A stretch of DNA of 61,231 nucleotides, filler included. It is 3 parts of 3 records of this genome, joined end to end, with 100 filler letters (N's around TTAATTAATTAA, not from the genome) between each part and the next. Parts side by side here need not be neighbours in the genome. Positions count along the whole stretch, not along the records: positions 22,762 to 46,903 come from DRR723986_3519; 2 more parts are not named here. One strand, given 5' to 3'. Below are positions 1 to 61,231 of the stretch, in pieces. Both the position numbers and the translations under genes were made by a program. The notes under the pieces were generated by a model, which worked only from the letters and a program-made list of their open reading frames with translations, had not been told where the DNA came from and searched no databases. Position 1 is the first letter of the stretch. Every line of letters starts with the position of its first letter.

Positions 1-494
1 GCTGTTAGCCCTAAGGGCTGTGAGCCGCAAGTCTACGGGTCTTAATATTTCAAGTCAAATCGAATGAGCGGCACGCCCAAGCGATTCAGCGCTCTATTGC
101 AGAGTCCCGAGGTATAGACATCAAGCTGCGTGCCTACACTACAAAACGGCTTTGGACGCAGCGACCCGAGCCCCCAAACCCAGCGACTAACAAGAGGGCT
201 ATTAAAAGACCAGCCGGAAATCACCAACAAATTAGTGCCCAGATTCGTAAACCCGCGCATCCGGCGCAGGCGCTCAGAACAAAAAAGATGTGAAGAAAAG
301 AACCACCAAGCGGCGTTTCCCACCAGAAATCGCGTTTTGTTAAGCCGATGCCAACATTTGAACCGTTATATTGTACTGCCAAAAGCGCGCGAGAAAACAC
401 GCACAGTTTGAACTTCGCCATGTGCCGGCGAAGCACCCTTTGATCCCAATCTGATAGAATATTCCTTGTCTCACACTTTCAGGACTGCACACAT

Positions 495-2678
495 ATGCGT
501 CAACGTATACTGTTTCCGGCTTTTATGGTGCTCGTTTTTTTGGGTGCGGCATTAACGCAAGATGCCCAAGCACAAAGTCATGAAAACCGCCTGTCATTTG
601 GATTTAATGGTGGTGGCGTCAAGTATTTTGGTGAATTCACGGACAACCAGTTTTGGTTGAGTGGCGACATGTTCCTGCGCTACAACATCATTCCACACAT
701 CTCAGTACACGCTTCGGTGGGGCTGACGCAGCTCCGATTCAAAAACACGGAAGACGTGATTGCTGAGTACCCGCTCTACTTTGGACCGGGCGCCCAGGAA
801 GGTGACAACTACCTGAACTCAAACACACGGATTGAGGAAAAGAGTGCGACGCGCATGCTTTTCTATGAAGGTCTGGTGTCGTTTAACATGTTCCCACACG
901 AAAAATTCGTGCCGTATGTGTTTACGGGCGTGAGTTTTGCCGACTTCAACCCGGCCAATATTTTCAGCAATCGCGCACTGCCAAACAATTCGCTGGGCGT
1001 GTATGACAAGCAGACTGTGATGCTGCCAATCGGGATTGGTTTTGAAGGTTATATCACCGACGATCTGGTGATTAACGGCCGCGGAACCTATCGCTTTACC
1101 GGTACGGACTACCTGGATGACCTGGCTGAAGAAGGATCTGGCGATGACCAGATGATTACCTTTGGTGTTGGATTCTCCTACTACATCTTTGGTGAGTCTG
1201 ACAACGACAAAGACGGCCTGACAAATTCTTATGAGATTGAGATTGGTACCGACCCTGAGAACCCGGACACGGATGGTGACGGCCTGACGGACGGTGATGA
1301 AGTGCGCAAACACAACACCAATCCCAAAGACCCCGACACTGATGATGACAACCTGACGGATTACGCCGAAGTTGTTGAGCACGATACAGATCCGAATCTT
1401 GCCGATACCGACAGCGACAAGCTGAATGACGGCGAAGAGATTTCGCGCAAAACCGACCCAAGAAATCCCGACAGTGATTCCGACGGCCTGGTAGATGGCG
1501 ACGAAGTGTTGACGCACAATACAAATCCGCTGGCCCCAGATACGGATGAAGACGGTCTGAAAGACGGTGACGAGGTGCGCAAGTACAAAACCGACCCAAC
1601 GGCACTGGATTCCGATTCCGACGGCCTGAATGACGGCGAGGAAGTTAACACGTACAAGTCCAACCCGGCACAGGCGGATACTGACGCTGACGGCCTCAAA
1701 GACGGCCTGGAAGTCAATCAGTATAAAACCGACGTCAACAAACCTGACACTGACGGCGACAAGCTCTCCGACGGCGAAGAAGTTGACCAATACAAAACTG
1801 ATCCGCTTAAGGTTGACTCCGACGGTGATTCGCTGACTGACGGTGAAGAAATCAACACGTACAAGTCCAACCCACTCAAAACCGACTCCGACAGCGACGG
1901 TTTGAGCGATGGTGATGAGGTTAAAAAATACAAAACCGATCCGGGCAAAGCCGATACGGATGGCGACGAAGTGCGCGACGGCGATGAGATCAACAAATAC
2001 AAAACTGATCCGAACAACGTAGACAGCGACAATGACAAGCTGCGCGACGGTGCCGAAGTGCTGACCCACAAAACCGATCCGGCAAATCCAGATACGGATG
2101 GTGACACTTTGCTTGACGGCGACGAGGTTTCCGACCGCTGGAACACTGATCCGCTCAAGCCCGATACTGACGGCGACGGCATTAACGATCCGGACGATAA
2201 ATGCCCACTCGTGGCTGGTAAGCCAAGCACGGAAGAGCCTGAAAAACATGGCTGTCCGCAAGCACCTAAAGTTGGTACAAAGGTTGACTTCCCCGACATT
2301 CTGTTCATTGTCAACAGCGACGAGTTCAACTTTGAGAACCCACAGACGGCTGCGAATCTGGCCAAGCTGCTGCAGTATATGAACCAGTGCGAAGGTCTGC
2401 AGGTAATGGTCGAGGGCCATGCTTCCTCCGAGGGCAACAAGAAGCGCAATCAGGAACTTTCCGAGATGCGTTCCAAGAAAGTCCGTGACTGGTTGGTTGA
2501 GCAGGGCGTGGTAGCTGGCAAAATTGTTGGAAACATCGGTTACGGTTCGGCGCGCCCCAAGGTGGACGAGCCTTCGGCAGCTGAGGCGAAGAAGATGAAG
2601 GCCGATGAGCTGGAAGCTATTCGCAAGCAGAACCGCCGGATTACGATTGAAATTGTCAAGACTTGCGATCAGAAATAA
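495..2678 (+). CDS. OmpA-family outer membrane protein: signal peptide, N-terminal beta-barrel, 15 Asp-rich (TSP3-like/DxDxDG) repeats, C-terminal OmpA-like peptidoglycan-binding domain
   Basis: Signal peptide (MRQR...AQAQ); barrel-type segments ending FGVGFSYYIFG; repeats DxDxDGLxDGxEVxxYKTDP; C-terminal VEGHASSEG...NQELSEMRSKKVRDWL...GYG...NRRI OmpA-C motifs. Confidence 0.9.
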   Translation: MRQRILFPAFMVLVFLGAALTQDAQAQSHENRLSFGFNGGGVKYFGEFTDNQFWLSGDMFLRYNIIPHISVHASVGLTQLRFKNTEDVIAEYPLYFGPGAQEGDNYLNSNTRIEEKSATRMLFYEGLVSFNMFPHEKFVPYVFTGVSFADFNPANIFSNRALPNNSLGVYDKQTVMLPIGIGFEGYITDDLVINGRGTYRFTGTDYLDDLAEEGSGDDQMITFGVGFSYYIFGESDNDKDGLTNSYEIEIGTDPENPDTDGDGLTDGDEVRKHNTNPKDPDTDDDNLTDYAEVVEHDTDPNLADTDSDKLNDGEEISRKTDPRNPDSDSDGLVDGDEVLTHNTNPLAPDTDEDGLKDGDEVRKYKTDPTALDSDSDGLNDGEEVNTYKSNPAQADTDADGLKDGLEVNQYKTDVNKPDTDGDKLSDGEEVDQYKTDPLKVDSDGDSLTDGEEINTYKSNPLKTDSDSDGLSDGDEVKKYKTDPGKADTDGDEVRDGDEINKYKTDPNNVDSDNDKLRDGAEVLTHKTDPANPDTDGDTLLDGDEVSDRWNTDPLKPDTDGDGINDPDDKCPLVAGKPSTEEPEKHGCPQAPKVGTKVDFPDILFIVNSDEFNFENPQTAANLAKLLQYMNQCEGLQVMVEGHASSEGNKKRNQELSEMRSKKVRDWLVEQGVVAGKIVGNIGYGSARPKVDEPSAAEAKKMKADELEAIRKQNRRITIEIVKTCDQK
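1200..2210 (+). repeat. Intragenic tandem array of 15 Asp-rich repeats of ~23 aa (~69 bp), putative Ca2+-binding
   Basis: 15 DxDxD motifs counted, from DNDKDG to DTDGDGINDPDDKCP; boundaries approximate. Confidence 0.85.
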
Positions 2679-2711
2679 GCTTGCGCAACAATTGATCCAA
2701 GCACCTCACAC

Positions 2712-2747
2712 AAGCAGTGATCGGCTCAGCCGGTCGCTGCTTTTTTT
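2712..2747 (+). terminator. Rho-independent terminator after the OmpA gene
   Basis: Stem aagcagtgatcggct/agccggtcgctgctt followed by a T7 run. Confidence 0.75.
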
Positions 2748-3500
2748 GTATGTGGTCTGCCGGATTGTGGATTGCGTTGGCGATTCGTAGTTTTTGACAG
2801 AGTTTTTGGCGGCTGTATTGCTGTGTTGGTGCAGCCGGAAATACCTTTTTGGCGAGCGGTTTTTTGGCTGGGATTTTTTGGTCTGGGTTGAGGCGCTTGC
2901 TGAACGGGCGGTATTAGCTGTTTAGAGGGCGGTTTTTTGGGTTTATCGGGCGGCTGGGAGATTTTGGGCGCATTTTTGCGTGATCAAAGGGCCCACCCCA
3001 CGCCACCACCTTGCATATTTTCTAACCTCCACCCCACAGGCATACCTCCCCGATTCTTCCGCAGAATATTCGAGTTTTGCGCCTGTGCTGCTTAGCCGTC
3101 CCAACGCTACCGGTTCGCGGGCCAGCACTCCCAATCTGCACCGCCCCCGCCAAATTCTCGGAATTTTGTTGCTCAACGTCGCCAAAAACAGCATAAACGC
3201 CCCCTATTCGCACATAAACGGTCGCAAAATTTCCATCTCAGCCGCCCACAAAATCGTCAAGTTCCATTCCTGCGCTTTATGCCTCCGGCATAGCTTGGGG
3301 GTTGTTTTTGTTAGGCTCCGGTGCAGCAACGCAAATTCCCCGAGCCAGAAATTCTGAGCAGAAGCAGCAGCGCCAGGCTCAGATTCCGCCGGCCGCCGCG
3401 CCTGCCTGTAACCATCAAATTTGCCGCCTGAAATTCGCTGATCTTCCTTAATGGCGTATTTTAGGCGTTTAGCGAGTAAAACACACAGAACAAGAGTAGC

Positions 3501-4469
3501 ATGCCAAATATGACGTACGCGCCGCTCGGCGCATGTGGACTCAAAGTCAGTCGATTGAGCCTGGGAGGCTGGACAACCTACGGTGACAGTGTCACCGAAG
3601 CACAAATGGTCGCGGGAATAATCCGCAAAGCCTATGCAGCCGGAATGAACTTCTTTGACATGGCCGATATGTACGGCTATGGCAAAACCGAAGAAGCCAT
3701 GGGCAAGGTGCTCGCCGAGTTTCCGCGCCACACCCTTGTGCTCTCCAGCAAAGTTTTTGTGCCGATGAGCGATGATATCAATGATCGCGGCCTCTCGCGC
3801 AAACACATCATGGAATCTGTTGAACGCAGCCTGCGCCGCATTGGCACCGACTACCTGGACATGTATTTCTGCCACCGCTACGACACGGAAACGCCGCTGG
3901 AAGAAACCGTGCGCGCAATGGACGATCTGGTTAGCCAGGGCAAAATTCTCTATTGGGGCACCAGCGAATGGAGCCGCAGTCAGCTGATGCAGGCACACAG
4001 TCTATGCCAGGCAAACGGCTACTATCGTCCGCAGGTCGAACAACCGCAATACAATTTGATGTGGCGCCGCATAGAGCGCGAAATTCTACCAGCAATCGTT
4101 CCCGCCGGCATGGGCAGCGTGGTCTGGAGCCCGCTGGCGTCTGGTGTTCTGACCGGCAAATACGATGATGGCATTCCGGCCGGATCACGCCTGGACCAGG
4201 AAAAATTCGGTAGCCTGCGCCAGCGTTGGCTGGCTGACGAAGTCCAGAGTAAAATCCGCGAATTCAAAAATATCGCCGATGAACTTGGATGTACGCGCGC
4301 GCAATTATCCCTGGCCTGGATTCTGGCCAACGAAGACATCTCCAGTGTGATTACCGGTGCCACGCGCCCCGAGCAGTTGGAAGACAACCTTGGCGCACTG
4401 GACATTCAACTGAGCGCCGAAGTCAAGGCACAACTGGACAGCTTGCTTCCCGACGCTTCGGCTGCCTAG
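3501..4469 (+). CDS. Aldo/keto reductase (Kv-beta/AKR6-like family)
   Basis: LGACGLKVSRLSLGGW, FFDMADMYG, LSSKVF, RGLSRKHIMES, DYLDMYFCHRYD, QPQYNL, WSPLASGVLTGKY. Confidence 0.92.
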   Translation: MPNMTYAPLGACGLKVSRLSLGGWTTYGDSVTEAQMVAGIIRKAYAAGMNFFDMADMYGYGKTEEAMGKVLAEFPRHTLVLSSKVFVPMSDDINDRGLSRKHIMESVERSLRRIGTDYLDMYFCHRYDTETPLEETVRAMDDLVSQGKILYWGTSEWSRSQLMQAHSLCQANGYYRPQVEQPQYNLMWRRIEREILPAIVPAGMGSVVWSPLASGVLTGKYDDGIPAGSRLDQEKFGSLRQRWLADEVQSKIREFKNIADELGCTRAQLSLAWILANEDISSVITGATRPEQLEDNLGALDIQLSAEVKAQLDSLLPDASAA

Positions 4470-4518
4470 ACCAACGCCGCACAATTTCATATGCAGGAAC
4501 ATTCCTTGTAGGAGCAAC

Positions 4519-5808
4519 ATGCCGCAGGATTCATTGTTTGATGCCGCCACGCAGGTAAGTGAGCACAATCTGCGCGTACTGCACACCGCCGACTGGCATT
4601 TGGGGCAGCGCCTGTGTGATCAGGACCGCATTGAGGAACACACAGCCTTTTTGGAATGGCTGCTCTACACCGTACAGCGCGAACGCATTGATGCCCTGAT
4701 TCATGCAGGTGACGTCTTTGATTCGGCCAACCCGCCGGCTCAGGCGCTGCATGCCTACTATGAATTCCTGGCCCGTTTGATGGCCGAAACAAGCTGCCGC
4801 TGTACAATCATCGTTGGCGGAAATCACGATTCGCCCGCCGTGCTCAATGCTCCGCGCGGTTTACTTGCACACCATCAGATTCACGTAGTCGGTGATCACG
4901 ATACAAAGCGCGAGATTATCAAACTCTATGACAAAGCCGGTGAACCCGCCGCCTTTGTCTGTGCGATTCCTTATTTGCGCGACCGCGACTTACGGCATTC
5001 GCGCGCCGGTGAAACCGGAGAAGAACGCGAGCTGCGCATCCGCGAATCTATCGCGCGAATCTATGCCGAAGCCGCTGAGTCCGTCGCTCAAAAACGACCA
5101 AAAGGACTGGCCTGCATCGCTACCGGGCACCTTTTTGCTGCCGGTGGCATGCGCAATGACTCAGAGAAGGATATTCACGTTATCGGCAAACTTGGGCAGG
5201 TTGGCGTCGAGAGTTTTCCACCTGAATTTGACTACGTAGCACTTGGGCATCTGCATCGCCCACAAAAAGTCGCCGGCAAACAGCACATACGCTACAGCGG
5301 CAGCCCAATTCGCCTTGATTTTAGTGAACACGAAGATCGCAAATTCTGTCTGCTGGCGGAGTTCAGTGCCGGCAAACTACTGGACGTCACTGAGCTGGAA
5401 TTCCCGGAAGGTCGGCGTCTGCTACGCCTGCGGGGTGAAAAAGACGAGTTGGTGCACACGCTGCAGAATTTGCCGCCACACTCAGGCAAGTTCCCGCTGT
5501 GGATCGAGGTGCGCGTGCAGCTGGAACATGCCGAAGCAGAGCTGGATCACGTCATTCGCGAGGCACTTGGCAAGCGCGATGATGCGCAGATTCTAAAGGT
5601 GATTGCCGAGTCGCTCTACGAACAGAAGTCACTGGACGAGATCGTTGATTCAGTTGAACTACTCGAAAATCTGAGCGAGGAAGAAGTCTTCCGCCGCCGC
5701 TGTGAATCACTCGGTTATGAGAATGATGAAGTGGACCGCGACCTTGTACCTGCGTTCCGCGAACTCCTGACTGAAATGCGCGAAGCTGAACAGGAAGGGA
5801 CCTTATGA
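4519..5808 (+). CDS. sbcD: SbcD (Mre11-like) nuclease subunit
   Basis: Metallophosphoesterase motifs HTADWHLG, AGDVFD, GNHDS, GHLF, DYVALGHLH, YSGSP; overlaps the sbcC start (ATGA). Confidence 0.95.
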   Translation: MPQDSLFDAATQVSEHNLRVLHTADWHLGQRLCDQDRIEEHTAFLEWLLYTVQRERIDALIHAGDVFDSANPPAQALHAYYEFLARLMAETSCRCTIIVGGNHDSPAVLNAPRGLLAHHQIHVVGDHDTKREIIKLYDKAGEPAAFVCAIPYLRDRDLRHSRAGETGEERELRIRESIARIYAEAAESVAQKRPKGLACIATGHLFAAGGMRNDSEKDIHVIGKLGQVGVESFPPEFDYVALGHLHRPQKVAGKQHIRYSGSPIRLDFSEHEDRKFCLLAEFSAGKLLDVTELEFPEGRRLLRLRGEKDELVHTLQNLPPHSGKFPLWIEVRVQLEHAEAELDHVIREALGKRDDAQILKVIAESLYEQKSLDEIVDSVELLENLSEEEVFRRRCESLGYENDEVDRDLVPAFRELLTEMREAEQEGTL

Positions 5809-8800
5809 AAATTCTGAAGCTGCATTTACGCAACATTAACTCCCTGCAGGGCGAGCATACTTTTGACTTTGAAGACATCTGTGCCGGCGGCAACCTTTTT
5901 GCCATTACCGGTGCTACCGGCTCCGGGAAGTCCTCAATTCTGGATGCTTTGACTCTGGCACTCTACGGTCGCACGCCGCGTTATGGCACTAAGTCATCCG
6001 CAGATGTAATGTCGCGCCACACCGGCGAGTGCCTGGCTGAAGTCACCTTTGAAGCACATGCGAAACGCTATCGCTCCAAGTGGTCATTACATCGCGCGCG
6101 TTCACGTCCGGAGGGTAAACTTCAGACTCCGCACATGGAAGTTGCGCATGCCCTGGACGGCGAGATAATTGAGTCGGGCGTCAACAAAACGCCGAATGTA
6201 GTCCGCGAACTCTGCGGCCTCGACTTTGATCAATTCCGTCGTTCTGTTTTGCTGGCACAGGGTGAATTTGCCGCCTTCCTGCGCGCCGATTCCAACGAAC
6301 GCAGTAAACTGCTCGAACGCATCACCGGAACAGATATTTACAAAGAGATATCCAAGTTTGCCTATCAGAAAGCTGCCGGCGTTCGCCTGGAATGGCAGCA
6401 AATGAAAGACCGTCTGGCGGACATCAATCTGTTGGATGCGGAAGAAATTGAGCAACTGCAAAGCCGCAACGATGCTATTACCGGCCTGATCACTGAGCTG
6501 GAAAACAAACGCAAAGAGTTAAGTCAAAAAGTGCAGCTGCGCGCAAACTTGGAGCAGACGCAGGCTCAACTGCAGGAACTCAAAAACAAAAAACAGGAGC
6601 TGGCAGAACGTCAGTCGGCATCCGCTGAGCAATTTAAAGCCCTGGAACGGCACGAGACGTCGCTGCGTTTTGCGCCCGAATCGAGTCAGTTTGATGCCCT
6701 TAAACGAAGTGCCACTGAGCTTGAATCAGAGATTCAAAGTCTTACAAGTAAGCAACAGGCGGAACAGGCGCGGCAAACCGAACTGGAACGCAAAGTCATT
6801 GAGTCGGCCGCCCAGCGCACTGAACACAACAACAAGCTCCAAAAACTGCACGAACTCCTGCCCCAGGTACGCACGCTGGACCGCCAGATTGAAACCACAT
6901 CCAAAGAAATGGATGCTGCAAGACTGGTGCACGAAGTTGCCGGCGAAACCCTTGAGATTCGCGAAAAAGCGCTGGCGCAGAGCTGCAGTGACCGCGACAA
7001 TCTGGAGCAATCAGCCCAGCAAACACACAGCTGGTTAGAAAACAACAGCATAGATGCAGAGCTGAGTGAGACTATCTCGGCTATCGTTGCCAAAGTAGAG
7101 ACCTGGCGCAGCGCTCAGTCACTGGCAAACGATCAGTCAGAGATGCACAAGACAATAATCACAGAACTTGGATCATTGGACCTGGAAAGAGGGCAACACC
7201 AGCGCTCCCTGGCCGTTGACCAGCGTGAGCTGGAACACGTCATGGCCCAGCTCGCCAATAATGATCTGCAGCAAATCGAGGTGCGCCAGGCCGAACTCCA
7301 GCAGCGCGATCAGGTTCTGAATGCATCGATGGAATTACTGCGAGAGCTGACACGCCTGCAGGAACACCACGCCCTCAATATTACTGAGCTGGACGAACAG
7401 ATAACGGCTGCGCAGGCGCTGCAGGCAGAGTTAAACGGCACTACAGCTGCACTGGAAAAACTGGAGACTGAACGTAGTGCTGCCGCTGAAAACCTGCGCT
7501 TGCACCTGGAAATCCTTAATCGCGCGCGCAAAATCCAGCAATTGGAAGCCGAGCGCGACAAGTTGATAGCCGGCGAACCCTGCCCCCTTTGTGGATCCAA
7601 AGAACATCCGCTGGTGCAAGAGTACCAGGAAGCCAATGCATCTTCAGAGGAAGATGCCCACCAAAAGTCCGCTGAGCAGTTGCGCAAAATCGAGGCGCAG
7701 ATTACAGAGGCCCGGAGCGGCTTCGAATTCAAAAAGCAGCGGCAACAGGAGCTGGCAGACGTCCAGAAGTCAATTGCACAACGCATTCAACAGCTTGGTC
7801 AGCAATATGCCGAGTTGCTTCCGGAAGACAACAATTTTACGCGCGGCATCCGCATTGAAGATTCCAAACAGGGCCGCGCCGTACTCGTGCATGTCAAAGA
7901 AGAACATGCCGATGCCAAACGCGCCTTGCAGGAGTGTCGTGAACAGCTGGAGCAAAGCCACAAGTTGCGCAGCAATGCTGAGAGCCTCCAGTCGCGAATC
8001 TCAAATCATAGAACGGCGCTCGAACTTCTGGAGCGTCAGGCACAGACGCTCAAAGAAAAGCGCCAGGCCCTGGCAGCGCAGGAAGAACATCGCCGTGAAG
8101 ACTTGCGATTGCGCAGCGATGCAGCTCGTGAGATTCTACGTAAATTCTTGCCGCCGGAAGTGCTCATCAACCCTCCCAGCGACCGGGAAATGCAGGCACT
8201 GCAGCAGCGCATAAGCCTCTATCGCGAGAATCAACGTGAGTTTGAACGACTGCAGCGCGACCATCAGGCGGCGATCAAGACTGCCGCAATGCAGCTGGAA
8301 CGCAAAGACGAAGCCGCAAAAGCCCTGGCTCAGGAAGAAAACAACGTCAGTACACTCACCAAGCTGCTGGGTGAACTCCAAAACCAGCGGCGTGCAATTT
8401 TTGGAAGTGATGATGCTGACAAACGTTTGCAGGAACTACAGACCACACTGGATGCCAGTAGCAGCCTGCATCAGCAGGCCGAGCAATCACTGCTCGCGCT
8501 AAATACCAGCCTGCAAAAAACACAGACAACACTCGATATTCACACCGGCCGCTTGCAGGAAATACATCGCGACATCAGCCGACATGGAGATACACTCCGC
8601 GCGGCGCTCAGGCAGGCAGGTTTTGCATCAATCGAAGACCAGCGGCAGGCAATTCTCAGTTCACAGAAAGCCGCAGAGCTTAAAGAACACAAGGAAATGC
8701 TCAGCTCCGCAATTGAACAGAACGAGACGCTCAGCCGCGATAAACAGCTGGCATTGGAGCAATTGGAAGCCACTGCGCCCGCTAGTGAAGAAGCCGCTGC

Positions 8801-9506
8801 ACTTGGTGAACAACTTGCTGCTGTAAATGCCGAACTGGACGACCTAAAACAGGAAACAGGTGGCATCGCTGAGAAATTGCGCCACAATGCCGAACAAGAT
8901 CGTCAATCGGGGCAGCTACAGATTTTACTCAGTGACAAACAAAAAGACAAAGCCAGGTGGGAGTTGCTTAACGAGTTGATTGGATCCAGTTCCGGCCAAA
9001 CCTTCAGTCGTTACGCACAGTCCCTGACGCTGCAGCGTCTGGTAGCACTTGCCAACCGCCATGTTATCAAGTTGAATGACCGCTATAGAATTCGCAAACA
9101 GCCCTCTGACGAGGCCAAGGCGGGCGCTGAGCTGGAACTGGAAATCGTCGATCGCCACCAGGCCGATACCGTACGGCCGATGCAAAGTCTGTCAGGTGGT
9201 GAGAGTTTTCTGATTAGTCTGGGGTTGGCACTGGGACTGGCAGAGTTAGCCGGCCGCAACAACCGCATTGATTCACTCTTTATAGATGAAGGGTTTGGGT
9301 CGCTCGACTCTACAACCCTGGAAAGTGCATTAAACGTATTGGAGACCTTACAGGCACAGGGCAAGACGATCGGGGTGATTTCGCACGTTGAGGCTCTCAA
9401 AGAACGAATTGCCATCCAGATTCAAGTGCACAAGTTGAGCGGCGGTATCAGCACCACGGAGGTGGTTTCCAGGTTAGGCGTCAGTTCAATTCCGCTCAAT
9501 ACCTGA
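5805..9506 (+). CDS. sbcC: SbcC (Rad50-like SMC ATPase)
   Basis: Walker A GATGSGKS, long coiled coils, zinc hook CPLCGS, signature LSGGE, Walker B LFIDEGFGSLD, IGVISHV. Confidence 0.95.
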   Translation: MKILKLHLRNINSLQGEHTFDFEDICAGGNLFAITGATGSGKSSILDALTLALYGRTPRYGTKSSADVMSRHTGECLAEVTFEAHAKRYRSKWSLHRARSRPEGKLQTPHMEVAHALDGEIIESGVNKTPNVVRELCGLDFDQFRRSVLLAQGEFAAFLRADSNERSKLLERITGTDIYKEISKFAYQKAAGVRLEWQQMKDRLADINLLDAEEIEQLQSRNDAITGLITELENKRKELSQKVQLRANLEQTQAQLQELKNKKQELAERQSASAEQFKALERHETSLRFAPESSQFDALKRSATELESEIQSLTSKQQAEQARQTELERKVIESAAQRTEHNNKLQKLHELLPQVRTLDRQIETTSKEMDAARLVHEVAGETLEIREKALAQSCSDRDNLEQSAQQTHSWLENNSIDAELSETISAIVAKVETWRSAQSLANDQSEMHKTIITELGSLDLERGQHQRSLAVDQRELEHVMAQLANNDLQQIEVRQAELQQRDQVLNASMELLRELTRLQEHHALNITELDEQITAAQALQAELNGTTAALEKLETERSAAAENLRLHLEILNRARKIQQLEAERDKLIAGEPCPLCGSKEHPLVQEYQEANASSEEDAHQKSAEQLRKIEAQITEARSGFEFKKQRQQELADVQKSIAQRIQQLGQQYAELLPEDNNFTRGIRIEDSKQGRAVLVHVKEEHADAKRALQECREQLEQSHKLRSNAESLQSRISNHRTALELLERQAQTLKEKRQALAAQEEHRREDLRLRSDAAREILRKFLPPEVLINPPSDREMQALQQRISLYRENQREFERLQRDHQAAIKTAAMQLERKDEAAKALAQEENNVSTLTKLLGELQNQRRAIFGSDDADKRLQELQTTLDASSSLHQQAEQSLLALNTSLQKTQTTLDIHTGRLQEIHRDISRHGDTLRAALRQAGFASIEDQRQAILSSQKAAELKEHKEMLSSAIEQNETLSRDKQLALEQLEATAPASEEAAALGEQLAAVNAELDDLKQETGGIAEKLRHNAEQDRQSGQLQILLSDKQKDKARWELLNELIGSSSGQTFSRYAQSLTLQRLVALANRHVIKLNDRYRIRKQPSDEAKAGAELELEIVDRHQADTVRPMQSLSGGESFLISLGLALGLAELAGRNNRIDSLFIDEGFGSLDSTTLESALNVLETLQAQGKTIGVISHVEALKERIAIQIQVHKLSGGISTTEVVSRLGVSSIPLNT

Positions 9507-10855
9507 TTTCAGCCTCGGCCTTTTATGCGCCTGCATCTGAAGACTTGGTCCAGCCAGGTTCGGACTATGCGGTTTTCTCCTGCCGGTAAGAAGCCATGCA
9601 CAAAGTTCCTTTAACTTTAATCGGTTAAATTCGTTTGACCCGGTTTTGTCAAGTCAGATAAATACTTTAGTCATTATCTACCAGTATACACCAGCAGCCT
9701 GCACTACAACAAACAGGTAAAAGCGAATATGTTTTTACAGGTGAGAGCTCTGCCGGCTGAAGCATGTGAGCCCAAACTATCGCCGGACGGCAGGCGATAG
9801 TCATTCAGATTGACCCTGAGAAACCTGTCTAATAAATTGTGCAGTAAAATTCGGCCATCTATATTTTTGTCTGACAGTTTGGCAAATATGCAAAATAATT
9901 ATGTCGCTTATTAGCGTGAATATCGCAGGCCACAAACAGCTTTGTGAGGACGCAAAAAAAAGCTTGACTTTGTTAGTGTTTTAGTCAGTCTAAGCATTTT
10001 CAGGATGTCACCAGTATACTCAACCTTTGATGTCACTTTGGGTTTAGAACATTTAGAAAAATTCGTCTTTCCGTTATCACTTTGGCTGATACTTAAACAG
10101 ATTGATTTAGCAAATAGGTAACGACTTGACCGCAACTAAATCGCTAGGGCTGCACTGGTACTGGCTTGGCTGCTTTTCTGCCGGCGGAAGTCATAGTTTG
10201 CCGGTGTGAGGTCAAAAGTGTTGGCGCTGTGAGCATTGCTTTAACATTGAACTATTGAGGGCCTCACTAATTAAACAAACTTTTTCTGTTACCATTTTTC
10301 GGGTAGCGGGTTATTGTGCTGTAGTCAAACGCGTTCCGGCACGGTAGAGCGACACTCTCTTCAACGCGATTGTTCACACCTAAGAATCAGTATTTTTACT
10401 GAGGGAATTATTTTTACCCCCTTTTTTTAAATAATTCCTGCGTAAATTTGTGCTGTCACAAGGCACATAATGTTTTGCATAACTTGATACTGGAGATGAT
10501 TGGAATAAGTCGAACATACTGTCCGCAGTATGTAAACAGGTATGCTTCCAATCGATATGGTTTGTTAATACACAAGCAGTAAGTTCCTTGATTATTCTTG
10601 GCACATAGTTCTTTCGCGACCCCCCCTTAACTCGCGGTAAGCTCAGATCATCAATTCTCTCTCTGTTGGTACACAGAGGGCAGGAAGGATATTGTCTGGA
10701 CAACAGTATCGAGTACTTAACACAATTATAATTCAGCATGTTAAACATTCTGAATTGAATCGTTGCGCCGCGACTCCGTGGGGCCACAACACACTATTGT
10801 TCGAAAGTCTTTTTTCTAAAAATTCAATTTGTAGTTTTTACGAGGCAATTAGGAA

Positions 10856-13800
10856 ATGTTGATACCAGGTTTTGTAAACAGGCACGTAATGCCGTTCGCA
10901 GTTGCTGTGATGTTTGTTTTAGCAAGTTTTGCTGTACAAGCTCAGAACCAACTGGAATTTTCGCTGCAGAATCAGCGCATTAGCAGCGATTGTAGCGAAT
11001 ACACAGCCGAGCTGTGGGTAAACGTATCGGAAGGTAATGACTGGGAAATTACCAATAGTGAAATTGGAATTTCTTACAACACTGACGCTCTGACTGCGCA
11101 GGATCTTTCACCGGCATATGAAGCAAATCAATCTCTGATTGACGCTGATGTAGATATCTCTCAGTCTCCAGGAACGAACTACGTTCGCCTGACACTCCTG
11201 AAATCTTCAGGGTCAGCGCTGATCAGTGGTTCCTTTAAACTTCTGACACTGAAGTTTGATATCGAAGACCCTGAGCTGATGGACAACCTCAGTTTCATTA
11301 CTACAGACCCGACGACAAAAATTTTCGATAGCAGTGTTCAACTCGAAAGTGACTGCGGTACCGCCAGCTGTTTTGGCGTTACCGACCCAGCCGCCCGCAC
11401 TGTTGGAGCAACCACGATCCTTAGCGCGCCTGGTGATGCTGTTGCATGTACCGGCGATGAACTGGTTTGGAACATTAGCGTCAATGCTTGTAGCCCAGTC
11501 TACGATTGGCAAAAACTCGTAGACGCTCAGTGGGAGTCAACCGACGTTGCAACTGCTAGTTATACGATCGACGAAGTTTCAACCGACGATGCCGGAACTT
11601 ATCGTGTGCTGGTAACAGCTGACGATGCTGATGACGTTATCACGAAAGAATTTGAACTGACAGTTAATGTTACTCCAAGTGTTACCGAACAGCCAGAAGC
11701 TGCAGTTGCCTGCGCAGGCGACGAAGTTTCTTTTTCCTTCGAAGCTGAAGGTGAAGACCTGGCGTACGAATGGCAGGTTGATGCCGGTGATGGTTTTGAA
11801 GTAATTGAGAAGCAGGAAGAAAACATCCTCATCTTAGCTGCTGTAACTGCAGACATGGATGGCTATGTCTACCGCGCTCGTATCTCCAACGACTGTGAAG
11901 TCTTCACGGAAGAAGTTGAACTGACAGTCAATACTGCTCCAGTATTTACCACTCAGCCTGAAAACCTTGCTGCCTGCGAAACAACAGATGCTGAATTCAG
12001 CATTGAGTTGACCGGCCAGCCGGCTCCTTCTATCCAGTGGGAAACATATGACGCGGAAAACGACGAATGGGCAGCTATCAAAGACGGCACCGAAGAAACA
12101 CTGGTTGTTGCAGAAGTCAGCGCAGACCTTGAAGGCATGCGTTACCGTGCTGTAATCAGCAATGACTGCGGTGAAGTGACTTCCGAAGAAGCAGTCCTGA
12201 CCGTTTACATCGCGCCAGTCGTTGAGACCCAAGCCGAAGATGCTGTAGCATGTGAAGGCACAGACGCTGAATTCTCAATCGAAGTCAGCGGTACACCTGA
12301 GCCAACTATCCAATGGGAAGTTGACCGCGGTGATGGTTTTGAAGTTCTTGACGGTCAAAACGAAAGCACACTTTCGCTGCTTGCTGTTACTTCAAGAATG
12401 AACCGTTACGTCTACCGCGCCCTCGTTGCTAACGAGTGTGCCGAAGTCTACACCGAAGAAGCTGAACTGACAGTAAATACAGCTCCTCTGGTCGCCGAAC
12501 AAACATCCGACGTCGCTGCTTGCGAAGGCACTGACGCTGAGTTCACGATTGCCTTTACCGGCCAACCATTCCCAACAGTTCAGTGGCAAACATATGACGC
12601 TAAAGCTGATGAGTGGCTTGACATCGAAGAAGCTACAGAAGAAACACTGGTAATTGAAGAAGTATCCGCAGACATGGATGGCATGAGCTACCGTGCAGTT
12701 CTCACGAACGAATGCGGCGCTGAGATCTCCAATGAAGTCTTCCTGATCTATCAGGAAGCGCCGGTATTCGCAACAGAACTGGAAGACGGCGAAGTCTGTG
12801 ACGGCGAAGACGTCACCTTCGAATACGAAGCTACAGGTATCCCTGCACCAACAGTTCGCTGGGAAACAATGTCGGCCGAAGAAGAAGAATGGCAAGTAAT
12901 CGACGGTGAAACAGGAACATCCTACACCTTCACTCCTGCTGATGGTGATGACGGCCGTATGGTTCGTGTTGTCCTGAGCAATGACTGCGGTGAAGTTACT
13001 TCCGAAGCCGAAGTTGTTTACTCGCTCTTCCCGGAAATTACCGGTCAGCCAAACAAAGGCGAAGACCTGGTTGTTTGCGAAAACGACGAAGTCCTTGTCT
13101 CGGTTGAAGCACAAGGTAGCCGCCTGAACTATATCTGGTCACGCGATGGTGAAAACCTTGATGACCAAACTGGTTCGGCACTGAACTTCAAAGAAGTTGC
13201 CGTTGAAAATGCTGGTACATATGTCGTCACCGTCTCCAACGACTGTGATGAAGTAACGTCCGAGCGTTTTAACATCGTTGTTAACATGCAGCCGGCAATC
13301 ACGGCACAGCCGCAAGCCGATCAAACCCTCTGTGAACTCGAAGAATTCGAACTCAGCGTTGAAGCTGTCGGTACCGATCTGGCATACCAATGGCAGAAAT
13401 TTGACGGTGAAGAGTGGATTGACCTCAAAGAAGGCAACACGAATACTCTGAACTACGAAGAAGTTCAGCTGGACATGGCCGGTGATTACCGCGTCGTTGT
13501 CAGCGGCCTCTGCGAAGACGTTCAGACGTCCGAAACCGCTTCGCTCACAGTCAATCAGCTTCCATTCATCACAAACGTGAGCGAGTCTCAAACGATTTGT
13601 GAACTGGAAAGTGTTCAGTTTAGCGTTGAAGCAGGCGGTACAGGCATCGTATACCAATGGTACTTTGACGGTGATGAGCTTGAAGGTGAAATCAACAACA
13701 CACTGACGATCAATCCTATCCAACTCGAAGACGAAGGTCGTTACCACGTAGTCGTTAGCGGTGTCTGCCAGCCATTGGTAGAGTCCGAGACGATTGAACT

Positions 13801-15748
13801 GACTGTAACAGCACTGCCCGACATCATCAGCAACCCAGTTTCTGATGACGTCTGCATGGGCTCAGCCGCCAGCTTCCAGGTAATTGCCGAAGGTCCGGGA
13901 CCATTGAACTATCAATGGCAGTGGAGCCTCCTCGGTGACGGCTGGGAAGACCTTGCCGGCGAAACTGCTAACAGCATCAGCTTTGACGAAGTTACTCAGG
14001 AAAACGAAGGCTACTACCGTGCTTATGTAACGGGTGTTTGCACACGTCGCATCTTCACAGAAGCCGCACGCCTGGTTATCTACGATCAAGTAACGATCCT
14101 TGAGCAGCCTGAAAACACAACTGCTTGCGAAAACGATGATGTAGCACTTTATGTTGGTGCTATCGGAACACCAGAATCCGGTAACGACAATGATCAGCTC
14201 GCCTATCGTTGGTACAAAGACAATCAGCCTCTGGCTGGTGGTTTCCGTGATGAACTGCGCCTGGATAACATCCGTGCAAGTCAGGCCGGTACCTACCGCG
14301 CCCTGGTTACTGGTCTCTGTAACGAAGTCTGGACAGAAGCAATTGAAGTCATCGTTGCTCCAGCTCCTGAAGCTCAGATCATTTCTGATGCAAGCGTCCG
14401 CGTCTTTGCCGGTCAGCCTGCAAGCTTCACAGCCAGCGACAACTGTGGCCCGGATGCTGAATATCAGTGGTTCCGCGGTGATATTGCTCTGAGTGACAAT
14501 GAGCGCGTATCCGGTACCAAAACTCTGACTCTCTCGATCAGCAGCGTGACTTCCGAAGATCGCTCTTCGAACTACTATCTGCAGGTTAACTGCGATTGTG
14601 GTGTCATCCAGTCAGATCGCGCTTCACTCGAAATCGACATTGCAGAAATCACATTCACTGAGCAGCCTGCTGACGCTACGGCTTGTGACGGCAGCGAAAT
14701 TTGCTTCAGCGCCGCATGGGATGCCGGTGGCCAGGATGTACTCCTGCAGTGGCTCGACGCTAACGATCAAGAGATCGCCGGCGCCAACGAAGCTACCTAC
14801 TGCACATCCAACTACAATGATGGTGACGGTTATAAACTGCGCGTAACGCTGGTCAATGATCAAACTGTTACGACAGTTTCAAACCCAGGTCGTGTTACAG
14901 TTCAAACTGCTCCAGCAATTTCGCAGCAGCCTACAGCACAAACTGCTTGTGTTGACGGTTCCGTTACGTTCAGCGTTCAGCTTTCCAATGCAGCCGTCAG
15001 CGGAACCAGCTACTCCTGGTTCTTCAACGGCACAGCACTGCAGGTTGCCACCAATGACCTGACAATTGACAATGTCACTGCAGATCAGGTTGGTGACTAC
15101 TACGTAATGATCACTAACGATTGTGGCGAAACTCAGTCCGAAACTGTAAGCCTGCAATTGGGTGCCGAAACTGCAATCACAGCGCAGCCTACGCATCCTA
15201 AAGACGGTCAGAACTTTGACTTCAACGAGCTGCTTGACATCTCCGTCGCAGCTACCGGCGAAGGCAATTGCACCTACCAATGGCAGTTCAGTGCAGACAA
15301 TGCACGCTGGGACAACATTGCCGGTGAAAATGCTACAGACTTTGAAACTCACATCACAACCAGCGACGAAGTCGGTTACTACCGCGTACTCGTTGATTGT
15401 GACTGTGGTGATGCACTGCCTTCGAGTGCCGTACAGGTTGCCGGCTTTGGCCCAACAAGCATCGGTGTTTCTGAATCAAGCGCACTGCGTTTGGAGCAGA
15501 ACTATCCTAACCCATTCAATGGTGTTACAACGATTGCTTTCCAACTGAAGCGTTCAGCTCAAGTTGAACTGGTTGTCCGCGACATGTTCGGTCGTCAGGT
15601 GGCAATGCCACTCAACGCCGCCATGGCTGCTGGTCGTCACCAGGTTCAGATCGATGCAACGGCTCTCGAACTCGGCACAGGCTCGTATTCCTATACGGTT
15701 CTGGTTGACGGCGAGGCTCTTAGCCGTAGCATGATCGTCATTCGCTAA
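10856..15748 (+). CDS. Large secreted acidic protein: signal peptide, cohesin-like N-terminal beta-sandwich, ~15 Ig-like domains, T9SS type A C-terminal sorting domain
   Basis: Repeating unit QP...C.G..V.F......YQW......L.I......G.YR..V.N.C; C-terminal LEQNYPNPFNG.T.I.F.L...V.L.V.D.FGR...G.Y.Y...M...R. Confidence 0.88.
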   Translation: MLIPGFVNRHVMPFAVAVMFVLASFAVQAQNQLEFSLQNQRISSDCSEYTAELWVNVSEGNDWEITNSEIGISYNTDALTAQDLSPAYEANQSLIDADVDISQSPGTNYVRLTLLKSSGSALISGSFKLLTLKFDIEDPELMDNLSFITTDPTTKIFDSSVQLESDCGTASCFGVTDPAARTVGATTILSAPGDAVACTGDELVWNISVNACSPVYDWQKLVDAQWESTDVATASYTIDEVSTDDAGTYRVLVTADDADDVITKEFELTVNVTPSVTEQPEAAVACAGDEVSFSFEAEGEDLAYEWQVDAGDGFEVIEKQEENILILAAVTADMDGYVYRARISNDCEVFTEEVELTVNTAPVFTTQPENLAACETTDAEFSIELTGQPAPSIQWETYDAENDEWAAIKDGTEETLVVAEVSADLEGMRYRAVISNDCGEVTSEEAVLTVYIAPVVETQAEDAVACEGTDAEFSIEVSGTPEPTIQWEVDRGDGFEVLDGQNESTLSLLAVTSRMNRYVYRALVANECAEVYTEEAELTVNTAPLVAEQTSDVAACEGTDAEFTIAFTGQPFPTVQWQTYDAKADEWLDIEEATEETLVIEEVSADMDGMSYRAVLTNECGAEISNEVFLIYQEAPVFATELEDGEVCDGEDVTFEYEATGIPAPTVRWETMSAEEEEWQVIDGETGTSYTFTPADGDDGRMVRVVLSNDCGEVTSEAEVVYSLFPEITGQPNKGEDLVVCENDEVLVSVEAQGSRLNYIWSRDGENLDDQTGSALNFKEVAVENAGTYVVTVSNDCDEVTSERFNIVVNMQPAITAQPQADQTLCELEEFELSVEAVGTDLAYQWQKFDGEEWIDLKEGNTNTLNYEEVQLDMAGDYRVVVSGLCEDVQTSETASLTVNQLPFITNVSESQTICELESVQFSVEAGGTGIVYQWYFDGDELEGEINNTLTINPIQLEDEGRYHVVVSGVCQPLVESETIELTVTALPDIISNPVSDDVCMGSAASFQVIAEGPGPLNYQWQWSLLGDGWEDLAGETANSISFDEVTQENEGYYRAYVTGVCTRRIFTEAARLVIYDQVTILEQPENTTACENDDVALYVGAIGTPESGNDNDQLAYRWYKDNQPLAGGFRDELRLDNIRASQAGTYRALVTGLCNEVWTEAIEVIVAPAPEAQIISDASVRVFAGQPASFTASDNCGPDAEYQWFRGDIALSDNERVSGTKTLTLSISSVTSEDRSSNYYLQVNCDCGVIQSDRASLEIDIAEITFTEQPADATACDGSEICFSAAWDAGGQDVLLQWLDANDQEIAGANEATYCTSNYNDGDGYKLRVTLVNDQTVTTVSNPGRVTVQTAPAISQQPTAQTACVDGSVTFSVQLSNAAVSGTSYSWFFNGTALQVATNDLTIDNVTADQVGDYYVMITNDCGETQSETVSLQLGAETAITAQPTHPKDGQNFDFNELLDISVAATGEGNCTYQWQFSADNARWDNIAGENATDFETHITTSDEVGYYRVLVDCDCGDALPSSAVQVAGFGPTSIGVSESSALRLEQNYPNPFNGVTTIAFQLKRSAQVELVVRDMFGRQVAMPLNAAMAAGRHQVQIDATALELGTGSYSYTVLVDGEALSRSMIVIR

Positions 15749-15793
15749 TCCCTGCATATAACCTGTCAGCTCTGACAGTTTGGTTTGGCACGT

Positions 15794-15833
15794 CGCCGGG
15801 GCAGTCGCAAGACAGCTCCGGCGTCTTTATTTT
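15794..15833 (+). terminator. Rho-independent terminator after the Ig-repeat gene
   Basis: cgccggggc...gtcGCAAgac...gctccggcg followed by tctttatttt. Confidence 0.7.
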
Positions 15834-15879
15834 AAAGGATTCTGTTAAAGTTCTGTGGTAATGGAGTTAGTAGTTCCTG

Positions 15880-15940
15880 GCGCTGCGCCCTTACGGGCTG
15901 GCTTTTTTGAGCGCCGCGCCCATTCGGGCTAGCTTTTTTA
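15880..15940. repeat. Two tandem 30-31-bp REP-like units, each with a gccc-N4-gggc hairpin and a T6 tract
   Basis: gcgctgcgcccttacgggctggcttttttga / gcgccgcgcccattcgggctagctttttta. Confidence 0.65.
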
Positions 15941-16052
15941 TAATTTTGTTAAACAATGAGTGTGCATTGACACACCGCGGCCCTACGGTCCTGGCATCCA
16001 TCCTAAGACTTTGCAACTGAGCTTCTTAAGTCAGGCTGAAAAACTCCAGGCC

Positions 16053-16082
16053 ACCTGTGAGCTTTTCAGCAAGCTCACAGGT
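16053..16082. other. Perfect 12-bp inverted repeat between convergent genes; possible terminator or stability hairpin for the minus-strand gene
   Basis: acctgtgagctt-ttcagc-aagctcacaggt. Confidence 0.55.
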
Positions 16083-16167
16083 AGACTTCCAGCTAGTTTG
16101 TGACTCGCGTAGACTGCAGGCTGCCGGCAGAACATTTTGGACGCACGGTAAAGTCCTCAAAACTGAA

Positions 16168-19100
16168 TTACTTGAGCATGAGCGTCTTACCTGCGGTTAA
16201 CAGATCACGTCCGGCCTGTGCAGTGGCATGCAAAGTGTAGATGCCTTTGGGAAGGTCAGAAAGATCAGCCCGCAGACTGCTTCCTGATGTTAAGTTCCAG
16301 GAATGGCATACGCGCCCGGTCATGTCCACAAGGCGCAATCTGATTGTGGAGTTTGCTGAGGGATCGGCATCGTGAAGCCGACTATAGTTTAACCAGGCTC
16401 CAATATTGACGATTGCAGCTGAAGGCTGAGGCCATGTTGCCAGGCCGATGGCGTCGGTCGAACTCCCGGATGCGGCTCCTTCGGCAAGGTTAACAAATTG
16501 CTGACGTGCGTTCAGTTCCGGGTATGTTTGACTACTTCGTGCCATTCCACCGTCAATGAGCGGTGTCTCGCCGAGAACTACTTCGGTCGTGTATTCGGAT
16601 TGAGTTGAAACGGGGTAGAATTCGAGGTGGAACATTTCTCCGCCGCCATTAATCAGTTGATAACTCGTACGTGCTACAGCCTCGTCGCTGGAAACTGGCA
16701 GAGCAAGGTTGGTGCGTTGACCGTCGCTGTTGCGCACAAGATCAAGGCGCATCAAACCCAGCCCTGCTCCGAGGAAGTCGAGCGCGACGTCAGCTGCCGC
16801 AGTTATGCTAAAGCTGTCGGTACGAATTGTGTCGGGGTAGCGCTGCAAGTCAAGAACGGTCTGCGGCGGCGAACCTACTTGAATCTCACGCAGGCGGATT
16901 GGATTTTCAAAGGACACCCTCGATTCGGCGACGGTGAGGCCGGCGACACCACCAAAGGTCGGACAGCCCACGAGTGTGAAGTCGGCAAAGCCGTGGAAGG
17001 TCATGACGACGGCATCAGCCCCGCTTTTTTGGAAATATTGTCCTGAGGGCCGAATGTTGCCGTCGTCTCCGCTAAAGACACGCCGGCCGCGCTTGATATT
17101 CAGGTTGGCATTTATCAAGGGCATAGCCGCCAGTTGCGGGTTGTGCCCGCTGCCGCGCAGCAGGTGCCGATTGCCATAGTCGGTCAGCTGCAGTCCATGA
17201 TCCCAGAGGCGTTTCCATGTGCCGATTGCCAGCGGGAAGTGCCAGAGCTGACCATTTCCCCGGCTCAGGTTGAGCAGCACGGCGTCCCTGGCATCATTAT
17301 AGTGCCAACGGAATCCAGCTATATCTATATGATTGGCGACATAGTCTCCCTGGGCAAGATTTGGCTCGATAATGTCTGCGTCGTCTGATCCCAGGGAGCG
17401 GATGCGTCCTGGAGTATTGGTCATGCCGCGGAAGCGATAGCGCGTACCGTTGTCTACCCCGTCTACATTTAGAATACTGAGGTGATGTACGCGCCACGGG
17501 CCGGGCTGACTTGTAGAATCAACGTTGGAAGCCGGTGCGCGTGCTTCCCAGGCGACTTCGTCCATATCGATTATCACTTTAGTATGATTAGCGTTCAGGT
17601 TCTCAATCGAGTTGCCTTCATCGATGTGACGGTAGATGGCCGGTCTGCGGTTCTCCCTGCAGTCCACGCTCAGATGTAACATCTGTCTGTCCTGCAGGAC
17701 CCGCTGCATAGCGGTGTGGGTATAATACTTCTGGATGAAGTTGGTGACCAGGCCGCTTGTCAGCTCTACACGTGTGTAATAGATTTGTCCGTTTTCCTGC
17801 CAGGCGAGTCCGGCATCGGCTTCATCCAAATCCAGGCGCGCATAACTGGTGAGTGCCGGATGTGAAGCATTATATGGACCACTCCCCGGATCGCGATGCA
17901 GGTAGGTTGTCGGTGCATACGCACTGCCCTGCAGTGGACTGCGATGTGTGATTCCAATGCCCAACAGCTCGTCGGCCCATGCAATGAAGTTGCCGCCATG
18001 TGCGGCACCGATGACGGGCGTGCCCCATTCAGCCAGATCATTGCCTTCTGCTAGAGCAACAAAGCGGCCGGTTGAACTAATACTTGTCAGATTGGCGTCG
18101 ATCGGGAACATGTGTTCGGCGATAGTGAGCTGCGAAGTGGGATTACTCAGGATTGCTGCTGCAGGATCTTCTGTGCAGGCATAGACCACATAAACCCAGG
18201 CATTGTTGTTGTCGTCTTCACGGACAACCAGTGAAGGATAGGCGCAGGAATGCATCGTGCCTGTGCCGCTGCCGTCTCTGAAGACAAATTCACCGAGCCT
18301 GACTTCAGTGCTTTCCCAGCTAAGTGGACGGTCGGAGTGCACCGGAGCTATAGGCGCACTGCGACGATAGAAGACTTCAAACCGCGTGGGGTCGGTGGGC
18401 ATCGGCCGGTGATAGACCATGTGGTAGATCATCATTTCATTGGCGACCGGCCAGGCAATCAGTTTGCGCTGATTACTGTATTCGAGGCCGCCCTGAGCCG
18501 TCAGGTCCGGTTTTAGGACGGTGACACGCAGGAGTTTACCTTCACCGGGCGTGAAGTCAAGCGCAATGGATTGGTCGGCGCGAATCATCGTGTCGAGGCT
18601 ACCACCAACTTCCTGGACGTGAAGATTAACAAACAGGTCGTCAATGTGAACATCAAATGGAACAGTGATACGGCGCGCACCACGTTGCGCATAGGCTGGT
18701 TGCGCAAAGTTGTTAAAGCGGCCGCCGGTCAGATGTTCCTGGAATTCATTGCTGGAATAGAACTGCATGCCGCCGCGCAGGTCGGTGCCGATACCGTTGG
18801 GATCATAGACGGCGGGATTGCTGCGGCGATTCAGGACACCGACGTAGAAGACGCTGTCGATTTCCAGGTTTTTGTCTTTGAGAATTGTGAAGGCCACAAA
18901 ACTTTCATCCTGCACGTTTTCAGCATCACCGCTCCAGGCATTGCCTGTATCATCGTGCAAGCGCGCTGTCTGCAGACGTGGCAGCTCAGCGTCGAGATCA
19001 AGGTCGAGGAAATTGGAGAGCGGCAGGTCGTCGTCGGCAACCCCGGAATAGGCTTTATAGCCTTTATTCCAGTATCCCAGCAGTTGTAGGCGCAGCAGTT

Positions 19101-21660
19101 CGGCTTCGTTGTCTGCGATCCAGTCATGCAGGCGCAGCATTTTGCTGCGCAGGGTTGCCGAACCAATGTAAAAACGCGGGTTGACGGGATCCAGGCCCAT
19201 GCAGCGCGCCAGTGAATCAACGTCCATCAGGTCAAAGAACGGGTCGCTGCTATCCATGAAGTCACCACCGTCACTGGCGTCGGGACGGATGTCGGCTCGT
19301 GAGATTCCGATGCGGCGGATGCCGTCGAAGTCGGCCAGATCAAGTGAGGCGCCGCCTTTGTAGTAGAGCAGGCCTTTGGAGCCCATCAGCAGTGCCGTCC
19401 ACATGTAGAGGTCAAATTCCTCACCGGTTTTGGGGCGGTGGTGGATGTATTCCATGACCTTGTCCCTGAAGTTGGCCTGTGCGGCGGGCTCGTACTGCGG
19501 GTAGCGCGGAATCATCTCAAAATGTACCCAGGGGTTCATCCAGACCCTGGCGTTGGGATCATAGAACAGTTCGGCATAGTCATCCAATTCCCTGGCGGTA
19601 TGGATTTCATAGTGCGGCTGGAATGTCGCCAGGCCGGCACTGTATTCGACCCAGTCGCGATAGCTTTGTTCGTCGGCGGTCCACATCGAGGGCGGCGCAG
19701 TGCCTTCAACCGCTCCGGCTTTGTGGATAAAGGTTTCGTAGTCGCGCGTCAGATTGGGCGTCTGCGGCGGCGAGGGGATATCACCCCAGCGGTAACCGAT
19801 TTTGAGGCCCATACAGCGGTGGGTGCGTGTGTTAAAATAGTCGTCCTGATCGTTCGCAAACTGGCCGGAATCACCGAAGGGCAGGAAGGGCGCCGCCACA
19901 AAGGTGCCGGTGTGCGCAAAGGTGTGCCAGTATTGCTGCTGCGCGCTTTGGTAGCGTGAATGCAGCGCGTTGTGCATGTCGAGCTCAACACTGCCGGCCT
20001 GTTCGAGCAACAGGTGGATATGGCGCGCCGTGCGCCAGTACATCGCCGGTGTTTCGTCGGCCAGGTAGTGCCGCAGGATGCGCATGTCGCTCCCCTCGGC
20101 CTGGTTGACGGCATCGAGGGCGTCGTAATCGTCCTGCTGGATCGTTTCAATCATGTCGTCGCGATGGCCGCGCAGGATCATGCGCGCCATGCGGCTTTCG
20201 ATACGGACCCAATCAATAGCAACGTCATAACCGCCATAATACCAGACTTCGGGTTGTACGCGAATAATTCCATGCCGCAAGGGCGTGCGCGTCGAATCGG
20301 CCGTGATAATCGGCGGATCCTGACTGAGCTCCGGCCAGGCATAGAGCCATTCCTGTGAGACACCACCGTCGGTGGACACGGCAAAGGACTCATGCCCCGC
20401 CGGCAGGCGGCCGTCCAGCGCGGCATTCGGCGCCGACTCATACCGCGAACTGCGAAAGAATTTGGGCAAACGGAACCAGGCCGAGCGCGTGACATCGCGA
20501 GATGGTGGAGCAGTTGTTGATGGAAACATGTCCTTTGTCAGGCAGAACCAGGTGCGCTCCGTCCCGCCGGCATGCGCGGCCAGCTGCCGGTCCATGATGC
20601 CGTAGTGGTCGTCGGTCTGCAGGCTGGCGGCGGCCGACACACTGTCAAACTCCACATAGACCGTGTCGTAATTGTTGTAGCGTACTGCCGGACTGCCGTC
20701 GGCGAAACTGGTCTGCCATTCCTGCGCATGGATGCAGCGCACACGCAGAGACAGGACCGCTTCGTTGGGCAGAGCGGGGGTATGATCAAGCTCATCACGC
20801 CGGCGTGTGTTAATCGTCAGATACCATTCACTTGAATCCACATGTGCGTAATACAGGGTTGAGTCACCGCCGCGCAGCGTTGTATCGGCCCAGGCGGGCA
20901 GGCGCACAGTATTACCGCCTGGATCCTGGATGTCGATGTCCATCGTGACGATACGCGGATCGCGAATGCTGACATGACTCAGGCCCCATGCATCAAAGTT
21001 ATCCTGGCGCGCAAAGGGCGCACCCAAAAACAATTCATTGTCGGGCTGCGCGCTCGCCAGTACACGTTGTGGTGTTTCCGCTGCCATATTGTTAAACAGG
21101 TTATACGCACTTAGCTCATCGTGTTCGTAGATCGCACGGTCGAAGTCGAAGTGATCGGGATCAAAAGGAAGATCTAAAACGTCTTTGGACGGCACCCTCC
21201 CTAAAATCGCTTCCGCAAAGCCCCAGACGGCGCCGGTCGTATCACCCTCACGCGGTGTAAAGTCATGCGCCACGGCGGCGGTATTGCCGAGCGTCGGATC
21301 CCACTGCATTGCAGTCGACCAGGCATAAGGCATTTTATCGCTTTGACTGACCTCGGCCGAGGCGGCAATCAAATCTATACGGTCGGGGATACGGTAGAGT
21401 TCCTGACGCAGCGGCTGGTGTGCATGCGGCTCGAGTGGTATTGCGAAATGGATCGTGTTAACATGCAATGAGTCACTTAAACTCTTGCGCGGCGGCAGGC
21501 GGCCCCAGTTCCAGCCGAGCACAAACTTATCGGTGGCACGTGTTAATCGGCTTTTATCAGCCGTTGTGCCGGTAAATTCACGTGTCTGCGGGTCGCGATT
21601 TTGCGTGTGCAGCGGCAAACTCATCACAACAAAAAAAGATGCGAGTAGAAAGCGGGACAT
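16168..21660 (-). CDS. Uncharacterised ~1830-aa secreted protein with T9SS C-terminal domain; probable start MSRFLL at 21660 (ORF track starts at 21696)
   Basis: GGGCGGAGCT-ATG start, signal-peptide-like N-terminus, C-terminal TWPQPS...LVDMTGR...DLSDLPKGIY.L...K. Confidence 0.85.
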   Translation of the reverse strand: MSRFLLASFFVVMSLPLHTQNRDPQTREFTGTTADKSRLTRATDKFVLGWNWGRLPPRKSLSDSLHVNTIHFAIPLEPHAHQPLRQELYRIPDRIDLIAASAEVSQSDKMPYAWSTAMQWDPTLGNTAAVAHDFTPREGDTTGAVWGFAEAILGRVPSKDVLDLPFDPDHFDFDRAIYEHDELSAYNLFNNMAAETPQRVLASAQPDNELFLGAPFARQDNFDAWGLSHVSIRDPRIVTMDIDIQDPGGNTVRLPAWADTTLRGGDSTLYYAHVDSSEWYLTINTRRRDELDHTPALPNEAVLSLRVRCIHAQEWQTSFADGSPAVRYNNYDTVYVEFDSVSAAASLQTDDHYGIMDRQLAAHAGGTERTWFCLTKDMFPSTTAPPSRDVTRSAWFRLPKFFRSSRYESAPNAALDGRLPAGHESFAVSTDGGVSQEWLYAWPELSQDPPIITADSTRTPLRHGIIRVQPEVWYYGGYDVAIDWVRIESRMARMILRGHRDDMIETIQQDDYDALDAVNQAEGSDMRILRHYLADETPAMYWRTARHIHLLLEQAGSVELDMHNALHSRYQSAQQQYWHTFAHTGTFVAAPFLPFGDSGQFANDQDDYFNTRTHRCMGLKIGYRWGDIPSPPQTPNLTRDYETFIHKAGAVEGTAPPSMWTADEQSYRDWVEYSAGLATFQPHYEIHTARELDDYAELFYDPNARVWMNPWVHFEMIPRYPQYEPAAQANFRDKVMEYIHHRPKTGEEFDLYMWTALLMGSKGLLYYKGGASLDLADFDGIRRIGISRADIRPDASDGGDFMDSSDPFFDLMDVDSLARCMGLDPVNPRFYIGSATLRSKMLRLHDWIADNEAELLRLQLLGYWNKGYKAYSGVADDDLPLSNFLDLDLDAELPRLQTARLHDDTGNAWSGDAENVQDESFVAFTILKDKNLEIDSVFYVGVLNRRSNPAVYDPNGIGTDLRGGMQFYSSNEFQEHLTGGRFNNFAQPAYAQRGARRITVPFDVHIDDLFVNLHVQEVGGSLDTMIRADQSIALDFTPGEGKLLRVTVLKPDLTAQGGLEYSNQRKLIAWPVANEMMIYHMVYHRPMPTDPTRFEVFYRRSAPIAPVHSDRPLSWESTEVRLGEFVFRDGSGTGTMHSCAYPSLVVREDDNNNAWVYVVYACTEDPAAAILSNPTSQLTIAEHMFPIDANLTSISSTGRFVALAEGNDLAEWGTPVIGAAHGGNFIAWADELLGIGITHRSPLQGSAYAPTTYLHRDPGSGPYNASHPALTSYARLDLDEADAGLAWQENGQIYYTRVELTSGLVTNFIQKYYTHTAMQRVLQDRQMLHLSVDCRENRRPAIYRHIDEGNSIENLNANHTKVIIDMDEVAWEARAPASNVDSTSQPGPWRVHHLSILNVDGVDNGTRYRFRGMTNTPGRIRSLGSDDADIIEPNLAQGDYVANHIDIAGFRWHYNDARDAVLLNLSRGNGQLWHFPLAIGTWKRLWDHGLQLTDYGNRHLLRGSGHNPQLAAMPLINANLNIKRGRRVFSGDDGNIRPSGQYFQKSGADAVVMTFHGFADFTLVGCPTFGGVAGLTVAESRVSFENPIRLREIQVGSPPQTVLDLQRYPDTIRTDSFSITAAADVALDFLGAGLGLMRLDLVRNSDGQRTNLALPVSSDEAVARTSYQLINGGGEMFHLEFYPVSTQSEYTTEVVLGETPLIDGGMARSSQTYPELNARQQFVNLAEGAASGSSTDAIGLATWPQPSAAIVNIGAWLNYSRLHDADPSANSTIRLRLVDMTGRVCHSWNLTSGSSLRADLSDLPKGIYTLHATAQAGRDLLTAGKTLMLK

Positions 21661-21877
21661 AGCTCCGCCCTGTCTGTTTAACATTACAAACCTCATTCAG
21701 ATAAATATGTAGAGTAGATGCAGCAGTAAGCCGCTGCTCGAGTTTATTTCTGTATGCTGGTTGTTGTGGCCAGCATAGATGCTCAGATATTAACAGGCAG
21801 AAGACATAGCTCCGCCCAGCTCACCGGAATTGGTAAACTTCAGAGGGCCGATTCAGAAGTAATATCTTGACTGCGAT

Positions 21878-22660
21878 TTAGCGCAGCAGTAAACCGCGTT
21901 CGTGCACATGTCCCGGAGCGGAACTATTGCGTAAACGCAGGACATAAAAACCGGCTGCCAGGTTCAAGCCGGCCAATCCGAATCGCAGGGAGTGCTCTCC
22001 GGCGGCCATATCTTTTGTTAATAAACGAGATATCAGTTCACCACGCAGATTAAACAATTCGAGCGTATAGGTTCCAAACTGTTTAACAGTCAAAGGCAGC
22101 GTCACCATGCCATTACGCGGAGCAGGGTTGGGGTAATGTTGGCCCAGGGTGAAGGGACGTGGAGTTTCCGCGCGCTCTACAGTAGAAGTCAGAGTCTTGA
22201 CACCTTCATAAATACGAAAGCAACTGGTTGAGCTGTATTGGCTCGTAGCCAGATCGCCAATGCCGTCACCGGTGACGTCGCCGATGTAACGGACGGTTGC
22301 AAATCCGTCACAGTCTACCGCAACCCTCCCAATCTCAATTGCATTTGACAATTGGCTATCAAAGGCGGAACAAACAACAAAACCAAACCTTGTGCCAAAG
22401 CCCCAATCTGGAATTGTATCAGAGTTAACGCTTCCACTCAGCGGAATTACCGTTGATGCCGGAGTAACTGTCGGCTCGAACACCGTCCCAACTTCGAACC
22501 GATCATTTATAAGCCTAAACAATTGTACCTCATCCCGGTCTTTTCCAGGTACCATAAATACACCCAGATCACCATTCTCAAAATGTGCTACTGTGCCAGA
22601 AACATAATCAAACCCTTCTTCCGGCCGCAACTCCGCATCACTAATCGAGTCGAGCATGAC
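21878..22660 (-). CDS. FG-GAP-repeat protein with T9SS C-terminal domain, 5'-truncated by the contig end
   Basis: IGDVTGDGIGDLA FG-GAP motif; LGQHYPNP...LELFNLRGE...GFYVLRL sorting domain; ORF runs into the N spacer. Confidence 0.8.
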   Translation of the reverse strand, partial: VMLDSISDAELRPEEGFDYVSGTVAHFENGDLGVFMVPGKDRDEVQLFRLINDRFEVGTVFEPTVTPASTVIPLSGSVNSDTIPDWGFGTRFGFVVCSAFDSQLSNAIEIGRVAVDCDGFATVRYIGDVTGDGIGDLATSQYSSTSCFRIYEGVKTLTSTVERAETPRPFTLGQHYPNPAPRNGMVTLPLTVKQFGTYTLELFNLRGELISRLLTKDMAAGEHSLRFGLAGLNLAAGFYVLRLRNSSAPGHVHERGLLLR

Positions 22661-22661
22661 A

Positions 22662-22761
22662 NNNNNNNNNNNNNNNNNNNNNNNNNNNNNNNNNNNNNNN
22701 NNNNNTTAATTAATTAANNNNNNNNNNNNNNNNNNNNNNNNNNNNNNNNNNNNNNNNNNNN
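22662..22761. other. Artificial contig-joining spacer
   Basis: 44 N + TTAATTAATTAA (stops in all six frames, 22706-22717) + 44 N; gene content changes across it. Confidence 0.97.
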
Positions 22762-22893
22762 GTGCTGTTTGCCGCCATGCGCGAGCGCATCGCCGTTGCC
22801 GATGTACCGGTGCCCTTCAAAGGTGCCGCGGTTGGCATGGTAACCGCCGGGCTGATGTCTCTCGCCTTTATGGGCTTTGCCGGACTGGTATAG
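22762..22893 (+). CDS. rsxA: Electron transport complex subunit RsxA/RnfA, C-terminal fragment (missing from the ORF track)
   Basis: Translates [43 protein letters not shown], directly upstream of rsxB. Confidence 0.92.
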
Positions 22894-22903
22894 CGGAGCC
22901 TTT

Positions 22904-23509
22904 ATGATCGAGCTAATTACTCAACACCCCTTCGCTGCAGCGCTACTGGCACTGGTCAGTCTGGGCCTAGTATTCGGCGCACTACTGGGTTTTGCTTCGG
23001 TAAAATTTAAGACCGAAGGCGACCCCATCGCCGATCAGGTAGAAGCGCTGCTGCCGCAAACCCAGTGTGGCCAATGCGGCTACCCTGGCTGCCGCCCCTA
23101 TGCCGAAGCCATTGCCAACGGCGACGACATTAACAAGTGCCCGCCCGGCGGCGAGGCGACCATCGCGGCGCTTGCCGACCTGCTGGGTGTGGAGGCCAAA
23201 CCCCTCGACGCCGCCGAAGAAGCCGTACCCTCGGTGGCCTATATTCGCGAGGACGAATGCATCGGCTGTACCAAGTGCATTCAAGCCTGCCCCGTCGACG
23301 CCATACTTGGCGCCGCCAAGCATATGCACACCGTTATCGCGAGCGAGTGCACCGGCTGTGACCTTTGTGTTGAGCCCTGCCCGGTGGATTGCATAGAAAT
23401 GCGGCCCATCGAGACCACATTGCAGACCTGGCACTGGGACAAGCCGCAGCCGACAGAAGACCTAATCGCCAGCGACCGCCGCGGCAACTCGCCGATTGAA
23501 GCGGCCTGA
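22904..23509 (+). CDS. rsxB: Electron transport complex subunit RsxB/RnfB
   Basis: [23 protein letters not shown], two ferredoxin motifs [12 protein letters not shown] and [19 protein letters not shown] before ATG 22904. Confidence 0.95.
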
Positions 23510-23536
23510 ACGCACGCCCGAGGATAGTCACGAAGC

Positions 23537-25918
23537 ATGAGAAAGATTTGGGACATTCACGGCGGCATTCACCCGCCCGAGAATAAAACACAATCACTGC
23601 AAGACAATATCCGCGCCGCCGGTATTCCGGCCCAATTGATTGTGCCCCTGTCTCAGCACATCGGCGCGCCCGCCGCGCCCATTGTTAATGTCGGCGACCG
23701 CGTACTAAAAGGTCAGATGATCGGCGAGGCCAAGGGCTTTGTCAGTGCCCCCGTGCACGCGCCTAGCTCTGGCACAGTGGCCGCCATTGAACCGCGCGTT
23801 ATCCCCCACCCGTCGGGCATGAGTGCGCCCTGCGTGGTAATTAACTGCGACGGCAAAGACGAATGGATCAGCCACCAGGGCATTAGCGACTACCGCAGCC
23901 TCGACAAAAACACCCTGGTCGACACCATCCGCAACGCCGGTATTGCCGGGATGGGCGGCGCCGGTTTTCCAAGCTCGGTAAAACTCAGTGGCGGTAAAGA
24001 CAAACCCATTGAAACACTGATCCTCAACGGCACCGAGTGTGAGCCCTATATCACCGCCGACGATATTTTAATGCAGGAGCGCGCCGCCGAAATTATCGCT
24101 GGCGCCGAAATCCTGCGGCATATTGTCGAGCCAAACGAGACCCTGATCGGCGTTGAAGACAACAAGCCCGAAGCGCTGGCAGCCATGCGCGCTGCCGCCG
24201 AAGGCACTGGCATTGAAGTGGTTAGCTTCCCCACCAAGTACCCGTCAGGCGGCGAAAAGCAGCTGATTCAAATTCTCACCGGCAAGGAAGTCCCCTCCGG
24301 CGGCCTGCCCGCCGATATCGGTATTGTCTGTCAGAATATCGGCAGCGCTCGCGCCATCTATCGCGCCGTTTGCCACGGTGAACCGCTGATCTCCCGCGTA
24401 ACCACCGTCACCGGTGAGGCCTGCAGCACACCGCGCAACTACGATGTATTGATCGGCACCCCGGTGCAATATCTACTCGACCTCAGCCATTTCGACGCCA
24501 GTCGCTGCATTCGCCTGATTATGGGTGGACCGATGATGGGCTACACCCTGCAAGATACCGCGGTGCCCATCGTCAAAACCAGCAACTGCGTGCTGGCACC
24601 CACCGTCGAGGAGCTGCCGCCACCGCCACCTGCACAAGCCTGTATTCGCTGCGGCATGTGCGCCGAAGCCTGTCCGGTATCGCTGCTGCCTCAGCAAATG
24701 TACTGGTTCTCACGCGCGCAAGAGCACGACAAACTCGAGGAACACAACCTCGCCGACTGCATTGAATGCGGCGCCTGCTCCTACGTCTGCCCCAGCAATA
24801 TCCCGCTGGTGCAGTACTACCGCGCCTCCAAGGCAGAAATTCGCCAGGCCCAGCAAGACAAGATAAAGGCCGAGCGTTCAAAAGAGCGCTTCGAGGCACG
24901 GCAGGCACGTATCGAACGCGAGGCCGCCGAGAAAGAAGCCAAGCGCAAGGCGCGCCTGGAGGCCGCTAAGGCCAAGCAACAATCTGCCACCAAAGACGGC
25001 AGTAAAGACGACATTATCCAGGCTGCGATCGCCCGCAGTAAGGCGAAAAAGTCCGGTGGCGCCGACAACCCGCCGCAAGACCCCGCCCAGGCGGCCATTG
25101 CCCGCGCCCAAGCCGCGCGAAGTGGCGACGCCGTCAGCGAAACTGCCGAAGAAAAAACCGCTCGTCTGGAAAAACAGCTGGCCAGCACTGAAAAACGCCT
25201 GGCAGCGGCCCAGCAAAAATTACAGCTGGCCATCGACAATAATGATGACAATGTTGAGGCCTTCCGCAGCGGCGTAGAAAAAACCGAGGGCAAGTTGCAA
25301 GCATTACGCAAGGAGCTCGACGCCCACCGCGCCAGCCAGGCACCTGCGCCCGCTGAAAGTGTTAGCGACGACCCGACAGCCGCGGCGATCGCCCGCGCCC
25401 AGGCCAAGCGTGCAGGCGGGGCTGAAACGGAAAGTCCGGATGCCGCCCGCGAGCGCCTGACGACGCAAATTGCCAGCACCGAAAAACGCCTCGACGCTGC
25501 CCAGCAAAAATACGCTGATGCGCAGGCCCAGGGCGATGCCAATGCTGCCGCCTTTGCCACCGCCGTAGAGAAAACTCAGGCGAAGCTGGACAAACTGCGC
25601 GCTGAACTAGCGGCGCTTCCCGCCGCCGAGCCTGAACCGGCCGCCGAGGTAAGCAATGCCGACGACCCCGCCGCTCAGGCCATTGCCCGGGCACTGGCCG
25701 CACGCAACGCCAATGCCGAGTTGAGCGAGGCGGACAAGGCGCGCAACGCGGTCAGCTCGCTGGAAAAACGCATTGCCAAAACCCAGCAAAAACTCGACCA
25801 AGCCCAGGCCGATGGCGACGACAACGCCGCGATTCTGTCCGACACCCTGGCCAAATTACAGGGCAAGCTGGACGAGGCTCGTCAGGCCTTGGACGCCCTT
25901 AGCCAGGAAGAGAACTAA
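23537..25918 (+). CDS. rsxC: Electron transport complex subunit RsxC/RnfC with an extended repetitive C-terminal tail
   Basis: GGIHPPENK, GMGGAGFP, ECEPYITAD, KYPSGGEKQL, CIRCGMCAEACP, CIECGACSYVCP. Confidence 0.95.
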   Translation: MRKIWDIHGGIHPPENKTQSLQDNIRAAGIPAQLIVPLSQHIGAPAAPIVNVGDRVLKGQMIGEAKGFVSAPVHAPSSGTVAAIEPRVIPHPSGMSAPCVVINCDGKDEWISHQGISDYRSLDKNTLVDTIRNAGIAGMGGAGFPSSVKLSGGKDKPIETLILNGTECEPYITADDILMQERAAEIIAGAEILRHIVEPNETLIGVEDNKPEALAAMRAAAEGTGIEVVSFPTKYPSGGEKQLIQILTGKEVPSGGLPADIGIVCQNIGSARAIYRAVCHGEPLISRVTTVTGEACSTPRNYDVLIGTPVQYLLDLSHFDASRCIRLIMGGPMMGYTLQDTAVPIVKTSNCVLAPTVEELPPPPPAQACIRCGMCAEACPVSLLPQQMYWFSRAQEHDKLEEHNLADCIECGACSYVCPSNIPLVQYYRASKAEIRQAQQDKIKAERSKERFEARQARIEREAAEKEAKRKARLEAAKAKQQSATKDGSKDDIIQAAIARSKAKKSGGADNPPQDPAQAAIARAQAARSGDAVSETAEEKTARLEKQLASTEKRLAAAQQKLQLAIDNNDDNVEAFRSGVEKTEGKLQALRKELDAHRASQAPAPAESVSDDPTAAAIARAQAKRAGGAETESPDAARERLTTQIASTEKRLDAAQQKYADAQAQGDANAAAFATAVEKTQAKLDKLRAELAALPAAEPEPAAEVSNADDPAAQAIARALAARNANAELSEADKARNAVSSLEKRIAKTQQKLDQAQADGDDNAAILSDTLAKLQGKLDEARQALDALSQEEN

Positions 25919-25920
25919 TC

Positions 25921-26970
25921 ATGGCGTTTTTGAAAGTAAGTTCCCCCCACGCCCACGGCCCGATGAGCACCGGCCGCGTTATGCGTCTGGTGTTAATGGC
26001 GACCATTCCAGGCTTGGTGGCACTCACCTGGTTTTTTGGTTTTGGCACCCTCACCAATGTGTTGTGGGCCAGCCTGAGCGCCCTCGCTTTTGAAGCACTG
26101 GCCCTGAAGCTGCGCAAACGCCCCATCGCGTTTTATTTAAACGATTGCAGTGCACTGGTCACCGCGTTCTTACTCGGTATCGCCCTGCCACCCGGCTCGC
26201 CCCTATGGCTGATTCTGGTGGGCACCGGTTTCGCCATCTTACTGTGCAAGCACATGTACGGCGGCATGGGCTACAACCCGTTTAATCCGGCAATGGCAGC
26301 TTATGTATTGCTGCTGATCTCCTTCCCGGTTGAAATGACTAACTGGCTGGCACCGCGCGGCGCCGTGCCGGCATCCGAGCTTCTCGGCCCCGTCGACGCA
26401 CTGTTGCGTAGCCTCGGCATTGGCAGTGCCCCCATAGACGGTGTGAGCATGGCCACACCGCTGGATATCCTCAAACAAAACGACGCGCTACTGGTCGACG
26501 ACCTTTGGGCACAAACCCCACAATTCGGCACCGTAGCGGGCATCGGTTGGGAATGGGTCAACCTGGCCTTTTTGCTCGGCGGGCTGTACCTGCTCTATCG
26601 CCGCGTCTTCACTTGGCACGCGCCCCTGAGCATGCTGCTGGCGATTGCCATTATGGCTCTGTTGTTTAACGACGGCGGCAGCTCTGCCTCCGGCGGCGGC
26701 GCACTGTTCAATCTGTTCAGCGGCGCCACCATGTTCGGTGCGTTCTTCATTATCACCGACCCGGTAAGCTCGGCAGTGTCCAATCGCGGGCGGGTGATCT
26801 ACGGCGCGTTGATCGGCGTGCTGGTCTACATTATTCGCGCATGGGGTAATTACCCTGACGCCGTCGCCTTTGCGGTGCTGTTAATGAACTTTGCCGCGCC
26901 CTTCATCGACCACTACACTCAGCCGCGCACTTACGGGCATAAAAAGCCCAACGCGCAGGAGAAAGCGTAA
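25921..26970 (+). CDS. rsxD: Electron transport complex subunit RsxD/RnfD
   Basis: SSPHAH, GGMGYNPFNPA, FMN site SMATPL, FFIITDPVS, YPDAVAFAVL. Confidence 0.95.
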   Translation: MAFLKVSSPHAHGPMSTGRVMRLVLMATIPGLVALTWFFGFGTLTNVLWASLSALAFEALALKLRKRPIAFYLNDCSALVTAFLLGIALPPGSPLWLILVGTGFAILLCKHMYGGMGYNPFNPAMAAYVLLLISFPVEMTNWLAPRGAVPASELLGPVDALLRSLGIGSAPIDGVSMATPLDILKQNDALLVDDLWAQTPQFGTVAGIGWEWVNLAFLLGGLYLLYRRVFTWHAPLSMLLAIAIMALLFNDGGSSASGGGALFNLFSGATMFGAFFIITDPVSSAVSNRGRVIYGALIGVLVYIIRAWGNYPDAVAFAVLLMNFAAPFIDHYTQPRTYGHKKPNAQEKA

Positions 26971-27608
26971 TGCTCGGCCAATCCATTACGAAAAACGGTT
27001 TGCTGCTGGGACTGTTCGCCGTGGTGACCACCGGCGTAATCGCCGGCACCTATCTCTCTACCCGCGGCTTGGTGCAGGACAATATTCGCGCCGCCGAGGA
27101 ACGCGCCCTGCTGGAAATTATCCCCCGCGATCGCCACGACAATAGCATGCTCGACGACGCCGTTGCGCTTGGCGACGATGCCCTCCTCGGCCTTCGAGAG
27201 CCGCGCAATGCCTACCGCGCCAAACAAAACGGTGAGGTAGTGGCGGTGATTCTCCCGGCGACCGCCCGCGATGGCTACACCGGCGATATCGACCTGATCA
27301 TCGGCGTCAATCGCGACGGCAGCGTAGCCGGTGTGCGGGTACTGAGCCACCGCGAAACACCGGGCCTGGGTGACCAGATCGACTACAAGAAAAGCCAGTG
27401 GGTAGACGGCTTTATCGGCCGCAGCCTGCTCAACCCCAAAGCAGAAAAGTGGACAGTGAAGAAAGATGGCGGCGTCTTTGACCAGTTCACCGGCGCCACT
27501 ATCACGCCGCGCGCCGTTACCGCTGCCGTGAAACGCAGCCTGGAATTCTATGCGCAGCAGCGGCCCATGTTGCTAGACGAAGTGAAGCAGGAGAAAGGCG
27601 ATGAGTGA
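26970..27608 (+). CDS. rsxG: Electron transport complex subunit RsxG/RnfG
   Basis: [23 protein letters not shown] (FMN-binding threonine). Confidence 0.95.
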
Positions 27609-28314
27609 TGTGAACTACCGCGAGATCTCCCTGAACGGCTTGTGGAAAAACAACCCCGCCATCGTGCAACTGCTGGGCCTGTGCCCACTGCTGGCCGTTA
27701 CCGGCTCGGTGATCAACGCCATCGGCATGGGGCTGGCCACCATCTTCGTACTCACGGTGTCAAATACCTGCGTGTCGCTGATTCGCAACATCACCTCCGA
27801 TGCCGTGCGACTGCCAGCCTTTGTAATGATTATTGCCGCGGCTGTGACCTGCATAGAACTGTTGATGCAGGCCTTCGCCTATGAACTGTTTCAGATCCTC
27901 GGCATCTTCCTGCCGCTGATTACCACCAATTGCGTGATTCTCGGCCGCGCCGACGCCTTCGCCAGCAAGAACCGCCTGCTGCCGTCTATGTACGACGGTT
28001 TCATTATGGGGCTGGGCTTTTCAGCGGTGCTAATTCTGCTCGGCGCCATCCGCGAAGTGGTTGGCACGGGCCATATCTTCGCCAACATGGAGCTGTTGTT
28101 CGGCGAGTCCGCAAAGGCCTGGAAGATTGTTTTGGTTGACGACTACAAGGCCTTCCTGGTGGCGATATTGCCCCCCGGCGCCTTCATCTTCACTGGCCTG
28201 ATTATCGCCCTGAAAAACGTGATCGACGGCGAGATTCAAAAGCGCGAGGCCGCCAAAGCGGAAAACACCGCGCCGACCAGTCGCCGCGTACGGGTCACCG
28301 GCAATATTAGCTGA
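27601..28314 (+). CDS. rsxE: Electron transport complex subunit RsxE/RnfE
   Basis: [36 protein letters not shown]. Confidence 0.95.
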
Positions 28315-28322
28315 GCCAACGC

Positions 28323-28346
28323 TAAGGCGGGCTTAGCTCCGCCTTA
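28323..28346. terminator. Hairpin between convergent rsxE and SnoaL-like genes
   Basis: taaggcgg-gcttagct-ccgcctta; no clear T tract. Confidence 0.45.
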
Positions 28347-28784
28347 CAGTTCAAATAACAGGTGCTGGCTGAGATCGCCGACCAAATCCACATGCATTTC
28401 GCGGCGGGCAAAACCCCACACGCCGTCCCGCTTGCACAGTTCATCCCGATATCGACCGCTGATAATAGGCTGTAAGGCCAGTGCATCGGTGGCCTGCAGC
28501 ACGGTATAGCAGGCACGCGCCGTCGCGCTGACCGCGCCCGGCGAATGTTCGATAATCACATTACTAATCAGGTGGCGGGTTTTCGGCGTGTTGCTGTCGG
28601 CATAGAGTCGCGTCGACTGCTGGTACATCGCCAGCACGGCCTCCTCGCCACTCACCACACTGTTGTGCGCTGGCGCGACAATATCGGCGTCGCGAAACAA
28701 GGCCGCGACGCCGGCAAAGTCACCGGCATCAATTTTTTCAGCGTAGAGATACAGTAAGTTTTCAATCTGACGCGCGTCGTCCAC
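28344..28784 (-). CDS. SnoaL-like / NTF2-family protein
   Basis: IENLLYLYAEKIDAGDF...TRHLISNV...SGRYRDEL...W.F..R. Confidence 0.85.
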   Translation of the reverse strand: MDDARQIENLLYLYAEKIDAGDFAGVAALFRDADIVAPAHNSVVSGEEAVLAMYQQSTRLYADSNTPKTRHLISNVIIEHSPGAVSATARACYTVLQATDALALQPIISGRYRDELCKRDGVWGFARREMHVDLVGDLSQHLLFEL

Positions 28785-28879
28785 GGCGACCTCACTCGAG
28801 CATTAGCGAGGGAGTACTACACGCAATTTCGCTGCGCCGGTCAAGCCGCCCACCGCGGCGCAGCGATTCGCGCCAGGTA

Positions 28880-29893
28880 CTACGCAGATTGCATCATCAT
28901 CCGATAGCGGCCGGGCGCCTGCCCATACCAGCGCTTAAACGCTTTTTGGAAAGCACTTTGGTCGCTAAAGCCAAGCTCTGCGGAAATCTCCAATAAGCCG
29001 AGTTCACGGCGCGATATCAACCCCAGTGAACGCTCCTTGCGGGCATCGTCCACCAAGCTTTTGTAACTGGTTTCGGTGTTGTTTAACCGCCGCTGTAAGG
29101 TGCGCGGCGCAATGCCAAGCTGCGCGGAAATATCCTCCAGCCGGGGCACACCGTCGGCCAGCTGATTCACGATGCAGTCGCGCACATCTTTGATCAAACG
29201 GTCTTCAAATTGCAGGTTCGACAACTCAATCAGCGCCGCCTGCTCCAGCGATTTGTGAATACCGGGATGAGGGTAAAGCGTTGGCTGGTCGAGCAGTTCA
29301 CGACCGAAGTGCACCGCATTTAATTTTTTACCGAAGGACACCGGCGCTTCAAACAAGGCTTCCATTTCCGCCTCACGCCCCTGCGCACCATGAGCGAAAT
29401 GAACTTTTCGGCGCGTAGCACCGCGGTCCAGCATCGGCTTGTTGACGCGATACCAATTGGCAAAGAAAAATTCGACAACGTGCACTGACGCCTGCTGCCG
29501 GGGCGGTTGTTGCCAGCTCAGGCAAGCCGTGCTGCTATTTACCTCGCTTAGCACCATATCGCCGTGGTCGATCAACAGGCGTGAAAAGCGCTGCATCGCA
29601 TCCACCGCCTCGCGAGTATTGGAAGCGCTCATCCCCAGATAATTCACCATTCCCCAGGGCGTGCGTGAACAATGCGTGCCCGCTTTCGCGCCAAGGCAGG
29701 GGTCACCCAGCAAGTTCGCACCGGCGTCCAAGGTCATTTCAAACAAGCGCAGGGGAACGCGCCCTTGCTCACTAATGTGAGAAAGGGGATTCAAACGCAA
29801 TACCGATTGCAGCTGCCGGCTGCTGAGCCCCTGGCCCTCAAGGTACTCTAGAAGGTTGTCGAGATATTCTTTGCAGACTGTTGGTGTTCGCAT
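28880..29893 (-). CDS. AraC-family transcriptional regulator
   Basis: C-terminal RTLQRRL...ISAELGFSDQSAFQKAFKRWYG. Confidence 0.9.
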   Translation of the reverse strand: MRTPTVCKEYLDNLLEYLEGQGLSSRQLQSVLRLNPLSHISEQGRVPLRLFEMTLDAGANLLGDPCLGAKAGTHCSRTPWGMVNYLGMSASNTREAVDAMQRFSRLLIDHGDMVLSEVNSSTACLSWQQPPRQQASVHVVEFFFANWYRVNKPMLDRGATRRKVHFAHGAQGREAEMEALFEAPVSFGKKLNAVHFGRELLDQPTLYPHPGIHKSLEQAALIELSNLQFEDRLIKDVRDCIVNQLADGVPRLEDISAQLGIAPRTLQRRLNNTETSYKSLVDDARKERSLGLISRRELGLLEISAELGFSDQSAFQKAFKRWYGQAPGRYRMMMQSA

Positions 29894-30098
29894 TTCACCC
29901 TCCCTACAAAACGCCCAGACAATGCACTACGGGCGAATCTGTCACTGTTATTGTTGTGGGCGGCACGCCGCCGGTATGACCTAAACTGCGTAACAGACTA
30001 GCAATTTCGCAGCGAGACTTGTCCCCCTCCGCCACTAAAAGTATTATCATTAGTGACCGTCAATTTGTATCATTTATGGCCATAGTCGATTATTCATT

Positions 30099-31157
30099 GT
30101 GCAATTAATAGAAATGGAGCAGCTGGGTGCCCGTTTACTGCGGGTACTTTGGCGCCTACTGCAACAACACTATCCCGACATAGACTGCGCGGCGCTCGGT
30201 CGGCGCTGTGAGCTGGGCGAGGCCTGGTGGCAGGCCACCGGCAACGATACGCTGGTAAATGTAATGGTGTTGTTAAATGCCCTGCGTGACGATGGCCCGC
30301 CTGCCATTGCACTTGAACTGGGCGACCTTGCGCAATTGAGCGACCTCGGCCTGCTCGGCTATGCCATGCTTACCGCCGCCAACTGTGAGCAGGCCACGAA
30401 TATCAGTTGTCACGCCTTCAGCGAAGCGAGCTTTTTAGTGCGGGTACACCTTGAGCGCGGCGAGCAACACGCGCTCATTCGCTTTGAACTCACCGACAAC
30501 GCCCTGCCCATCGAGCAGCTGTTAATGGAGCTGTGCAGCGTCGCTGCCTGGCGCTATGTGCAAGGGATACTGCCCGAGGGCCGCGCCGCCGTGCCCGACT
30601 ATGTAGAACTGACCAGCAGCCCACCTGACCACGCCGAGCGCTACCGCGAATTGCTGGGTTGCGAGGTGGTGTTCGACGCCCCGCGCAACACCATCGCCCT
30701 GCCCCTGCACTGGCTGAGCCGACCTATCCCCAGCGGCAATGAACAGGCGCTGATCGCCTGCTCTCACCACGTGCAGCAAATCGTCAGCGAGAGCTATCGC
30801 ACAGCCGGCATTGCCCCGCAGGTTAAACGCCTGTTGATGTCGCGCCCCCAAGACTGCGAATTCAATTTGGCAAAAACGGCAAAGCTACTGCGCTTAAGCC
30901 CGCGCAGCCTGCGCCGACATTTGGAACAAAGCGGCCACAGTTTTCGCCAAATTTGTCTGAGCGTGCGCATGGAATTAGCGCGGGAGTACCTGTTTAATAC
31001 GCACATGAGTTTGAAGGAGGTGGCCTATCAGCTCGGTTATAAACACCCGAGCAACTTCAACCGCGCCTTCAGCGATTACTATGGTCAGTCCCCGCAGACG
31101 ATGCGACGGCAGCACTACCAAGCCTTTCAGCGCGCAGAGCCGCCTGGCGCAGGCTGA
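30099..31157 (+). CDS. AraC-family transcriptional regulator (start uncertain)
   Basis: LGLLGYAM; RSLRRHL...VAYQLGYKHPSNFNRAF. Confidence 0.9.
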   Translation: MQLIEMEQLGARLLRVLWRLLQQHYPDIDCAALGRRCELGEAWWQATGNDTLVNVMVLLNALRDDGPPAIALELGDLAQLSDLGLLGYAMLTAANCEQATNISCHAFSEASFLVRVHLERGEQHALIRFELTDNALPIEQLLMELCSVAAWRYVQGILPEGRAAVPDYVELTSSPPDHAERYRELLGCEVVFDAPRNTIALPLHWLSRPIPSGNEQALIACSHHVQQIVSESYRTAGIAPQVKRLLMSRPQDCEFNLAKTAKLLRLSPRSLRRHLEQSGHSFRQICLSVRMELAREYLFNTHMSLKEVAYQLGYKHPSNFNRAFSDYYGQSPQTMRRQHYQAFQRAEPPGAG

Positions 31158-31265
31158 CAACTCTGGCGTCGAAAACCCTACTGATGTAGGCCCACAGGCC
31201 CCACAATAGCGGGCTAGCTGGCAACCGCCATACTTTAACTTGCTAAGAAGAAAAAAGGTTTACCT

Positions 31266-32798
31266 ATGATTGCAGCCGACAACACCCCGATTCTGGTCGG
31301 AGTCAGCCAGCAGACCTACCGCGACACCGGCAACCCCGAGCGCACCCCTACCGATGCGCTGCAGGAAGCCCTGCAAGGCGCCCTAGACAACACCGGCAAA
31401 GGCGATGCACTGCGCGGCGCCATTGACGCCCTGTGTACCGAGCCCAGCCTGTTGGAAGTCTCAGAAGAACTGGCCGCATTGCTTAACCGCTTCCCCGGGC
31501 CGGAATTAGCCAAGCGTTTGGGCTTTGATAATGCCCAGTGCCTGAAAGCCCCCGACGGCGGCAACGGCCCGCAAATGTTGATCAACCACTTCGCCGATGA
31601 GCTCAACCGCGGTAAGCGTCGCGCCGTGGCGATCTGTGGCGGCGAACTGACCGCGAGCTTTCGCACTCTGCTCGGCGGTGGCGGTGATATCGGCCACTGG
31701 CAGCAAGGCGCCAGTGGCGACACCGAACAGCCCTGGGCAGAACGCGACGGCGCCCACGCCCAGGAACACAAACACAATTTGTGGCTGCCCACCCATATGT
31801 ATGCGCTGTTTGAAAATGCGCTGCGCCACCGCTATGGCCACAGCCTTGAACAACACCAGCAGCATATCGGCAAGATCATGCAGGGTTTGAGCGACACCGC
31901 TGCCGCTAACCCCGACGCCTGGTCCTACCAACGGCCACGCAGCGCCGAGCAACTCACTGGCTTTAACGAGCGCAGCCCCTGCCTCGCGCTGCCCTATAAC
32001 AAATACCTGTGCGCCCAGATGAATATCGACATGGCCGCCGCGGTGATTATGACCACCGTCGGCACCGCACGCGAACTCGGCATTGCCGAAGACCGCTGGG
32101 TCTACCTCAATGGTTGCGCCGAAGTGAATGATGTGTGGTTTGTTGGCGAGCGCGCTGACCTTTCCCGCTCCAACGCCGTCGCCCTGGCCGGTAAAACGGC
32201 ACTGGCGCGCGCCAATTGCGAGATTGACGACATCGCCCTGATGGATATTTACAGCTGCTTCCCCTGTGCGGTGGAACTGGCCTGCGACGCGCTGGGTATC
32301 GACCCCTTCGGTGAGCGAGCACTGAGCCTCACCGGCGGCCTGCCCTACTTCGGTGGCCCCGGCCACGGCTACAGCCTGCACGCCGTCGTCACCATGGCTG
32401 AGAAACTGCGCCAGCAACCCGGCGCCAATGGCATGATTACCGCCAACGGCTGGTATATGACCAAGCAGGCCATTGGTATTTACAGCACGCGCCCTGCTCA
32501 CCAAGACTGGCAGCGCGGCGACGATGCGCCCCTGCAACAGCAGATCGACAGCCAAGACCACCCCCGCATTGATGACGCCCCGGAAGGCCCCGGTGTTGTG
32601 GACAGCTTCACTGTTGTCTGCGACGGCGATGGCCCGCAGCAAGGCATTATCGTTGGCAGCCTGGACAATGGCCGACGCTTCATTGCCCATACCGAAAAAG
32701 ACGACGTCCTGCTCGCGCAAATGATGCATGAGGATATGATCGGACGGCGCGGCGTGGTGTCCACCGGCGAGGAACACAATCTGTTTAGGTTCGACTAA
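31266..32798 (+). CDS. Thiolase-like protein (acetyl-CoA acetyltransferase family, TLP1 type with extra C-terminal domain)
   Basis: TPILVGVSQ, GGNGPQ, DIYSCFPCAV, TGGLPYFGGPG, ANGWYMTKQA, C-terminal G.V.SFTV...GRRF domain. Confidence 0.82.
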   Translation: MIAADNTPILVGVSQQTYRDTGNPERTPTDALQEALQGALDNTGKGDALRGAIDALCTEPSLLEVSEELAALLNRFPGPELAKRLGFDNAQCLKAPDGGNGPQMLINHFADELNRGKRRAVAICGGELTASFRTLLGGGGDIGHWQQGASGDTEQPWAERDGAHAQEHKHNLWLPTHMYALFENALRHRYGHSLEQHQQHIGKIMQGLSDTAAANPDAWSYQRPRSAEQLTGFNERSPCLALPYNKYLCAQMNIDMAAAVIMTTVGTARELGIAEDRWVYLNGCAEVNDVWFVGERADLSRSNAVALAGKTALARANCEIDDIALMDIYSCFPCAVELACDALGIDPFGERALSLTGGLPYFGGPGHGYSLHAVVTMAEKLRQQPGANGMITANGWYMTKQAIGIYSTRPAHQDWQRGDDAPLQQQIDSQDHPRIDDAPEGPGVVDSFTVVCDGDGPQQGIIVGSLDNGRRFIAHTEKDDVLLAQMMHEDMIGRRGVVSTGEEHNLFRFD

Positions 32799-32832
32799 GT
32801 CAATCCGCACGCGCGGCGGCTGAAAACGCCGC

Positions 32833-32868
32833 CCATAAAAAAACCGGCAAATGCCGGTTTTTTTATGG
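32833..32868. terminator. Bidirectional rho-independent terminator
   Basis: ccataaaaaaaccggca-aa-tgccggtttttttatgg between convergent genes. Confidence 0.85.
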
Positions 32869-32896
32869 CTTATCACCAGTGTGTGGCGCGTGTTAC

Positions 32897-34129
32897 CTAC
32901 GCCATCGCGCGTGCATCACCGGTTTGCTTTAGCAGTGTACGCAAAATCGCCTGACACTCTTTGCGGCTCATCAGTACCGGCACCGGATAGCCCGCCCCTT
33001 CCTTCACCGCATCCGCGGCAATGGCAGCAATATCCTCTTCACGCAGCGTATCCAGTACATCGGGCACACCCAAGCGCGTATTCAAATCCGCCACCGCATC
33101 GATAAACTTCTCTGCCGCTTTCGCATCGCCGGTGCTGGCATCGGCCACACCAATCAATCGCCCCAACTCAGCCAGCGGTTTTTCCGAGGCCTTGGCCATA
33201 AAGCGCAATACCTCAGGCATCACCAATGCGTTTGCCAAGCCGTGTGGCGTGCCGTAATGGCGCCCTAACTGGTGAGCGATCGCGTGAACATTACCCACCC
33301 CGGCGTCGTTAATTGCCATACCCGCGTAGTAGGCCGCTAACGCCATTTGCTCGCGCGCCTCGGCGTCGTTGCCGTCGCGGTAGGCACGCGGCAGGTAGTC
33401 GAAAATCATTTTTACTGCAGCAAAGCCGTAGCCATTGCTGCTCTCGGTGCCCCACAGGCTGATGTAGGTTTCCACCGCGTGGGTCAGCGCATCCATTCCC
33501 GTGGCGGCGGTAATCGGTGCAGGCATACCGAGCAGCAGATCCGCGTCCAACGCCACCGCTTTGGGCAGCATTTTCGGGTCGGCCAAAAAGCACTTTTCAT
33601 GACTCGCCGGGTCGGAAATTACCGCAGCGATGGTCGCTTCTGAGCCAGTACCGGATGTCGTCGGCAGTGCAAATAGCGGCACAGGTGCCGCTTTTACTTT
33701 GAAGTAGCCCTCAAGCTTACGACCGTCGCGACCATTGGTAGCCGCTGAGGAAATTGTCTTGGCGCAGTCAATTGACGAGCCACCGCCAATCGCCAATATC
33801 GCATCGCAATTGTGCTGCTGTTGCAGGGCCAGGCCTTGATCAACCATTGCAAAGGTTGGGTCGGGAAGAATGCCGTCATAAATTACGCACTCGACACCCT
33901 CTTCCTTCAACACATCAACGGCCTTACCGACAATGCCCAGCTCCACCAAAATTTTATCGCTGACAATTAACACCCGCTGCGCGCCTTGGCGGGCGATATG
34001 TCGACACAGCTGCGCCGTGCTTCCCTGACCGTTGAAGGCCATATACGCGAGCGACGGCATCAACTTGAAGGGAATAGCGATCAACGCCAGATACGTGCGC
34101 TGTAGCAGGGTTCTAAAAAATTTACTCAT
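32897..34129 (-). CDS. Iron-containing alcohol dehydrogenase (probable start MSKFF at 34129)
   Basis: AIGGGSSIDCAK, PTTSGTGSE, GMDALTHAVE, HAIAHQLG...HGLAN. Confidence 0.92.
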   Translation of the reverse strand: MSKFFRTLLQRTYLALIAIPFKLMPSLAYMAFNGQGSTAQLCRHIARQGAQRVLIVSDKILVELGIVGKAVDVLKEEGVECVIYDGILPDPTFAMVDQGLALQQQHNCDAILAIGGGSSIDCAKTISSAATNGRDGRKLEGYFKVKAAPVPLFALPTTSGTGSEATIAAVISDPASHEKCFLADPKMLPKAVALDADLLLGMPAPITAATGMDALTHAVETYISLWGTESSNGYGFAAVKMIFDYLPRAYRDGNDAEAREQMALAAYYAGMAINDAGVGNVHAIAHQLGRHYGTPHGLANALVMPEVLRFMAKASEKPLAELGRLIGVADASTGDAKAAEKFIDAVADLNTRLGVPDVLDTLREEDIAAIAADAVKEGAGYPVPVLMSRKECQAILRTLLKQTGDARAMA

Positions 34130-34211
34130 CCTTAACTCCATAGCAGGACAGTGATTCTGTAATAGCCAGTTCGGTATACGTAGTGGCTACCGACCAGTGG
34201 ATCATGCCTTA

Positions 34212-35765
34212 TCAGGCAGTTTCGCCCTGATACTTAGGCACGATACTCGCGCGCAGTTCTTTTTTCAGTATTTTGCCGCTGGGGTTACGTGGCAGCGCCG
34301 CCACATATTCGATCAGCTTCGGCGTTTTAAACCCGGCCAGTGAACTGCGACAGTGTTCAACCATCTCATCGACGGTGATCTCACCGTCTTCAGCTGCCAC
34401 CAGCACGGCCAGGGGAACCTCGCCCCATTTTTCGTCCGGCACACCAATCACCGCTGCATCGGCAATTTTCGGGTGAGACATCAATACATTTTCAACTTCC
34501 GCGGGATAAATGTTTTCGCCCCCGGAAATAATCAAATCCTTCACGCGGTCTTTAATAAACAGATAGCCGTCTTCGTCCAGATACCCGGCGTCGCCGGTAT
34601 GCAGCCAGCCGTCCACCACCGTTTTTGCGGTGGCCTCTTCGCGCTTCCAATAGCCCTTCATCACCTGTGGGCCACGGCCGAGAATTTCGCCCACCTCGCC
34701 GGTAGGCAGCGTATTGCCCTTGTCGTCGACAATACGCAACTCGGTGCCAAAAACCGCGCGACCGCAGGAGCGCAGCAATTCAGGCTTGCCCTGCAGAGCA
34801 CGCATGTGATCGTCGTTGGTGAGGAAGGTCAGTGCGGTGGTCGACTCCGTCTGGCCATAGCCCTGATAAAACTCGCAGTCGAAGACTTCCAAACAGCGCT
34901 TTAACAGATCCACCGAAATCGGCGACGCGCCGTAGTTAATCCAGCGCAGATTCGGGAATTCGTATTTCTCGATATCGGGAATGCAGGCCAAAGAGAACTG
35001 CAGCATCACCGGCACCACAGAAACATAGGTGATGTTCTCATTGGCCATGGTCTCGATCATGCCAATGGGGTCGTAGTCGCGGTGCAACACCAACTCGCAG
35101 CCGTAATACACCGCCATCAAGGCACCCACCAAACCCAGGGCATGGAAGGTAGGCGCGATAATTAAGGCGCGGTCACCGGCGCGCGGCGCGCGGCCAGTGG
35201 TCAGCGGCGCTTGAATGCTGTTACAGATCAAATTGCGGTGGGTCAGCAAAGTGCCCTTAGGTAAACCGGTGGTGCCGCTGGTGTACATTTGAAACAGCAC
35301 ATCGTCGCCGTTCAGGGTCACTGCGTCCGGCGTCAGTGGTTCGCCCAGCCACTCGTTTAAGGGCACTGCGCCATCGACGTCACCCACAATAGAAACCCGC
35401 TCCACACCGGCCAGGTAGGAGCCGATCAATGGCGCAAATTCGCCGTCGACAAACAGCATGCGTACGTCGGCGTCTTCAGCAATAAAGCCAACCTCATCGG
35501 CGGTAAGGCGGTAGTTAATGCCTACCGGTACCACACCGGCGCGCGCACAACCGAGAAAAACCAGGAAGTTGTCCAGGGAGTTTTTGCTGAGAATGGCCAC
35601 TCGGTCACCCTTGGTGATGCCGCGTGCCTGCAAGCGCGCCGCGACGTGACCCATTTTCTGCCAGGCGTCGGCGTAGCTTAAATGGCTGTCCGCATCATTG
35701 CCGAAGGGCGCTTCGGGGCGCATTTTTGCCTGAAAGGCCAGGTACTCAACAAAACTATCAAACAT
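34212..35765 (-). CDS. Long-chain fatty acid-CoA ligase (FadD-like), probable start MFDSF at 35765
   Basis: YTSGTTGLPKG, YGQTE, GWLHTGDAG, DRVKDLIISGGENIYPAEVE, PRNPSGKILK; AAGGA RBS. Confidence 0.92.
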   Translation of the reverse strand: MFDSFVEYLAFQAKMRPEAPFGNDADSHLSYADAWQKMGHVAARLQARGITKGDRVAILSKNSLDNFLVFLGCARAGVVPVGINYRLTADEVGFIAEDADVRMLFVDGEFAPLIGSYLAGVERVSIVGDVDGAVPLNEWLGEPLTPDAVTLNGDDVLFQMYTSGTTGLPKGTLLTHRNLICNSIQAPLTTGRAPRAGDRALIIAPTFHALGLVGALMAVYYGCELVLHRDYDPIGMIETMANENITYVSVVPVMLQFSLACIPDIEKYEFPNLRWINYGASPISVDLLKRCLEVFDCEFYQGYGQTESTTALTFLTNDDHMRALQGKPELLRSCGRAVFGTELRIVDDKGNTLPTGEVGEILGRGPQVMKGYWKREEATAKTVVDGWLHTGDAGYLDEDGYLFIKDRVKDLIISGGENIYPAEVENVLMSHPKIADAAVIGVPDEKWGEVPLAVLVAAEDGEITVDEMVEHCRSSLAGFKTPKLIEYVAALPRNPSGKILKKELRASIVPKYQGETA

Positions 35766-35806
35766 GGAGTCTTCCTTATCGTTTTTATCAGAGGGCGCGC
35801 GCCCCG

Positions 35807-36937
35807 CTACGCAGCCTGCGGCCCGTAGCGCAGCGCCGCAAACCGCCGACGTTGCCAATCACTGTCACCGAACAGGGTGTCGATAACCATTAGTCGCTTT
35901 AAGTAGTCGCCAATGCTCAGCTCTTCCGTCACGCCCATACCGCCGTGAAGCTGCACCGCTTCCTCGGCGACTGCGCGGCCGTGTTTGCCGACCATGGCTT
36001 TCAGAGCCGCCGTATCACTGGCTGCCTGCGCTTCACCACCACTGTGCGAACACAGCGCACGCACCAGTAGCGAACGGCATTGCTCAGTGGCCGTGTACAT
36101 GTCCACCATGCGGTGTTGTAGGGCCTGGAATTTGCCGATGGGCTGACCAAACTGCTTGCGGGTATTGCTGTATTCCACCGTTTCTTTCAGCAGCTTTTCC
36201 ATCGCGCCAACCGCTTGAGCCGACACCGCGATAGTCGCTTCGGTAATCACCGTTTCGACCATTGCCAGAGCGGCATCGCCATCGCAGATCACGCTGTCGC
36301 CGGTGAGCTCCACCGCATCGAATTGAATATTCGCGACGCGCTGGCCGTCCATCAATTTGAAGGCATCGCGCTGTACGCCATTGCTTGTCGCGGGTACCGC
36401 AAACAGTGTGTAGGCGTCATCCAGCCACGCTGCCACAACCAGCACATCGGCGGCCGCGCCGTTGAGCACCAGCGTTTTACTGCCGCTCAGGCGATATCCA
36501 TCAGCACTGCGCTCTGCGCGGCAGTCCATGGCGTCGAGCTGGTGGCGGCTACGGCGTTCCTGATAGGCAAACGCGGCGTGGCAGCTGCCCGCCATAATTT
36601 CTTCCAGGTAGCGGCCTTTTACTGCCGCGTTATTGCCGCGCGCAATCAACTGAGCGCCCAGCAGAATCGAACCCAGATAGGGCTCAACGGCAACGCTGCG
36701 ACCCATGGCTTCCATTAGCACAGAGGTATCCACCACCGAACCGCCAAAACCGCCTTCCTCTTCGGGCAGGGGCACGGTCAGCCAACCCAGCTCGGCGTAG
36801 TCCTGCCACACCTTGCCGGAAAAGCCTGTCTCTTCAGCCAGGTACTGCCTGCGTTGGTCGGCGTCGTAACGCTCGGCCATGTATTTATCGATACTGTCTT
36901 TGAGCAGTTGCTGCTCAGCATTGAGTGAAAAGTCCAT
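35807..36937 (-). CDS. Acyl-CoA dehydrogenase (probable partner subunit of a heteromeric pair)
   Basis: RKQFGQPIGKFQALQHR, QLHGGMG; adjacent to a second ACAD gene. Confidence 0.9.
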   Translation of the reverse strand: MDFSLNAEQQLLKDSIDKYMAERYDADQRRQYLAEETGFSGKVWQDYAELGWLTVPLPEEEGGFGGSVVDTSVLMEAMGRSVAVEPYLGSILLGAQLIARGNNAAVKGRYLEEIMAGSCHAAFAYQERRSRHQLDAMDCRAERSADGYRLSGSKTLVLNGAAADVLVVAAWLDDAYTLFAVPATSNGVQRDAFKLMDGQRVANIQFDAVELTGDSVICDGDAALAMVETVITEATIAVSAQAVGAMEKLLKETVEYSNTRKQFGQPIGKFQALQHRMVDMYTATEQCRSLLVRALCSHSGGEAQAASDTAALKAMVGKHGRAVAEEAVQLHGGMGVTEELSIGDYLKRLMVIDTLFGDSDWQRRRFAALRYGPQAA

Positions 36938-36946
36938 AACGCCCTC

Positions 36947-38125
36947 CTACAGCCCCAGCCCAAATTTCGCGATGATATTTTTTTGTACTTCGTTACTGCC
37001 GCCGTAAATGGTGCAGGCCCGACCGTACATGTACTCCCGTCGCGCTTGGTCGCCGTAGTCATGGCCCAGCGATGACAAATCGGCATCGGCCGGCAGCACG
37101 CTGCCGTACAGCCCCGCCACATCAAAGAACAAATTCTGCACAGCCTGTTGCAGCTCCGTACCTTTGAGCTTGAGCAGGGACGACTCCATGCCCGGTGCGC
37201 CGCCATTGGCCACAGTGGCCAGTACGCGCAGCTCGGTGTATTCCAGCGCCATCAACTCCATTTCAATGTCGGCCATGCGCGCCTGAAACGTGGGGTTATT
37301 CAGCAGCGGCTGGCCGTCGTCGTTCTCATCGGCCGCCAGCTTGCGCACGTTATTCAGCACTTGCTTGCAGTAAGCGATACCAGACAGCGCAGTGCGCTCG
37401 TGGCTGAGCAGCGCCTTGGCATAGGTCCAGCCCTGATTCTCTTCACCAATGCGGTTTACCACCGGCACCCGCACGTTTTCAAAGCTGACTTCGTTTAAGT
37501 GATGCTCACCATCAATGGCAATAATCGGCGACACGGTGATGCCAGGCGTGCGCATATCAATCAGCAAGAAGCTGATGCCCTGCTGCGGCTTGCCGCTGTT
37601 GTCTGTGCGTACCAGCGCAAACATCCAATCGGCATACTGGGCGTAAGTGGTCCAGATTTTAGTGCCGTTAATCACATAGTCGTCGCCATCGCGTTCGGCG
37701 CGGGTTTGCAAACCGGCCAGGTCACTGCCCGCGCCCGGCTCGGAGTAGCCCTGACACCACCAGGTGTCACCGTTGAGAATGCCGGGCAAGAATTGCTGCT
37801 TTTGTTCCTCGGTGCCAAAGGTGTAAATCACCGGCCCGACCATCTTCAAACCAAAGGGCGGCACATCCGGCGCGCCGGCTTCAGCCAGGGCGCTGTCGAA
37901 AATGTATTTCTGGGTATCACTCCAACCACAGCCGCCGTGTTCAACCGGCCAGCCCGGCGCGACCCAACCCTTGTCAAAACGCTTTTTCTGCCACTCAATG
38001 GTCGCGGCTTTAAAGGTTTTGGGGTCGCGAATTCGCGCGGCCATGTCGTCGTTAAAATTGTCGCGCAAAAACGCCCGAACTTCCTCTTGGAAGGCGAGCT
38101 CTTCTGCAGAAAATGTCGCGTGCAT
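36947..38125 (-). CDS. Acyl-CoA dehydrogenase
   Basis: WCQGYSEPGAGSDLA, INGTKIWTT, IYGGSNEVQKNII. Confidence 0.93.
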   Translation of the reverse strand: MHATFSAEELAFQEEVRAFLRDNFNDDMAARIRDPKTFKAATIEWQKKRFDKGWVAPGWPVEHGGCGWSDTQKYIFDSALAEAGAPDVPPFGLKMVGPVIYTFGTEEQKQQFLPGILNGDTWWCQGYSEPGAGSDLAGLQTRAERDGDDYVINGTKIWTTYAQYADWMFALVRTDNSGKPQQGISFLLIDMRTPGITVSPIIAIDGEHHLNEVSFENVRVPVVNRIGEENQGWTYAKALLSHERTALSGIAYCKQVLNNVRKLAADENDDGQPLLNNPTFQARMADIEMELMALEYTELRVLATVANGGAPGMESSLLKLKGTELQQAVQNLFFDVAGLYGSVLPADADLSSLGHDYGDQARREYMYGRACTIYGGSNEVQKNIIAKFGLGL

Positions 38126-38247
38126 AGCTTTCTCTCTATTATTGGCAGGCCACGCTGCATCCTGAATCTAGGCTATCAGCAGCGTACAGAAAGGGGTTAG
38201 TCCCCGGGCGCCGTTTGTTGGCAGCGGCCGACCCGGGGCAAGCAGAC

Positions 38248-39021
38248 TTACCGCGGCTGCATGCGAATGCCGCCGTCCATACGGATCACTTCAGCATTGA
38301 GGTAGTCGTTGTCGATTATGTGCATCGCCAGGCTGGCAATTTCCTCGGGCTGGCCGAGGCGCTTGGGGTTAAGTACCGACTGCGCCAACGACTGGCGCGC
38401 TTCTTCAGGCAAAGACGCCAACAGCGGCGTGTCGATCAAGCCCGGTGCAATGGTGTTTACGCGAATGCCGTAGCTCGCCAAGTCGCGGGCAATTGGCAGC
38501 GTCATGCCAACAACACCGCCTTTACTGGCGCTGTAGGCAGCCTGGCCAATTTGGCCGTCGAAGGCGGCAACCGATGCGGTGTTGATAATCACCCCGCGGC
38601 CACCAAATTCGTCGATGGGGTCCTGCTTGGCCATGGCTTCAGCCGCCAAGCGCAGCACATTGAACGAGCCCACCAGGTTAATGTCGATCACACGCTTAAA
38701 CTGGTCCAGCGGGAAGGCGCCCTGCTTGCCCACTGTTTTAATGGCGTTGCCAATACCGGCGAAATTACAGCAGATGTGAATCGCGCCGAAGGCCTCCAAA
38801 CAGGCCTTCACCGCCGCTTCCACAGAGGCTTCGTCCGCCACATTGGTGGCAACAAACAGCGCTTTGTCACTGCCCAGCTGCTCAGCCAGGGCCTGACCGA
38901 GGGCTTCGTTCATATCCAGAATGGCGACCTTGCCGCCCGCTGCCACAATCGACTCAACCGTCGCTTTACCCAAACCCGATGCACCGCCGGTGACCAGGGC
39001 AACTTTTCCGTTTACATCCAT
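38248..39021 (-). CDS. SDR-family 3-hydroxyacyl-CoA dehydrogenase (HSD10/type II-like)
   Basis: TGGASGLG, NTASVAAFDGQIGQAAYSASKGG, RMDGGIRM. Confidence 0.92.
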   Translation of the reverse strand: MDVNGKVALVTGGASGLGKATVESIVAAGGKVAILDMNEALGQALAEQLGSDKALFVATNVADEASVEAAVKACLEAFGAIHICCNFAGIGNAIKTVGKQGAFPLDQFKRVIDINLVGSFNVLRLAAEAMAKQDPIDEFGGRGVIINTASVAAFDGQIGQAAYSASKGGVVGMTLPIARDLASYGIRVNTIAPGLIDTPLLASLPEEARQSLAQSVLNPKRLGQPEEIASLAMHIIDNDYLNAEVIRMDGGIRMQPR

Positions 39022-39056
39022 CTTTCTACTCCTAAACGTTATGAGTGAAACCGCGC

Positions 39057-40229
39057 CTAGGCGCGGTCAACAAAGGGAACGAAGCTGTCGGCGAATACAT
39101 CGCGGGCAATAATCAGCTTCATAATTTCTGAGGTACCGGCAAAAATGCGGGTAATACGCGCGTCGCAGTACATACGGGAAATCGGATACTCGTCCATGTA
39201 ACCCGCACCACCGTGCAGCTGCACGCCTTCGTCAACCATGCGGCACAGCAACTCACTGGTATACAGCTTGGCTTTGGCGGCATCTTCTGCGGTTAACTGA
39301 CCACGGTTATGCACCGCAACACACTGGTCGACATAGGCCTGGGCCACGTCCAATTCGGTGCGCAGTTCGGCCATTTTGAACTGGGTGTTCTGCATTTTTG
39401 ACAGCGGCTTACCAAACACCTTGCGCTGCTCACAGAATTCACGCGTCACTTCAAACGCCTTCTGCGCTGAAGACAAAAAGCCGCAGGCGCCAATCAAACG
39501 CTCTTCAGCCAGACCTTCCATCAGGTAAATAAAGCCCATGGTTGGGTCGCCCAGTACGTTCTCTTTGGGAATACGCACTTCATTGAAGAACAGTTCGGCA
39601 GTGTCCTGCGCCTTCATGCCCATCTTCTTCAAATTGCGGCCGCGCTCGAAGCCTTCCATGCCACGCTCCACCAAAAACAGGCCCATCGCGTGGGGGTTGT
39701 TTTCCGGGTCGGTCTTGGCCGCTACGATCACCACATCGGAATTAATGCCGTTGGTGATATACGTTTTGTTACCACTCAGCAGCCAGTGGTCGCCCATGTC
39801 TTTAGCCACGGCGCGCATACCCGCAAGGTCGGAACCGGCGTCGGGCTCGGTCATCGCCACTGCCAGAATCAATTCACCACTGACGCAGCGCGGTAAAAAG
39901 CGCGCCTTTTGCTCTTCACTGCCAAAGCGATCTATGTAGGGGCCAACCAAACGGCTGTGCAGGGTATTCGCCCAGTCACCGGCGTAAACGTTGGCGGTTT
40001 CTTCAATAATGATCTGCTCAAAACGGAAGTCGCGGTCGCCCATGCCGCCGTACTGCTCGTCGGGCCAAACCATCAAAAAGCCCTGTTCACCGGCCTTTTT
40101 AAATACCTCCCGGTCAACAATGCCCTGCTCGCGCCAGGCATCCACATTCGGGGCCACTTCCTGTTCCAGGAATTTGCGGTAGGCCGAACGAAACATTTGC
40201 TGCTCTTCTGTAAAATCTCTGGGAAGCAT
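39057..40229 (-). CDS. Acyl-CoA dehydrogenase (long-chain type), probable start MLPRD at 40229
   Basis: AMTEPDAGSDL, GNKTYITNG, QDTAELFF, QLHGGAGY, IFAGTSEIMK. Confidence 0.92.
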   Translation of the reverse strand: MLPRDFTEEQQMFRSAYRKFLEQEVAPNVDAWREQGIVDREVFKKAGEQGFLMVWPDEQYGGMGDRDFRFEQIIIEETANVYAGDWANTLHSRLVGPYIDRFGSEEQKARFLPRCVSGELILAVAMTEPDAGSDLAGMRAVAKDMGDHWLLSGNKTYITNGINSDVVIVAAKTDPENNPHAMGLFLVERGMEGFERGRNLKKMGMKAQDTAELFFNEVRIPKENVLGDPTMGFIYLMEGLAEERLIGACGFLSSAQKAFEVTREFCEQRKVFGKPLSKMQNTQFKMAELRTELDVAQAYVDQCVAVHNRGQLTAEDAAKAKLYTSELLCRMVDEGVQLHGGAGYMDEYPISRMYCDARITRIFAGTSEIMKLIIARDVFADSFVPFVDRA

Positions 40230-40517
40230 GGTTCTTCTCTCGTTATTCAATCGGCGCGCTGGCGCCGAGGTTTGTTTTTCCTGCCAGAGCCGAGGCTCGG
40301 CACTGCGTGTCGACGCACAGCATCGCCTCGCCGCCCCCAAAGCGGCAATGATTGACCGTGACAACCACTTGACATTTTCTTACAAAAAACGGGAATCCCC
40401 CGCCCACTGGCGCGTGTCGACCACCGCCGTCGCCTGCCGACTAGACCCTAAAAAACGCCTGCCCTACTGTGTCTGCCAAGATGTGCCGCACTGCGGCTAG
40501 CCACAACGAGGAACACC

Positions 40518-41876
40518 ATGAACAGCACCAGCGTTGACTACCAAGACTACCCGCGCCAACCCAATCGCAAGCTGACGCATATTCCCGGTGACAGCGGCCT
40601 GCCCCTGTTCGGCCAGACCTTCAGTTTTTTGAAGAACTACAAAGCGCTCACCGAAATGCGCTACCGCAAATACGGCAAAATTTCGCGCGGCAATACCCTG
40701 TTCCAACACAGCCTGACCCTGCTCGGCCCCGAAGCGAACGAACTGGTACTAAAAAACAGCGACGGCCAGTTCTCCAGCATGCTGGCCTGGAACCCATTAC
40801 TGGACAGACTCTTCCCCAACGGGCTGATGCTGAAAGACGCCGAGGCCCACCGCTACGACCGTAAAATTCTGCAAGGCGCGTTTAAAAAGGCTTCTATCGA
40901 AGGCTATTTGCACACCATGAGCCCGCACCTGGAGCGCGGTCTGGAAGAATGGCCCAAGGGCAAAGAGTTCCACTTTCAACACGCCGTAAAACAACTGCTG
41001 CTGGAAGTGGCCGCCGAGGTGTTTTTAGGTGTGGAAATGGGCGAAGAAGCCAGCGGCGTGAATACCGCCTTCGTGGACACCATGCTTGCCTCAATGGCGG
41101 TATTAAAGCTCCCCATCCCCGGCACGCTTTGGCACCGCGGCCTGACCGGCCGCAAACATTTAGAAGACTTTGTAATGGCGCATATCGACGATAAGCGCAA
41201 ACACGAAGGCCGGGATATTTTCTCGCAGATCTGCCACGCCACCGATGAAGACGGCAACTACTTCTCCGACGAAGCGGTGCGCGACCATATTATTTTCCTA
41301 CTGTTCGCTGCCCACGACACCACAACCAGCACGCTGTGCTCCATTGTTTACGCACTGGCCAAGAACCCCGCGTGGCAGCAGCGGCTGCGCGAGGAATACG
41401 CGGCTATCGGCAAAGACCAGCTCGACTACGACGACCTGAATAAACTCGACGACAGTAAACTGGTGTTTAAAGAAGCCCTGCGCATGTATCCCCCCGTGCC
41501 GGCCATTCCGCGCCGCACTCTGAAAGACATGGACATTTTTGGCTACCACGTGCCCAAAAACACCGCAGTGGCCATCTCACCGCTACTCACCCACTACATG
41601 GAAGAGTATTGGAGCAACCCCAATGACTTCGACCCCGAACGCTTTTCCAAAGAACGCGCCGAAGACAAAAAGCACTTCTTCCAATGGGTACCCTTTGGCG
41701 GCGGCGCACACAAATGCCTGGGCCTGAACTTTGCCGAAGTGCAAACCAAGCTGTTCCTGTTCCACCTGCTGCGTCGCTACAACATAAAAGTGAAAGACGG
41801 CTATGAAATGCCCCGCAGCTGGGTGCCGCTGATCTTCCCTGCCGACGGCCTGCCTGTGAGCTTCGAGCCCATCTGA
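40518..41876 (+). CDS. Cytochrome P450
   Basis: I-helix AAHDTT, ExxR (EALR), FDPERF, heme motif FGGGAHKCLG. Confidence 0.95.
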   Translation: MNSTSVDYQDYPRQPNRKLTHIPGDSGLPLFGQTFSFLKNYKALTEMRYRKYGKISRGNTLFQHSLTLLGPEANELVLKNSDGQFSSMLAWNPLLDRLFPNGLMLKDAEAHRYDRKILQGAFKKASIEGYLHTMSPHLERGLEEWPKGKEFHFQHAVKQLLLEVAAEVFLGVEMGEEASGVNTAFVDTMLASMAVLKLPIPGTLWHRGLTGRKHLEDFVMAHIDDKRKHEGRDIFSQICHATDEDGNYFSDEAVRDHIIFLLFAAHDTTTSTLCSIVYALAKNPAWQQRLREEYAAIGKDQLDYDDLNKLDDSKLVFKEALRMYPPVPAIPRRTLKDMDIFGYHVPKNTAVAISPLLTHYMEEYWSNPNDFDPERFSKERAEDKKHFFQWVPFGGGAHKCLGLNFAEVQTKLFLFHLLRRYNIKVKDGYEMPRSWVPLIFPADGLPVSFEPI

Positions 41877-41896
41877 AACGACTAGTAAAACCATCT

Positions 41897-41934
41897 AACG
41901 GCGGCTCGCGTACACGGGCCGTCGTTTTTATTTT
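41897..41934 (+). terminator. Rho-independent terminator after the P450 gene
   Basis: aacggcggctcg...cgggccgtcgtt followed by tttatttt. Confidence 0.7.
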
Positions 41935-42082
41935 CAGTGGATACTTATGCTTAGCAACGCTCCGCTATCGCGATGCGCGAACGTCCTGCGTGCCTTCGCG
42001 CCAAGCACCGCCGTGCGCCGTTAGACTGCACAGCGATGAATAAGTAGGCCACCACACAACATAACTGCACGAGAAAACCACC

Positions 42083-42520
42083 ATGCCCGCTCCTTACTTC
42101 CCCGAATGCGAAAGCTCAGACTGGCAAACCATGCCAATGGTAGAAGGCACCTCCTTCGACAGCCACCTCGGCGCATTTGAATTTCGTAAACTCGGCAATA
42201 ACACCGCCCAGGCCCGCTTTGGCTGCGACGACAACAGTAAAAATATTCAACACGGCATACACGGCGGCTACCTCGCCGCCCGCGCCGAACAAGTGTTTTA
42301 TCTGCCACTCTATACCGAGCGCTGCGTGGCATTGGGGCGCGTGGTCACCATCGATTTCAGTATGCAGTTTTTACAGGGCGGCAAGCTCGGGCAAGATATC
42401 ATCGCCGATGTTGAGCTACTTCAGGAAACCGGCCGCATGGGCTTTACGCGCGGCACGCTCAGTCAGGCAGGAAAGATACTGTGCAGCTTTAGCGCCACAC
42501 TACGAAAGTTGCCCGCTTAG
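42083..42520 (+). CDS. PaaI-family hotdog-fold thioesterase
   Basis: NIQHGIHGGYL, VTIDFSMQFL, TGRMGF. Confidence 0.85.
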   Translation: MPAPYFPECESSDWQTMPMVEGTSFDSHLGAFEFRKLGNNTAQARFGCDDNSKNIQHGIHGGYLAARAEQVFYLPLYTERCVALGRVVTIDFSMQFLQGGKLGQDIIADVELLQETGRMGFTRGTLSQAGKILCSFSATLRKLPA

Positions 42521-42575
42521 GGCTTAATCGGCAAGAAAGCGGCAGTGGAGCGAAATGGAGTACGCGGAGCAAACG

Positions 42576-42791
42576 CTACTTCCAACCCTGCCGCCAGTTA
42601 TCCGTATTCTTCAACACCGTCCAGTCAATCGACTCGGTGCGCTTGGACATTACCGCCTCAATCACGCAGTCCACCACCGCTCCCTCTTCATCAAACTCCA
42701 CCTCCGTCACCATAAAGTGCTTTTCTTTGTTGACTGGCTGAACCGCCGTCCACTTGCTGTGGAGGAGTTTTTTGGGGTTGATAGGGTTCAT
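42576..42791 (-). CDS. Small Trp-rich conserved protein (TIGR02450-like)
   Basis: INPKKLLHSKWTAVQPVNKEKHFMVT...IEAV...IDW..LK....WRQGW; AAAGGAG RBS. Confidence 0.8.
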   Translation of the reverse strand: MNPINPKKLLHSKWTAVQPVNKEKHFMVTEVEFDEEGAVVDCVIEAVMSKRTESIDWTVLKNTDNWRQGWK

Positions 42792-42933
42792 GGTGAAGTT
42801 TGCTCCTTTGCGGCTCATGATACGAAGGCCGCACGGCTATATGGGTGTAGGTATCTTTACAGGTCAACGCATCCTGAACTATACGAGGAATTGCATCAAA
42901 CCGGGGTACTAAGCGAGCGCACGCCGCGCCTGG

Positions 42934-43650
42934 TTAGGGCTTTCTACACTTTCTAATATCTCGAACTAAGAAAGAATTCCCCTGCCCTCGCTTAAGCTCG
43001 AACAGATCAATTGCTTTGAACAGACTACTCAGATTTTTGAACCCGTAGTTTCTACAATCGAACGACGTCCTGTTAGAGATGTTTGCACCAACAGGCCCTA
43101 GAGGTGCCCAACCATCTTCATCTTCAGTGGCCTCAATTGCCTGGCGTAGAAGATTTATTAGCTTAGTATTGGATTTTATATTCTTCGGTTTAGAACTCTT
43201 TTCAGATTCTATCTCTTCGGAGTGATCCAGAAAGAGAAATTTTGAGCATGCATTTACAAAAGGTGCAGGTGTCTTTCGTTCACCGAACCCCAATACCACC
43301 TTCCCCTCGGCCAGTGCTCTCGTCACCATTGGAGTGAAATCACTATCCGATGAAACAAAGCACATAACATCAATGTCTTTGGTATACATGACGTCCATCG
43401 CGTCTATAACCAAAGCTATATCAGACGCATTTTTACCCTTGGTTAGGTCATACTGCTGCACTGGCTGGATAGCGTACTCATGAAGCAGGTCTTCCCATGG
43501 CTTGAGATTTGGCGACTTCCAGTTTCCATACGCCTTACGTATCGTCACCACTCCGTACTTTGCTACCTCGCTGAGGACATCTTCGAACCTGCTGGCCGGC
43601 GCGTTGTCAGCATCAATAAACAGGGCTATTTTTTGTTTTATCTCGTCCAT
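42934..43650 (-). CDS. NYN-domain (LabA/DUF88) protein with C-terminal OST-HTH/LOTUS domain; cassette 5
   Basis: IALFIDADN, RKAYGNW, KNASDIALVIDAMD, SSDSDFTP, FDCRNYGFKNLSSL; stop lies within CCCTAAC. Confidence 0.88.
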   Translation of the reverse strand: MDEIKQKIALFIDADNAPASRFEDVLSEVAKYGVVTIRKAYGNWKSPNLKPWEDLLHEYAIQPVQQYDLTKGKNASDIALVIDAMDVMYTKDIDVMCFVSSDSDFTPMVTRALAEGKVVLGFGERKTPAPFVNACSKFLFLDHSEEIESEKSSKPKNIKSNTKLINLLRQAIEATEDEDGWAPLGPVGANISNRTSFDCRNYGFKNLSSLFKAIDLFELKRGQGNSFLVRDIRKCRKP

Positions 43651-43685
43651 CTTTAACTCATTCACCCTTATTAGATTTTGTGCCA

Positions 43686-43746
43686 TGGTAACGGGTGTCA
43701 ACAGCGTGCAGTTATAGTTGGCGCTCCGTTGACCACAACGTTACGT
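43686..43746 (-). other. attC site (61 bp) after cassette 4
   Basis: Minus strand ACGTAAC...gtcaac-gg-agcg...cgct-gttgac...GTTACCA; inner inverted repeat with a bulge. Confidence 0.7.
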
Positions 43747-44103
43747 GTTGTTCCGGCCGTTGAAGTAGAAGGCAGTTACACCGCCAATCAATGTACCTGC
43801 GAAAGCGAGAAACTCGGGGAAACGCGGATTATTGAAGAGTGCAAGAACAAATACGAAAATCAGGATCAGAAACACGATCCCCATGGCCAGTAACGGCTTG
43901 GTTCGTTTATTCAAGCGCTCAGTCGTCGGTTCAGACTGTCCGAGTCCACCACAAGTACCACAGGCCAGGCCAACGAAGTCTCTACCCTTTAATTCGTGGT
44001 ATTTCGCACAAGCCAAACAACTCGAGCCATTTGGCCCAGACTTACAGACACCCGTCTCCTCACAGTGACGACAAGGATACAAATTCGACCTTACTTCCTG
44101 CAT
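43741..44103 (-). CDS. Hypothetical Cys-rich (DnaJ-zinc-finger-like) protein with two C-terminal TM helices; cassette 4
   Basis: CRHCEETGVC, CLAC, CGTCGGLG, followed by two hydrophobic segments. Confidence 0.8.
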   Translation of the reverse strand: MQEVRSNLYPCRHCEETGVCKSGPNGSSCLACAKYHELKGRDFVGLACGTCGGLGQSEPTTERLNKRTKPLLAMGIVFLILIFVFVLALFNNPRFPEFLAFAGTLIGGVTAFYFNGRNNT

Positions 44104-44121
44104 TTCTATACTTCCCTGTAC

Positions 44122-44179
44122 ACCTAACGCCTATGCACACCTGCGGACATAAGCCGCGTAGGGCTGCGCTTTCTTAAAT
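44122..44179 (-). other. Damaged attC after cassette 3 (right arm intact, left arm missing)
   Basis: Minus strand ATTTAAG (ATTTAAC expected)...gtccgcaggtgtgcataggc-GTTAGGT. Confidence 0.6.
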
Positions 44180-44635
44180 GGCTCTCGGCACTCGATCTTC
44201 CTGAGCCACACGTTGATTTAATTGCCGGAGTTTATTGAGAGAGATTTGAAACTGGCCATTACTCGGCATCCGCTTCCCTTTGAATTGCTCCCAAACAAGG
44301 TCTCCTGGCCCGTTGTAAATTTCCTCAAACGTACCGTCAGACATGATCTTTATGATAATCGTATGCTGCGGCTGACTCCGAAATGCTACAGAGTTGGATT
44401 GCGTTGCCTTGATCTCAACTTCCAAGCCGCATTCGGTGATGGCGTCATAGCCTTTGTTGGACGCAGTCTTGAGATCGAGTTTGTATGCATCAGCAACAAG
44501 GCACTCACCTAAACTGCCAACCATATGGCCGTCCGGGGTAAAATGCCTACCCGGGAACATCGCCTCCAATTCGCTGACCGTGGCATAGAGTTGCTTGACC
44601 AAAGTCCGAAATTTATCGTGATCGATCATAGGCAT
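44174..44635 (-). CDS. PD-(D/E)XK restriction-endonuclease-like protein (DUF6998-like); cassette 3
   Basis: FTPDGHMVGSLGE...GYDA...VEIKAT; ATG overlaps the upstream core site GTTAAAT. Confidence 0.78.
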   Translation of the reverse strand: MPMIDHDKFRTLVKQLYATVSELEAMFPGRHFTPDGHMVGSLGECLVADAYKLDLKTASNKGYDAITECGLEVEIKATQSNSVAFRSQPQHTIIIKIMSDGTFEEIYNGPGDLVWEQFKGKRMPSNGQFQISLNKLRQLNQRVAQEDRVPRAI

Positions 44636-44723
44636 TTAACGCCAGCCGCAACGGCGCCAAAATAAGCGCAGCGTTTTTGGTATCCGGCGACCGTAGGGAG
44701 CATATTGCCGGCTCTTGTTAACC
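44634..44723 (-). other. attC site (90 bp) after cassette 2
   Basis: Minus strand GGTTAAC aagagccggcaa...ccaaaa acgctgcgctta ttttgg...ttgcggctggc GTTAAAT. Confidence 0.85.
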
Positions 44724-46010
44724 ATCGCCTGCGGCTGGCTCCGTTTTGGCATATTGCTTTAGACCGACATCAGTCAGCCACTCGTCAATCTCACCATCTT
44801 TTACATTTTTATTCGTTCTCATTGCATTTATAACAGCCCCTATTTCAAAACTATTTCTAATTTCAAAATTTTCACCGCAGGCCCTTATAATTTTTTCAAC
44901 CTGCTCTTTTGTAAAATCAGACGCATATCGAGTAACCGTTGCTGAAAAGCTGTTTGCCTGATCGAAAGACCCTGATCCCGCGTATAATTCAGCTATTCGA
45001 TCTCCAACTTGGATTGGCAAATCAAAGAATAATGGTTCTGCTATCTCTGCCCTTGTTGTTTTTAGGAGGCGCCTTTGAGCCGACTTTGCTAACCCCTCAT
45101 GTGAAAGCAATAAATCGAGGTCATCAAGATTGTCGAGCGGGAGATTCTCAACGTATGATTCAAGCTTTTGCTTCACATCTGACTCTAAATACTCCCAGCT
45201 TTCCGTAAGCCTTTGAATCACTATAAACGTCTTAAAAAGTTCGTTATCGGAAAGAGTTCTAATTATATTTGATAGCTTTGTTTTTAATGTATCCACATAG
45301 ATTTCTTTGTGTATTTCCTCAATAGCATTAAGTGCTGACGAAATCCTCCAGCCTTCCTTGTAATCAATTTTTTCTTTTAACAACCTTTTCAATAGAACGA
45401 CTACAAAATTTCTAGTTAAGCTTTCCCTAGCTTTAAATAGAGGACTATTCCTAAGCGCCGTTACTGCCTTACTAAGATTTGTTGGGAAGTATTCAGATTT
45501 TACCTCACTAATGAGGCTTTCAAGGGCGTACTTACCTTGCGCAGGTGGGAACTGTAGCAAATATTCGACAGCCGAACGAATATGAACTCTCGCGAGCTCG
45601 GCAGAGGGATTAAATATCTCACCATCCGATGTCATCGAAGGATGCGCACATCTATTTCTATCTTGCTGCAACCTCTCTAAGTCTATGAATTCAATGTGGG
45701 AAATAAGTTCTAGTTTGTCCCTAGCTTTTTGAAGTATGTCTCTTTCAAATTTTAACGAGCTGGCGATATCTCCTGCTTTCCTTGCCTTTTCGAACTCTTC
45801 CAACTGCAGCTCTGCTTCTTTATCGCCAGCGAGAGATAGATCTTTCAGCTTATCAATAATGTCGAACGAAACCGCGATCCATGTAGATACGATAGCTGAT
45901 CGAAATGCGCCAGATTTATAGCAGGAAACAGATTCTTTAATGTAACTTTTTGCCTTCTCATCTCTGCACTTGAGAACAAGTTCATCTAAATCTGACAAAG
46001 GTGATGCCAC
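44718..46010 (-). CDS. Hypothetical 430-aa protein with N-terminal HEPN-like RxxxxH motif and helical C-terminal region; cassette 2
   Basis: AAAGGAG RBS + GTG; ESVSCYKSGAFRSAIVSTW...DRNRCAHP; stop lies within GGTTAAC. Confidence 0.82.
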   Translation of the reverse strand: MASPLSDLDELVLKCRDEKAKSYIKESVSCYKSGAFRSAIVSTWIAVSFDIIDKLKDLSLAGDKEAELQLEEFEKARKAGDIASSLKFERDILQKARDKLELISHIEFIDLERLQQDRNRCAHPSMTSDGEIFNPSAELARVHIRSAVEYLLQFPPAQGKYALESLISEVKSEYFPTNLSKAVTALRNSPLFKARESLTRNFVVVLLKRLLKEKIDYKEGWRISSALNAIEEIHKEIYVDTLKTKLSNIIRTLSDNELFKTFIVIQRLTESWEYLESDVKQKLESYVENLPLDNLDDLDLLLSHEGLAKSAQRRLLKTTRAEIAEPLFFDLPIQVGDRIAELYAGSGSFDQANSFSATVTRYASDFTKEQVEKIIRACGENFEIRNSFEIGAVINAMRTNKNVKDGEIDEWLTDVGLKQYAKTEPAAGDG

Positions 46011-46027
46011 TAGATACTCCTTTAGAT

Positions 46028-46147
46028 AGTTAACGCCAACCGCAGAGGCAGACAGAACGGAGCGCCTTTTTTGCTAATTGTTGAGCGCCAGCTAATAGCA
46101 CAAAAGGCACAGAATTTTGGCTGTCCGAATGCCGATTTTTGTTATGT
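46028..46147 (-). other. attC site (120 bp) after cassette 1
   Basis: Minus strand ACATAAC...gcctttt.tgcta...tagca..aaaaggc...GTTAACT, a long imperfect palindrome. Confidence 0.85.
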
Positions 46148-46651
46148 GATATTTTCAGTTTTGTTTTTCCGGATTTCGGCATTTCTAAACTCAACGTTCA
46201 CGCCCTCTAGGTTAAATCCGCTCTTTACAAATTTAGAAACCACACACTTAAACTCACAATGAACTCCAATATAAGAGCGATTATCCTTCCATAACCTAGC
46301 TATATGATTGGCCTTGGATTCAGGAATATCTCCATGCAAATATAGCTGCGCGACCTCCCCCGATTTGTATATAGAACTTTTAATATGCTGAATTTTTATT
46401 TCACTTCCGGCACAGAAAAAACTGAACTCAGACCTATCCAGCTCCACCTCAAATGGAGACATGTTGATTATTTGAAACCAAATTCCATATGTAGGCGGCT
46501 CGCCTAAATCTACACTTACCGAGCTATGGCGGGCCTTTACGTCAAAAATAATCAAATCCGCCAAGCGCTGCCGGTTAAATATCCGTTTCAGAATCCAATT
46601 CGGCAACCAACGTAGCCAACGCCATATTTCAGTTACGGATAAGATTTCCAA
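46142..46651 (-). CDS. Orphan hypothetical protein (169 aa); cassette 1
   Basis: AGGAGG RBS + TTG; AT-rich; stop lies within ACATAAC. Confidence 0.75.
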   Translation of the reverse strand: MEILSVTEIWRWLRWLPNWILKRIFNRQRLADLIIFDVKARHSSVSVDLGEPPTYGIWFQIINMSPFEVELDRSEFSFFCAGSEIKIQHIKSSIYKSGEVAQLYLHGDIPESKANHIARLWKDNRSYIGVHCEFKCVVSKFVKSGFNLEGVNVEFRNAEIRKNKTENIT

Positions 46652-46659
46652 TTCGTCCT

Positions 46660-46903
46660 CCTAACTCACATACATTTGCATATCGCGCACGCTCGGTTTG
46701 CCTGGGCACAACTCTGCGACCCAATAACATAAGCGATTGAATTTACGCGTAAACGGACGTATTCACACAAAACCGGGGATTGTGATAACGCGCATGCGCA
46801 TTTATCTTGATGGCGGGGTGTCATAGCTCTTGCCCGTATTTCCTTATGTGGCTGTTTTGCCGCGCATTTTTGTAAATCGCTCAGGATTAACGCGCATTCC
46901 TTG
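46660..46903 (-). promoter_or_regulatory. Putative attI / cassette-promoter region
   Basis: Non-coding, no attC palindrome; junction ...atgcaaat-GTATGT matches cassette 1's expected core GTTATGT minus one T. Confidence 0.45.
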
Positions 46904-47003
46904 NNNNNNNNNNNNNNNNNNNNNNNNNNNNNNNNNNNNNNNNNNNNTTAATTAATTAANNNNNNNNNNNNNNNNNNNNNNNNNNNNNNNNNNNNNNNNN
47001 NNN
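46904..47003. other. Artificial contig-joining spacer
   Basis: 44 N + TTAATTAATTAA (46948-46959) + 44 N. Confidence 0.97.
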
Positions 47004-47633
47004 GAGTTTTCCGGCGGTCAGCGCCAGCGCATCGGCATTGCCCGGGCGCTTGCCAGCGGTCCCAAGGTGATCGTCGGTGATGAACCCGTCTCGGCACTGG
47101 ATGTTTCGGTGCAGGCCCAGGTCATCAATCTTCTGGAAGACCTGAAGTCGGAATTCGACCTGACGCTGATCCTGATCGCCCATGATCTGGCGGTCATCCG
47201 CCACATGAGCGACCGGGTGGCTGTCATGTATCTGGGCGAAATCGTCGAGTTGGCGCCGAACGATGCGCTCTTCGACAAGCCCTTGCATCCCTACACCCAG
47301 GCCCTGATGCGCGCGATCCCGATTGCCTCACCCCATGGGCGGTCGATGAAGGCCGCTCTCCTGGGCGACGTGCCCTCGCCACTGGATCCGCCTTCAGGCT
47401 GCCGTTTCCATCCGCGTTGTCCGCACGCAACCGACCTTTGCAGCCGGGAGAAACCGACGCCCGCCAATGTCGCGGGTGACCGGACCGTCGCCTGTCACCA
47501 CTGGGAAAAGATTGCAGACGATGCCCAGCCCCCGGTTCAGGAACCGCCAAGGAGCCCCAATGCGGAAAAGCGCTTCGCGCTGTTCCGGACCCGAAGTCAA
47601 CAAAAAGAGCCGACGACGGCCGCAAGACCATAA
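47004..47633 (+). CDS. Dipeptide/oligopeptide ABC transporter ATPase (DppF/OppF-like), 5'-truncated
   Basis: [39 protein letters not shown]. Confidence 0.92.
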
Positions 47634-47661
47634 ATCGAGCCCTTCCGAGAGGAGTACAAAC

Positions 47662-49167
47662 ATGCGTAAGGATTTCCTTGCCGCGCTGCTGCTCAGCGCA
47701 ACGACCCTGGCCACGGCCGCCCAAGCCGCCGATCTTCGTATCGGCCTGCAGGACGATGCCGATGTGCTGGATCCCGATCAGTCCCGGACCTTTGTCGGCC
47801 GTATCGTCTACACCTCGCTGTGCGACAAGCTGGTGGACATCACCCCGGATCTGGAAATCATCCCGCAGCTGGCCACCGGCTGGACCTGGTCCGACGACGG
47901 CAAGGTTCTGACCATGGACCTGCGCGAAGGCGTGACCTTCCACGACGGCACGCCGTTTGACGCGGAAGCCGTCAAGGCCAATATCGAGCGCTCGAAGACC
48001 CTTCCGGAAAGCCGCCGCAAGAGTGAAGTCAAGTCCATCGAAGGCGTGGAAGTTTCCGGCCCGCTGCAAGTCAAGATCAGCCTCGCCTCGCCGGATGCAA
48101 CGCTGCTGGCCCAGTTTGCCGACCGCGCCGGCATGATGGTTTCCCCGACCGCCGCAGAAGCCGCCGGGGCCGACTTCGGCAACAACCCGGTCTGTTCCGG
48201 CCCGTTCAAGTTCGTTGAACGCGTCCAGCAGGACCGCATTGTTCTGTCCAAGTTCGACGACTACTGGAACAAGGATGCCATCAACTTCGACACCGTCACT
48301 TTCCTGCCGATCCCCGATACAACCGTGCGTCTCGCCAACCTGCGCTCCGGCGATATCGACATGCTTGAACGCCTTGCTGCAACCGACGTCGCCTCGGTAA
48401 AGGGCGATGCCAACCTCGGCTTCGCGGAAGCCGTCAGCCTTGGCTACCAGGGCATCACGGTGAACCTCAACAACGGCGAGAAGGGTGACAACCCGTTCGG
48501 CAACGAGCCGAAGATCCGCCAGGCCTTCAGCCTTTCGCTCGACCGTGACGCGATCAACCAGGTTGTCTTCGAAGGCGCCTTTGCACCCGGCAACCAGCCG
48601 TTCCCGCCGACCAGCCCCTGGTACGACAAGGACTATCCGGTTCCGGCACGGGATGTCGAAAAGGCAAAGGCCCTGCTGAAGGAAGCCGGTTATGACAGCC
48701 TCGACGTCGAAGTGCAGGTGGCCAACAACCCCGTGCAGACTCAGATGATGCAGGTTGTTCAGGCGATGGCGGCAGAAGCCGGTTTCAACGTCAAACTGAA
48801 GTCGATGGAATTCGCCAGCCTGCTGGCGGACCAGTCCGCAGGCAACTACCAGGCAAGCCAGGTTGGCTGGTCGGGTCGTGTCGATCCGGATGGCAACATC
48901 CACCAGTTCATGACCTGCAAGGGCGGGATCAACGATTCCAAGGTCTGCATTCCGGAAGTCGACAAGCTGCTGGACGAGGCGCGGCAGAGCAATGACACCG
49001 CCACGCGCAAGGCCAAGTATGACGCGGCACGGGATATCCTGATCAACGAATTGCCGATCGTCTATCTCTACCACCCGACCTGGATCTGGGCCCTGTCCGG
49101 CAAGCTGGAAGGCTTCACCGCCTATCCTGACGGCATGATCCGGCTCGAGAACGTCAAGTTCAAATAA
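47662..49167 (+). CDS. Peptide ABC transporter substrate-binding protein (family 5, DppA-like)
   Basis: GAGGAG RBS, signal peptide MRKDFL...AQA, LREGVTFHDGTPFDAEAVK, GPFKF. Confidence 0.92.
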   Translation: MRKDFLAALLLSATTLATAAQAADLRIGLQDDADVLDPDQSRTFVGRIVYTSLCDKLVDITPDLEIIPQLATGWTWSDDGKVLTMDLREGVTFHDGTPFDAEAVKANIERSKTLPESRRKSEVKSIEGVEVSGPLQVKISLASPDATLLAQFADRAGMMVSPTAAEAAGADFGNNPVCSGPFKFVERVQQDRIVLSKFDDYWNKDAINFDTVTFLPIPDTTVRLANLRSGDIDMLERLAATDVASVKGDANLGFAEAVSLGYQGITVNLNNGEKGDNPFGNEPKIRQAFSLSLDRDAINQVVFEGAFAPGNQPFPPTSPWYDKDYPVPARDVEKAKALLKEAGYDSLDVEVQVANNPVQTQMMQVVQAMAAEAGFNVKLKSMEFASLLADQSAGNYQASQVGWSGRVDPDGNIHQFMTCKGGINDSKVCIPEVDKLLDEARQSNDTATRKAKYDAARDILINELPIVYLYHPTWIWALSGKLEGFTAYPDGMIRLENVKFK

Positions 49168-49226
49168 CCAGACGCATGACGGGACCCGGCTCTTGCCGGG
49201 TCTCGTTCCAAACGGATTTTGCCTGA

Positions 49227-50174
49227 ATGCTGTCCTACATCGTACGCCGGCTGCTCATTGCCATCCCGACGCTCATTCTGGTCTCGGTCTTCGTGTTCGT
49301 GCTGCAGAAACTACTGCCCGGCGACCCGGCGCTCGTGCTTGCCGGCGAAGAACGCGATCCTGAAGTGCTGGCGTTCATCCGCGAGAAATACCGGCTCAAC
49401 GACCCGATCCTCTACCAGTATTTTTCCTGGATGAAGGCCATGCTGCAGGGCGATCTCGGCATTTCGCTGCGGACCAACCAGCCGGTGACGCAGCTTATTG
49501 CCGACAAGCTGCCGGTCACGATCCAGCTCGCGGTGATGGCGATGATCATCGCCTTTGCCATAGGCATTCCGGCCGGCATCCTGTCCGCGGTGCGCAAGGG
49601 AACCGCCGTGGACTACATCGCCAATTTCGTGGCTCTGTCCGGCCTTTCCATCCCGAATTTCTGGCTCGGCATCATGCTGATCATGCTGGTTTCCGTTCAC
49701 CTGGGCTGGCTGCCGGCCTCCGGCTATGAATCGCCCTTCGTCGATCCGCTGAAATCACTCCAGACCATGATCATGCCCGCCTTCGTGCTGGGCACGGCAC
49801 TGGCGGCCACGTTGATGCGGCACACCCGCTCGGCCATGCTGGGTGTCCTGAAGGCCGACTATGTCCGCACCGCGCGTGCCAAAGGTCTTCGAGAGAATGT
49901 GGTCATCCTGAAACACGCGTTCCGCAACGCGCTTCTGCCCATCGTCACCCTGAGTGCCCTGCTCTTCGGCGAATTGCTGGCAGGCGCGGTGCTTACGGAA
50001 CAGATCTTCACCATTCCGGGCTTCGGCAAGCTGATCGTCGATGCGGTCTTCACTCGCGATTATGCCGTCGTCCAGGGGATCGTCATGTGCACGGCTGCCG
50101 GCTTCATCCTGATGAACCTGATCGCCGATGTTCTCTACTTCCTTCTCAACCCGCGCATGAGGAGCAGCCTGTGA
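49227..50174 (+). CDS. Peptide ABC transporter permease (DppB-like)
   Basis: LPGDPA, GDLGIS, SIPNFW, DYVRTARAKGL, RDYAVVQG. Confidence 0.93.
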   Translation: MLSYIVRRLLIAIPTLILVSVFVFVLQKLLPGDPALVLAGEERDPEVLAFIREKYRLNDPILYQYFSWMKAMLQGDLGISLRTNQPVTQLIADKLPVTIQLAVMAMIIAFAIGIPAGILSAVRKGTAVDYIANFVALSGLSIPNFWLGIMLIMLVSVHLGWLPASGYESPFVDPLKSLQTMIMPAFVLGTALAATLMRHTRSAMLGVLKADYVRTARAKGLRENVVILKHAFRNALLPIVTLSALLFGELLAGAVLTEQIFTIPGFGKLIVDAVFTRDYAVVQGIVMCTAAGFILMNLIADVLYFLLNPRMRSSL

Positions 50175-51049
50175 GCGCCGTGACCACCGCCGCAGATCCG
50201 GCCGAGGAAACCATCCGCCTCGAAAGCCGCGCCTGGAAAAAACTGAAGGCGAACAAGAGCGCGCTGTTCGGTTTCGTCATCGTCGCCTTTTTCATCGGCA
50301 TAGCGGTTGCCGCGCCGCTGCTGCCCATTGCGGACCCGGCCGCAACCAGCTGGAGCGCCGTGCGCAAGGCGCCATCCGCCGTCCACTGGCTCGGCACAGA
50401 CGAGATCGGCCGGGATATCCTCTCGCGCATGATCTGGGGCGCGCAGGCCTCGCTGATGGCGGGCGTCGTGTCCGTGCTGATCGCCGTGCTGATCGGCGTG
50501 CCCTTTGGTCTTCTGTCAGGCTATTTCGGTGGCTGGATCGACCAGGCGATCTCGCGCGTCACCGATGCGCTTCTGGCAACGCCCTTTCTCATTCTGGCGA
50601 TTGCGCTTGCCGCGTTCCTGGGGCCGAGCCTCAGCAACGCCATGATCGCCATCGGCCTGTCGGCCATGCCGATCTTCGTGCGCCTGACGCGCGGCCAGGT
50701 GCTGTCGGTCAAGACGGAAGACTATGTCGAAGGGGCACGGGCCATCGGGCTCAGCCATTTCGCGATCATGTCCCGCTACATCCTGCCCAACGTGTTTGCG
50801 CCGGTTCTGGTTCAGGCGACCCTGACAGTCGCCACCGCGATCATTGCCGAAGCGAGCCTTTCCTTCCTCGGCCTCGGCCAGCAACCGCCCGCACCGAGCT
50901 GGGGTTCCATGCTGAACGTTGCCAAGAACTTCATGACCCAGGCGCCCTGGATGGCCTGGTGGCCGGGCGCGGCGATCTTCCTGGTCGTTCTCGGTTTCAA
51001 CCTGCTTGGCGATGGCCTGCGCGACGCTCTCGACCCGCGCGAAAGCTGA
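50171..51049 (+). CDS. Peptide ABC transporter permease (DppC-like), GTG start overlapping the upstream stop
   Basis: HWLGTDEIGRDILSR, EASLSFLGLG, PSWGSML, NLLGDGLRDALDPR. Confidence 0.93.
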   Translation: MSAVTTAADPAEETIRLESRAWKKLKANKSALFGFVIVAFFIGIAVAAPLLPIADPAATSWSAVRKAPSAVHWLGTDEIGRDILSRMIWGAQASLMAGVVSVLIAVLIGVPFGLLSGYFGGWIDQAISRVTDALLATPFLILAIALAAFLGPSLSNAMIAIGLSAMPIFVRLTRGQVLSVKTEDYVEGARAIGLSHFAIMSRYILPNVFAPVLVQATLTVATAIIAEASLSFLGLGQQPPAPSWGSMLNVAKNFMTQAPWMAWWPGAAIFLVVLGFNLLGDGLRDALDPRES

Positions 51050-51078
51050 CCCGTTTTTTAAAACCCAAAGAGTAACTC

Positions 51079-52866
51079 ATGCCGACTTTTACCACCCGCC
51101 CCGAAATCACCGGCACCTTCGGTGTCGTCACTTCCACCCACTGGATCGCAAGCGCCGTCGGCATGAGCATCCTGGAAAAAGGCGGCAATGCCTTTGACGC
51201 CGCCGTTGCGACCGGGCTTGTGCTGCAGGTTCTGGAGCCGCATCTGAACGGCCCTGCCGGCGATTTGCCGGTGATCTTCCACAAGGCCGGAACCGGCGAA
51301 ACCAAGGTCGTTTGCGGCCAGGGACCTGCCCCGGCGGGAGCCACCATCGACCATTACAAGGCGGAAGGGCTGGATCTCATTCCGGGCAACGGCCTGCTGT
51401 CGACCGTCATTCCGGGTGCCTTCGACGGCTGGATGCTGATGCTGCGCGACCACGGCACGTTGAGCCTGCGCGATGTGCTGGAGCCTGCGATCTATTACGC
51501 TGAAAACGGCCAGCCCATGTTGCCGGGTGCAGCGGCGACCATCGGCGGGCTGAAGGACTTCTTCCAGACAGAATGGCCGACGTCCTTCGAGACCTGGGTG
51601 CCTGGCGGAAACGTTCCGGAAGCCGGCGAGATGTTCAAAAACCCGGTTCTGGCCCAGACCTGGACCCGGCTCTTGAGCGAAGCGGAAAGCCAATCCGGCC
51701 GCGAGACGCAGATCGACGCGGCACGGGACTGTTTCTACCGCGGCTTCATTGCCGAGGAGATAGCGACCTTCCTGGAAACCGCCGAGGTGATGGACGGCTC
51801 GGGCACCAAGCACAAGGGTGTGCTGACCGCCGACGATCTGGCGACCTGGAGCGCGACTTACGAAGATCCGCTCCTGAGCGACTATCACGACTGGACCGTT
51901 GCCAAGACCGGCCCATGGGGACAGGGGCCTGTGCTCCTGCAGGCGCTGGCGCTTCTGAAAGGCTTCGACATCGGCGCGATGGACCCGGCTGGTGCCGACT
52001 TCGTCCACCATGTGACCGAAGCCATGAAACTCGCCTATGCGGACCGCGAGGTCTATTACGGCGATCCCGCTTTTGTTGACGTTCCGATGAGCACGCTGCT
52101 GTCGGACGACTACAACGATGCGCGGCGCAAACTGATTTCCGACACCGCGTCCTTCGACCTGCGCCCCGGCGTTCTGCCGGGTTTTGAGGATCAGGTCGCT
52201 GCCAACATGGCCGTGATCGAGCGCGCAGGCATTGCCAACACGGGTCTTTACGAACCGACGATGGCGCATCTTTCAGAGCGGCGGGGCGACACGGTTCATC
52301 TCGACATTATCGACCGCTGGGGCAACATGGTTGCCGCGACCCCGTCCGGCGGCTGGCTGCAATCCTCTCCGATCATTCCCGCGCTCGGCTTCTGCCTGAA
52401 TTCCCGCGCGCAGATGTTCTGGCTGGAAGACGGCTTGCCGACCAGCCTGGCGCCCGGCAAACGCCCACGCACCACGCTGACGCCGAGCCTGGCCTTCCAT
52501 GAAGGGCGGCCGGCGATGGTGTTTGGCACACCAGGCGGCGACCAGCAGGACCAGTGGCAGCTTTCCCTGTTCCTGAGGCTGGTGCATCACGGCCTCAACC
52601 TGCAGGAAGCGATCGACCTGCCGCTGTTCCACACCACCCACTTCCCGACCTCTTTCCACCCGCGCCAGCGTCAGCCGGGGCACGTGATGGCGGAAGGCAA
52701 TTTCAGCTCCGAGACAATCAATCTGCTGCGGGCCCGCGGGCATTCGGTGGAAGTTTCCGGCAACTGGACCATTGGCCGGCTGACCGCCGCCAAGCGCAGC
52801 GCTGACGGCGTCCTGAAGGCAGCGGCAACCCCGCGCCTGATGCAGGCCTACGCGATCGGCCGATAG
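51079..52866 (+). CDS. ggt: Gamma-glutamyltransferase family protein (cytoplasmic Ntn hydrolase)
   Basis: GGNAFDAAVA, KLAYADRE, autoprocessing Thr in GDTVHLDIIDRWGN, PGKRPRTTL, GTPGGDQQ. Confidence 0.9.
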   Translation: MPTFTTRPEITGTFGVVTSTHWIASAVGMSILEKGGNAFDAAVATGLVLQVLEPHLNGPAGDLPVIFHKAGTGETKVVCGQGPAPAGATIDHYKAEGLDLIPGNGLLSTVIPGAFDGWMLMLRDHGTLSLRDVLEPAIYYAENGQPMLPGAAATIGGLKDFFQTEWPTSFETWVPGGNVPEAGEMFKNPVLAQTWTRLLSEAESQSGRETQIDAARDCFYRGFIAEEIATFLETAEVMDGSGTKHKGVLTADDLATWSATYEDPLLSDYHDWTVAKTGPWGQGPVLLQALALLKGFDIGAMDPAGADFVHHVTEAMKLAYADREVYYGDPAFVDVPMSTLLSDDYNDARRKLISDTASFDLRPGVLPGFEDQVAANMAVIERAGIANTGLYEPTMAHLSERRGDTVHLDIIDRWGNMVAATPSGGWLQSSPIIPALGFCLNSRAQMFWLEDGLPTSLAPGKRPRTTLTPSLAFHEGRPAMVFGTPGGDQQDQWQLSLFLRLVHHGLNLQEAIDLPLFHTTHFPTSFHPRQRQPGHVMAEGNFSSETINLLRARGHSVEVSGNWTIGRLTAAKRSADGVLKAAATPRLMQAYAIGR

Positions 52867-52918
52867 ACGGCACCACAGCCCCGCCGATGTCTTGCACCTA
52901 TTGGCGCCGGCGGGGCTT

Positions 52919-54031
52919 TCAAACCCGTGCGAAGAGCTCCCTGAGGGCTTCGGCGTCGATTGCCCGACAAACCGCACCTGCGGGCCTTGCGGTTGGCGTG
53001 TCTTCGGCCGCCAGCATGGCGTTGAGGACAGCTTCCTCGATTGCCTCCACCGCAGCCATGTAGACCGGATCGAGCAGATCGTCGTTCAGCGACACCATGG
53101 ATTTCCACGGCCCGCTGAGCTGCGGCAGATCCATTTCATTGGCCGTGCTGAAAGCAAGGAAAATGTCGCCGGAGCTGTTGCCGCCCGGCGTTCCGCCCCG
53201 GCCAATGCCGATGGTCGCGCGGCGGGCCAGACGGTCGAGCTGAGAAGGCAGCAGCGGCAGATCCGTTGCGATGATCACGATGATCGAGCCACGCTCCGCC
53301 TTGAAGCTAGGCAACCGGTCTTCCATCATCTTTTCCCCGACGGACTGTCCCAGCACCTTGAACCATGGCCGAAGACCGTGGTTCGCCTGCACAAGAACCC
53401 CGACCGTGTGGGGCTTGCCACCTGCTTCGATACGCCGTGAGGCGGTGCCCGTTCCTCCCTTGAACTCGTAGCAGATCATGCCGGCACCACCGCCGACATT
53501 GCCTTCGGCAGGCGGATTGGATGTCGCGTTTTCGAGGGCTTTTGCCGCGTGTTCCGGCCGTACATGCAGGCCATTGATGTCGTTCAGGACACCGTCATAT
53601 GTTTCCGCGACAACCGGCATCGCCCAAAGGTGGTTGTTCTCCCAGGCATCGCGATAGGTATCGACCATCCAGCGTACGGCGGCCTCGTGCGCAGCGCCTA
53701 CGCTGTGCGTATTGGTGATCAGGATCGGGCCGGTGAAATAACCCGCGTCCTTGACCCAGTGACTGCCGGTCATTTCACCATTGCCGTTGAGCGCATGCAG
53801 CCCAGCCCACACCGGACGCGGTGTCGATGTCCGCCCCCTGGGCAGGATTGCCGTGACGCCTGTCTGCACGGGAAGGCCGTTGCTCGCGAGCGCAGGTGTC
53901 AGCCTTGAGGAAAGCGTTTCATAGCCAACAAGCACACCTTCGACATCGGTAATCGCGTTTTGCGGACCCGGAGTGCCCGGCATGGGAAGTCCCAGGTCGC
54001 GGGCACGTTTGGAGTTATGTTTCTGCGTCAT
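52919..54031 (-). CDS. dmpA: DmpA/P1-family (S58) aminopeptidase
   Basis: NAITDVEGVLVG, NGNGEMTG, PVVAETYDG.LNDI, EGNVGGG.GM, cleavage site G/SIIVIIATD, SSGDIFLAFST. Confidence 0.9.
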   Translation of the reverse strand: MTQKHNSKRARDLGLPMPGTPGPQNAITDVEGVLVGYETLSSRLTPALASNGLPVQTGVTAILPRGRTSTPRPVWAGLHALNGNGEMTGSHWVKDAGYFTGPILITNTHSVGAAHEAAVRWMVDTYRDAWENNHLWAMPVVAETYDGVLNDINGLHVRPEHAAKALENATSNPPAEGNVGGGAGMICYEFKGGTGTASRRIEAGGKPHTVGVLVQANHGLRPWFKVLGQSVGEKMMEDRLPSFKAERGSIIVIIATDLPLLPSQLDRLARRATIGIGRGGTPGGNSSGDIFLAFSTANEMDLPQLSGPWKSMVSLNDDLLDPVYMAAVEAIEEAVLNAMLAAEDTPTARPAGAVCRAIDAEALRELFARV

Positions 54032-54858
54032 TTCTTGCGGGACCGCATGTAGAGGCCAACGGATGCGATGATGAACGAAAACACCAGCATGACCGTGGCA
54101 ATTGCATTGATTTCCGGTTTGATGCCCCTGCGCAGCATCCCGTAGATGTGAACAGGCAGGGTCGTGGAATCGACGCCGGAGATGAAATAGGTGATCACCA
54201 GATCATCCATCGAGATGATGAAGGCGAGCATCGCGCCGCCGATGACACCCGGTGCGATCAGCGGCAAGGTCACCCGCCGGAATGTCGTCCAGCCATCGGC
54301 CCCCAGATCCGCCGATGCCTCTTCCAGGCTGTCGTCCATATCCGCGATGCGGGCGCTGACCACGATGAACACGTAACTGCTGAGGAACGTGCAGTGGCCG
54401 ATGATGATCGTGTGCAGGCCAAGACCGAAGCCGAAGGACACGAAGAAGATCAACAGTGCGATGCCGAGGATGATGTCGGGCATGATCATCGGCATGAAAA
54501 GAAGGGCCCGGTAGAAATTCTTGAGGCGGAACCTGAAGCGGGCGACCGCCAACGCAACCGACGTACCTAGCACTGTCGACACTGCCGTCGTGATAAGGGC
54601 TACCGTCAGGCTGTTCAGGACCGCGTTATAGAGCTGATCGGTGGATTCAACATAAAGCGTCAGCTCGTTCAGTTCCGTCGGGAAGCCGAAGATCGTGCGG
54701 TACCAGTCGAAGGTAAACCCCTGCCAGATCATCATGTTGACCGGGTTGGAGTTGAACGAGAACACCGTGATCAACAGGATCGGCACGTAGATGAAGACCA
54801 GAAACAGCCATCCGTAGACCGACAGGAACAGGTTTCGCCAGGAAATCTTGCGTCTCAT
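54028..54858 (-). CDS. Polyamine-type ABC transporter permease (PotC-like)
   Basis: FSFN...W.GFT..WY, LEEASADLGA, FIISMDD. Confidence 0.9.
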   Translation of the reverse strand: MRRKISWRNLFLSVYGWLFLVFIYVPILLITVFSFNSNPVNMMIWQGFTFDWYRTIFGFPTELNELTLYVESTDQLYNAVLNSLTVALITTAVSTVLGTSVALAVARFRFRLKNFYRALLFMPMIMPDIILGIALLIFFVSFGFGLGLHTIIIGHCTFLSSYVFIVVSARIADMDDSLEEASADLGADGWTTFRRVTLPLIAPGVIGGAMLAFIISMDDLVITYFISGVDSTTLPVHIYGMLRRGIKPEINAIATVMLVFSFIIASVGLYMRSRKK

Positions 54859-55790
54859 GCCGCGACCTCCTCTGCGACCTTCGATCCGCCGGAGCGCCGC
54901 TCTTCACGGGTAACAATGCGGATGTAGTAGAGAAGCAGGACCAGGACAGCGGCCATCACCATCATTCCGAGCGCCGCTCCGAAGGGCCAGTTGCGCGCCG
55001 ACAGGAATTGCTGCTCGATCAGATTGCCGATCATGACCACCTTTGCCCCGCCCAGAAGCGACGGCACGATGAAATTGCCGAGGCTCGGGATGAAGACGAT
55101 GATCGAGCCACCGACGATGCCTGGCAGGGTCATTGGCAGGATCACGCGAAAGAACGTCTGAAGCCGGTTGGCACCCAGGTCCTGCGAGGCTTCAATCAGG
55201 CTGTGGTCCAGCTTTTCGATGCTGGCATAGAGCGGCAGGAACATGAACGGCACGAAAACATAGACCATGCCGATGACCACCGCCGTGCCTGTGAAGATGA
55301 TTTCCAGCGGCTGATCGATCAGTCCGAGGCCCATCAGCGCCTGGTTGAAGAAACCGGTCGGCCTCAGGATCAGGACCCATGCGAACAGACGCACGATCAG
55401 GCTGATGAAGAAAGGCAGCGTGATCAGGAAGATGACCAGGTTTTTCATCCTGTCCGACATCCGCGACACCCAGAAAGCGACCGGGTAACAGAGGATGAGA
55501 CTGAGCAAGACAGTGGTTGCCGCCAGTTTCACCGACCGCAGAAAGATCTCGATATAGACGGGATCGAAGCGCTCGTACTTGGTGTCGGCCCACCCCAGGA
55601 TGCGGCCGTAGTTCAGGTGAAAGAACTTCCATTCAACGCCGCCATAAAGACCCGGTGTGAGCCAGGAATAGACGATCATGATGGCGAGCGGCCCGAGGAA
55701 GAAGACCGCGAGAAAGACGGACGGTGGCAGCAAGAGGCCAAACAGCGTCAGCTTTCGCCTGTTTTCCAGTGTGTTGTGCCCCCTGCTCAT
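54855..55790 (-). CDS. Polyamine-type ABC transporter permease (PotB-like)
   Basis: LPFFIS..VR.FAW, PFMFLPLY, LIEASQDLGA, RNWPFGAAL. Confidence 0.9.
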   Translation of the reverse strand: MSRGHNTLENRRKLTLFGLLLPPSVFLAVFFLGPLAIMIVYSWLTPGLYGGVEWKFFHLNYGRILGWADTKYERFDPVYIEIFLRSVKLAATTVLLSLILCYPVAFWVSRMSDRMKNLVIFLITLPFFISLIVRLFAWVLILRPTGFFNQALMGLGLIDQPLEIIFTGTAVVIGMVYVFVPFMFLPLYASIEKLDHSLIEASQDLGANRLQTFFRVILPMTLPGIVGGSIIVFIPSLGNFIVPSLLGGAKVVMIGNLIEQQFLSARNWPFGAALGMMVMAAVLVLLLYYIRIVTREERRSGGSKVAEEVAA

Positions 55791-56905
55791 GCCGGAACTC
55801 CATTTCCCGGAATGAGGTGCACGGCATCATGTGGCACGAACAGCGAGGTCTGTTCGCCGATGGTGTGATGCGACGTGCCAGGTCCCGCCCGAAGCGATGC
55901 CCTGACCGGCGGCAGCCCCTGGCAAGAAAGGACAAGACGGTAATCGGTTCCGGCGAAAAAGCTCTCGCTGACCGTGCCCGAGATTTCGTGTCCCACCCGC
56001 TCGCCAGAACCGCTTTGCCCCAGGTCCACCAGAAGGTTTTCCGGCCGGATCAATACCTTAGCCGGATCGCCTCGCTTCAGGCCGTTTACCGGACAATCGC
56101 GTATGACGGTACCATCGGTCAGAACGACGTCGCAACGCGTACCGGCAACCGAAACCACTGTCGCGTCCAGGAGGTTGCTTTCGCCGATGAAGCGGGCAAC
56201 GAATTCGTTCGCCGGACGTCGGTAGAGCTCTTCAGGCGCATCCAGTTGCTGGATGGTGCCGCCGTTCAGCACCGCGATCCGGTCCGACATAACCAGCGCT
56301 TCTTCCTGATCGTGGGTGACGAAGATGAACGAGATGCCAAGTTCGTGCTGCAGGGTCTTCAGCTCCTGCTGCATCTTGTGGCGCAGGTTCTTGTCGAGTG
56401 CCGACAGAGGTTCATCCAGCAGAAGAATTTTTGGCCGCGCCACAAGCGAACGGGCAAGGGCCACCCGCTGTTGCTGTCCACCGGAAAGCTGGCCGATCTT
56501 GCGCGCGCCCATTCCGGCAAGGCCGACAAGCTCGAGCATGCTGCCGACACGCTGTCTGATTTCCGCTTTCGCGACGCCTCTAACCTCGAGGCTGTAGGCA
56601 ACGTTCCGTTGCACCGACAGGTGCGGGAACAGGGCATATCTTTGAAAGACGGTGTTGACCGGTCGCTTGTGTGCCGGCTGATCCGATACCGGTTGGCCGT
56701 CTATGTAGATCTCGCCACCGTCGAGATCCTCAAACCCGCTGACCGCCCTCAGCAAGGTGGTCTTGCCGCAGCCCGACGGGCCAAGCAGCGTCAGAAACTC
56801 GTTGTGAGCCACTGTCAGGGACACATTGTCCAGTGCCCGGATGACGCCACCTTCCGGAGCCTGAAAGCTCTTGGAGGCGCTTTCGATCCTCAAAATTCCT
56901 TGCAT
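55787..56905 (-). CDS. Polyamine-type ABC transporter ATPase (PotA-like)
   Basis: GPSGCGKTT, VFQRYALFPHL, LSGGQQQR, LLDEPLSALD, THDQEEA, C-terminal TOBE-like domain. Confidence 0.92.
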   Translation of the reverse strand: MQGILRIESASKSFQAPEGGVIRALDNVSLTVAHNEFLTLLGPSGCGKTTLLRAVSGFEDLDGGEIYIDGQPVSDQPAHKRPVNTVFQRYALFPHLSVQRNVAYSLEVRGVAKAEIRQRVGSMLELVGLAGMGARKIGQLSGGQQQRVALARSLVARPKILLLDEPLSALDKNLRHKMQQELKTLQHELGISFIFVTHDQEEALVMSDRIAVLNGGTIQQLDAPEELYRRPANEFVARFIGESNLLDATVVSVAGTRCDVVLTDGTVIRDCPVNGLKRGDPAKVLIRPENLLVDLGQSGSGERVGHEISGTVSESFFAGTDYRLVLSCQGLPPVRASLRAGPGTSHHTIGEQTSLFVPHDAVHLIPGNGVPA

Positions 56906-56984
56906 TCTACCCCCTCGGAACGTCAGGCGACATGCGCGGCCCGTGGCCGCGCAGTCTGAATGTGACGGTCATCCGCATCCGCAC

Positions 56985-58031
56985 TCATTGTGCCGTTTTG
57001 ATGCGCGTCCATTCACTGTTGTAAAGCTGGAGGTCGCGGCCGAGGTCCACGAAGATCTGCAGCTTTTCCATCACGTCCTGAGGTGGGTAGATGCTTTCGT
57101 TGTTGGCAATTTCCGGCGGCAGGAGCTCCCGGGCCGGCAGGTTCGGGGTGCCATTCAGCTGTTGCTGTACGTTCAGCGCGGAAATTTCCGGCTGAAGATA
57201 GAATTGCAGGAACTTCTTCGCGTTGTCCTTGTTCGGTGCACTGGCAAGGACGCAGATGTCCTCCTGGTACATGGTTGCGCCTTCCTCCGGGATGACGTAG
57301 GCGAGCACATCCGGAGCCTGCTGCACGAAAATGTTCGCGCCGACATACCAGTGTGCCGCCGCCACATCGCCGGACTGGACCAGCGGAATGCTGTCGTAGG
57401 TAAAGGCGGTGACGTTCTTCTTGCGCTCCAGAATGTAATCTGCCGCGGCCTTGATCTCGGCTTCATCAGTGGAATTGACCGACGTGCCGTTCATGATGTG
57501 ACCGATGCCGATGGTCTCGCGCAGATCGTCGAGAAGGATGATCTTCTCGCCCTTGTCAGCCAGGGCGAAGAAATCCTCCCAGCCGGTCATTTCGGCCACT
57601 TTCTGCTTGTTATAGGCGATGCCGACTGTGCCCCAGGCATACGGCAGACAGTATTCCGCGTCCGGATCTGTCTTCGCGCGGATAAACTGCGGGTCGATGT
57701 TCTTGAAAGCCGGATCGCTGCCGATGCCGGTCTTTTCCAGCAAACCAAGCTGGAACATGATGTCGTGCATATGGACCGACGGGAACACGATATCGTAACC
57801 GGTGGCACCGGCCTGGATCTTCGCAAGCATTTCCTCGTTGGAGCCATAGGTGTCCAGGTTCACCTTGATCCCCGTCTCCTCGGTAAATCTGGTCAGAACC
57901 TGCGGATTTATGTAGTCGCCCCAGTTGTAGAGATTCAGTTCTTCCTCGGCCTGCGCAGCACTGGCAACAGCCACCAGTGCCGCTGCCCCAAGTGTTGCCT
58001 TGGCAACTCTCTTCAGCGTGTTGTTAGTCAT
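56985..58031 (-). CDS. Polyamine-type ABC transporter substrate-binding protein (PotD-like)
   Basis: Signal peptide; LNLYNWGDYI, FTEETGIKV, SNEEM.AK, PYAWGTVGIAYN, IPEEG. Confidence 0.9.
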   Translation of the reverse strand: MTNNTLKRVAKATLGAAALVAVASAAQAEEELNLYNWGDYINPQVLTRFTEETGIKVNLDTYGSNEEMLAKIQAGATGYDIVFPSVHMHDIMFQLGLLEKTGIGSDPAFKNIDPQFIRAKTDPDAEYCLPYAWGTVGIAYNKQKVAEMTGWEDFFALADKGEKIILLDDLRETIGIGHIMNGTSVNSTDEAEIKAAADYILERKKNVTAFTYDSIPLVQSGDVAAAHWYVGANIFVQQAPDVLAYVIPEEGATMYQEDICVLASAPNKDNAKKFLQFYLQPEISALNVQQQLNGTPNLPARELLPPEIANNESIYPPQDVMEKLQIFVDLGRDLQLYNSEWTRIKTAQ

Positions 58032-58146
58032 GGAACCCTCTGGTTTGCTGCCACGTTTCTGGGAGGTGAACGGGCTTGCGTCCAAAAGGAGATTGAATTA
58101 TGATATTTCTGTCAAATGTTATTTTTCTGTCATTTTGGGAGCTGAA

Positions 58147-59016
58147 ATGGAAGCCGGCTTCTCCTCCTTCCCTCAGGCGAAATTCGATGAATTCATCAAA
58201 CGCTTGCAGGATGAAACACCCAAACTCCCCAAGCAGGAGGCCCGGCTTGCGCAGTTTGTCAGCCTGAATATTTCATCTCTCGGACTGGAAACCGGAAAAT
58301 CTCTCGCGGAAAAGGCGGGGGTTTCAGAGGTCACCGTCGGAAGGTTGCTGCGCCGGCTCGGATGCGACGGCATGAAAGGGCTGAAGCAGCTGCTGCGCGA
58401 ACATTATTCGGTCACCACGGCCTCCTTCGTCACCGACGGGGACATCCCTTTGCGGTTCGTCGAGACTCTGGAAGCCGAGGTCCAGGGACTGACCAACGTC
58501 TTTAACCAGACGCAAGGCGATAATTGGGAAGAGGTCATCCGACTGGTTTCGACTTCCGAGACGATTTACGCCACGGGATTTCAGTCGATCCGGGGAACGG
58601 TGGAGGATTTCGCCCGCCGGATGGCGCTCGCGCGAAAGAATGTCCATTTCCTGTCCGCCCATGACGGCATGCTGGGCGAGTGGCTTGATCACGGTCCGGA
58701 AACAGCCGCCACAACATGCCTTATCCTGGTGGACGTCGTGCCCTATGCATCGGAATCGCTGAAGCTCGCCCGGCTGGCAAAGAGCCAGGGCCGATCAGTG
58801 ATTGTGGTTTCGGACGAATATTGCCACTGGAGTAGGGAGATCGCCGATGCCGCCGTCTATGCGCCTTCCAGAACGGGCCTCTTCCTGGAATCGACAATCG
58901 GGATCGTTGCCGCGCTCAGCCTGATGGTCGACATTGCAGCCAGGGCCAACGAGACGACCTCGAGCCACCGTCTGGTGCAATGGAAGGCGAATTCGAAGAA
59001 GCTCGGACTGTTCTAA
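58147..59016 (+). CDS. RpiR/MurR-family transcriptional regulator (HTH + SIS), divergent from the Pot-like operon
   Basis: SLAEKAGVSEVTVGRLLRRLGCDG..GLK; SIS-like C-terminal domain. Confidence 0.88.
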   Translation: MEAGFSSFPQAKFDEFIKRLQDETPKLPKQEARLAQFVSLNISSLGLETGKSLAEKAGVSEVTVGRLLRRLGCDGMKGLKQLLREHYSVTTASFVTDGDIPLRFVETLEAEVQGLTNVFNQTQGDNWEEVIRLVSTSETIYATGFQSIRGTVEDFARRMALARKNVHFLSAHDGMLGEWLDHGPETAATTCLILVDVVPYASESLKLARLAKSQGRSVIVVSDEYCHWSREIADAAVYAPSRTGLFLESTIGIVAALSLMVDIAARANETTSSHRLVQWKANSKKLGLF

Positions 59017-59023
59017 CGTAGGG

Positions 59024-59599
59024 TCAGAATGTCGGCGGCGTACAGGCGCTGACAACGACACAGCGACTGTTTCGCAGTGCCTTGAACCTGTGTGGGATCG
59101 AGCTCTTGAAGAGGTAGGCATCTCCCGGTCCGAGGACCTTTCTCTGCTCGCCGACGGTCACTTCAAGCCGTCCCTCAATGACGATACCGGCTTCCTCGCC
59201 CTCGTGGCTGAGCATGACCCGGCCCGTGTCCGCACCCGCTTCATAAACTTCGTAAAGCATCTGCAGCTCGTGGCCGAAGAGGCTGTTGCCGACTTGCCTG
59301 TAGGAAATGTTGCCCTTGCCGATTTCGGTCAGCTCATCGACGCCGAAAAACACTTGCTCCTGCCGCTCCGGTTCATAGGCGAAAAACTCCGACAGACCGA
59401 TCGGTATACCGTCCAGAACGCGTTTCAGCGCGCTCAGGGAGGTGTTGATCTTGGCCGCTTCCAGCTGAGAGATGAAACCGTTGGTGACACCGGCCCGTTT
59501 GGCCAATTCCCGCTGTGAATAGCCATGCGCTTCCCGGATCGCCCGCAGGCGCAATCCGACGTCGCGTGAGAAGTCATCGGTGTTTAGTGTGTTTATCAT
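59024..59599 (-). CDS. XRE-HTH + cupin transcriptional regulator (PuuR-like); start uncertain
   Basis: SQRELAKRAGVTNGFISQLE, HEGEEAGIVIEG, GDAYLF.S..PHRF, SACTPPTF. Confidence 0.9.
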   Translation of the reverse strand: MINTLNTDDFSRDVGLRLRAIREAHGYSQRELAKRAGVTNGFISQLEAAKINTSLSALKRVLDGIPIGLSEFFAYEPERQEQVFFGVDELTEIGKGNISYRQVGNSLFGHELQMLYEVYEAGADTGRVMLSHEGEEAGIVIEGRLEVTVGEQRKVLGPGDAYLFKSSIPHRFKALRNSRCVVVSACTPPTF

Positions 59600-59715
59600 C
59601 CTAAACAGTTTCCCATTCAAAATGCGTCTTTTCAATATCTTGATGTCTGTAAGAAACAGACTATTCGGCTTGTCAAAATCAGTGCTTTCTAGTGCGACCG
59701 ACCGAGGAGGCGCAC

Positions 59716-61056
59716 ATGAACATCGTCAACAACAACACAGATATTCGATCCAACCAGCCGCTTGACGCTTACTGGATGCCGTTTACCGCGAACCGTCAGT
59801 TCAAGCAGTCTCCACGCATGCTGGTCTCGGCCAAGGGCATGCATTACCGCAGCGACGACGGCCGCAACATTCTCGACGGCACTGCGGGCCTCTGGTGCTG
59901 CAATGCCGGACACGGTTATGAAGAGATCACCAATGCGGTCGCCCGGCAGCTGTCAGAACTGGACTACGCGCCCTCCTTCCAGATGGGGCATCCGATTGCC
60001 TTCGAATTTGCAGAACGTCTGAAGTCGGTTGCGCCGGAGGGCTTCAACCACGTCTTCTTTACCGGATCCGGCTCGGAATCCGTCGACACGGCATTGAAGA
60101 TGGCGCTCGCCTATCACCGCGCCAGGGGGGACGCTTCCCGAACCCGGTTGATCGGGCGGGAACGCGGCTATCACGGGGTCGGCTTCGGAGGCATTTCCGT
60201 TGGCGGCATCGTCAACAACCGCCGCCATTTCGGGTCGCTCCTGACCGGTGTCGATCACTTGCCGCACACCCATGCTCCCGAACACAACAGCTTCAGCAAG
60301 GGCCAGCCGGAGTGGGGCGCGCATCTTGCCGACGATCTGGAACGGATCGTCGCGCTACATGGTGCAGAGACAATCGCGGCCGTTATCGTCGAACCGGTCG
60401 CCGGTTCCACCGGTGTCCTGATCCCGCCCAAGGGATATCTGGAACGACTGCGTGCGATCTGCAACCGTCACGGTATCCTGTTGATTTTCGATGAGGTCAT
60501 CACCGGATTCGGACGCCTTGGCGCCCCTTTCGCATCCGATTTTTTCGGCGTGAAACCGGATCTCTTTACCACTGCCAAGGGTCTTACCAACGGCGTCATT
60601 CCGATGGGAGCGGTCTTCGCGCAAGACGCGATCTATGAAGCCTTCATGGGCGGTCCGTCCGAGACAATCGAACTCTTCCACGGCTATACCTATTCCGGTC
60701 ACCCGGTCGCCTGCGCCGCCGGCCTAGCCACTCTCGATATCTACGAAAAACATAAGCTTCTGACACGTGGTTCGGAGATTTCCAGCACCTGGGAAGATCG
60801 TATCCATACGCTCAAGAGCGCAAAACACGTCAAGGACATCCGCACGATTGGCGTCATTGCCGGCATTGAACTCAACTCCCGCGAGGACGCGCCCGGAAAG
60901 CGTGCCTATGAGGTTTTCGTCAAGTGCTTCGAGGCGGGCTTGCTGATCCGCGTGACCGGCGACATCATCGCCCTTTCGCCTCCGTTGATTGTTGAAGAAG
61001 GCATGATTGACGAGATGGTGGAAACGCTGGGACAGGTTCTCTCCGAAACGGCCTAG
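59716..61056 (+). CDS. Class III PLP aminotransferase, omega-amino acid/beta-alanine:pyruvate type
   Basis: WMPFTANRQFK, DGTAGLWC, GSESVDTALK, YHG, FDEVITGFGR, TAKGL, HGYTYSGHP; GAGGAGG RBS. Confidence 0.93.
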   Translation: MNIVNNNTDIRSNQPLDAYWMPFTANRQFKQSPRMLVSAKGMHYRSDDGRNILDGTAGLWCCNAGHGYEEITNAVARQLSELDYAPSFQMGHPIAFEFAERLKSVAPEGFNHVFFTGSGSESVDTALKMALAYHRARGDASRTRLIGRERGYHGVGFGGISVGGIVNNRRHFGSLLTGVDHLPHTHAPEHNSFSKGQPEWGAHLADDLERIVALHGAETIAAVIVEPVAGSTGVLIPPKGYLERLRAICNRHGILLIFDEVITGFGRLGAPFASDFFGVKPDLFTTAKGLTNGVIPMGAVFAQDAIYEAFMGGPSETIELFHGYTYSGHPVACAAGLATLDIYEKHKLLTRGSEISSTWEDRIHTLKSAKHVKDIRTIGVIAGIELNSREDAPGKRAYEVFVKCFEAGLLIRVTGDIIALSPPLIVEEGMIDEMVETLGQVLSETA

Positions 61057-61094
61057 GTTTCCGTTCTTTCGCCCAGCCCCCTTCATAATGGCAC

Positions 61095-61130
61095 AAAAGA
61101 ACCCCGGTCAGTTTTTTCTGCCGGGGTTTG
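61095..61130. terminator. Hairpin after the aminotransferase gene, probable terminator
   Basis: aaccccgg...ccggggtt inverted repeat flanked by A and T runs. Confidence 0.55.
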
Positions 61131-61231
61131 ATATTGTATCGGTAGGTTGCTTTGAGCGTTTTTGTGCCGGTGCGTCGGGCATAGCGCTTTTTGTGGGAGC
61201 GCTGGTGAGTTTAAAATCTGTATCCGTTAGC

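Follow-up and report, generated by a model that had tools for sequence, protein, structure and literature searches.

An integron cassette array in a Spongiibacter-like genome

Five small genes read from the same strand at the end of a contig raise the question of whether they form an integron cassette array, whether this array still has an integrase of its own, and whether its cargo is a bank of new anti-phage genes, as a preliminary description of the sequence had proposed. The host genome is marine and Spongiibacter-like, a close relative of Spongiibacter marinus, and all positions refer to the whole stretch of DNA that was analysed (61,231 nucleotides; hereafter the window). Positions 46903-42862 (-) are an integron cassette array, real and partly decayed (Table 1). 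ORF reading found all five co-oriented minus-strand ORFs of the preliminary description in place, the stop codons of ORF1 to ORF5 lying, as described, inside the heptamers ACATAAC, GGTTAAC, ATTTAAG, ACGTAAC and CCCTAAC, respectively. The array was also correctly described as AT-richer (GC 0.39-0.47 vs 0.54-0.63 in the flanks; 0.41-0.50 per cassette). DNA past the contig joint is not contiguous with the array.

The integrase IntI, a tyrosine recombinase, acts on the bottom strand of attC, which it folds into a hairpin and joins by recombination to attI at G/TT (the slash marks the crossover). Promoter-less cassettes are inserted head-first by attI x attC recombination and excised by attC x attC recombination. 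The same insertion and excision steps would apply to the array at 46903-42862, which can be read in the order leader (...CAAATG/T), four cassettes, NYN-LOTUS gene and core DNA.

Table 1. Features of the array and its surroundings (positions in the window)
Feature	Position	Strand	Description
Artificial contig joint	46904..47003	.	Two 44-N runs around TTAATTAATTAA
attI-homologous leader	46673..46903	(-)	3' ~231 bases of the intI-attI intergenic region
Cassette 1	46034..46672	(-)	ORF1 46651-46142 (169 aa); attC1 46147-46028 (120 nt, intact)
Cassette 2	44640..46033	(-)	ORF2 46010-44718 (430 aa); attC2 44723-44634 (90 nt, intact)
Cassette 3	44128..44639	(-)	ORF3 44635-44174 (153 aa); attC3 44179-44122 (58 nt, degenerate, inverse core ends AAG)
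Cassette 4	43682..44127	(-)	ORF4 44103-43741 (120 aa); attC4 43746-43675 by homology
Alternative attC4 hairpin	43746-43686	(-)	61 nt, ends in GTTACCA
NYN + OST-HTH/LOTUS gene with terminal segment	42862..43681	(-)	ORF5 43701/43650-42934; 238 aa from ATG 43650, the probable start
Terminal segment	42939-42862	(-)	Starts CCCTAAC, ends GTTGACC
DUF2389 gene	42576..42818	(-)	Tryptophan-rich protein, Pfam 4.3e-22; flanking core gene

Recombination sites and cassette boundaries

Sites were searched for with two covariance models (R1 and R2), built exclusively from attC sites in other genomes and run on both strands of the whole 61-kb window with filters off; both are narrow models of the AAC-AAG...GGC-GTTA type. 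On true integrons such a model works as an attC detector, finding 6, 4 and 3 co-oriented matches at loci L130, L137 and L138, placed downstream of attI and divergently to intI. At E <= 10, R1 gave nine and R2 eight matches in the window, of which only 46028-46147 (attC1; R1 29.3 bits, E 5.8e-5; R2 38.2 bits, E 9.5e-7) and 44634-44723 (attC2; R1 26.6 bits, E 2.8e-4; R2 34.0 bits, E 9.9e-6) were significant, the next best R2 match having an E of 0.37. Both are on the minus strand and begin at the stop codon of their ORF, which gives the locus the at least two attC sites of a cassette array or of a CALIN, a cluster of attC sites lacking integron-integrase (Cury et al. 2016, PMC4889954).

Of the four attC elements proposed earlier, two were thus matched, as were two of the three for which a covariance match had been expected, the exception being 43686-43746. 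The element at 44122 (attC3) gave a partial match only (E 3.6 with R1, 3 with R2) and no signal in the folding test (z 0.03), while the one at 43686 (attC4) had no R1 or R2 match up to E 10 and a hairpin with a fold z of -2.2. Site lengths are heterogeneous (58-120 nt). attC1 and attC2 are intact, and cassettes 1 and 2 look mobilisable; attC3 and attC4 are degenerate, which means that fossilisation is under way in the inner part of the array; with two of four sites affected, the array looks partly fossilised, unlike an active bank.

The core sites GTTAACT, GTTAAAT, GTTAGGT and GTTACCA do end at 46028, 44634, 44122 and 43686, and for cassettes 2-4 the inverse core agrees at 6 of 7 positions with the core at the cassette's own 5' boundary, as had been pointed out. 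The motif itself fixes four of these seven; the remaining positions match at 2/3, 3/3 and 2/3, with a joint chance of ~4e-4 by a hand estimate. GTTACCA had to be given up as a core, since by homology it corresponds to an internal ATTACCA in the attC sites of five metagenomic versions of cassette 4. In the alignment with these copies (A12), the ancestral core position of attC4 is ACAAAAT in the window (43681-43675); judged by this alignment, the 43686 site is homologous to true attC sites and its original core is lost. After CCCTAAC, at the end of the NYN gene, no foldable attC follows, and strain L001 has CCCTAAA in its place.

The array is headed by a leader that is homologous to the region abutting a true intI in the related genomes G040 (384.6 bits) and G024 (381 bits), and to the region beside an intI fragment in G016. 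It ends in CAAATG/T, with the crossover between G46673 and T46672, is truncated at 46903 by the contig end, and is 85% identical to L001 13165-13396. Together with the divergence of strains and metagenomes at 46672/46673, these homologies place at the head of the array an attI site with a G/TT crossover, as in a complete integron, and they identify the leader as a retained attI landing site. The leader is a dispersed repeat, with three loci each in genomes G001 and G002, every one of them integrase-less and with strain-specific cassettes; the contig ends at 46903 because the attI element is repeated at three loci per genome. A simple consensus scan of the leader (L001 13100-13600), relevant to a Pc promoter that would drive the cassettes, found 0 sigma-70-like sites, so that expression of the cassettes is presumed.

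In comparisons with strains and metagenomes, cassette boundaries fell at the predicted G/TT points. In L001, which has none of cassettes 1-4, homology to the window stops at CAAATGT, and G002 has other cassettes and an IS3 element at the same locus. Two contigs of metagenome X1 part from the window at 46672 and one of metagenome X2 parts from it exactly at 44640, and attC2 was found alone in a different context in X1. One X1 contig joins 42931 to 44178 with 6 extra letters at the joint, and so is without the NYN gene and cassette 4; this joint falls at inverse-core ends, not at G/TT cores, and is unpredicted by canonical attC x attC recombination. Just ahead of the NYN gene, a single clean insertion does not account for the difference between window and L001 (TTACCATGGCACAAAAT vs TTAAGG). 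Taken together, the covariance matches, the attI-homologous leader and the cassette-precise differences among strains and metagenome contigs support the attC/cassette architecture.

At the inner end, the terminal segment showed no arm pairing and no attC fold, and R2 had no match to an attC of the NYN gene in the window or in L001. The gene lies directly behind attI in L001 and is absent from the G002 locus. The conserved chromosome resumes at the DUF2389 gene, which is common to L001 and L002, the homology of L002 running to window position 42830.

Probable loss of the integrase

A divergent intI just past 46903 had been suggested, which is unlikely since both closest genomes, with flanks ~96-97% identical to the window, have a TonB-dependent receptor gene and a terminator there. 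At these loci (L001 and L105) the element is preceded by the TonB receptor, its terminator and ~115 bases. A tblastn search with six IntI proteins found no IntI-like frame in the window, and no intI was found within 4 kb, either in the 24 kb of contig at lower coordinates or in L001 or L105. TIGR02249 had no match on contig C7 of G001 and gave no IntI above the cut-off in G002. The sole IntI of G001 is 42-46% identical to the cognate IntIs (G040_C1 and G024_C14) and has a different attI, and the cognate type was not found anywhere in G001 or G002. Most likely the array's own integrase has been lost from the locus, a loss that the window's own strain would share. We consider it probable, from the sequence comparisons above, that 46903-42862 (-) is a chromosomal integron array that has kept attI and lost its integrase, which would make it a CALIN retaining attI.

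Cargo of the cassettes

By profile comparison, ORF2 is a full-length homologue of PD-T7-3/DARNA, of the HEPN RNase family. It matched PADLOC PD-T7-3 (PDLC04108) at 1.3e-33, with residues 8-385 of 430 on profile positions 6-396 of 432, and PDB 9wxf 'Dandelion' over residues 11-287. The HEPN motif noted earlier is present as R118-x4-H123 (R118-N-R-C-A-H123) and aligns with RHLSAH of 9wxf. ORF2 falls in the same length class (430 aa vs 432-460), has the N-terminal HEPN domain (Rx4H at 118-123 vs 117-122 in DARNA) and a full-length HMM match; it differs in matching the solved protein 9wxf at only 8.8e-17 and in that its host is a marine gammaproteobacterium, where an integron cassette carries the gene. 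PD-T7-3 is reported as a characterised anti-phage defence (Vassallo et al. 2022, PMC9519451), and DARNA, an E. coli protein, is described as a dodecamer with ssDNA-activated tRNA cleavage and abortive infection (10.64898/2026.02.22.705581). Cassette 2 would act in the same way, as a HEPN anticodon nuclease that phage SSB-bound ssDNA switches on and that aborts infection.

ORF3 matched Pfam DUF6998 (9.9e-59) and PADLOC mREase_II (7.6e-7), and its family profile matched PDB Eco15I 8q5m (7.7e-5). The best 10 Foldseek matches of its AlphaFold model (pLDDT 96.5) in the PDB were all NhoI or Eco15I (TM 0.39-0.54, E 7e-5 to 1.4e-3). Across 57 members of the family E44, D64 and K76 hardly vary, and E44, D64 and E74-I-K76, which make up the PD-(D/E)XK motif seen earlier, aligned with E, AD and QIK of Eco15I. 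With the PD-(D/E)XK core and the BisI-like fold of the BisI family, ORF3 is a probable BisI-like PD-(D/E)XK nuclease, probably anti-phage.

The known BisI family consists of modification-dependent endonucleases, for which cleavage requires 5mC/5hmC in GCNGC. The product of cassette 3 would work as a dimer, a small BisI-like PD-(D/E)XK endonuclease whose target is plausibly modified DNA, and this proposed specificity would allow ORF3 to stand alone without a methylase. Its dependence on DNA modification is a guess, and identity to BisI is too low for enzyme specificity to be transferred. ORF3 shares with the BisI family a small single-domain PD-(D/E)XK fold, the aligned helix Glu, 'xD' and '(E/Q)xK' motifs and the lack of a methylase partner; unlike the family, it is remote (18-21% identity, TM about 0.5), carries E instead of Q in its (D/E)XK motif and is classed by Pfam as DUF6998. 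The third nuclease-type motif, NYN in ORF5, was likewise recovered, with scores above the Pfam gathering cut-offs for both NYN (5e-39; 134.5 bits, cut-off 24.2) and OST-HTH (9e-16; 57.9 bits, cut-off 23.8).

ORF1 and ORF4, the two ORFs listed as belonging to no recognised family, indeed had no match in PADLOC, Pfam, NCBIfam or PHROGs and showed no nuclease or NTPase motif or defence-linking feature. ORF1 has N-terminal helices followed by a beta-rich domain, a LEA_2-like lead (at 0.86) and a structure model of low confidence (pLDDT 59); a search of 5.8 billion clustered proteins gave just 3 homologues, and a DNA search did not find ORF1 in G001 or G002. ORF4 has seven Cys, including three CxxC pairs, followed by a hydrophobic segment around residues 68-90, and 64 homologues, several labelled 'DnaJ' by their sources. 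At 17 metagenome loci with ORF4 homologues, all R2 attC matches (22/22) were co-oriented with the ORF, and attC began at the ORF stop in 5/17.

Alternative readings

A complete, active integron with a divergent intI just beyond 46903 seems quite unlikely, even though the contig ends inside attI, so that nothing is visible beyond 46903, and the same attI type lies ~300 bases from an intact intI in G040 and G024. Such activity would fit the intact attC of cassettes 1 and 2 and a first cassette that varies among strains; it is opposed by the TonB receptor, terminator and ~115 bases directly upstream in both closest genomes, by orphan leader copies that lack the LexA-box-like sequence together with all that lies beyond it towards intI, and by the lack of a cognate IntI anywhere in G001 and G002, while the contig break is accounted for by the attI repeat. 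That the locus is not an integron at all, being instead a foreign-gene islet formed by another mechanism with attC-like palindromes that are chance or terminators, is highly improbable. Neither an arm-complementarity scan nor constrained folding energy told the sites apart from background, the MFE z-scores of attC1-3 were unremarkable, and Rfam had no match. This islet reading is effectively refuted by covariance matches (E 1e-5 to 1e-6) at exactly attC1 and attC2 and nowhere else in the window, a leader homologous to intI-adjacent attI, boundaries at G/TT, and ORF4 homologues within attC arrays elsewhere.

We also find it unlikely that the array is a bank of undescribed single-gene anti-phage systems, with ORF1 and ORF4 in particular as new defence genes. 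Integron cassettes have been reported to encode phage defence (10.1101/2024.07.02.601719, PMC12614218), two adjacent cassettes here carry defence or defence-like nucleases, and ORF1 is extremely rare and ORF4 a widespread mobile cassette; against this, ORF1 and ORF4 gave no family match and no nuclease or NTPase motif, and both nucleases are of described families. Most chromosomal-array cassettes are without known function, so proximity to defence genes is weak evidence. The phrase 'undescribed single-gene defence systems' overstated the case: ORF2 is a homologue of the described PD-T7-3/DARNA, ORF3 a DUF6998 protein resembling BisI, and the NYN-LOTUS gene has no attC. The cargo may have defence activity, and the array illustrates a known kind of system well; it is not a new one.

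Relation to known integrons

Integrons as phage-defence banks are already published, one study being reportedly titled 'Sedentary chromosomal integrons as biobanks...'. Sedentary chromosomal integrons have in common with this locus a chromosomal array, small promoter-less cassettes and some defence genes; the present array is short (4-5 cassettes), has probably no integrase at the locus, has attC sites of heterogeneous length (58-120 nt) and is partly decayed. In Xanthomonas chromosomal integrons, intI is often degraded. A genus-wide study describes these integrons as ancient and fixed at their locus (10.1101/2025.06.18.660453), a likeness to our array; in Spongiibacter, by contrast, intI is cleanly absent, not a pseudogene, and the platform is in three copies.

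CALINs, for which integrase loss from one of several integrons is one of the origins named (PMC4889954), resemble the array in that their cassettes come with two or more attC sites, some of them degenerate, and in having no neighbouring intI, as probably holds here; a complete integron likewise occurs elsewhere in a sister genome. The same paper describes an attI search confined to exact matches with classes 1-3, which attI-retaining CALINs of this sort would have escaped. The array differs from CALINs in that the attI/intergenic leader is kept and recognisable by homology, and in that each genome has three separate integrase-less arrays with this leader at their head.

Detection of attC sites in the array

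The cassette array (window 46903-42862, minus strand) occupies the last part of the middle contig, on its high-coordinate side, and the DNA past 46903 is not contiguous with it; both linkers in the window are artificial, each consisting of TTAATTAATTAA with a run of 44 N on either side. The five minus-strand ORFs (ORF1-ORF5), their TAA heptamers and the four GTT heptamers all lie where the preliminary description had placed them, and the AT-richer composition of the array relative to its flanks was confirmed.

Two covariance models were built from attC sites outside the window. R1 was trained on five sites, taken from the array that opens contig C10 of Spongiibacter marinus DSM 17750 (genome G001) and from two arrays of Neomelitea salexigens DSM 19753 (G002); site G1locB_1 (L103:6487-6584) was left out because of its weak outer stem, and the sites of G001 contig C13 because the first MAFFT attC alignments (A2-A4) were structurally inconsistent. 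R2 was trained on 28 R1 matches at E <= 0.5 from 18 loci in seven genomes, five of the 28 being R1 training sites. As a control on true integrons, R1 gave six attC matches at locus L130, four at L137 and three at L138, which were co-oriented, downstream of attI and divergent from intI.

The whole length of the window was scanned on both strands with the filters off, yielding nine matches at E <= 10 with R1 and eight with R2. Two of the four claimed attC sites, attC1 and attC2, were recovered at exactly the predicted positions, and the best remaining matches had E values of 0.65 (R1) and 0.37 (R2). The other two claimed sites were not supported by this check: the element at 44122 gave a partial match only (E 3-3.6 with R1 and R2) and that at 43686 matched neither model in the window scan. 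Simpler measures did not discriminate. An arm-complementarity score computed for every AAC...GTT pair of the window (2720 candidates) did not separate the sites from background (attC2 19 and attC4 18 vs a background top of 26), constrained DNA folding energies failed to distinguish even the sites used for training, and Rfam at gathering scores gave no match in the whole window.

Locations of the features discussed, with covariance-model scores
Feature	Location	R1	R2
Artificial linkers	window 22662-22761; 46904-47003
Leader	window 46903-46673
52-codon frame in leader	window 46824-46666
attC1	window 46028-46147	29.3 bits, E 5.8e-5	38.2 bits, E 9.5e-7
attC2	window 44634-44723	26.6 bits, E 2.8e-4	34.0 bits, E 9.9e-6
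Second S. marinus DSM 17750 array	L101 (G001:C13) 1400-4600
ccdA/ccdB-like pair	L002 12400-12860 (+)
IS3-family element at attC	L002 13250-13915
IS3-family element at attC	L105 6900-7220
IS3-family element at attC	L104, downstream of leader
IS3-family element at attC	L107, downstream of leader

Identification of the leader upstream of cassette 1

Two very close relatives were retrieved via a flanking P450 gene, namely S. marinus DSM 17750 (locus L001), to which the window is 96.75% identical across 30519-43659, and N. salexigens DSM 19753 (locus L002). At the array locus, L001 carries the NYN gene (ORF5) alone, without cassettes 1-4 (ORF1-4 with attC1-attC4), and a DNA search of G001 and G002 found these four cassettes nowhere. 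Upstream of the array, homology between the window and L001 extends to ...CAAATGT and then stops. The leader upstream of cassette 1 is a repeat, present at three loci in G001 and three in G002, which accounts for the contig end at 46903. Its copies in these two genomes invariably end ...AATG/TTA, and each heads small co-oriented ORFs with attC sites; the sequence after the leader differs between G001 and G002 at each orthologous locus.

A search of the family found leader matches in 11 of 40 genomes. The leader lies about 300 bases from an intact, divergent integron integrase in G040 and G024 (384.6 and 381 bits; cut-off 265) and adjoins an intI fragment in G016. G040 has three loci for integron integrases, of which one contains an internal stop, and three leader copies, only one of them beside an intI. 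The intI-linked copies (L130, L131, L132; alignment A6, columns ~155-175) carry a CTGT-N8-ACAG-like sequence between intI and leader, presumably a LexA box, which is missing from all orphan copies. In S. marinus, this part and everything beyond it are gone, and what borders the leader copies there is a TonB-receptor gene with its terminator, or different unrelated genes. Judged by this homology, the leader upstream of cassette 1 is an attI. Readings of the leader as a MITE, an IS200/IS605 end, a riboswitch leader or a group II intron remnant were dropped once the intI-adjacent copies had been found, and its comparison with Rfam returned only noise (E > 1). The 52-codon frame within it is probably not a gene, as its copies show many non-synonymous differences and the L104 copy is interrupted early by a stop; the frame runs exactly to the attI crossover in the window, L001 and L103. 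With the R1 and R2 matches and an attI-type leader, the call of an integron cassette array proved correct and the initial observation largely right, so that inverse-core and core heptamers read without tools sufficed to spot a true cassette array.

attC4 and the segment behind the NYN gene

ORF4 has 64 homologues. Among 17 metagenome loci with such a homologue, R2 gave 22 attC sites in nine loci, all on the ORF strand, and in five of those nine the attC begins at the stop codon of the homologue. The window sequence 3' of ORF4 is plainly homologous to these sites. GTTACCA, proposed earlier as the attC4 core, aligns with an internal ATTACCA of the homologous sites, and the ancestral GGC/GTTA core position reads GGC/ACAAAAT in the window. 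Because of this homology and the altered core position, attC4 is, from alignment, a genuine attC whose canonical core has been lost; the 61-nt hairpin containing GTTACCA (fold z -2.2) may or may not provide a substitute core. Behind the NYN gene, CCCTAAC...GTTGACC did not hold up as a fifth site: its arms are unpaired, no model matches it in the window or L001, and both ends are mutated in L001. A search for ORF4 in 401 genomes of the class gave 0 matches and is uninformative, having no positive control.

Gene content of the cassettes

ORF2 (430 aa) gave an end-to-end match to the PADLOC PD-T7-3 model (1.3e-33) and also matched 9wxf, the solved 'Dandelion' dodecamer (8.8e-17); its Rx4H motif lies at residues 118-123. 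PD-T7-3 has been reported as selected for phage defence in E. coli (PMC9519451) and is described as DARNA, a HEPN anticodon nuclease whose activator is ssDNA bound by phage SSB and which has R117/H122 (10.64898/2026.02.22.705581). ORF3 (153 aa) belongs to Pfam DUF6998, a large family of which 1326 representatives were found at E <= 0.001. A family profile built from 57 sequences, picked for full length among the 150 members listed, matched Eco15I (7.7e-5) with E44, D64 and (E/Q)74-x-K76 aligned, and the best ten PDB matches of the ORF3 AlphaFold model (pLDDT 96.5) were all NhoI/Eco15I (TM 0.39-0.54), which are reported as BisI-family endonucleases requiring methylated cytosines (PMC11347163). 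On these similarities, ORF2 is predicted to represent one known and ORF3 one probable nuclease defence. ORF5 is a NYN + OST-HTH/LOTUS protein.

Neither ORF1 nor ORF4 matched a family. ORF1 has three homologues in a collection of 5.8 billion clusters; its structure model is beta-rich and of low confidence (pLDDT 59), Foldseek returned 0 matches at E <= 0.001, and the sole lead is a generic beta-sandwich/LEA_2-like fold. In ORF4, seven cysteines, with three CxxC pairs among them, precede a hydrophobic segment. The proposed set of undescribed defence systems is thereby reduced to two small cassettes without a family, which accompany a known nuclease defence and a probable one. The defence-discovery yield is modest, and the ORF1 and ORF4 cassettes merit a phage screen. 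Integron cassettes as stores of phage defence are already in print (10.1101/2024.07.02.601719; PMC12614218); the array adds a marine example in which a DARNA/PD-T7-3 abortive-infection nuclease and a BisI-like nuclease are carried as cassettes.

Integrases and orphan attI copies

An intI had been expected to adjoin the array past 46903; it is probably absent, since a TonB receptor occupies this position in the closest genomes and no IntI-like frame was found in the window. No IntI above the cut-off was found in G002. The one true IntI of G001 (433.5 bits) is encoded next to lipA, where contig C5 ends, and no copy of the leader motif was found beside it; the start of contig C10 probably continues its array. 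This IntI shares only 42-46% identity with the two IntIs that accompany leader-type attI, and those two share 73% with one another. About 25 bases are common, in inverted orientation, to the end of C5 upstream of the lipA-linked intI (L081 2484-2515) and the start of C10 (L102 61-90), and may be an inverted repeat in the intI-attI region of that integron.

A recognisable attI leader persists three times in each genome without an integrase, and at each copy the cassettes that follow vary from one close strain to another. Read most simply, several G040-type integrons were once present in S. marinus, which lost their integrases and retained the attI-headed arrays. Clusters of attC sites lacking an integron-integrase (CALINs), with integrase loss as one origin, were described in 2016 (PMC4889954); our limited literature search found no account of leaders with an attI that persist at several loci lacking an integrase, which is a thin basis for novelty. 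Going further, Spongiibacteraceae chromosomes might keep several orphan attI platforms that still exchange cassettes, served in trans or by homologous recombination, a proposal we consider rather improbable. The platform would be the conserved ~235-base leader ending G/TTA, with the integrase and LexA-box side gone, at which cassettes, defence genes among them, would be gained and lost. Supply would come in trans from the distant IntI, 42-46% identical to the cognate type; an alternative route would be transformation and homologous recombination, with the leader serving as an arm. If platforms of this kind exist, the maintained unit would be attI copies rather than whole integrons. If the orphan attI sites are still used, such CALINs would be landing pads and not just debris, and attI homology could sort CALINs by origin.

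Natural variation in public sequencing runs

Contigs of four coded public runs (X1-X4) were compared with window 42400-46903. Run X1 contains 0.82 of the sampled words and could be the source sample; two of its contigs match the leader and depart from the window at 46672, which is the predicted attI crossover (G46673/T46672). One X2 contig departs at 44640, the G of the attC2 core GTTAAAT, and a 690-base X1 contig has attC2 alone (44637-44720) in different surroundings. A 2927-base X1 contig has ORF1-3 but neither ORF4 nor the NYN gene; in it, positions 42931 and 44178 are linked through six other letters. The joint has inverse-core positions at its two ends instead of G/TT and is unexplained by canonical recombination.

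Other arrays and IS3-family elements

The second array of S. marinus DSM 17750 lies beside a tyrosine-recombinase gene and the 3' end of a tRNA. All seven of its R2 attC matches are on the plus strand and the ORFs filling the gaps are all on the minus strand, so the genes of the whole array appear to be antisense to the attC orientation.

IS3-family elements lie within, or replace, the 3' half of attC in several arrays. At three loci a truncated attC is followed by an identical end sequence (...TAGTAGACGCCTAT...), suggesting that attC sites are targets of the IS element, which would also account for the contig breaks in G002. Elsewhere in the window, GC is low (0.41-0.48) at 9000-11000 of the first contig, and ORFs of 1233, 1630 and 1842 aa (10856-21696) adjoin this stretch. 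At L002, translations read by eye revealed a ccdA/ccdB-like pair in opposite orientation where the NYN gene would be.

Follow-up and report, generated by a model that had tools for sequence, protein, structure and literature searches.

According to passages of a preprint (10.64898/2026.02.22.705581), DARNA is a dodecameric tRNA anticodon nuclease. In the same passages, its HEPN domain is the tRNA-cleaving part, its C-terminal helical domain, which resembles Pds5B, activates the enzyme by binding ssDNA presented by phage SSB, and PrrC is listed as a HEPN tRNA nuclease (10.64898/2026.02.22.705581). Phage-defence genes are also known from integron cassettes, and passages of two studies report one in V. 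mimicus that carries a HEPN gene, AbiU2 (10.64898/2026.03.17.712381; 10.1101/2024.07.02.601719). Supplements aside, neither "PD-T7" nor "DARNA" is mentioned in the passages of the first study (0 occurrences each), and "PD-T7" is likewise absent (0 occurrences) from those of the second.

The locus described here belongs to a marine gammaproteobacterium and lies in a window of 61,231 nt, which is the whole stretch of DNA that was analyzed. The 430-aa ORF reported in a preliminary description was confirmed on the - strand at 44718..46010, with a GTG start and a TAA stop. Judged by PADLOC, PDB, and hhalign comparisons, the product is an intact, distant relative of the described single-protein phage-defence RNase PD-T7-3/DARNA. 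The system is not new because the family is already in PADLOC, with solved structures and a preprint mechanism. Neither the kind of system nor its setting is new; what is added is one more member of a described family. The protein is quite probably a single-protein abortive-infection enzyme of this family, which would act as an ssDNA-triggered RNase on tRNA anticodon loops.

Relationship of the 430-aa protein to PD-T7-3 and DARNA

The protein matched the PADLOC profile for PD-T7-3 (PDLC04108) with an E-value of 1.3e-33 and 114.8 bits, and aa 8-385 were placed on profile positions 6-396 of 432. The PDB "Dandelion" entries 9wxf (E 8.8e-17) and 9wx2, which is the HEPN domain (E 1.6e-15), were also matched; no paper on these entries was found in the literature. 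Comparison of a 104-sequence family alignment with E. coli P2-EC30 ORF1 by hhalign gave a probability of 99.3% (E 1.4e-20), with aa 3-387 of the window protein on residues 19-423 of ORF1 over 373 columns. BLASTP aligned 202 residues with E. coli ORF1/DARNA, and no alignable sequence was found by this method beyond aa 212 of the window protein. ORF1 has its R and H at 133 and 138, which become R117 and H122 of the preprint when 16 extra N-terminal residues are subtracted, and, in the alignments as printed, its sequence and that of the PDB "Dandelion" chain read identically.

No significant match to the 430-aa protein was found in NCBIfam or in a copy of Pfam-A without PF27235. PF27235.1 is the precomputed Pfam accession on 119 of 120 homologues among the matches listed. 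At 50% identity, the family falls into 1983 clusters (E <= 0.001), and DARNA is on a very long branch of the family tree, from which L004, L011, L026, and L070 were left out because their matched frame has a stop.

The window protein and DARNA/PD-T7-3 are both single polypeptides of near-equal length (430 vs about 456 aa). In each, an N-terminal HEPN domain, whose Rx4H is at 118/123 in the window protein and 117/122 in DARNA, is followed by a C-terminal helical-repeat domain, which is aa 160-456 in DARNA and is alignable up to aa 387 of the window protein. A partner gene is lacking in both cases, and each gene is on mobile DNA. However, the two proteins are only 20-28% identical (20% by hhalign and 28% by BLASTP), and the mobile DNA is of another type: DARNA is in a P2 prophage hotspot (the Z-region of P2-EC30), the window gene in a marine gammaproteobacterial cassette bounded by attC sites.

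The HEPN domain and its catalytic motif

The HEPN domain covers about aa 1-158 (45537..46010, - strand). Its catalytic Rx4H, R118-N-R-C-A-H123, is at 45642..45659 on the - strand, with R118 at 45657-45659 and H123 at 45642-45644, and aligned with R117/H122 of DARNA. Both the motif and the segment ahead of it, ESVSCYKSGAFRSAIVSTW (aa 26-44 of the ORF), had been pointed out in the preliminary description and were found as given. Rx4H is present once in the protein, and at least one Rx4H was present in 1271 of 5000 shuffles of the protein, so the motif alone is at chance level. It is meaningful because R118 and H123 are conserved among homologues and not because of its mere presence. In the alignment of homologues (A1), R118 was found in 104/104 sequences, H123 and C121 each in 103/104, and N119 in 81/104 (H in 19), and the motif was embedded in a D-R-[NH]-R-C-A-H-P block.

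An AF2 model of the protein (pLDDT 94.7, pTM 0.85) has the Rx4H at the end of helix 105-122. The top 7 chains in a wide structural search were HEPN-type domains, four of them by title, on residues 16-158. The modeled helical core, with Rx4H between its last helices, is that expected of the HEPN superfamily. The HEPN assignment made earlier from the motif was, therefore, upheld by both the conservation of R and H and the fold. A two-copy complex prediction scored 0.25 against a mark of 0.32, which speaks neither for nor against dimerization.

The C-terminal domain as a putative ssDNA sensor

The putative sensor is an all-helical repeat domain of about aa 159-430 (44721..45536, - strand). The preliminary description had depicted this remainder as ~280 aa of helical sequence rich in Leu, Glu, and Lys, which agrees with the composition of aa 151-430 (L 12.5%, E 9.6%, K 7.9%) and with the all-helical AF2 model. 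Foldseek against a copy of the PDB to 2026-04-08, a set with no "Dandelion" chain, returned nothing at E <= 0.001 and only ARM/HEAT repeat proteins; Pds5B was at rank 30 among the weak rows.

The ssDNA base contacts of DARNA named in passages of the preprint are F368, D372, and, within N401-N408, N402, Q403, Y405, W406, and N408; D372 and Q403 hydrogen-bond in a base-specific manner, and the W406A variant is inactive (10.64898/2026.02.22.705581). The conserved S-x-S-F-x-x-A-N at aa 346-353 of the window protein (44952..44975, - strand) fell on F368/D372, and the conserved N-x-[QE]-x-x-x-S at aa 381-388 (44847..44870, - strand) fell on N401-N408. Within the alignment of 104, there was an aromatic residue at 349 in 96, A352 in 96, N353 in 85, N381 in 98, and S387 in 84 sequences, and position 383 was Q in 61 and E in 27 (Q/E in 88), with E in the window protein. 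These six positions are the best conserved of the distal C-terminal domain. The ssDNA-reading residues of DARNA, therefore, coincide with the conserved C-terminal core of the family, which supports a common sensing principle.

By homology to E. coli DARNA, the HEPN domains would pair, probably as part of a higher oligomer, and thereby build composite active sites. In uninfected cells, the enzyme would be off. Upon infection, phage SSB would make ssDNA accessible, and its bases would be read by the distal C-terminal pocket, which is predicted to contain F349, N353, N381, E383, and S387 in the window protein. Binding of ssDNA would then release the RNase, and tRNA anticodon loops would be cut, so that translation stops and the infection is aborted. 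A single-gene sensor-effector, with a C-terminal helical sensor that licenses a HEPN RNase, had been suggested before the family was recognized, and the architecture of PD-T7-3/DARNA lends support to that suggestion.

Another possible explanation, which we consider plausible and clearly the less probable of the two, is that the protein belongs to the same family and has the same RNase effector but responds to a different ssDNA motif, nucleic-acid form, or phage product. The reason for proposing this is that the window protein has other residues where DARNA has those responsible for its "CT" specificity. F368 is kept as F349, but the base readers D372, Q403, and W406 are N353, E383, and N386, and the contacts N402, Y405, and N408 are F382, R385, and F388. 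Since several base-contact residues differ, the activating sequence motif may differ from that of DARNA. E383 is shared by close relatives of the window protein, in contrast to the Q of the family majority. On the other hand, the scaffold of the pocket is kept (the aromatic at 349, A352, N381, and S387), and the alignment around W406 is uncertain, such that F388, two positions on (F/Y in 53/104), could substitute for it. The range of specificity is also judged from one characterized family member only. Further differences count against the DARNA-like reading: the DARNA RNA contact R98 aligned with K99, and F6, N33, and E347 of the dodecamer interface, substitutions of which break the dodecamer according to passages of the preprint (10.64898/2026.02.22.705581), aligned with S6, S33, and F328.

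It is a tentative extension of this explanation, and one we would put at about the same low level, that a cassette-borne DARNA lineage has been moving between phyla on attC cassettes with a re-tuned sensor (N353, E383, and no equivalent of W406). If so, another ssDNA motif or a replication intermediate would be recognized, and the oligomeric state could possibly be different as well. The natural variants E383 and N353 may be useful for specificity studies.

The gene is carried on an attC-bounded cassette

The gene sits in an attC-bounded cassette within a strain-variable, low-GC cassette block. The 5' boundary (46011..46034, - strand) consists of a GTTAACT core at 46028-46034 and a 23-nt leader with an AAGGAG ribosome-binding site at 46017-46022. 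At the 3' end is an attC-like site of 90 nt (44634..44723, - strand), which forms an imperfect hairpin with the ends GGTTAAC...GTTAAAT; the stop codon of the ORF is inside the GGTTAAC core. The attC calls were made with a crude finder, DNA folding, and alignment. The finder gave this site a duplex energy of -19.5 kcal/mol, and its DNA fold paired the two ends with bulges, although the fold z-score alone was unremarkable (-0.8). The site was alignable with the attC sites flanking homologues; the AAC core did not vary in this alignment, which had the consensus TAACAAG...GCGTTA. A covariance model could not be derived from the MAFFT alignment of 11 attC-like sites because the 3' end was too ragged. 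An attC-like site of 120 nt (46028..46147, - strand) that belongs to the preceding cassette was identified by finder, fold, and alignment.

The window has a block of four cassettes here, which encode a 169-aa protein, the 430-aa protein, a DUF6998 protein, and a 120-aa protein (43660..46671, - strand). The adjacent 169-aa protein, which has no Pfam match, and the DUF6998 protein are each in their own cassette. The block is absent from the closest sequenced relative (L082). By blastn, window positions 38000-43659 corresponded to 7483-13143 of L082 at 96.4%, and 46672-46903 corresponded to 13165-13396 at 85%, with ~21 nt between both matches in L082 and junctions at TAAC/GTTA cores. The GC content of the block is 0.39-0.47 vs about 0.58 in the flanks. 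The locus thus has several features of an integron cassette: a single ORF, a 5' core of the GTTRRRY type, a 3' attC hairpin with RYYYAAC...GTTRRRY ends, and presence/absence polymorphism at core sites. The stand-alone cassette of the preliminary description was accordingly recovered, and no second ORF was found in it, consistent with the earlier statement that it holds no antitoxin or nucleotidyltransferase.

Cassette-like boundaries were also seen at related loci. A GTTRRNN box was located at -21 to -23 from the start codon in 8 of 10 homologue loci of at least 60% identity, and the sequence upstream of the box was unrelated between those loci. The box was present in 8/11 rows in the clade of the window protein vs 8/39 elsewhere, a descriptive comparison since relatives share labels. 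On the whole family tree, the label was weakly clustered (11 changes; 28-34 of 500 shuffles were as good). The crude finder flagged 7/80 homologue downstream regions, which is not a rate because short or degenerate sites, such as those of L002 and L016, were missed.

The phage-defence cassettes of integrons (BRiCs; Vibrio chromosomal integrons) are likewise small defence genes bounded by attC sites, but the window array has no visible integrase beside it. A tblastn search of the 61-kb window with the IntI of a relative found none, and the array runs into the contig end at 46903. TonB-receptor genes flank the equivalent locus in a relative, and the IntI of that relative is elsewhere, on another contig. 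IntI was above the cut-off in 4/5 homologue genomes and, where on the same contig, was >100 kb from the gene. This pattern is consistent with an integrase-less attC cluster.

It is worth considering that the gene is intact but silent cargo, on a cassette that lacks a promoter in an array that lacks an integrase, and has no present function in the host. In addition to the missing integrase and the position of the relative's locus beside TonB-receptor genes instead of intI, a consensus scan of 46011-46903, from the gene to the contig end, found no sigma-70-like promoter on the - strand, and no Pc promoter was visible. However, such a scan is insensitive, and the promoter may lie beyond the contig because the contig ends 890 nt upstream of the gene. 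Read-through from upstream cassettes is also usual in integron arrays. Moreover, the gene is intact, every family-conserved residue is kept, and the ribosome-binding site is good. We, thus, find silent cargo unlikely. Sequencing runs were searched with words from the cassette, and part of it was found in 11 rows and half or more in 2, with no RNA run among them.

Comparison with other HEPN systems and the neighbors of homologues

Among other HEPN systems, HepT-MNT (SO_3166/SO_3165, 5yep; 7ae2) has an adjacent MNT antitoxin gene, whereas the window cassette has none in or next to it. The window protein is also longer by a domain of about 270 aa and would be controlled by a ligand instead of by AMPylation. 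A HepT-MNT toxin-antitoxin pair was ruled out since no MNT is adjacent and the neighbors are the 169-aa protein and DUF6998. A type III RNA-antitoxin HEPN system such as AbiF was also rejected: no tandem repeats were found in 42400-46903 at a minimum score of 30, and an Rfam search of the same region gave no match better than E 0.12. Csm6/Csx1 of type III CRISPR-Cas sense cyclic oligoadenylate with a CARF domain, in contrast to the helical repeat and presumed ssDNA ligand of the window protein, which has no CRISPR context. Cleavage of the tRNA anticodon loop as abortive infection, the activity of PrrC/RloC, is also predicted for the window protein. PrrC has an ABC-ATPase domain and is restrained by a restriction-modification partner; the window protein has neither.

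With this assignment, a hypothetical protein and, by extension, a very large "hypothetical" family gain a testable prediction, that of an ssDNA-triggered HEPN tRNase. PD-T7-3/DARNA also joins the defence genes carried as attC cassettes.

The gene has no conserved partner and is a single-gene system. When the four neighboring cassette proteins were compared with 80 homologue loci, there was one match only, 4 kb from the gene. Although chromosomal integrons often carry toxin-antitoxin cassettes, it is very improbable that the toxin stabilizes the cassette array as an addiction module instead of defending against phage, given the lack of an MNT or other antitoxin ORF in the cassette, of RNA repeats or Rfam matches, and of a partner in the 80 loci, the full-length architecture of a self-regulated sensor-effector, and the location of most homologues outside cassettes, beside defence systems.

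Enrichment of homologues in defence islands, which the preliminary description had named as a check, was observed. PADLOC matches were found for 15/132 neighboring proteins (10/16 homologue loci) vs 1/132 (1/13 control loci; Fisher p 0.0004), where the control loci surround one housekeeping gene in related genomes and are mutually non-independent. At one homologue locus (L023), Shosta, a type III-A retron, and SIR2-HerA directly adjoin the homologue.

Family assignment of the 430-aa protein

The ORF encoding the 430-aa protein (44718-46010, minus strand) is intact, with a GTG start after AAGGAG and a TAA stop. No significant match to the protein was found in local Pfam-A and NCBIfam libraries. 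In the PADLOC defence library it matched PD-T7-3 (E 1.3e-33, aa 8-385), and a PDB sequence search returned 'Dandelion' 9wxf (460 aa, 12 chains; E 8.8e-17) and 'Dandelion-hepn' 9wx2 (E 1.6e-15). The sole annotated relative in the phage collection was ORF1 of the P2-EC30 prophage Z-region (AJ512676.1), whose sequence agrees with that of the Dandelion chain in the printed alignments. PD-T7-3 was discovered through functional selection (Vassallo et al. 2022; PMC9519451) and is named DARNA in a 2026 preprint (10.64898/2026.02.22.705581). Numbering ORF1 from its second methionine puts R at 117 and H at 122, in line with the residue numbers given for DARNA.

A word-indexed search (8000 candidates scored) gave 782 proteins at E <= 0.001, the best of which was 84% identical, and the precomputed accession PF27235.1 was present on 119 of the 120 listed relatives. 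An exhaustive search of 50%-identity representatives gave 1983 clusters at E <= 0.001 and 743 at <= 1e-30. Relatives were found in Pseudomonadota, Chloroflexota, Acidobacteriota, Cyanobacteria and other phyla, as well as on plasmids, with 126 confirmed stretches (one genome per species) and 156 plasmid records. The family is already known from a PADLOC model, PDB entries and a mechanistic preprint; the 430-aa protein is a new, divergent member. What modest interest it has comes from its sensor variants and from a lineage carried on cassettes.

Catalytic motif and predicted fold

The preliminary description had placed R-N-R-C-A-H at 45642-45659, after a helical N-terminal segment. Both were located in the protein, at residues 118-123 and 26-44, respectively. 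Rx4H occurs once and, as a bare pattern, is nothing special, since it also turned up in 1271 cases when the protein was shuffled 5000 times; its weight comes from the family, conservation and structure evidence. Conservation of R and H, suggested earlier as a check, was borne out in an alignment of 104 homologous sequences with identity down to 32%: R118 was invariant, H123 was found in 103, and the block D117-R-[NH]-R-C-A-H-P124 was near-fixed. With this alignment as input, AlphaFold2 produced an all-helical model (mean pLDDT 94.7, pTM 0.85). A Foldseek search against a PDB copy to April 2026, which did not hold the Dandelion entries, gave no match at E <= 0.001; rows above this E value were ARM/HEAT repeats alone, with Pds5B at rank 30. 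The RxxxxH motif of this model lies in a HEPN fold, so that the outcome named beforehand as refuting, a motif outside such a fold or not conserved, was not observed.

Comparison with DARNA

BLASTP aligned the 430-aa protein with P2-EC30 ORF1/DARNA at 28% identity over aa 14-212 only, while a profile-to-sequence comparison paired aa 3-387 with ORF1 19-423 (probability 99.3%). The E. coli protein and the 430-aa protein are homologous over their full length. Residues tested in the preprint were then mapped. The catalytic R117 and H122 correspond to R118 and H123, and the RNA contact R98 to K99. The dodecamer-interface residues F6, N33 and E347 correspond to S6, S33 and F328. For the ssDNA contacts, F368 is matched by F349, D372 by N353, Q403 by E383 and W406 by N386.

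Within the distal C-terminal domain, conservation in the 104-sequence alignment peaked at precisely the two motifs in which the DARNA base contacts lie. In S-x-S-[FYW]-x-x-A-N, the aromatic residue was found in 96/104 sequences, A352 in 96 and N353 in 85. In N-x-[QE]-x-x-x-S, N381 was found in 98 and S387 in 84, and position 383 was Q in 61 and E in 27. Because the conserved motifs coincide with base contacts, these data support a putative ligand-reading pocket common to the family, with specificity residues that appear to have changed by lineage.

The 430-aa protein combines a predicted HEPN fold, conserved catalytic residues and full-length DARNA homology with a conserved pocket where DARNA contacts ssDNA. 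By analogy with E. coli DARNA, it would oligomerise through HEPN dimers and be auto-inhibited. Single-stranded DNA exposed by phage SSB would activate it, and the activated protein would cleave tRNA anticodon loops, leading to abortive infection.

Defence genes near homologues

Enrichment of homologues in defence islands, another check proposed beforehand, was evident from PADLOC matches (E <= 1e-5) of neighbouring ORFs no shorter than 150 aa and no farther than 6 kb away. Matches were found for 15/132 ORFs at 10/16 loci around 16 homologues, mostly non-cassette, compared to 1/132 ORFs at 1/13 loci around the window's housekeeping P450 gene in 13 related genomes (Fisher p 0.0004), a rough comparison since the control loci are related to each other. 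The neighbourhood of the DARNA family is defence-rich. In Parapusillimonas granuli (L023 4106-12935), the DARNA-family gene belongs to a compact defence island, flanked on one side by a Shosta pair (ShosA/ShosT) and on the other by a type III-A retron (PRTase + RT) with SIR2-HerA beyond it. DrmD, AriA/Gabija-like, IetA and restriction-enzyme matches were found near other homologues.

Cassette features of homologues

Defence genes in integron cassettes are already established (10.64898/2026.03.17.712381; 10.1101/2024.07.02.601719). The main text of these two papers does not contain 'PD-T7', nor that of the former 'DARNA'. At the closest homologue loci, GTTA[AG]NN was found at -21 to -23 of the gene, followed by AGGAG, and the loci were unrelated in sequence upstream of this box. 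Classic attC sites flank several homologues (L005, L006, L007, L014-L017). Among 49 homologue loci, the box was present in 8/10 with at least 60% identity to the 430-aa protein, 5/10 with 50-60% and 3/29 with less than 50%, against a background of 0.118 in random 45-nt windows.

A quick maximum-likelihood tree of 51 rows placed the protein in a supported 11-row clade (SH-aLRT 96), eight rows of which had the box. Besides Gammaproteobacteria, this clade includes MAGs labelled Chloroflexota, Aminicenantes and Fibrobacterota. Across the whole tree the box was only weakly clustered, and DARNA had a very long branch. IntI, the integron integrase, scored above the curated cut-off in 4/5 homologue genomes and, where on the same contig, was >100 kb from the gene.

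The cassette array

GC content drops from ~0.58 to 0.39-0.47 between 43 and 47 kb of the window. Other dips, at 9000-11000 (0.41-0.48) and 22000-23000 (0.46), may mark acquired segments. The 43-47 kb region holds five small minus-strand ORFs, between which lie short sites that form hairpins and have TAAC...GTTA ends; the 430-aa gene is organised as a single-gene cassette. The clearest attC-like sites span 46028-46147 (120 nt), 44634-44723 (90 nt, with the 430-aa ORF's stop codon inside it) and 43686-43746 (61 nt). Positions 46904-47003 are a run of N interrupted midway by a TTAATTAATTAA spacer, and the cassette region therefore stops at the contig end, 46903. Since the window consists of concatenated contigs, the array may lie apart from the oligopeptide ABC transporter genes in the genome.

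All four neighbouring cassette genes are on the minus strand. The 169-aa protein (46142-46651) had no Pfam or PADLOC match; its sole relative in 80 homologue loci (28% identity, E 3e-17) was in a Phycisphaeraceae MAG (L066), 4 kb from the DARNA-family gene there. The DUF6998 protein (44174-44635; Pfam E 9.9e-59) weakly matched a type II methyl-directed restriction enzyme in PADLOC (E 7.6e-07, aa 39-82) and may be another small defence gene. The Cys-rich 120-aa protein (43741-44103), with CxxC-type pairs and then a hydrophobic C-terminal segment, had no match in Pfam or PADLOC. An NYN ribonuclease domain fused to an OST-HTH/LOTUS RNA-binding domain (42934-43701, likely true start 43651) had no PADLOC match; this cassette also occurs in the Spongiibacter marinus record (L082 12418-13134), with the internal Met as the start of the protein there. 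Apart from the one distant match in 80 loci, the four proteins did not recur beside homologues. A search for an RNA antitoxin of the 430-aa gene gave no RNA family match and no tandem repeat. No promoter-like site was found upstream of the ORF on its strand, which leaves its expression in doubt.

Comparison with related genomes

Core genes flanking the array were 96-100% identical to the Spongiibacter marinus DSM 17750 and Neomelitea salexigens DSM 19753 records. In the former, the counterparts of window 38000-43659 and 46672-46903 are contiguous, and a 3-kb block of four cassettes including the 430-aa gene is missing, with TAAC/GTTA cores at the junctions. The latter diverges from the window beyond 42830. 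No integron integrase was found in the 61-kb window; the S. marinus locus runs on into TonB-receptor genes, and its IntI is on another contig. Within what the assembly shows, the array looks like an attC cassette cluster without an adjacent integrase.

A ~430-nt non-coding stretch, 85% conserved, is shared by window 46672-46903 and L082 13165-13560. Positioned on the array's integrase-proximal side, where the TonB-receptor genes follow immediately in L082, it does not resemble IntI and may represent an attI-like or promoter region belonging to an integrase-less array. In L082, the TonB-dependent receptor beside the array (13559-15923) is divided between two overlapping ORFs that carry the plug domain and the barrel separately, which suggests a frameshift or sequencing error.
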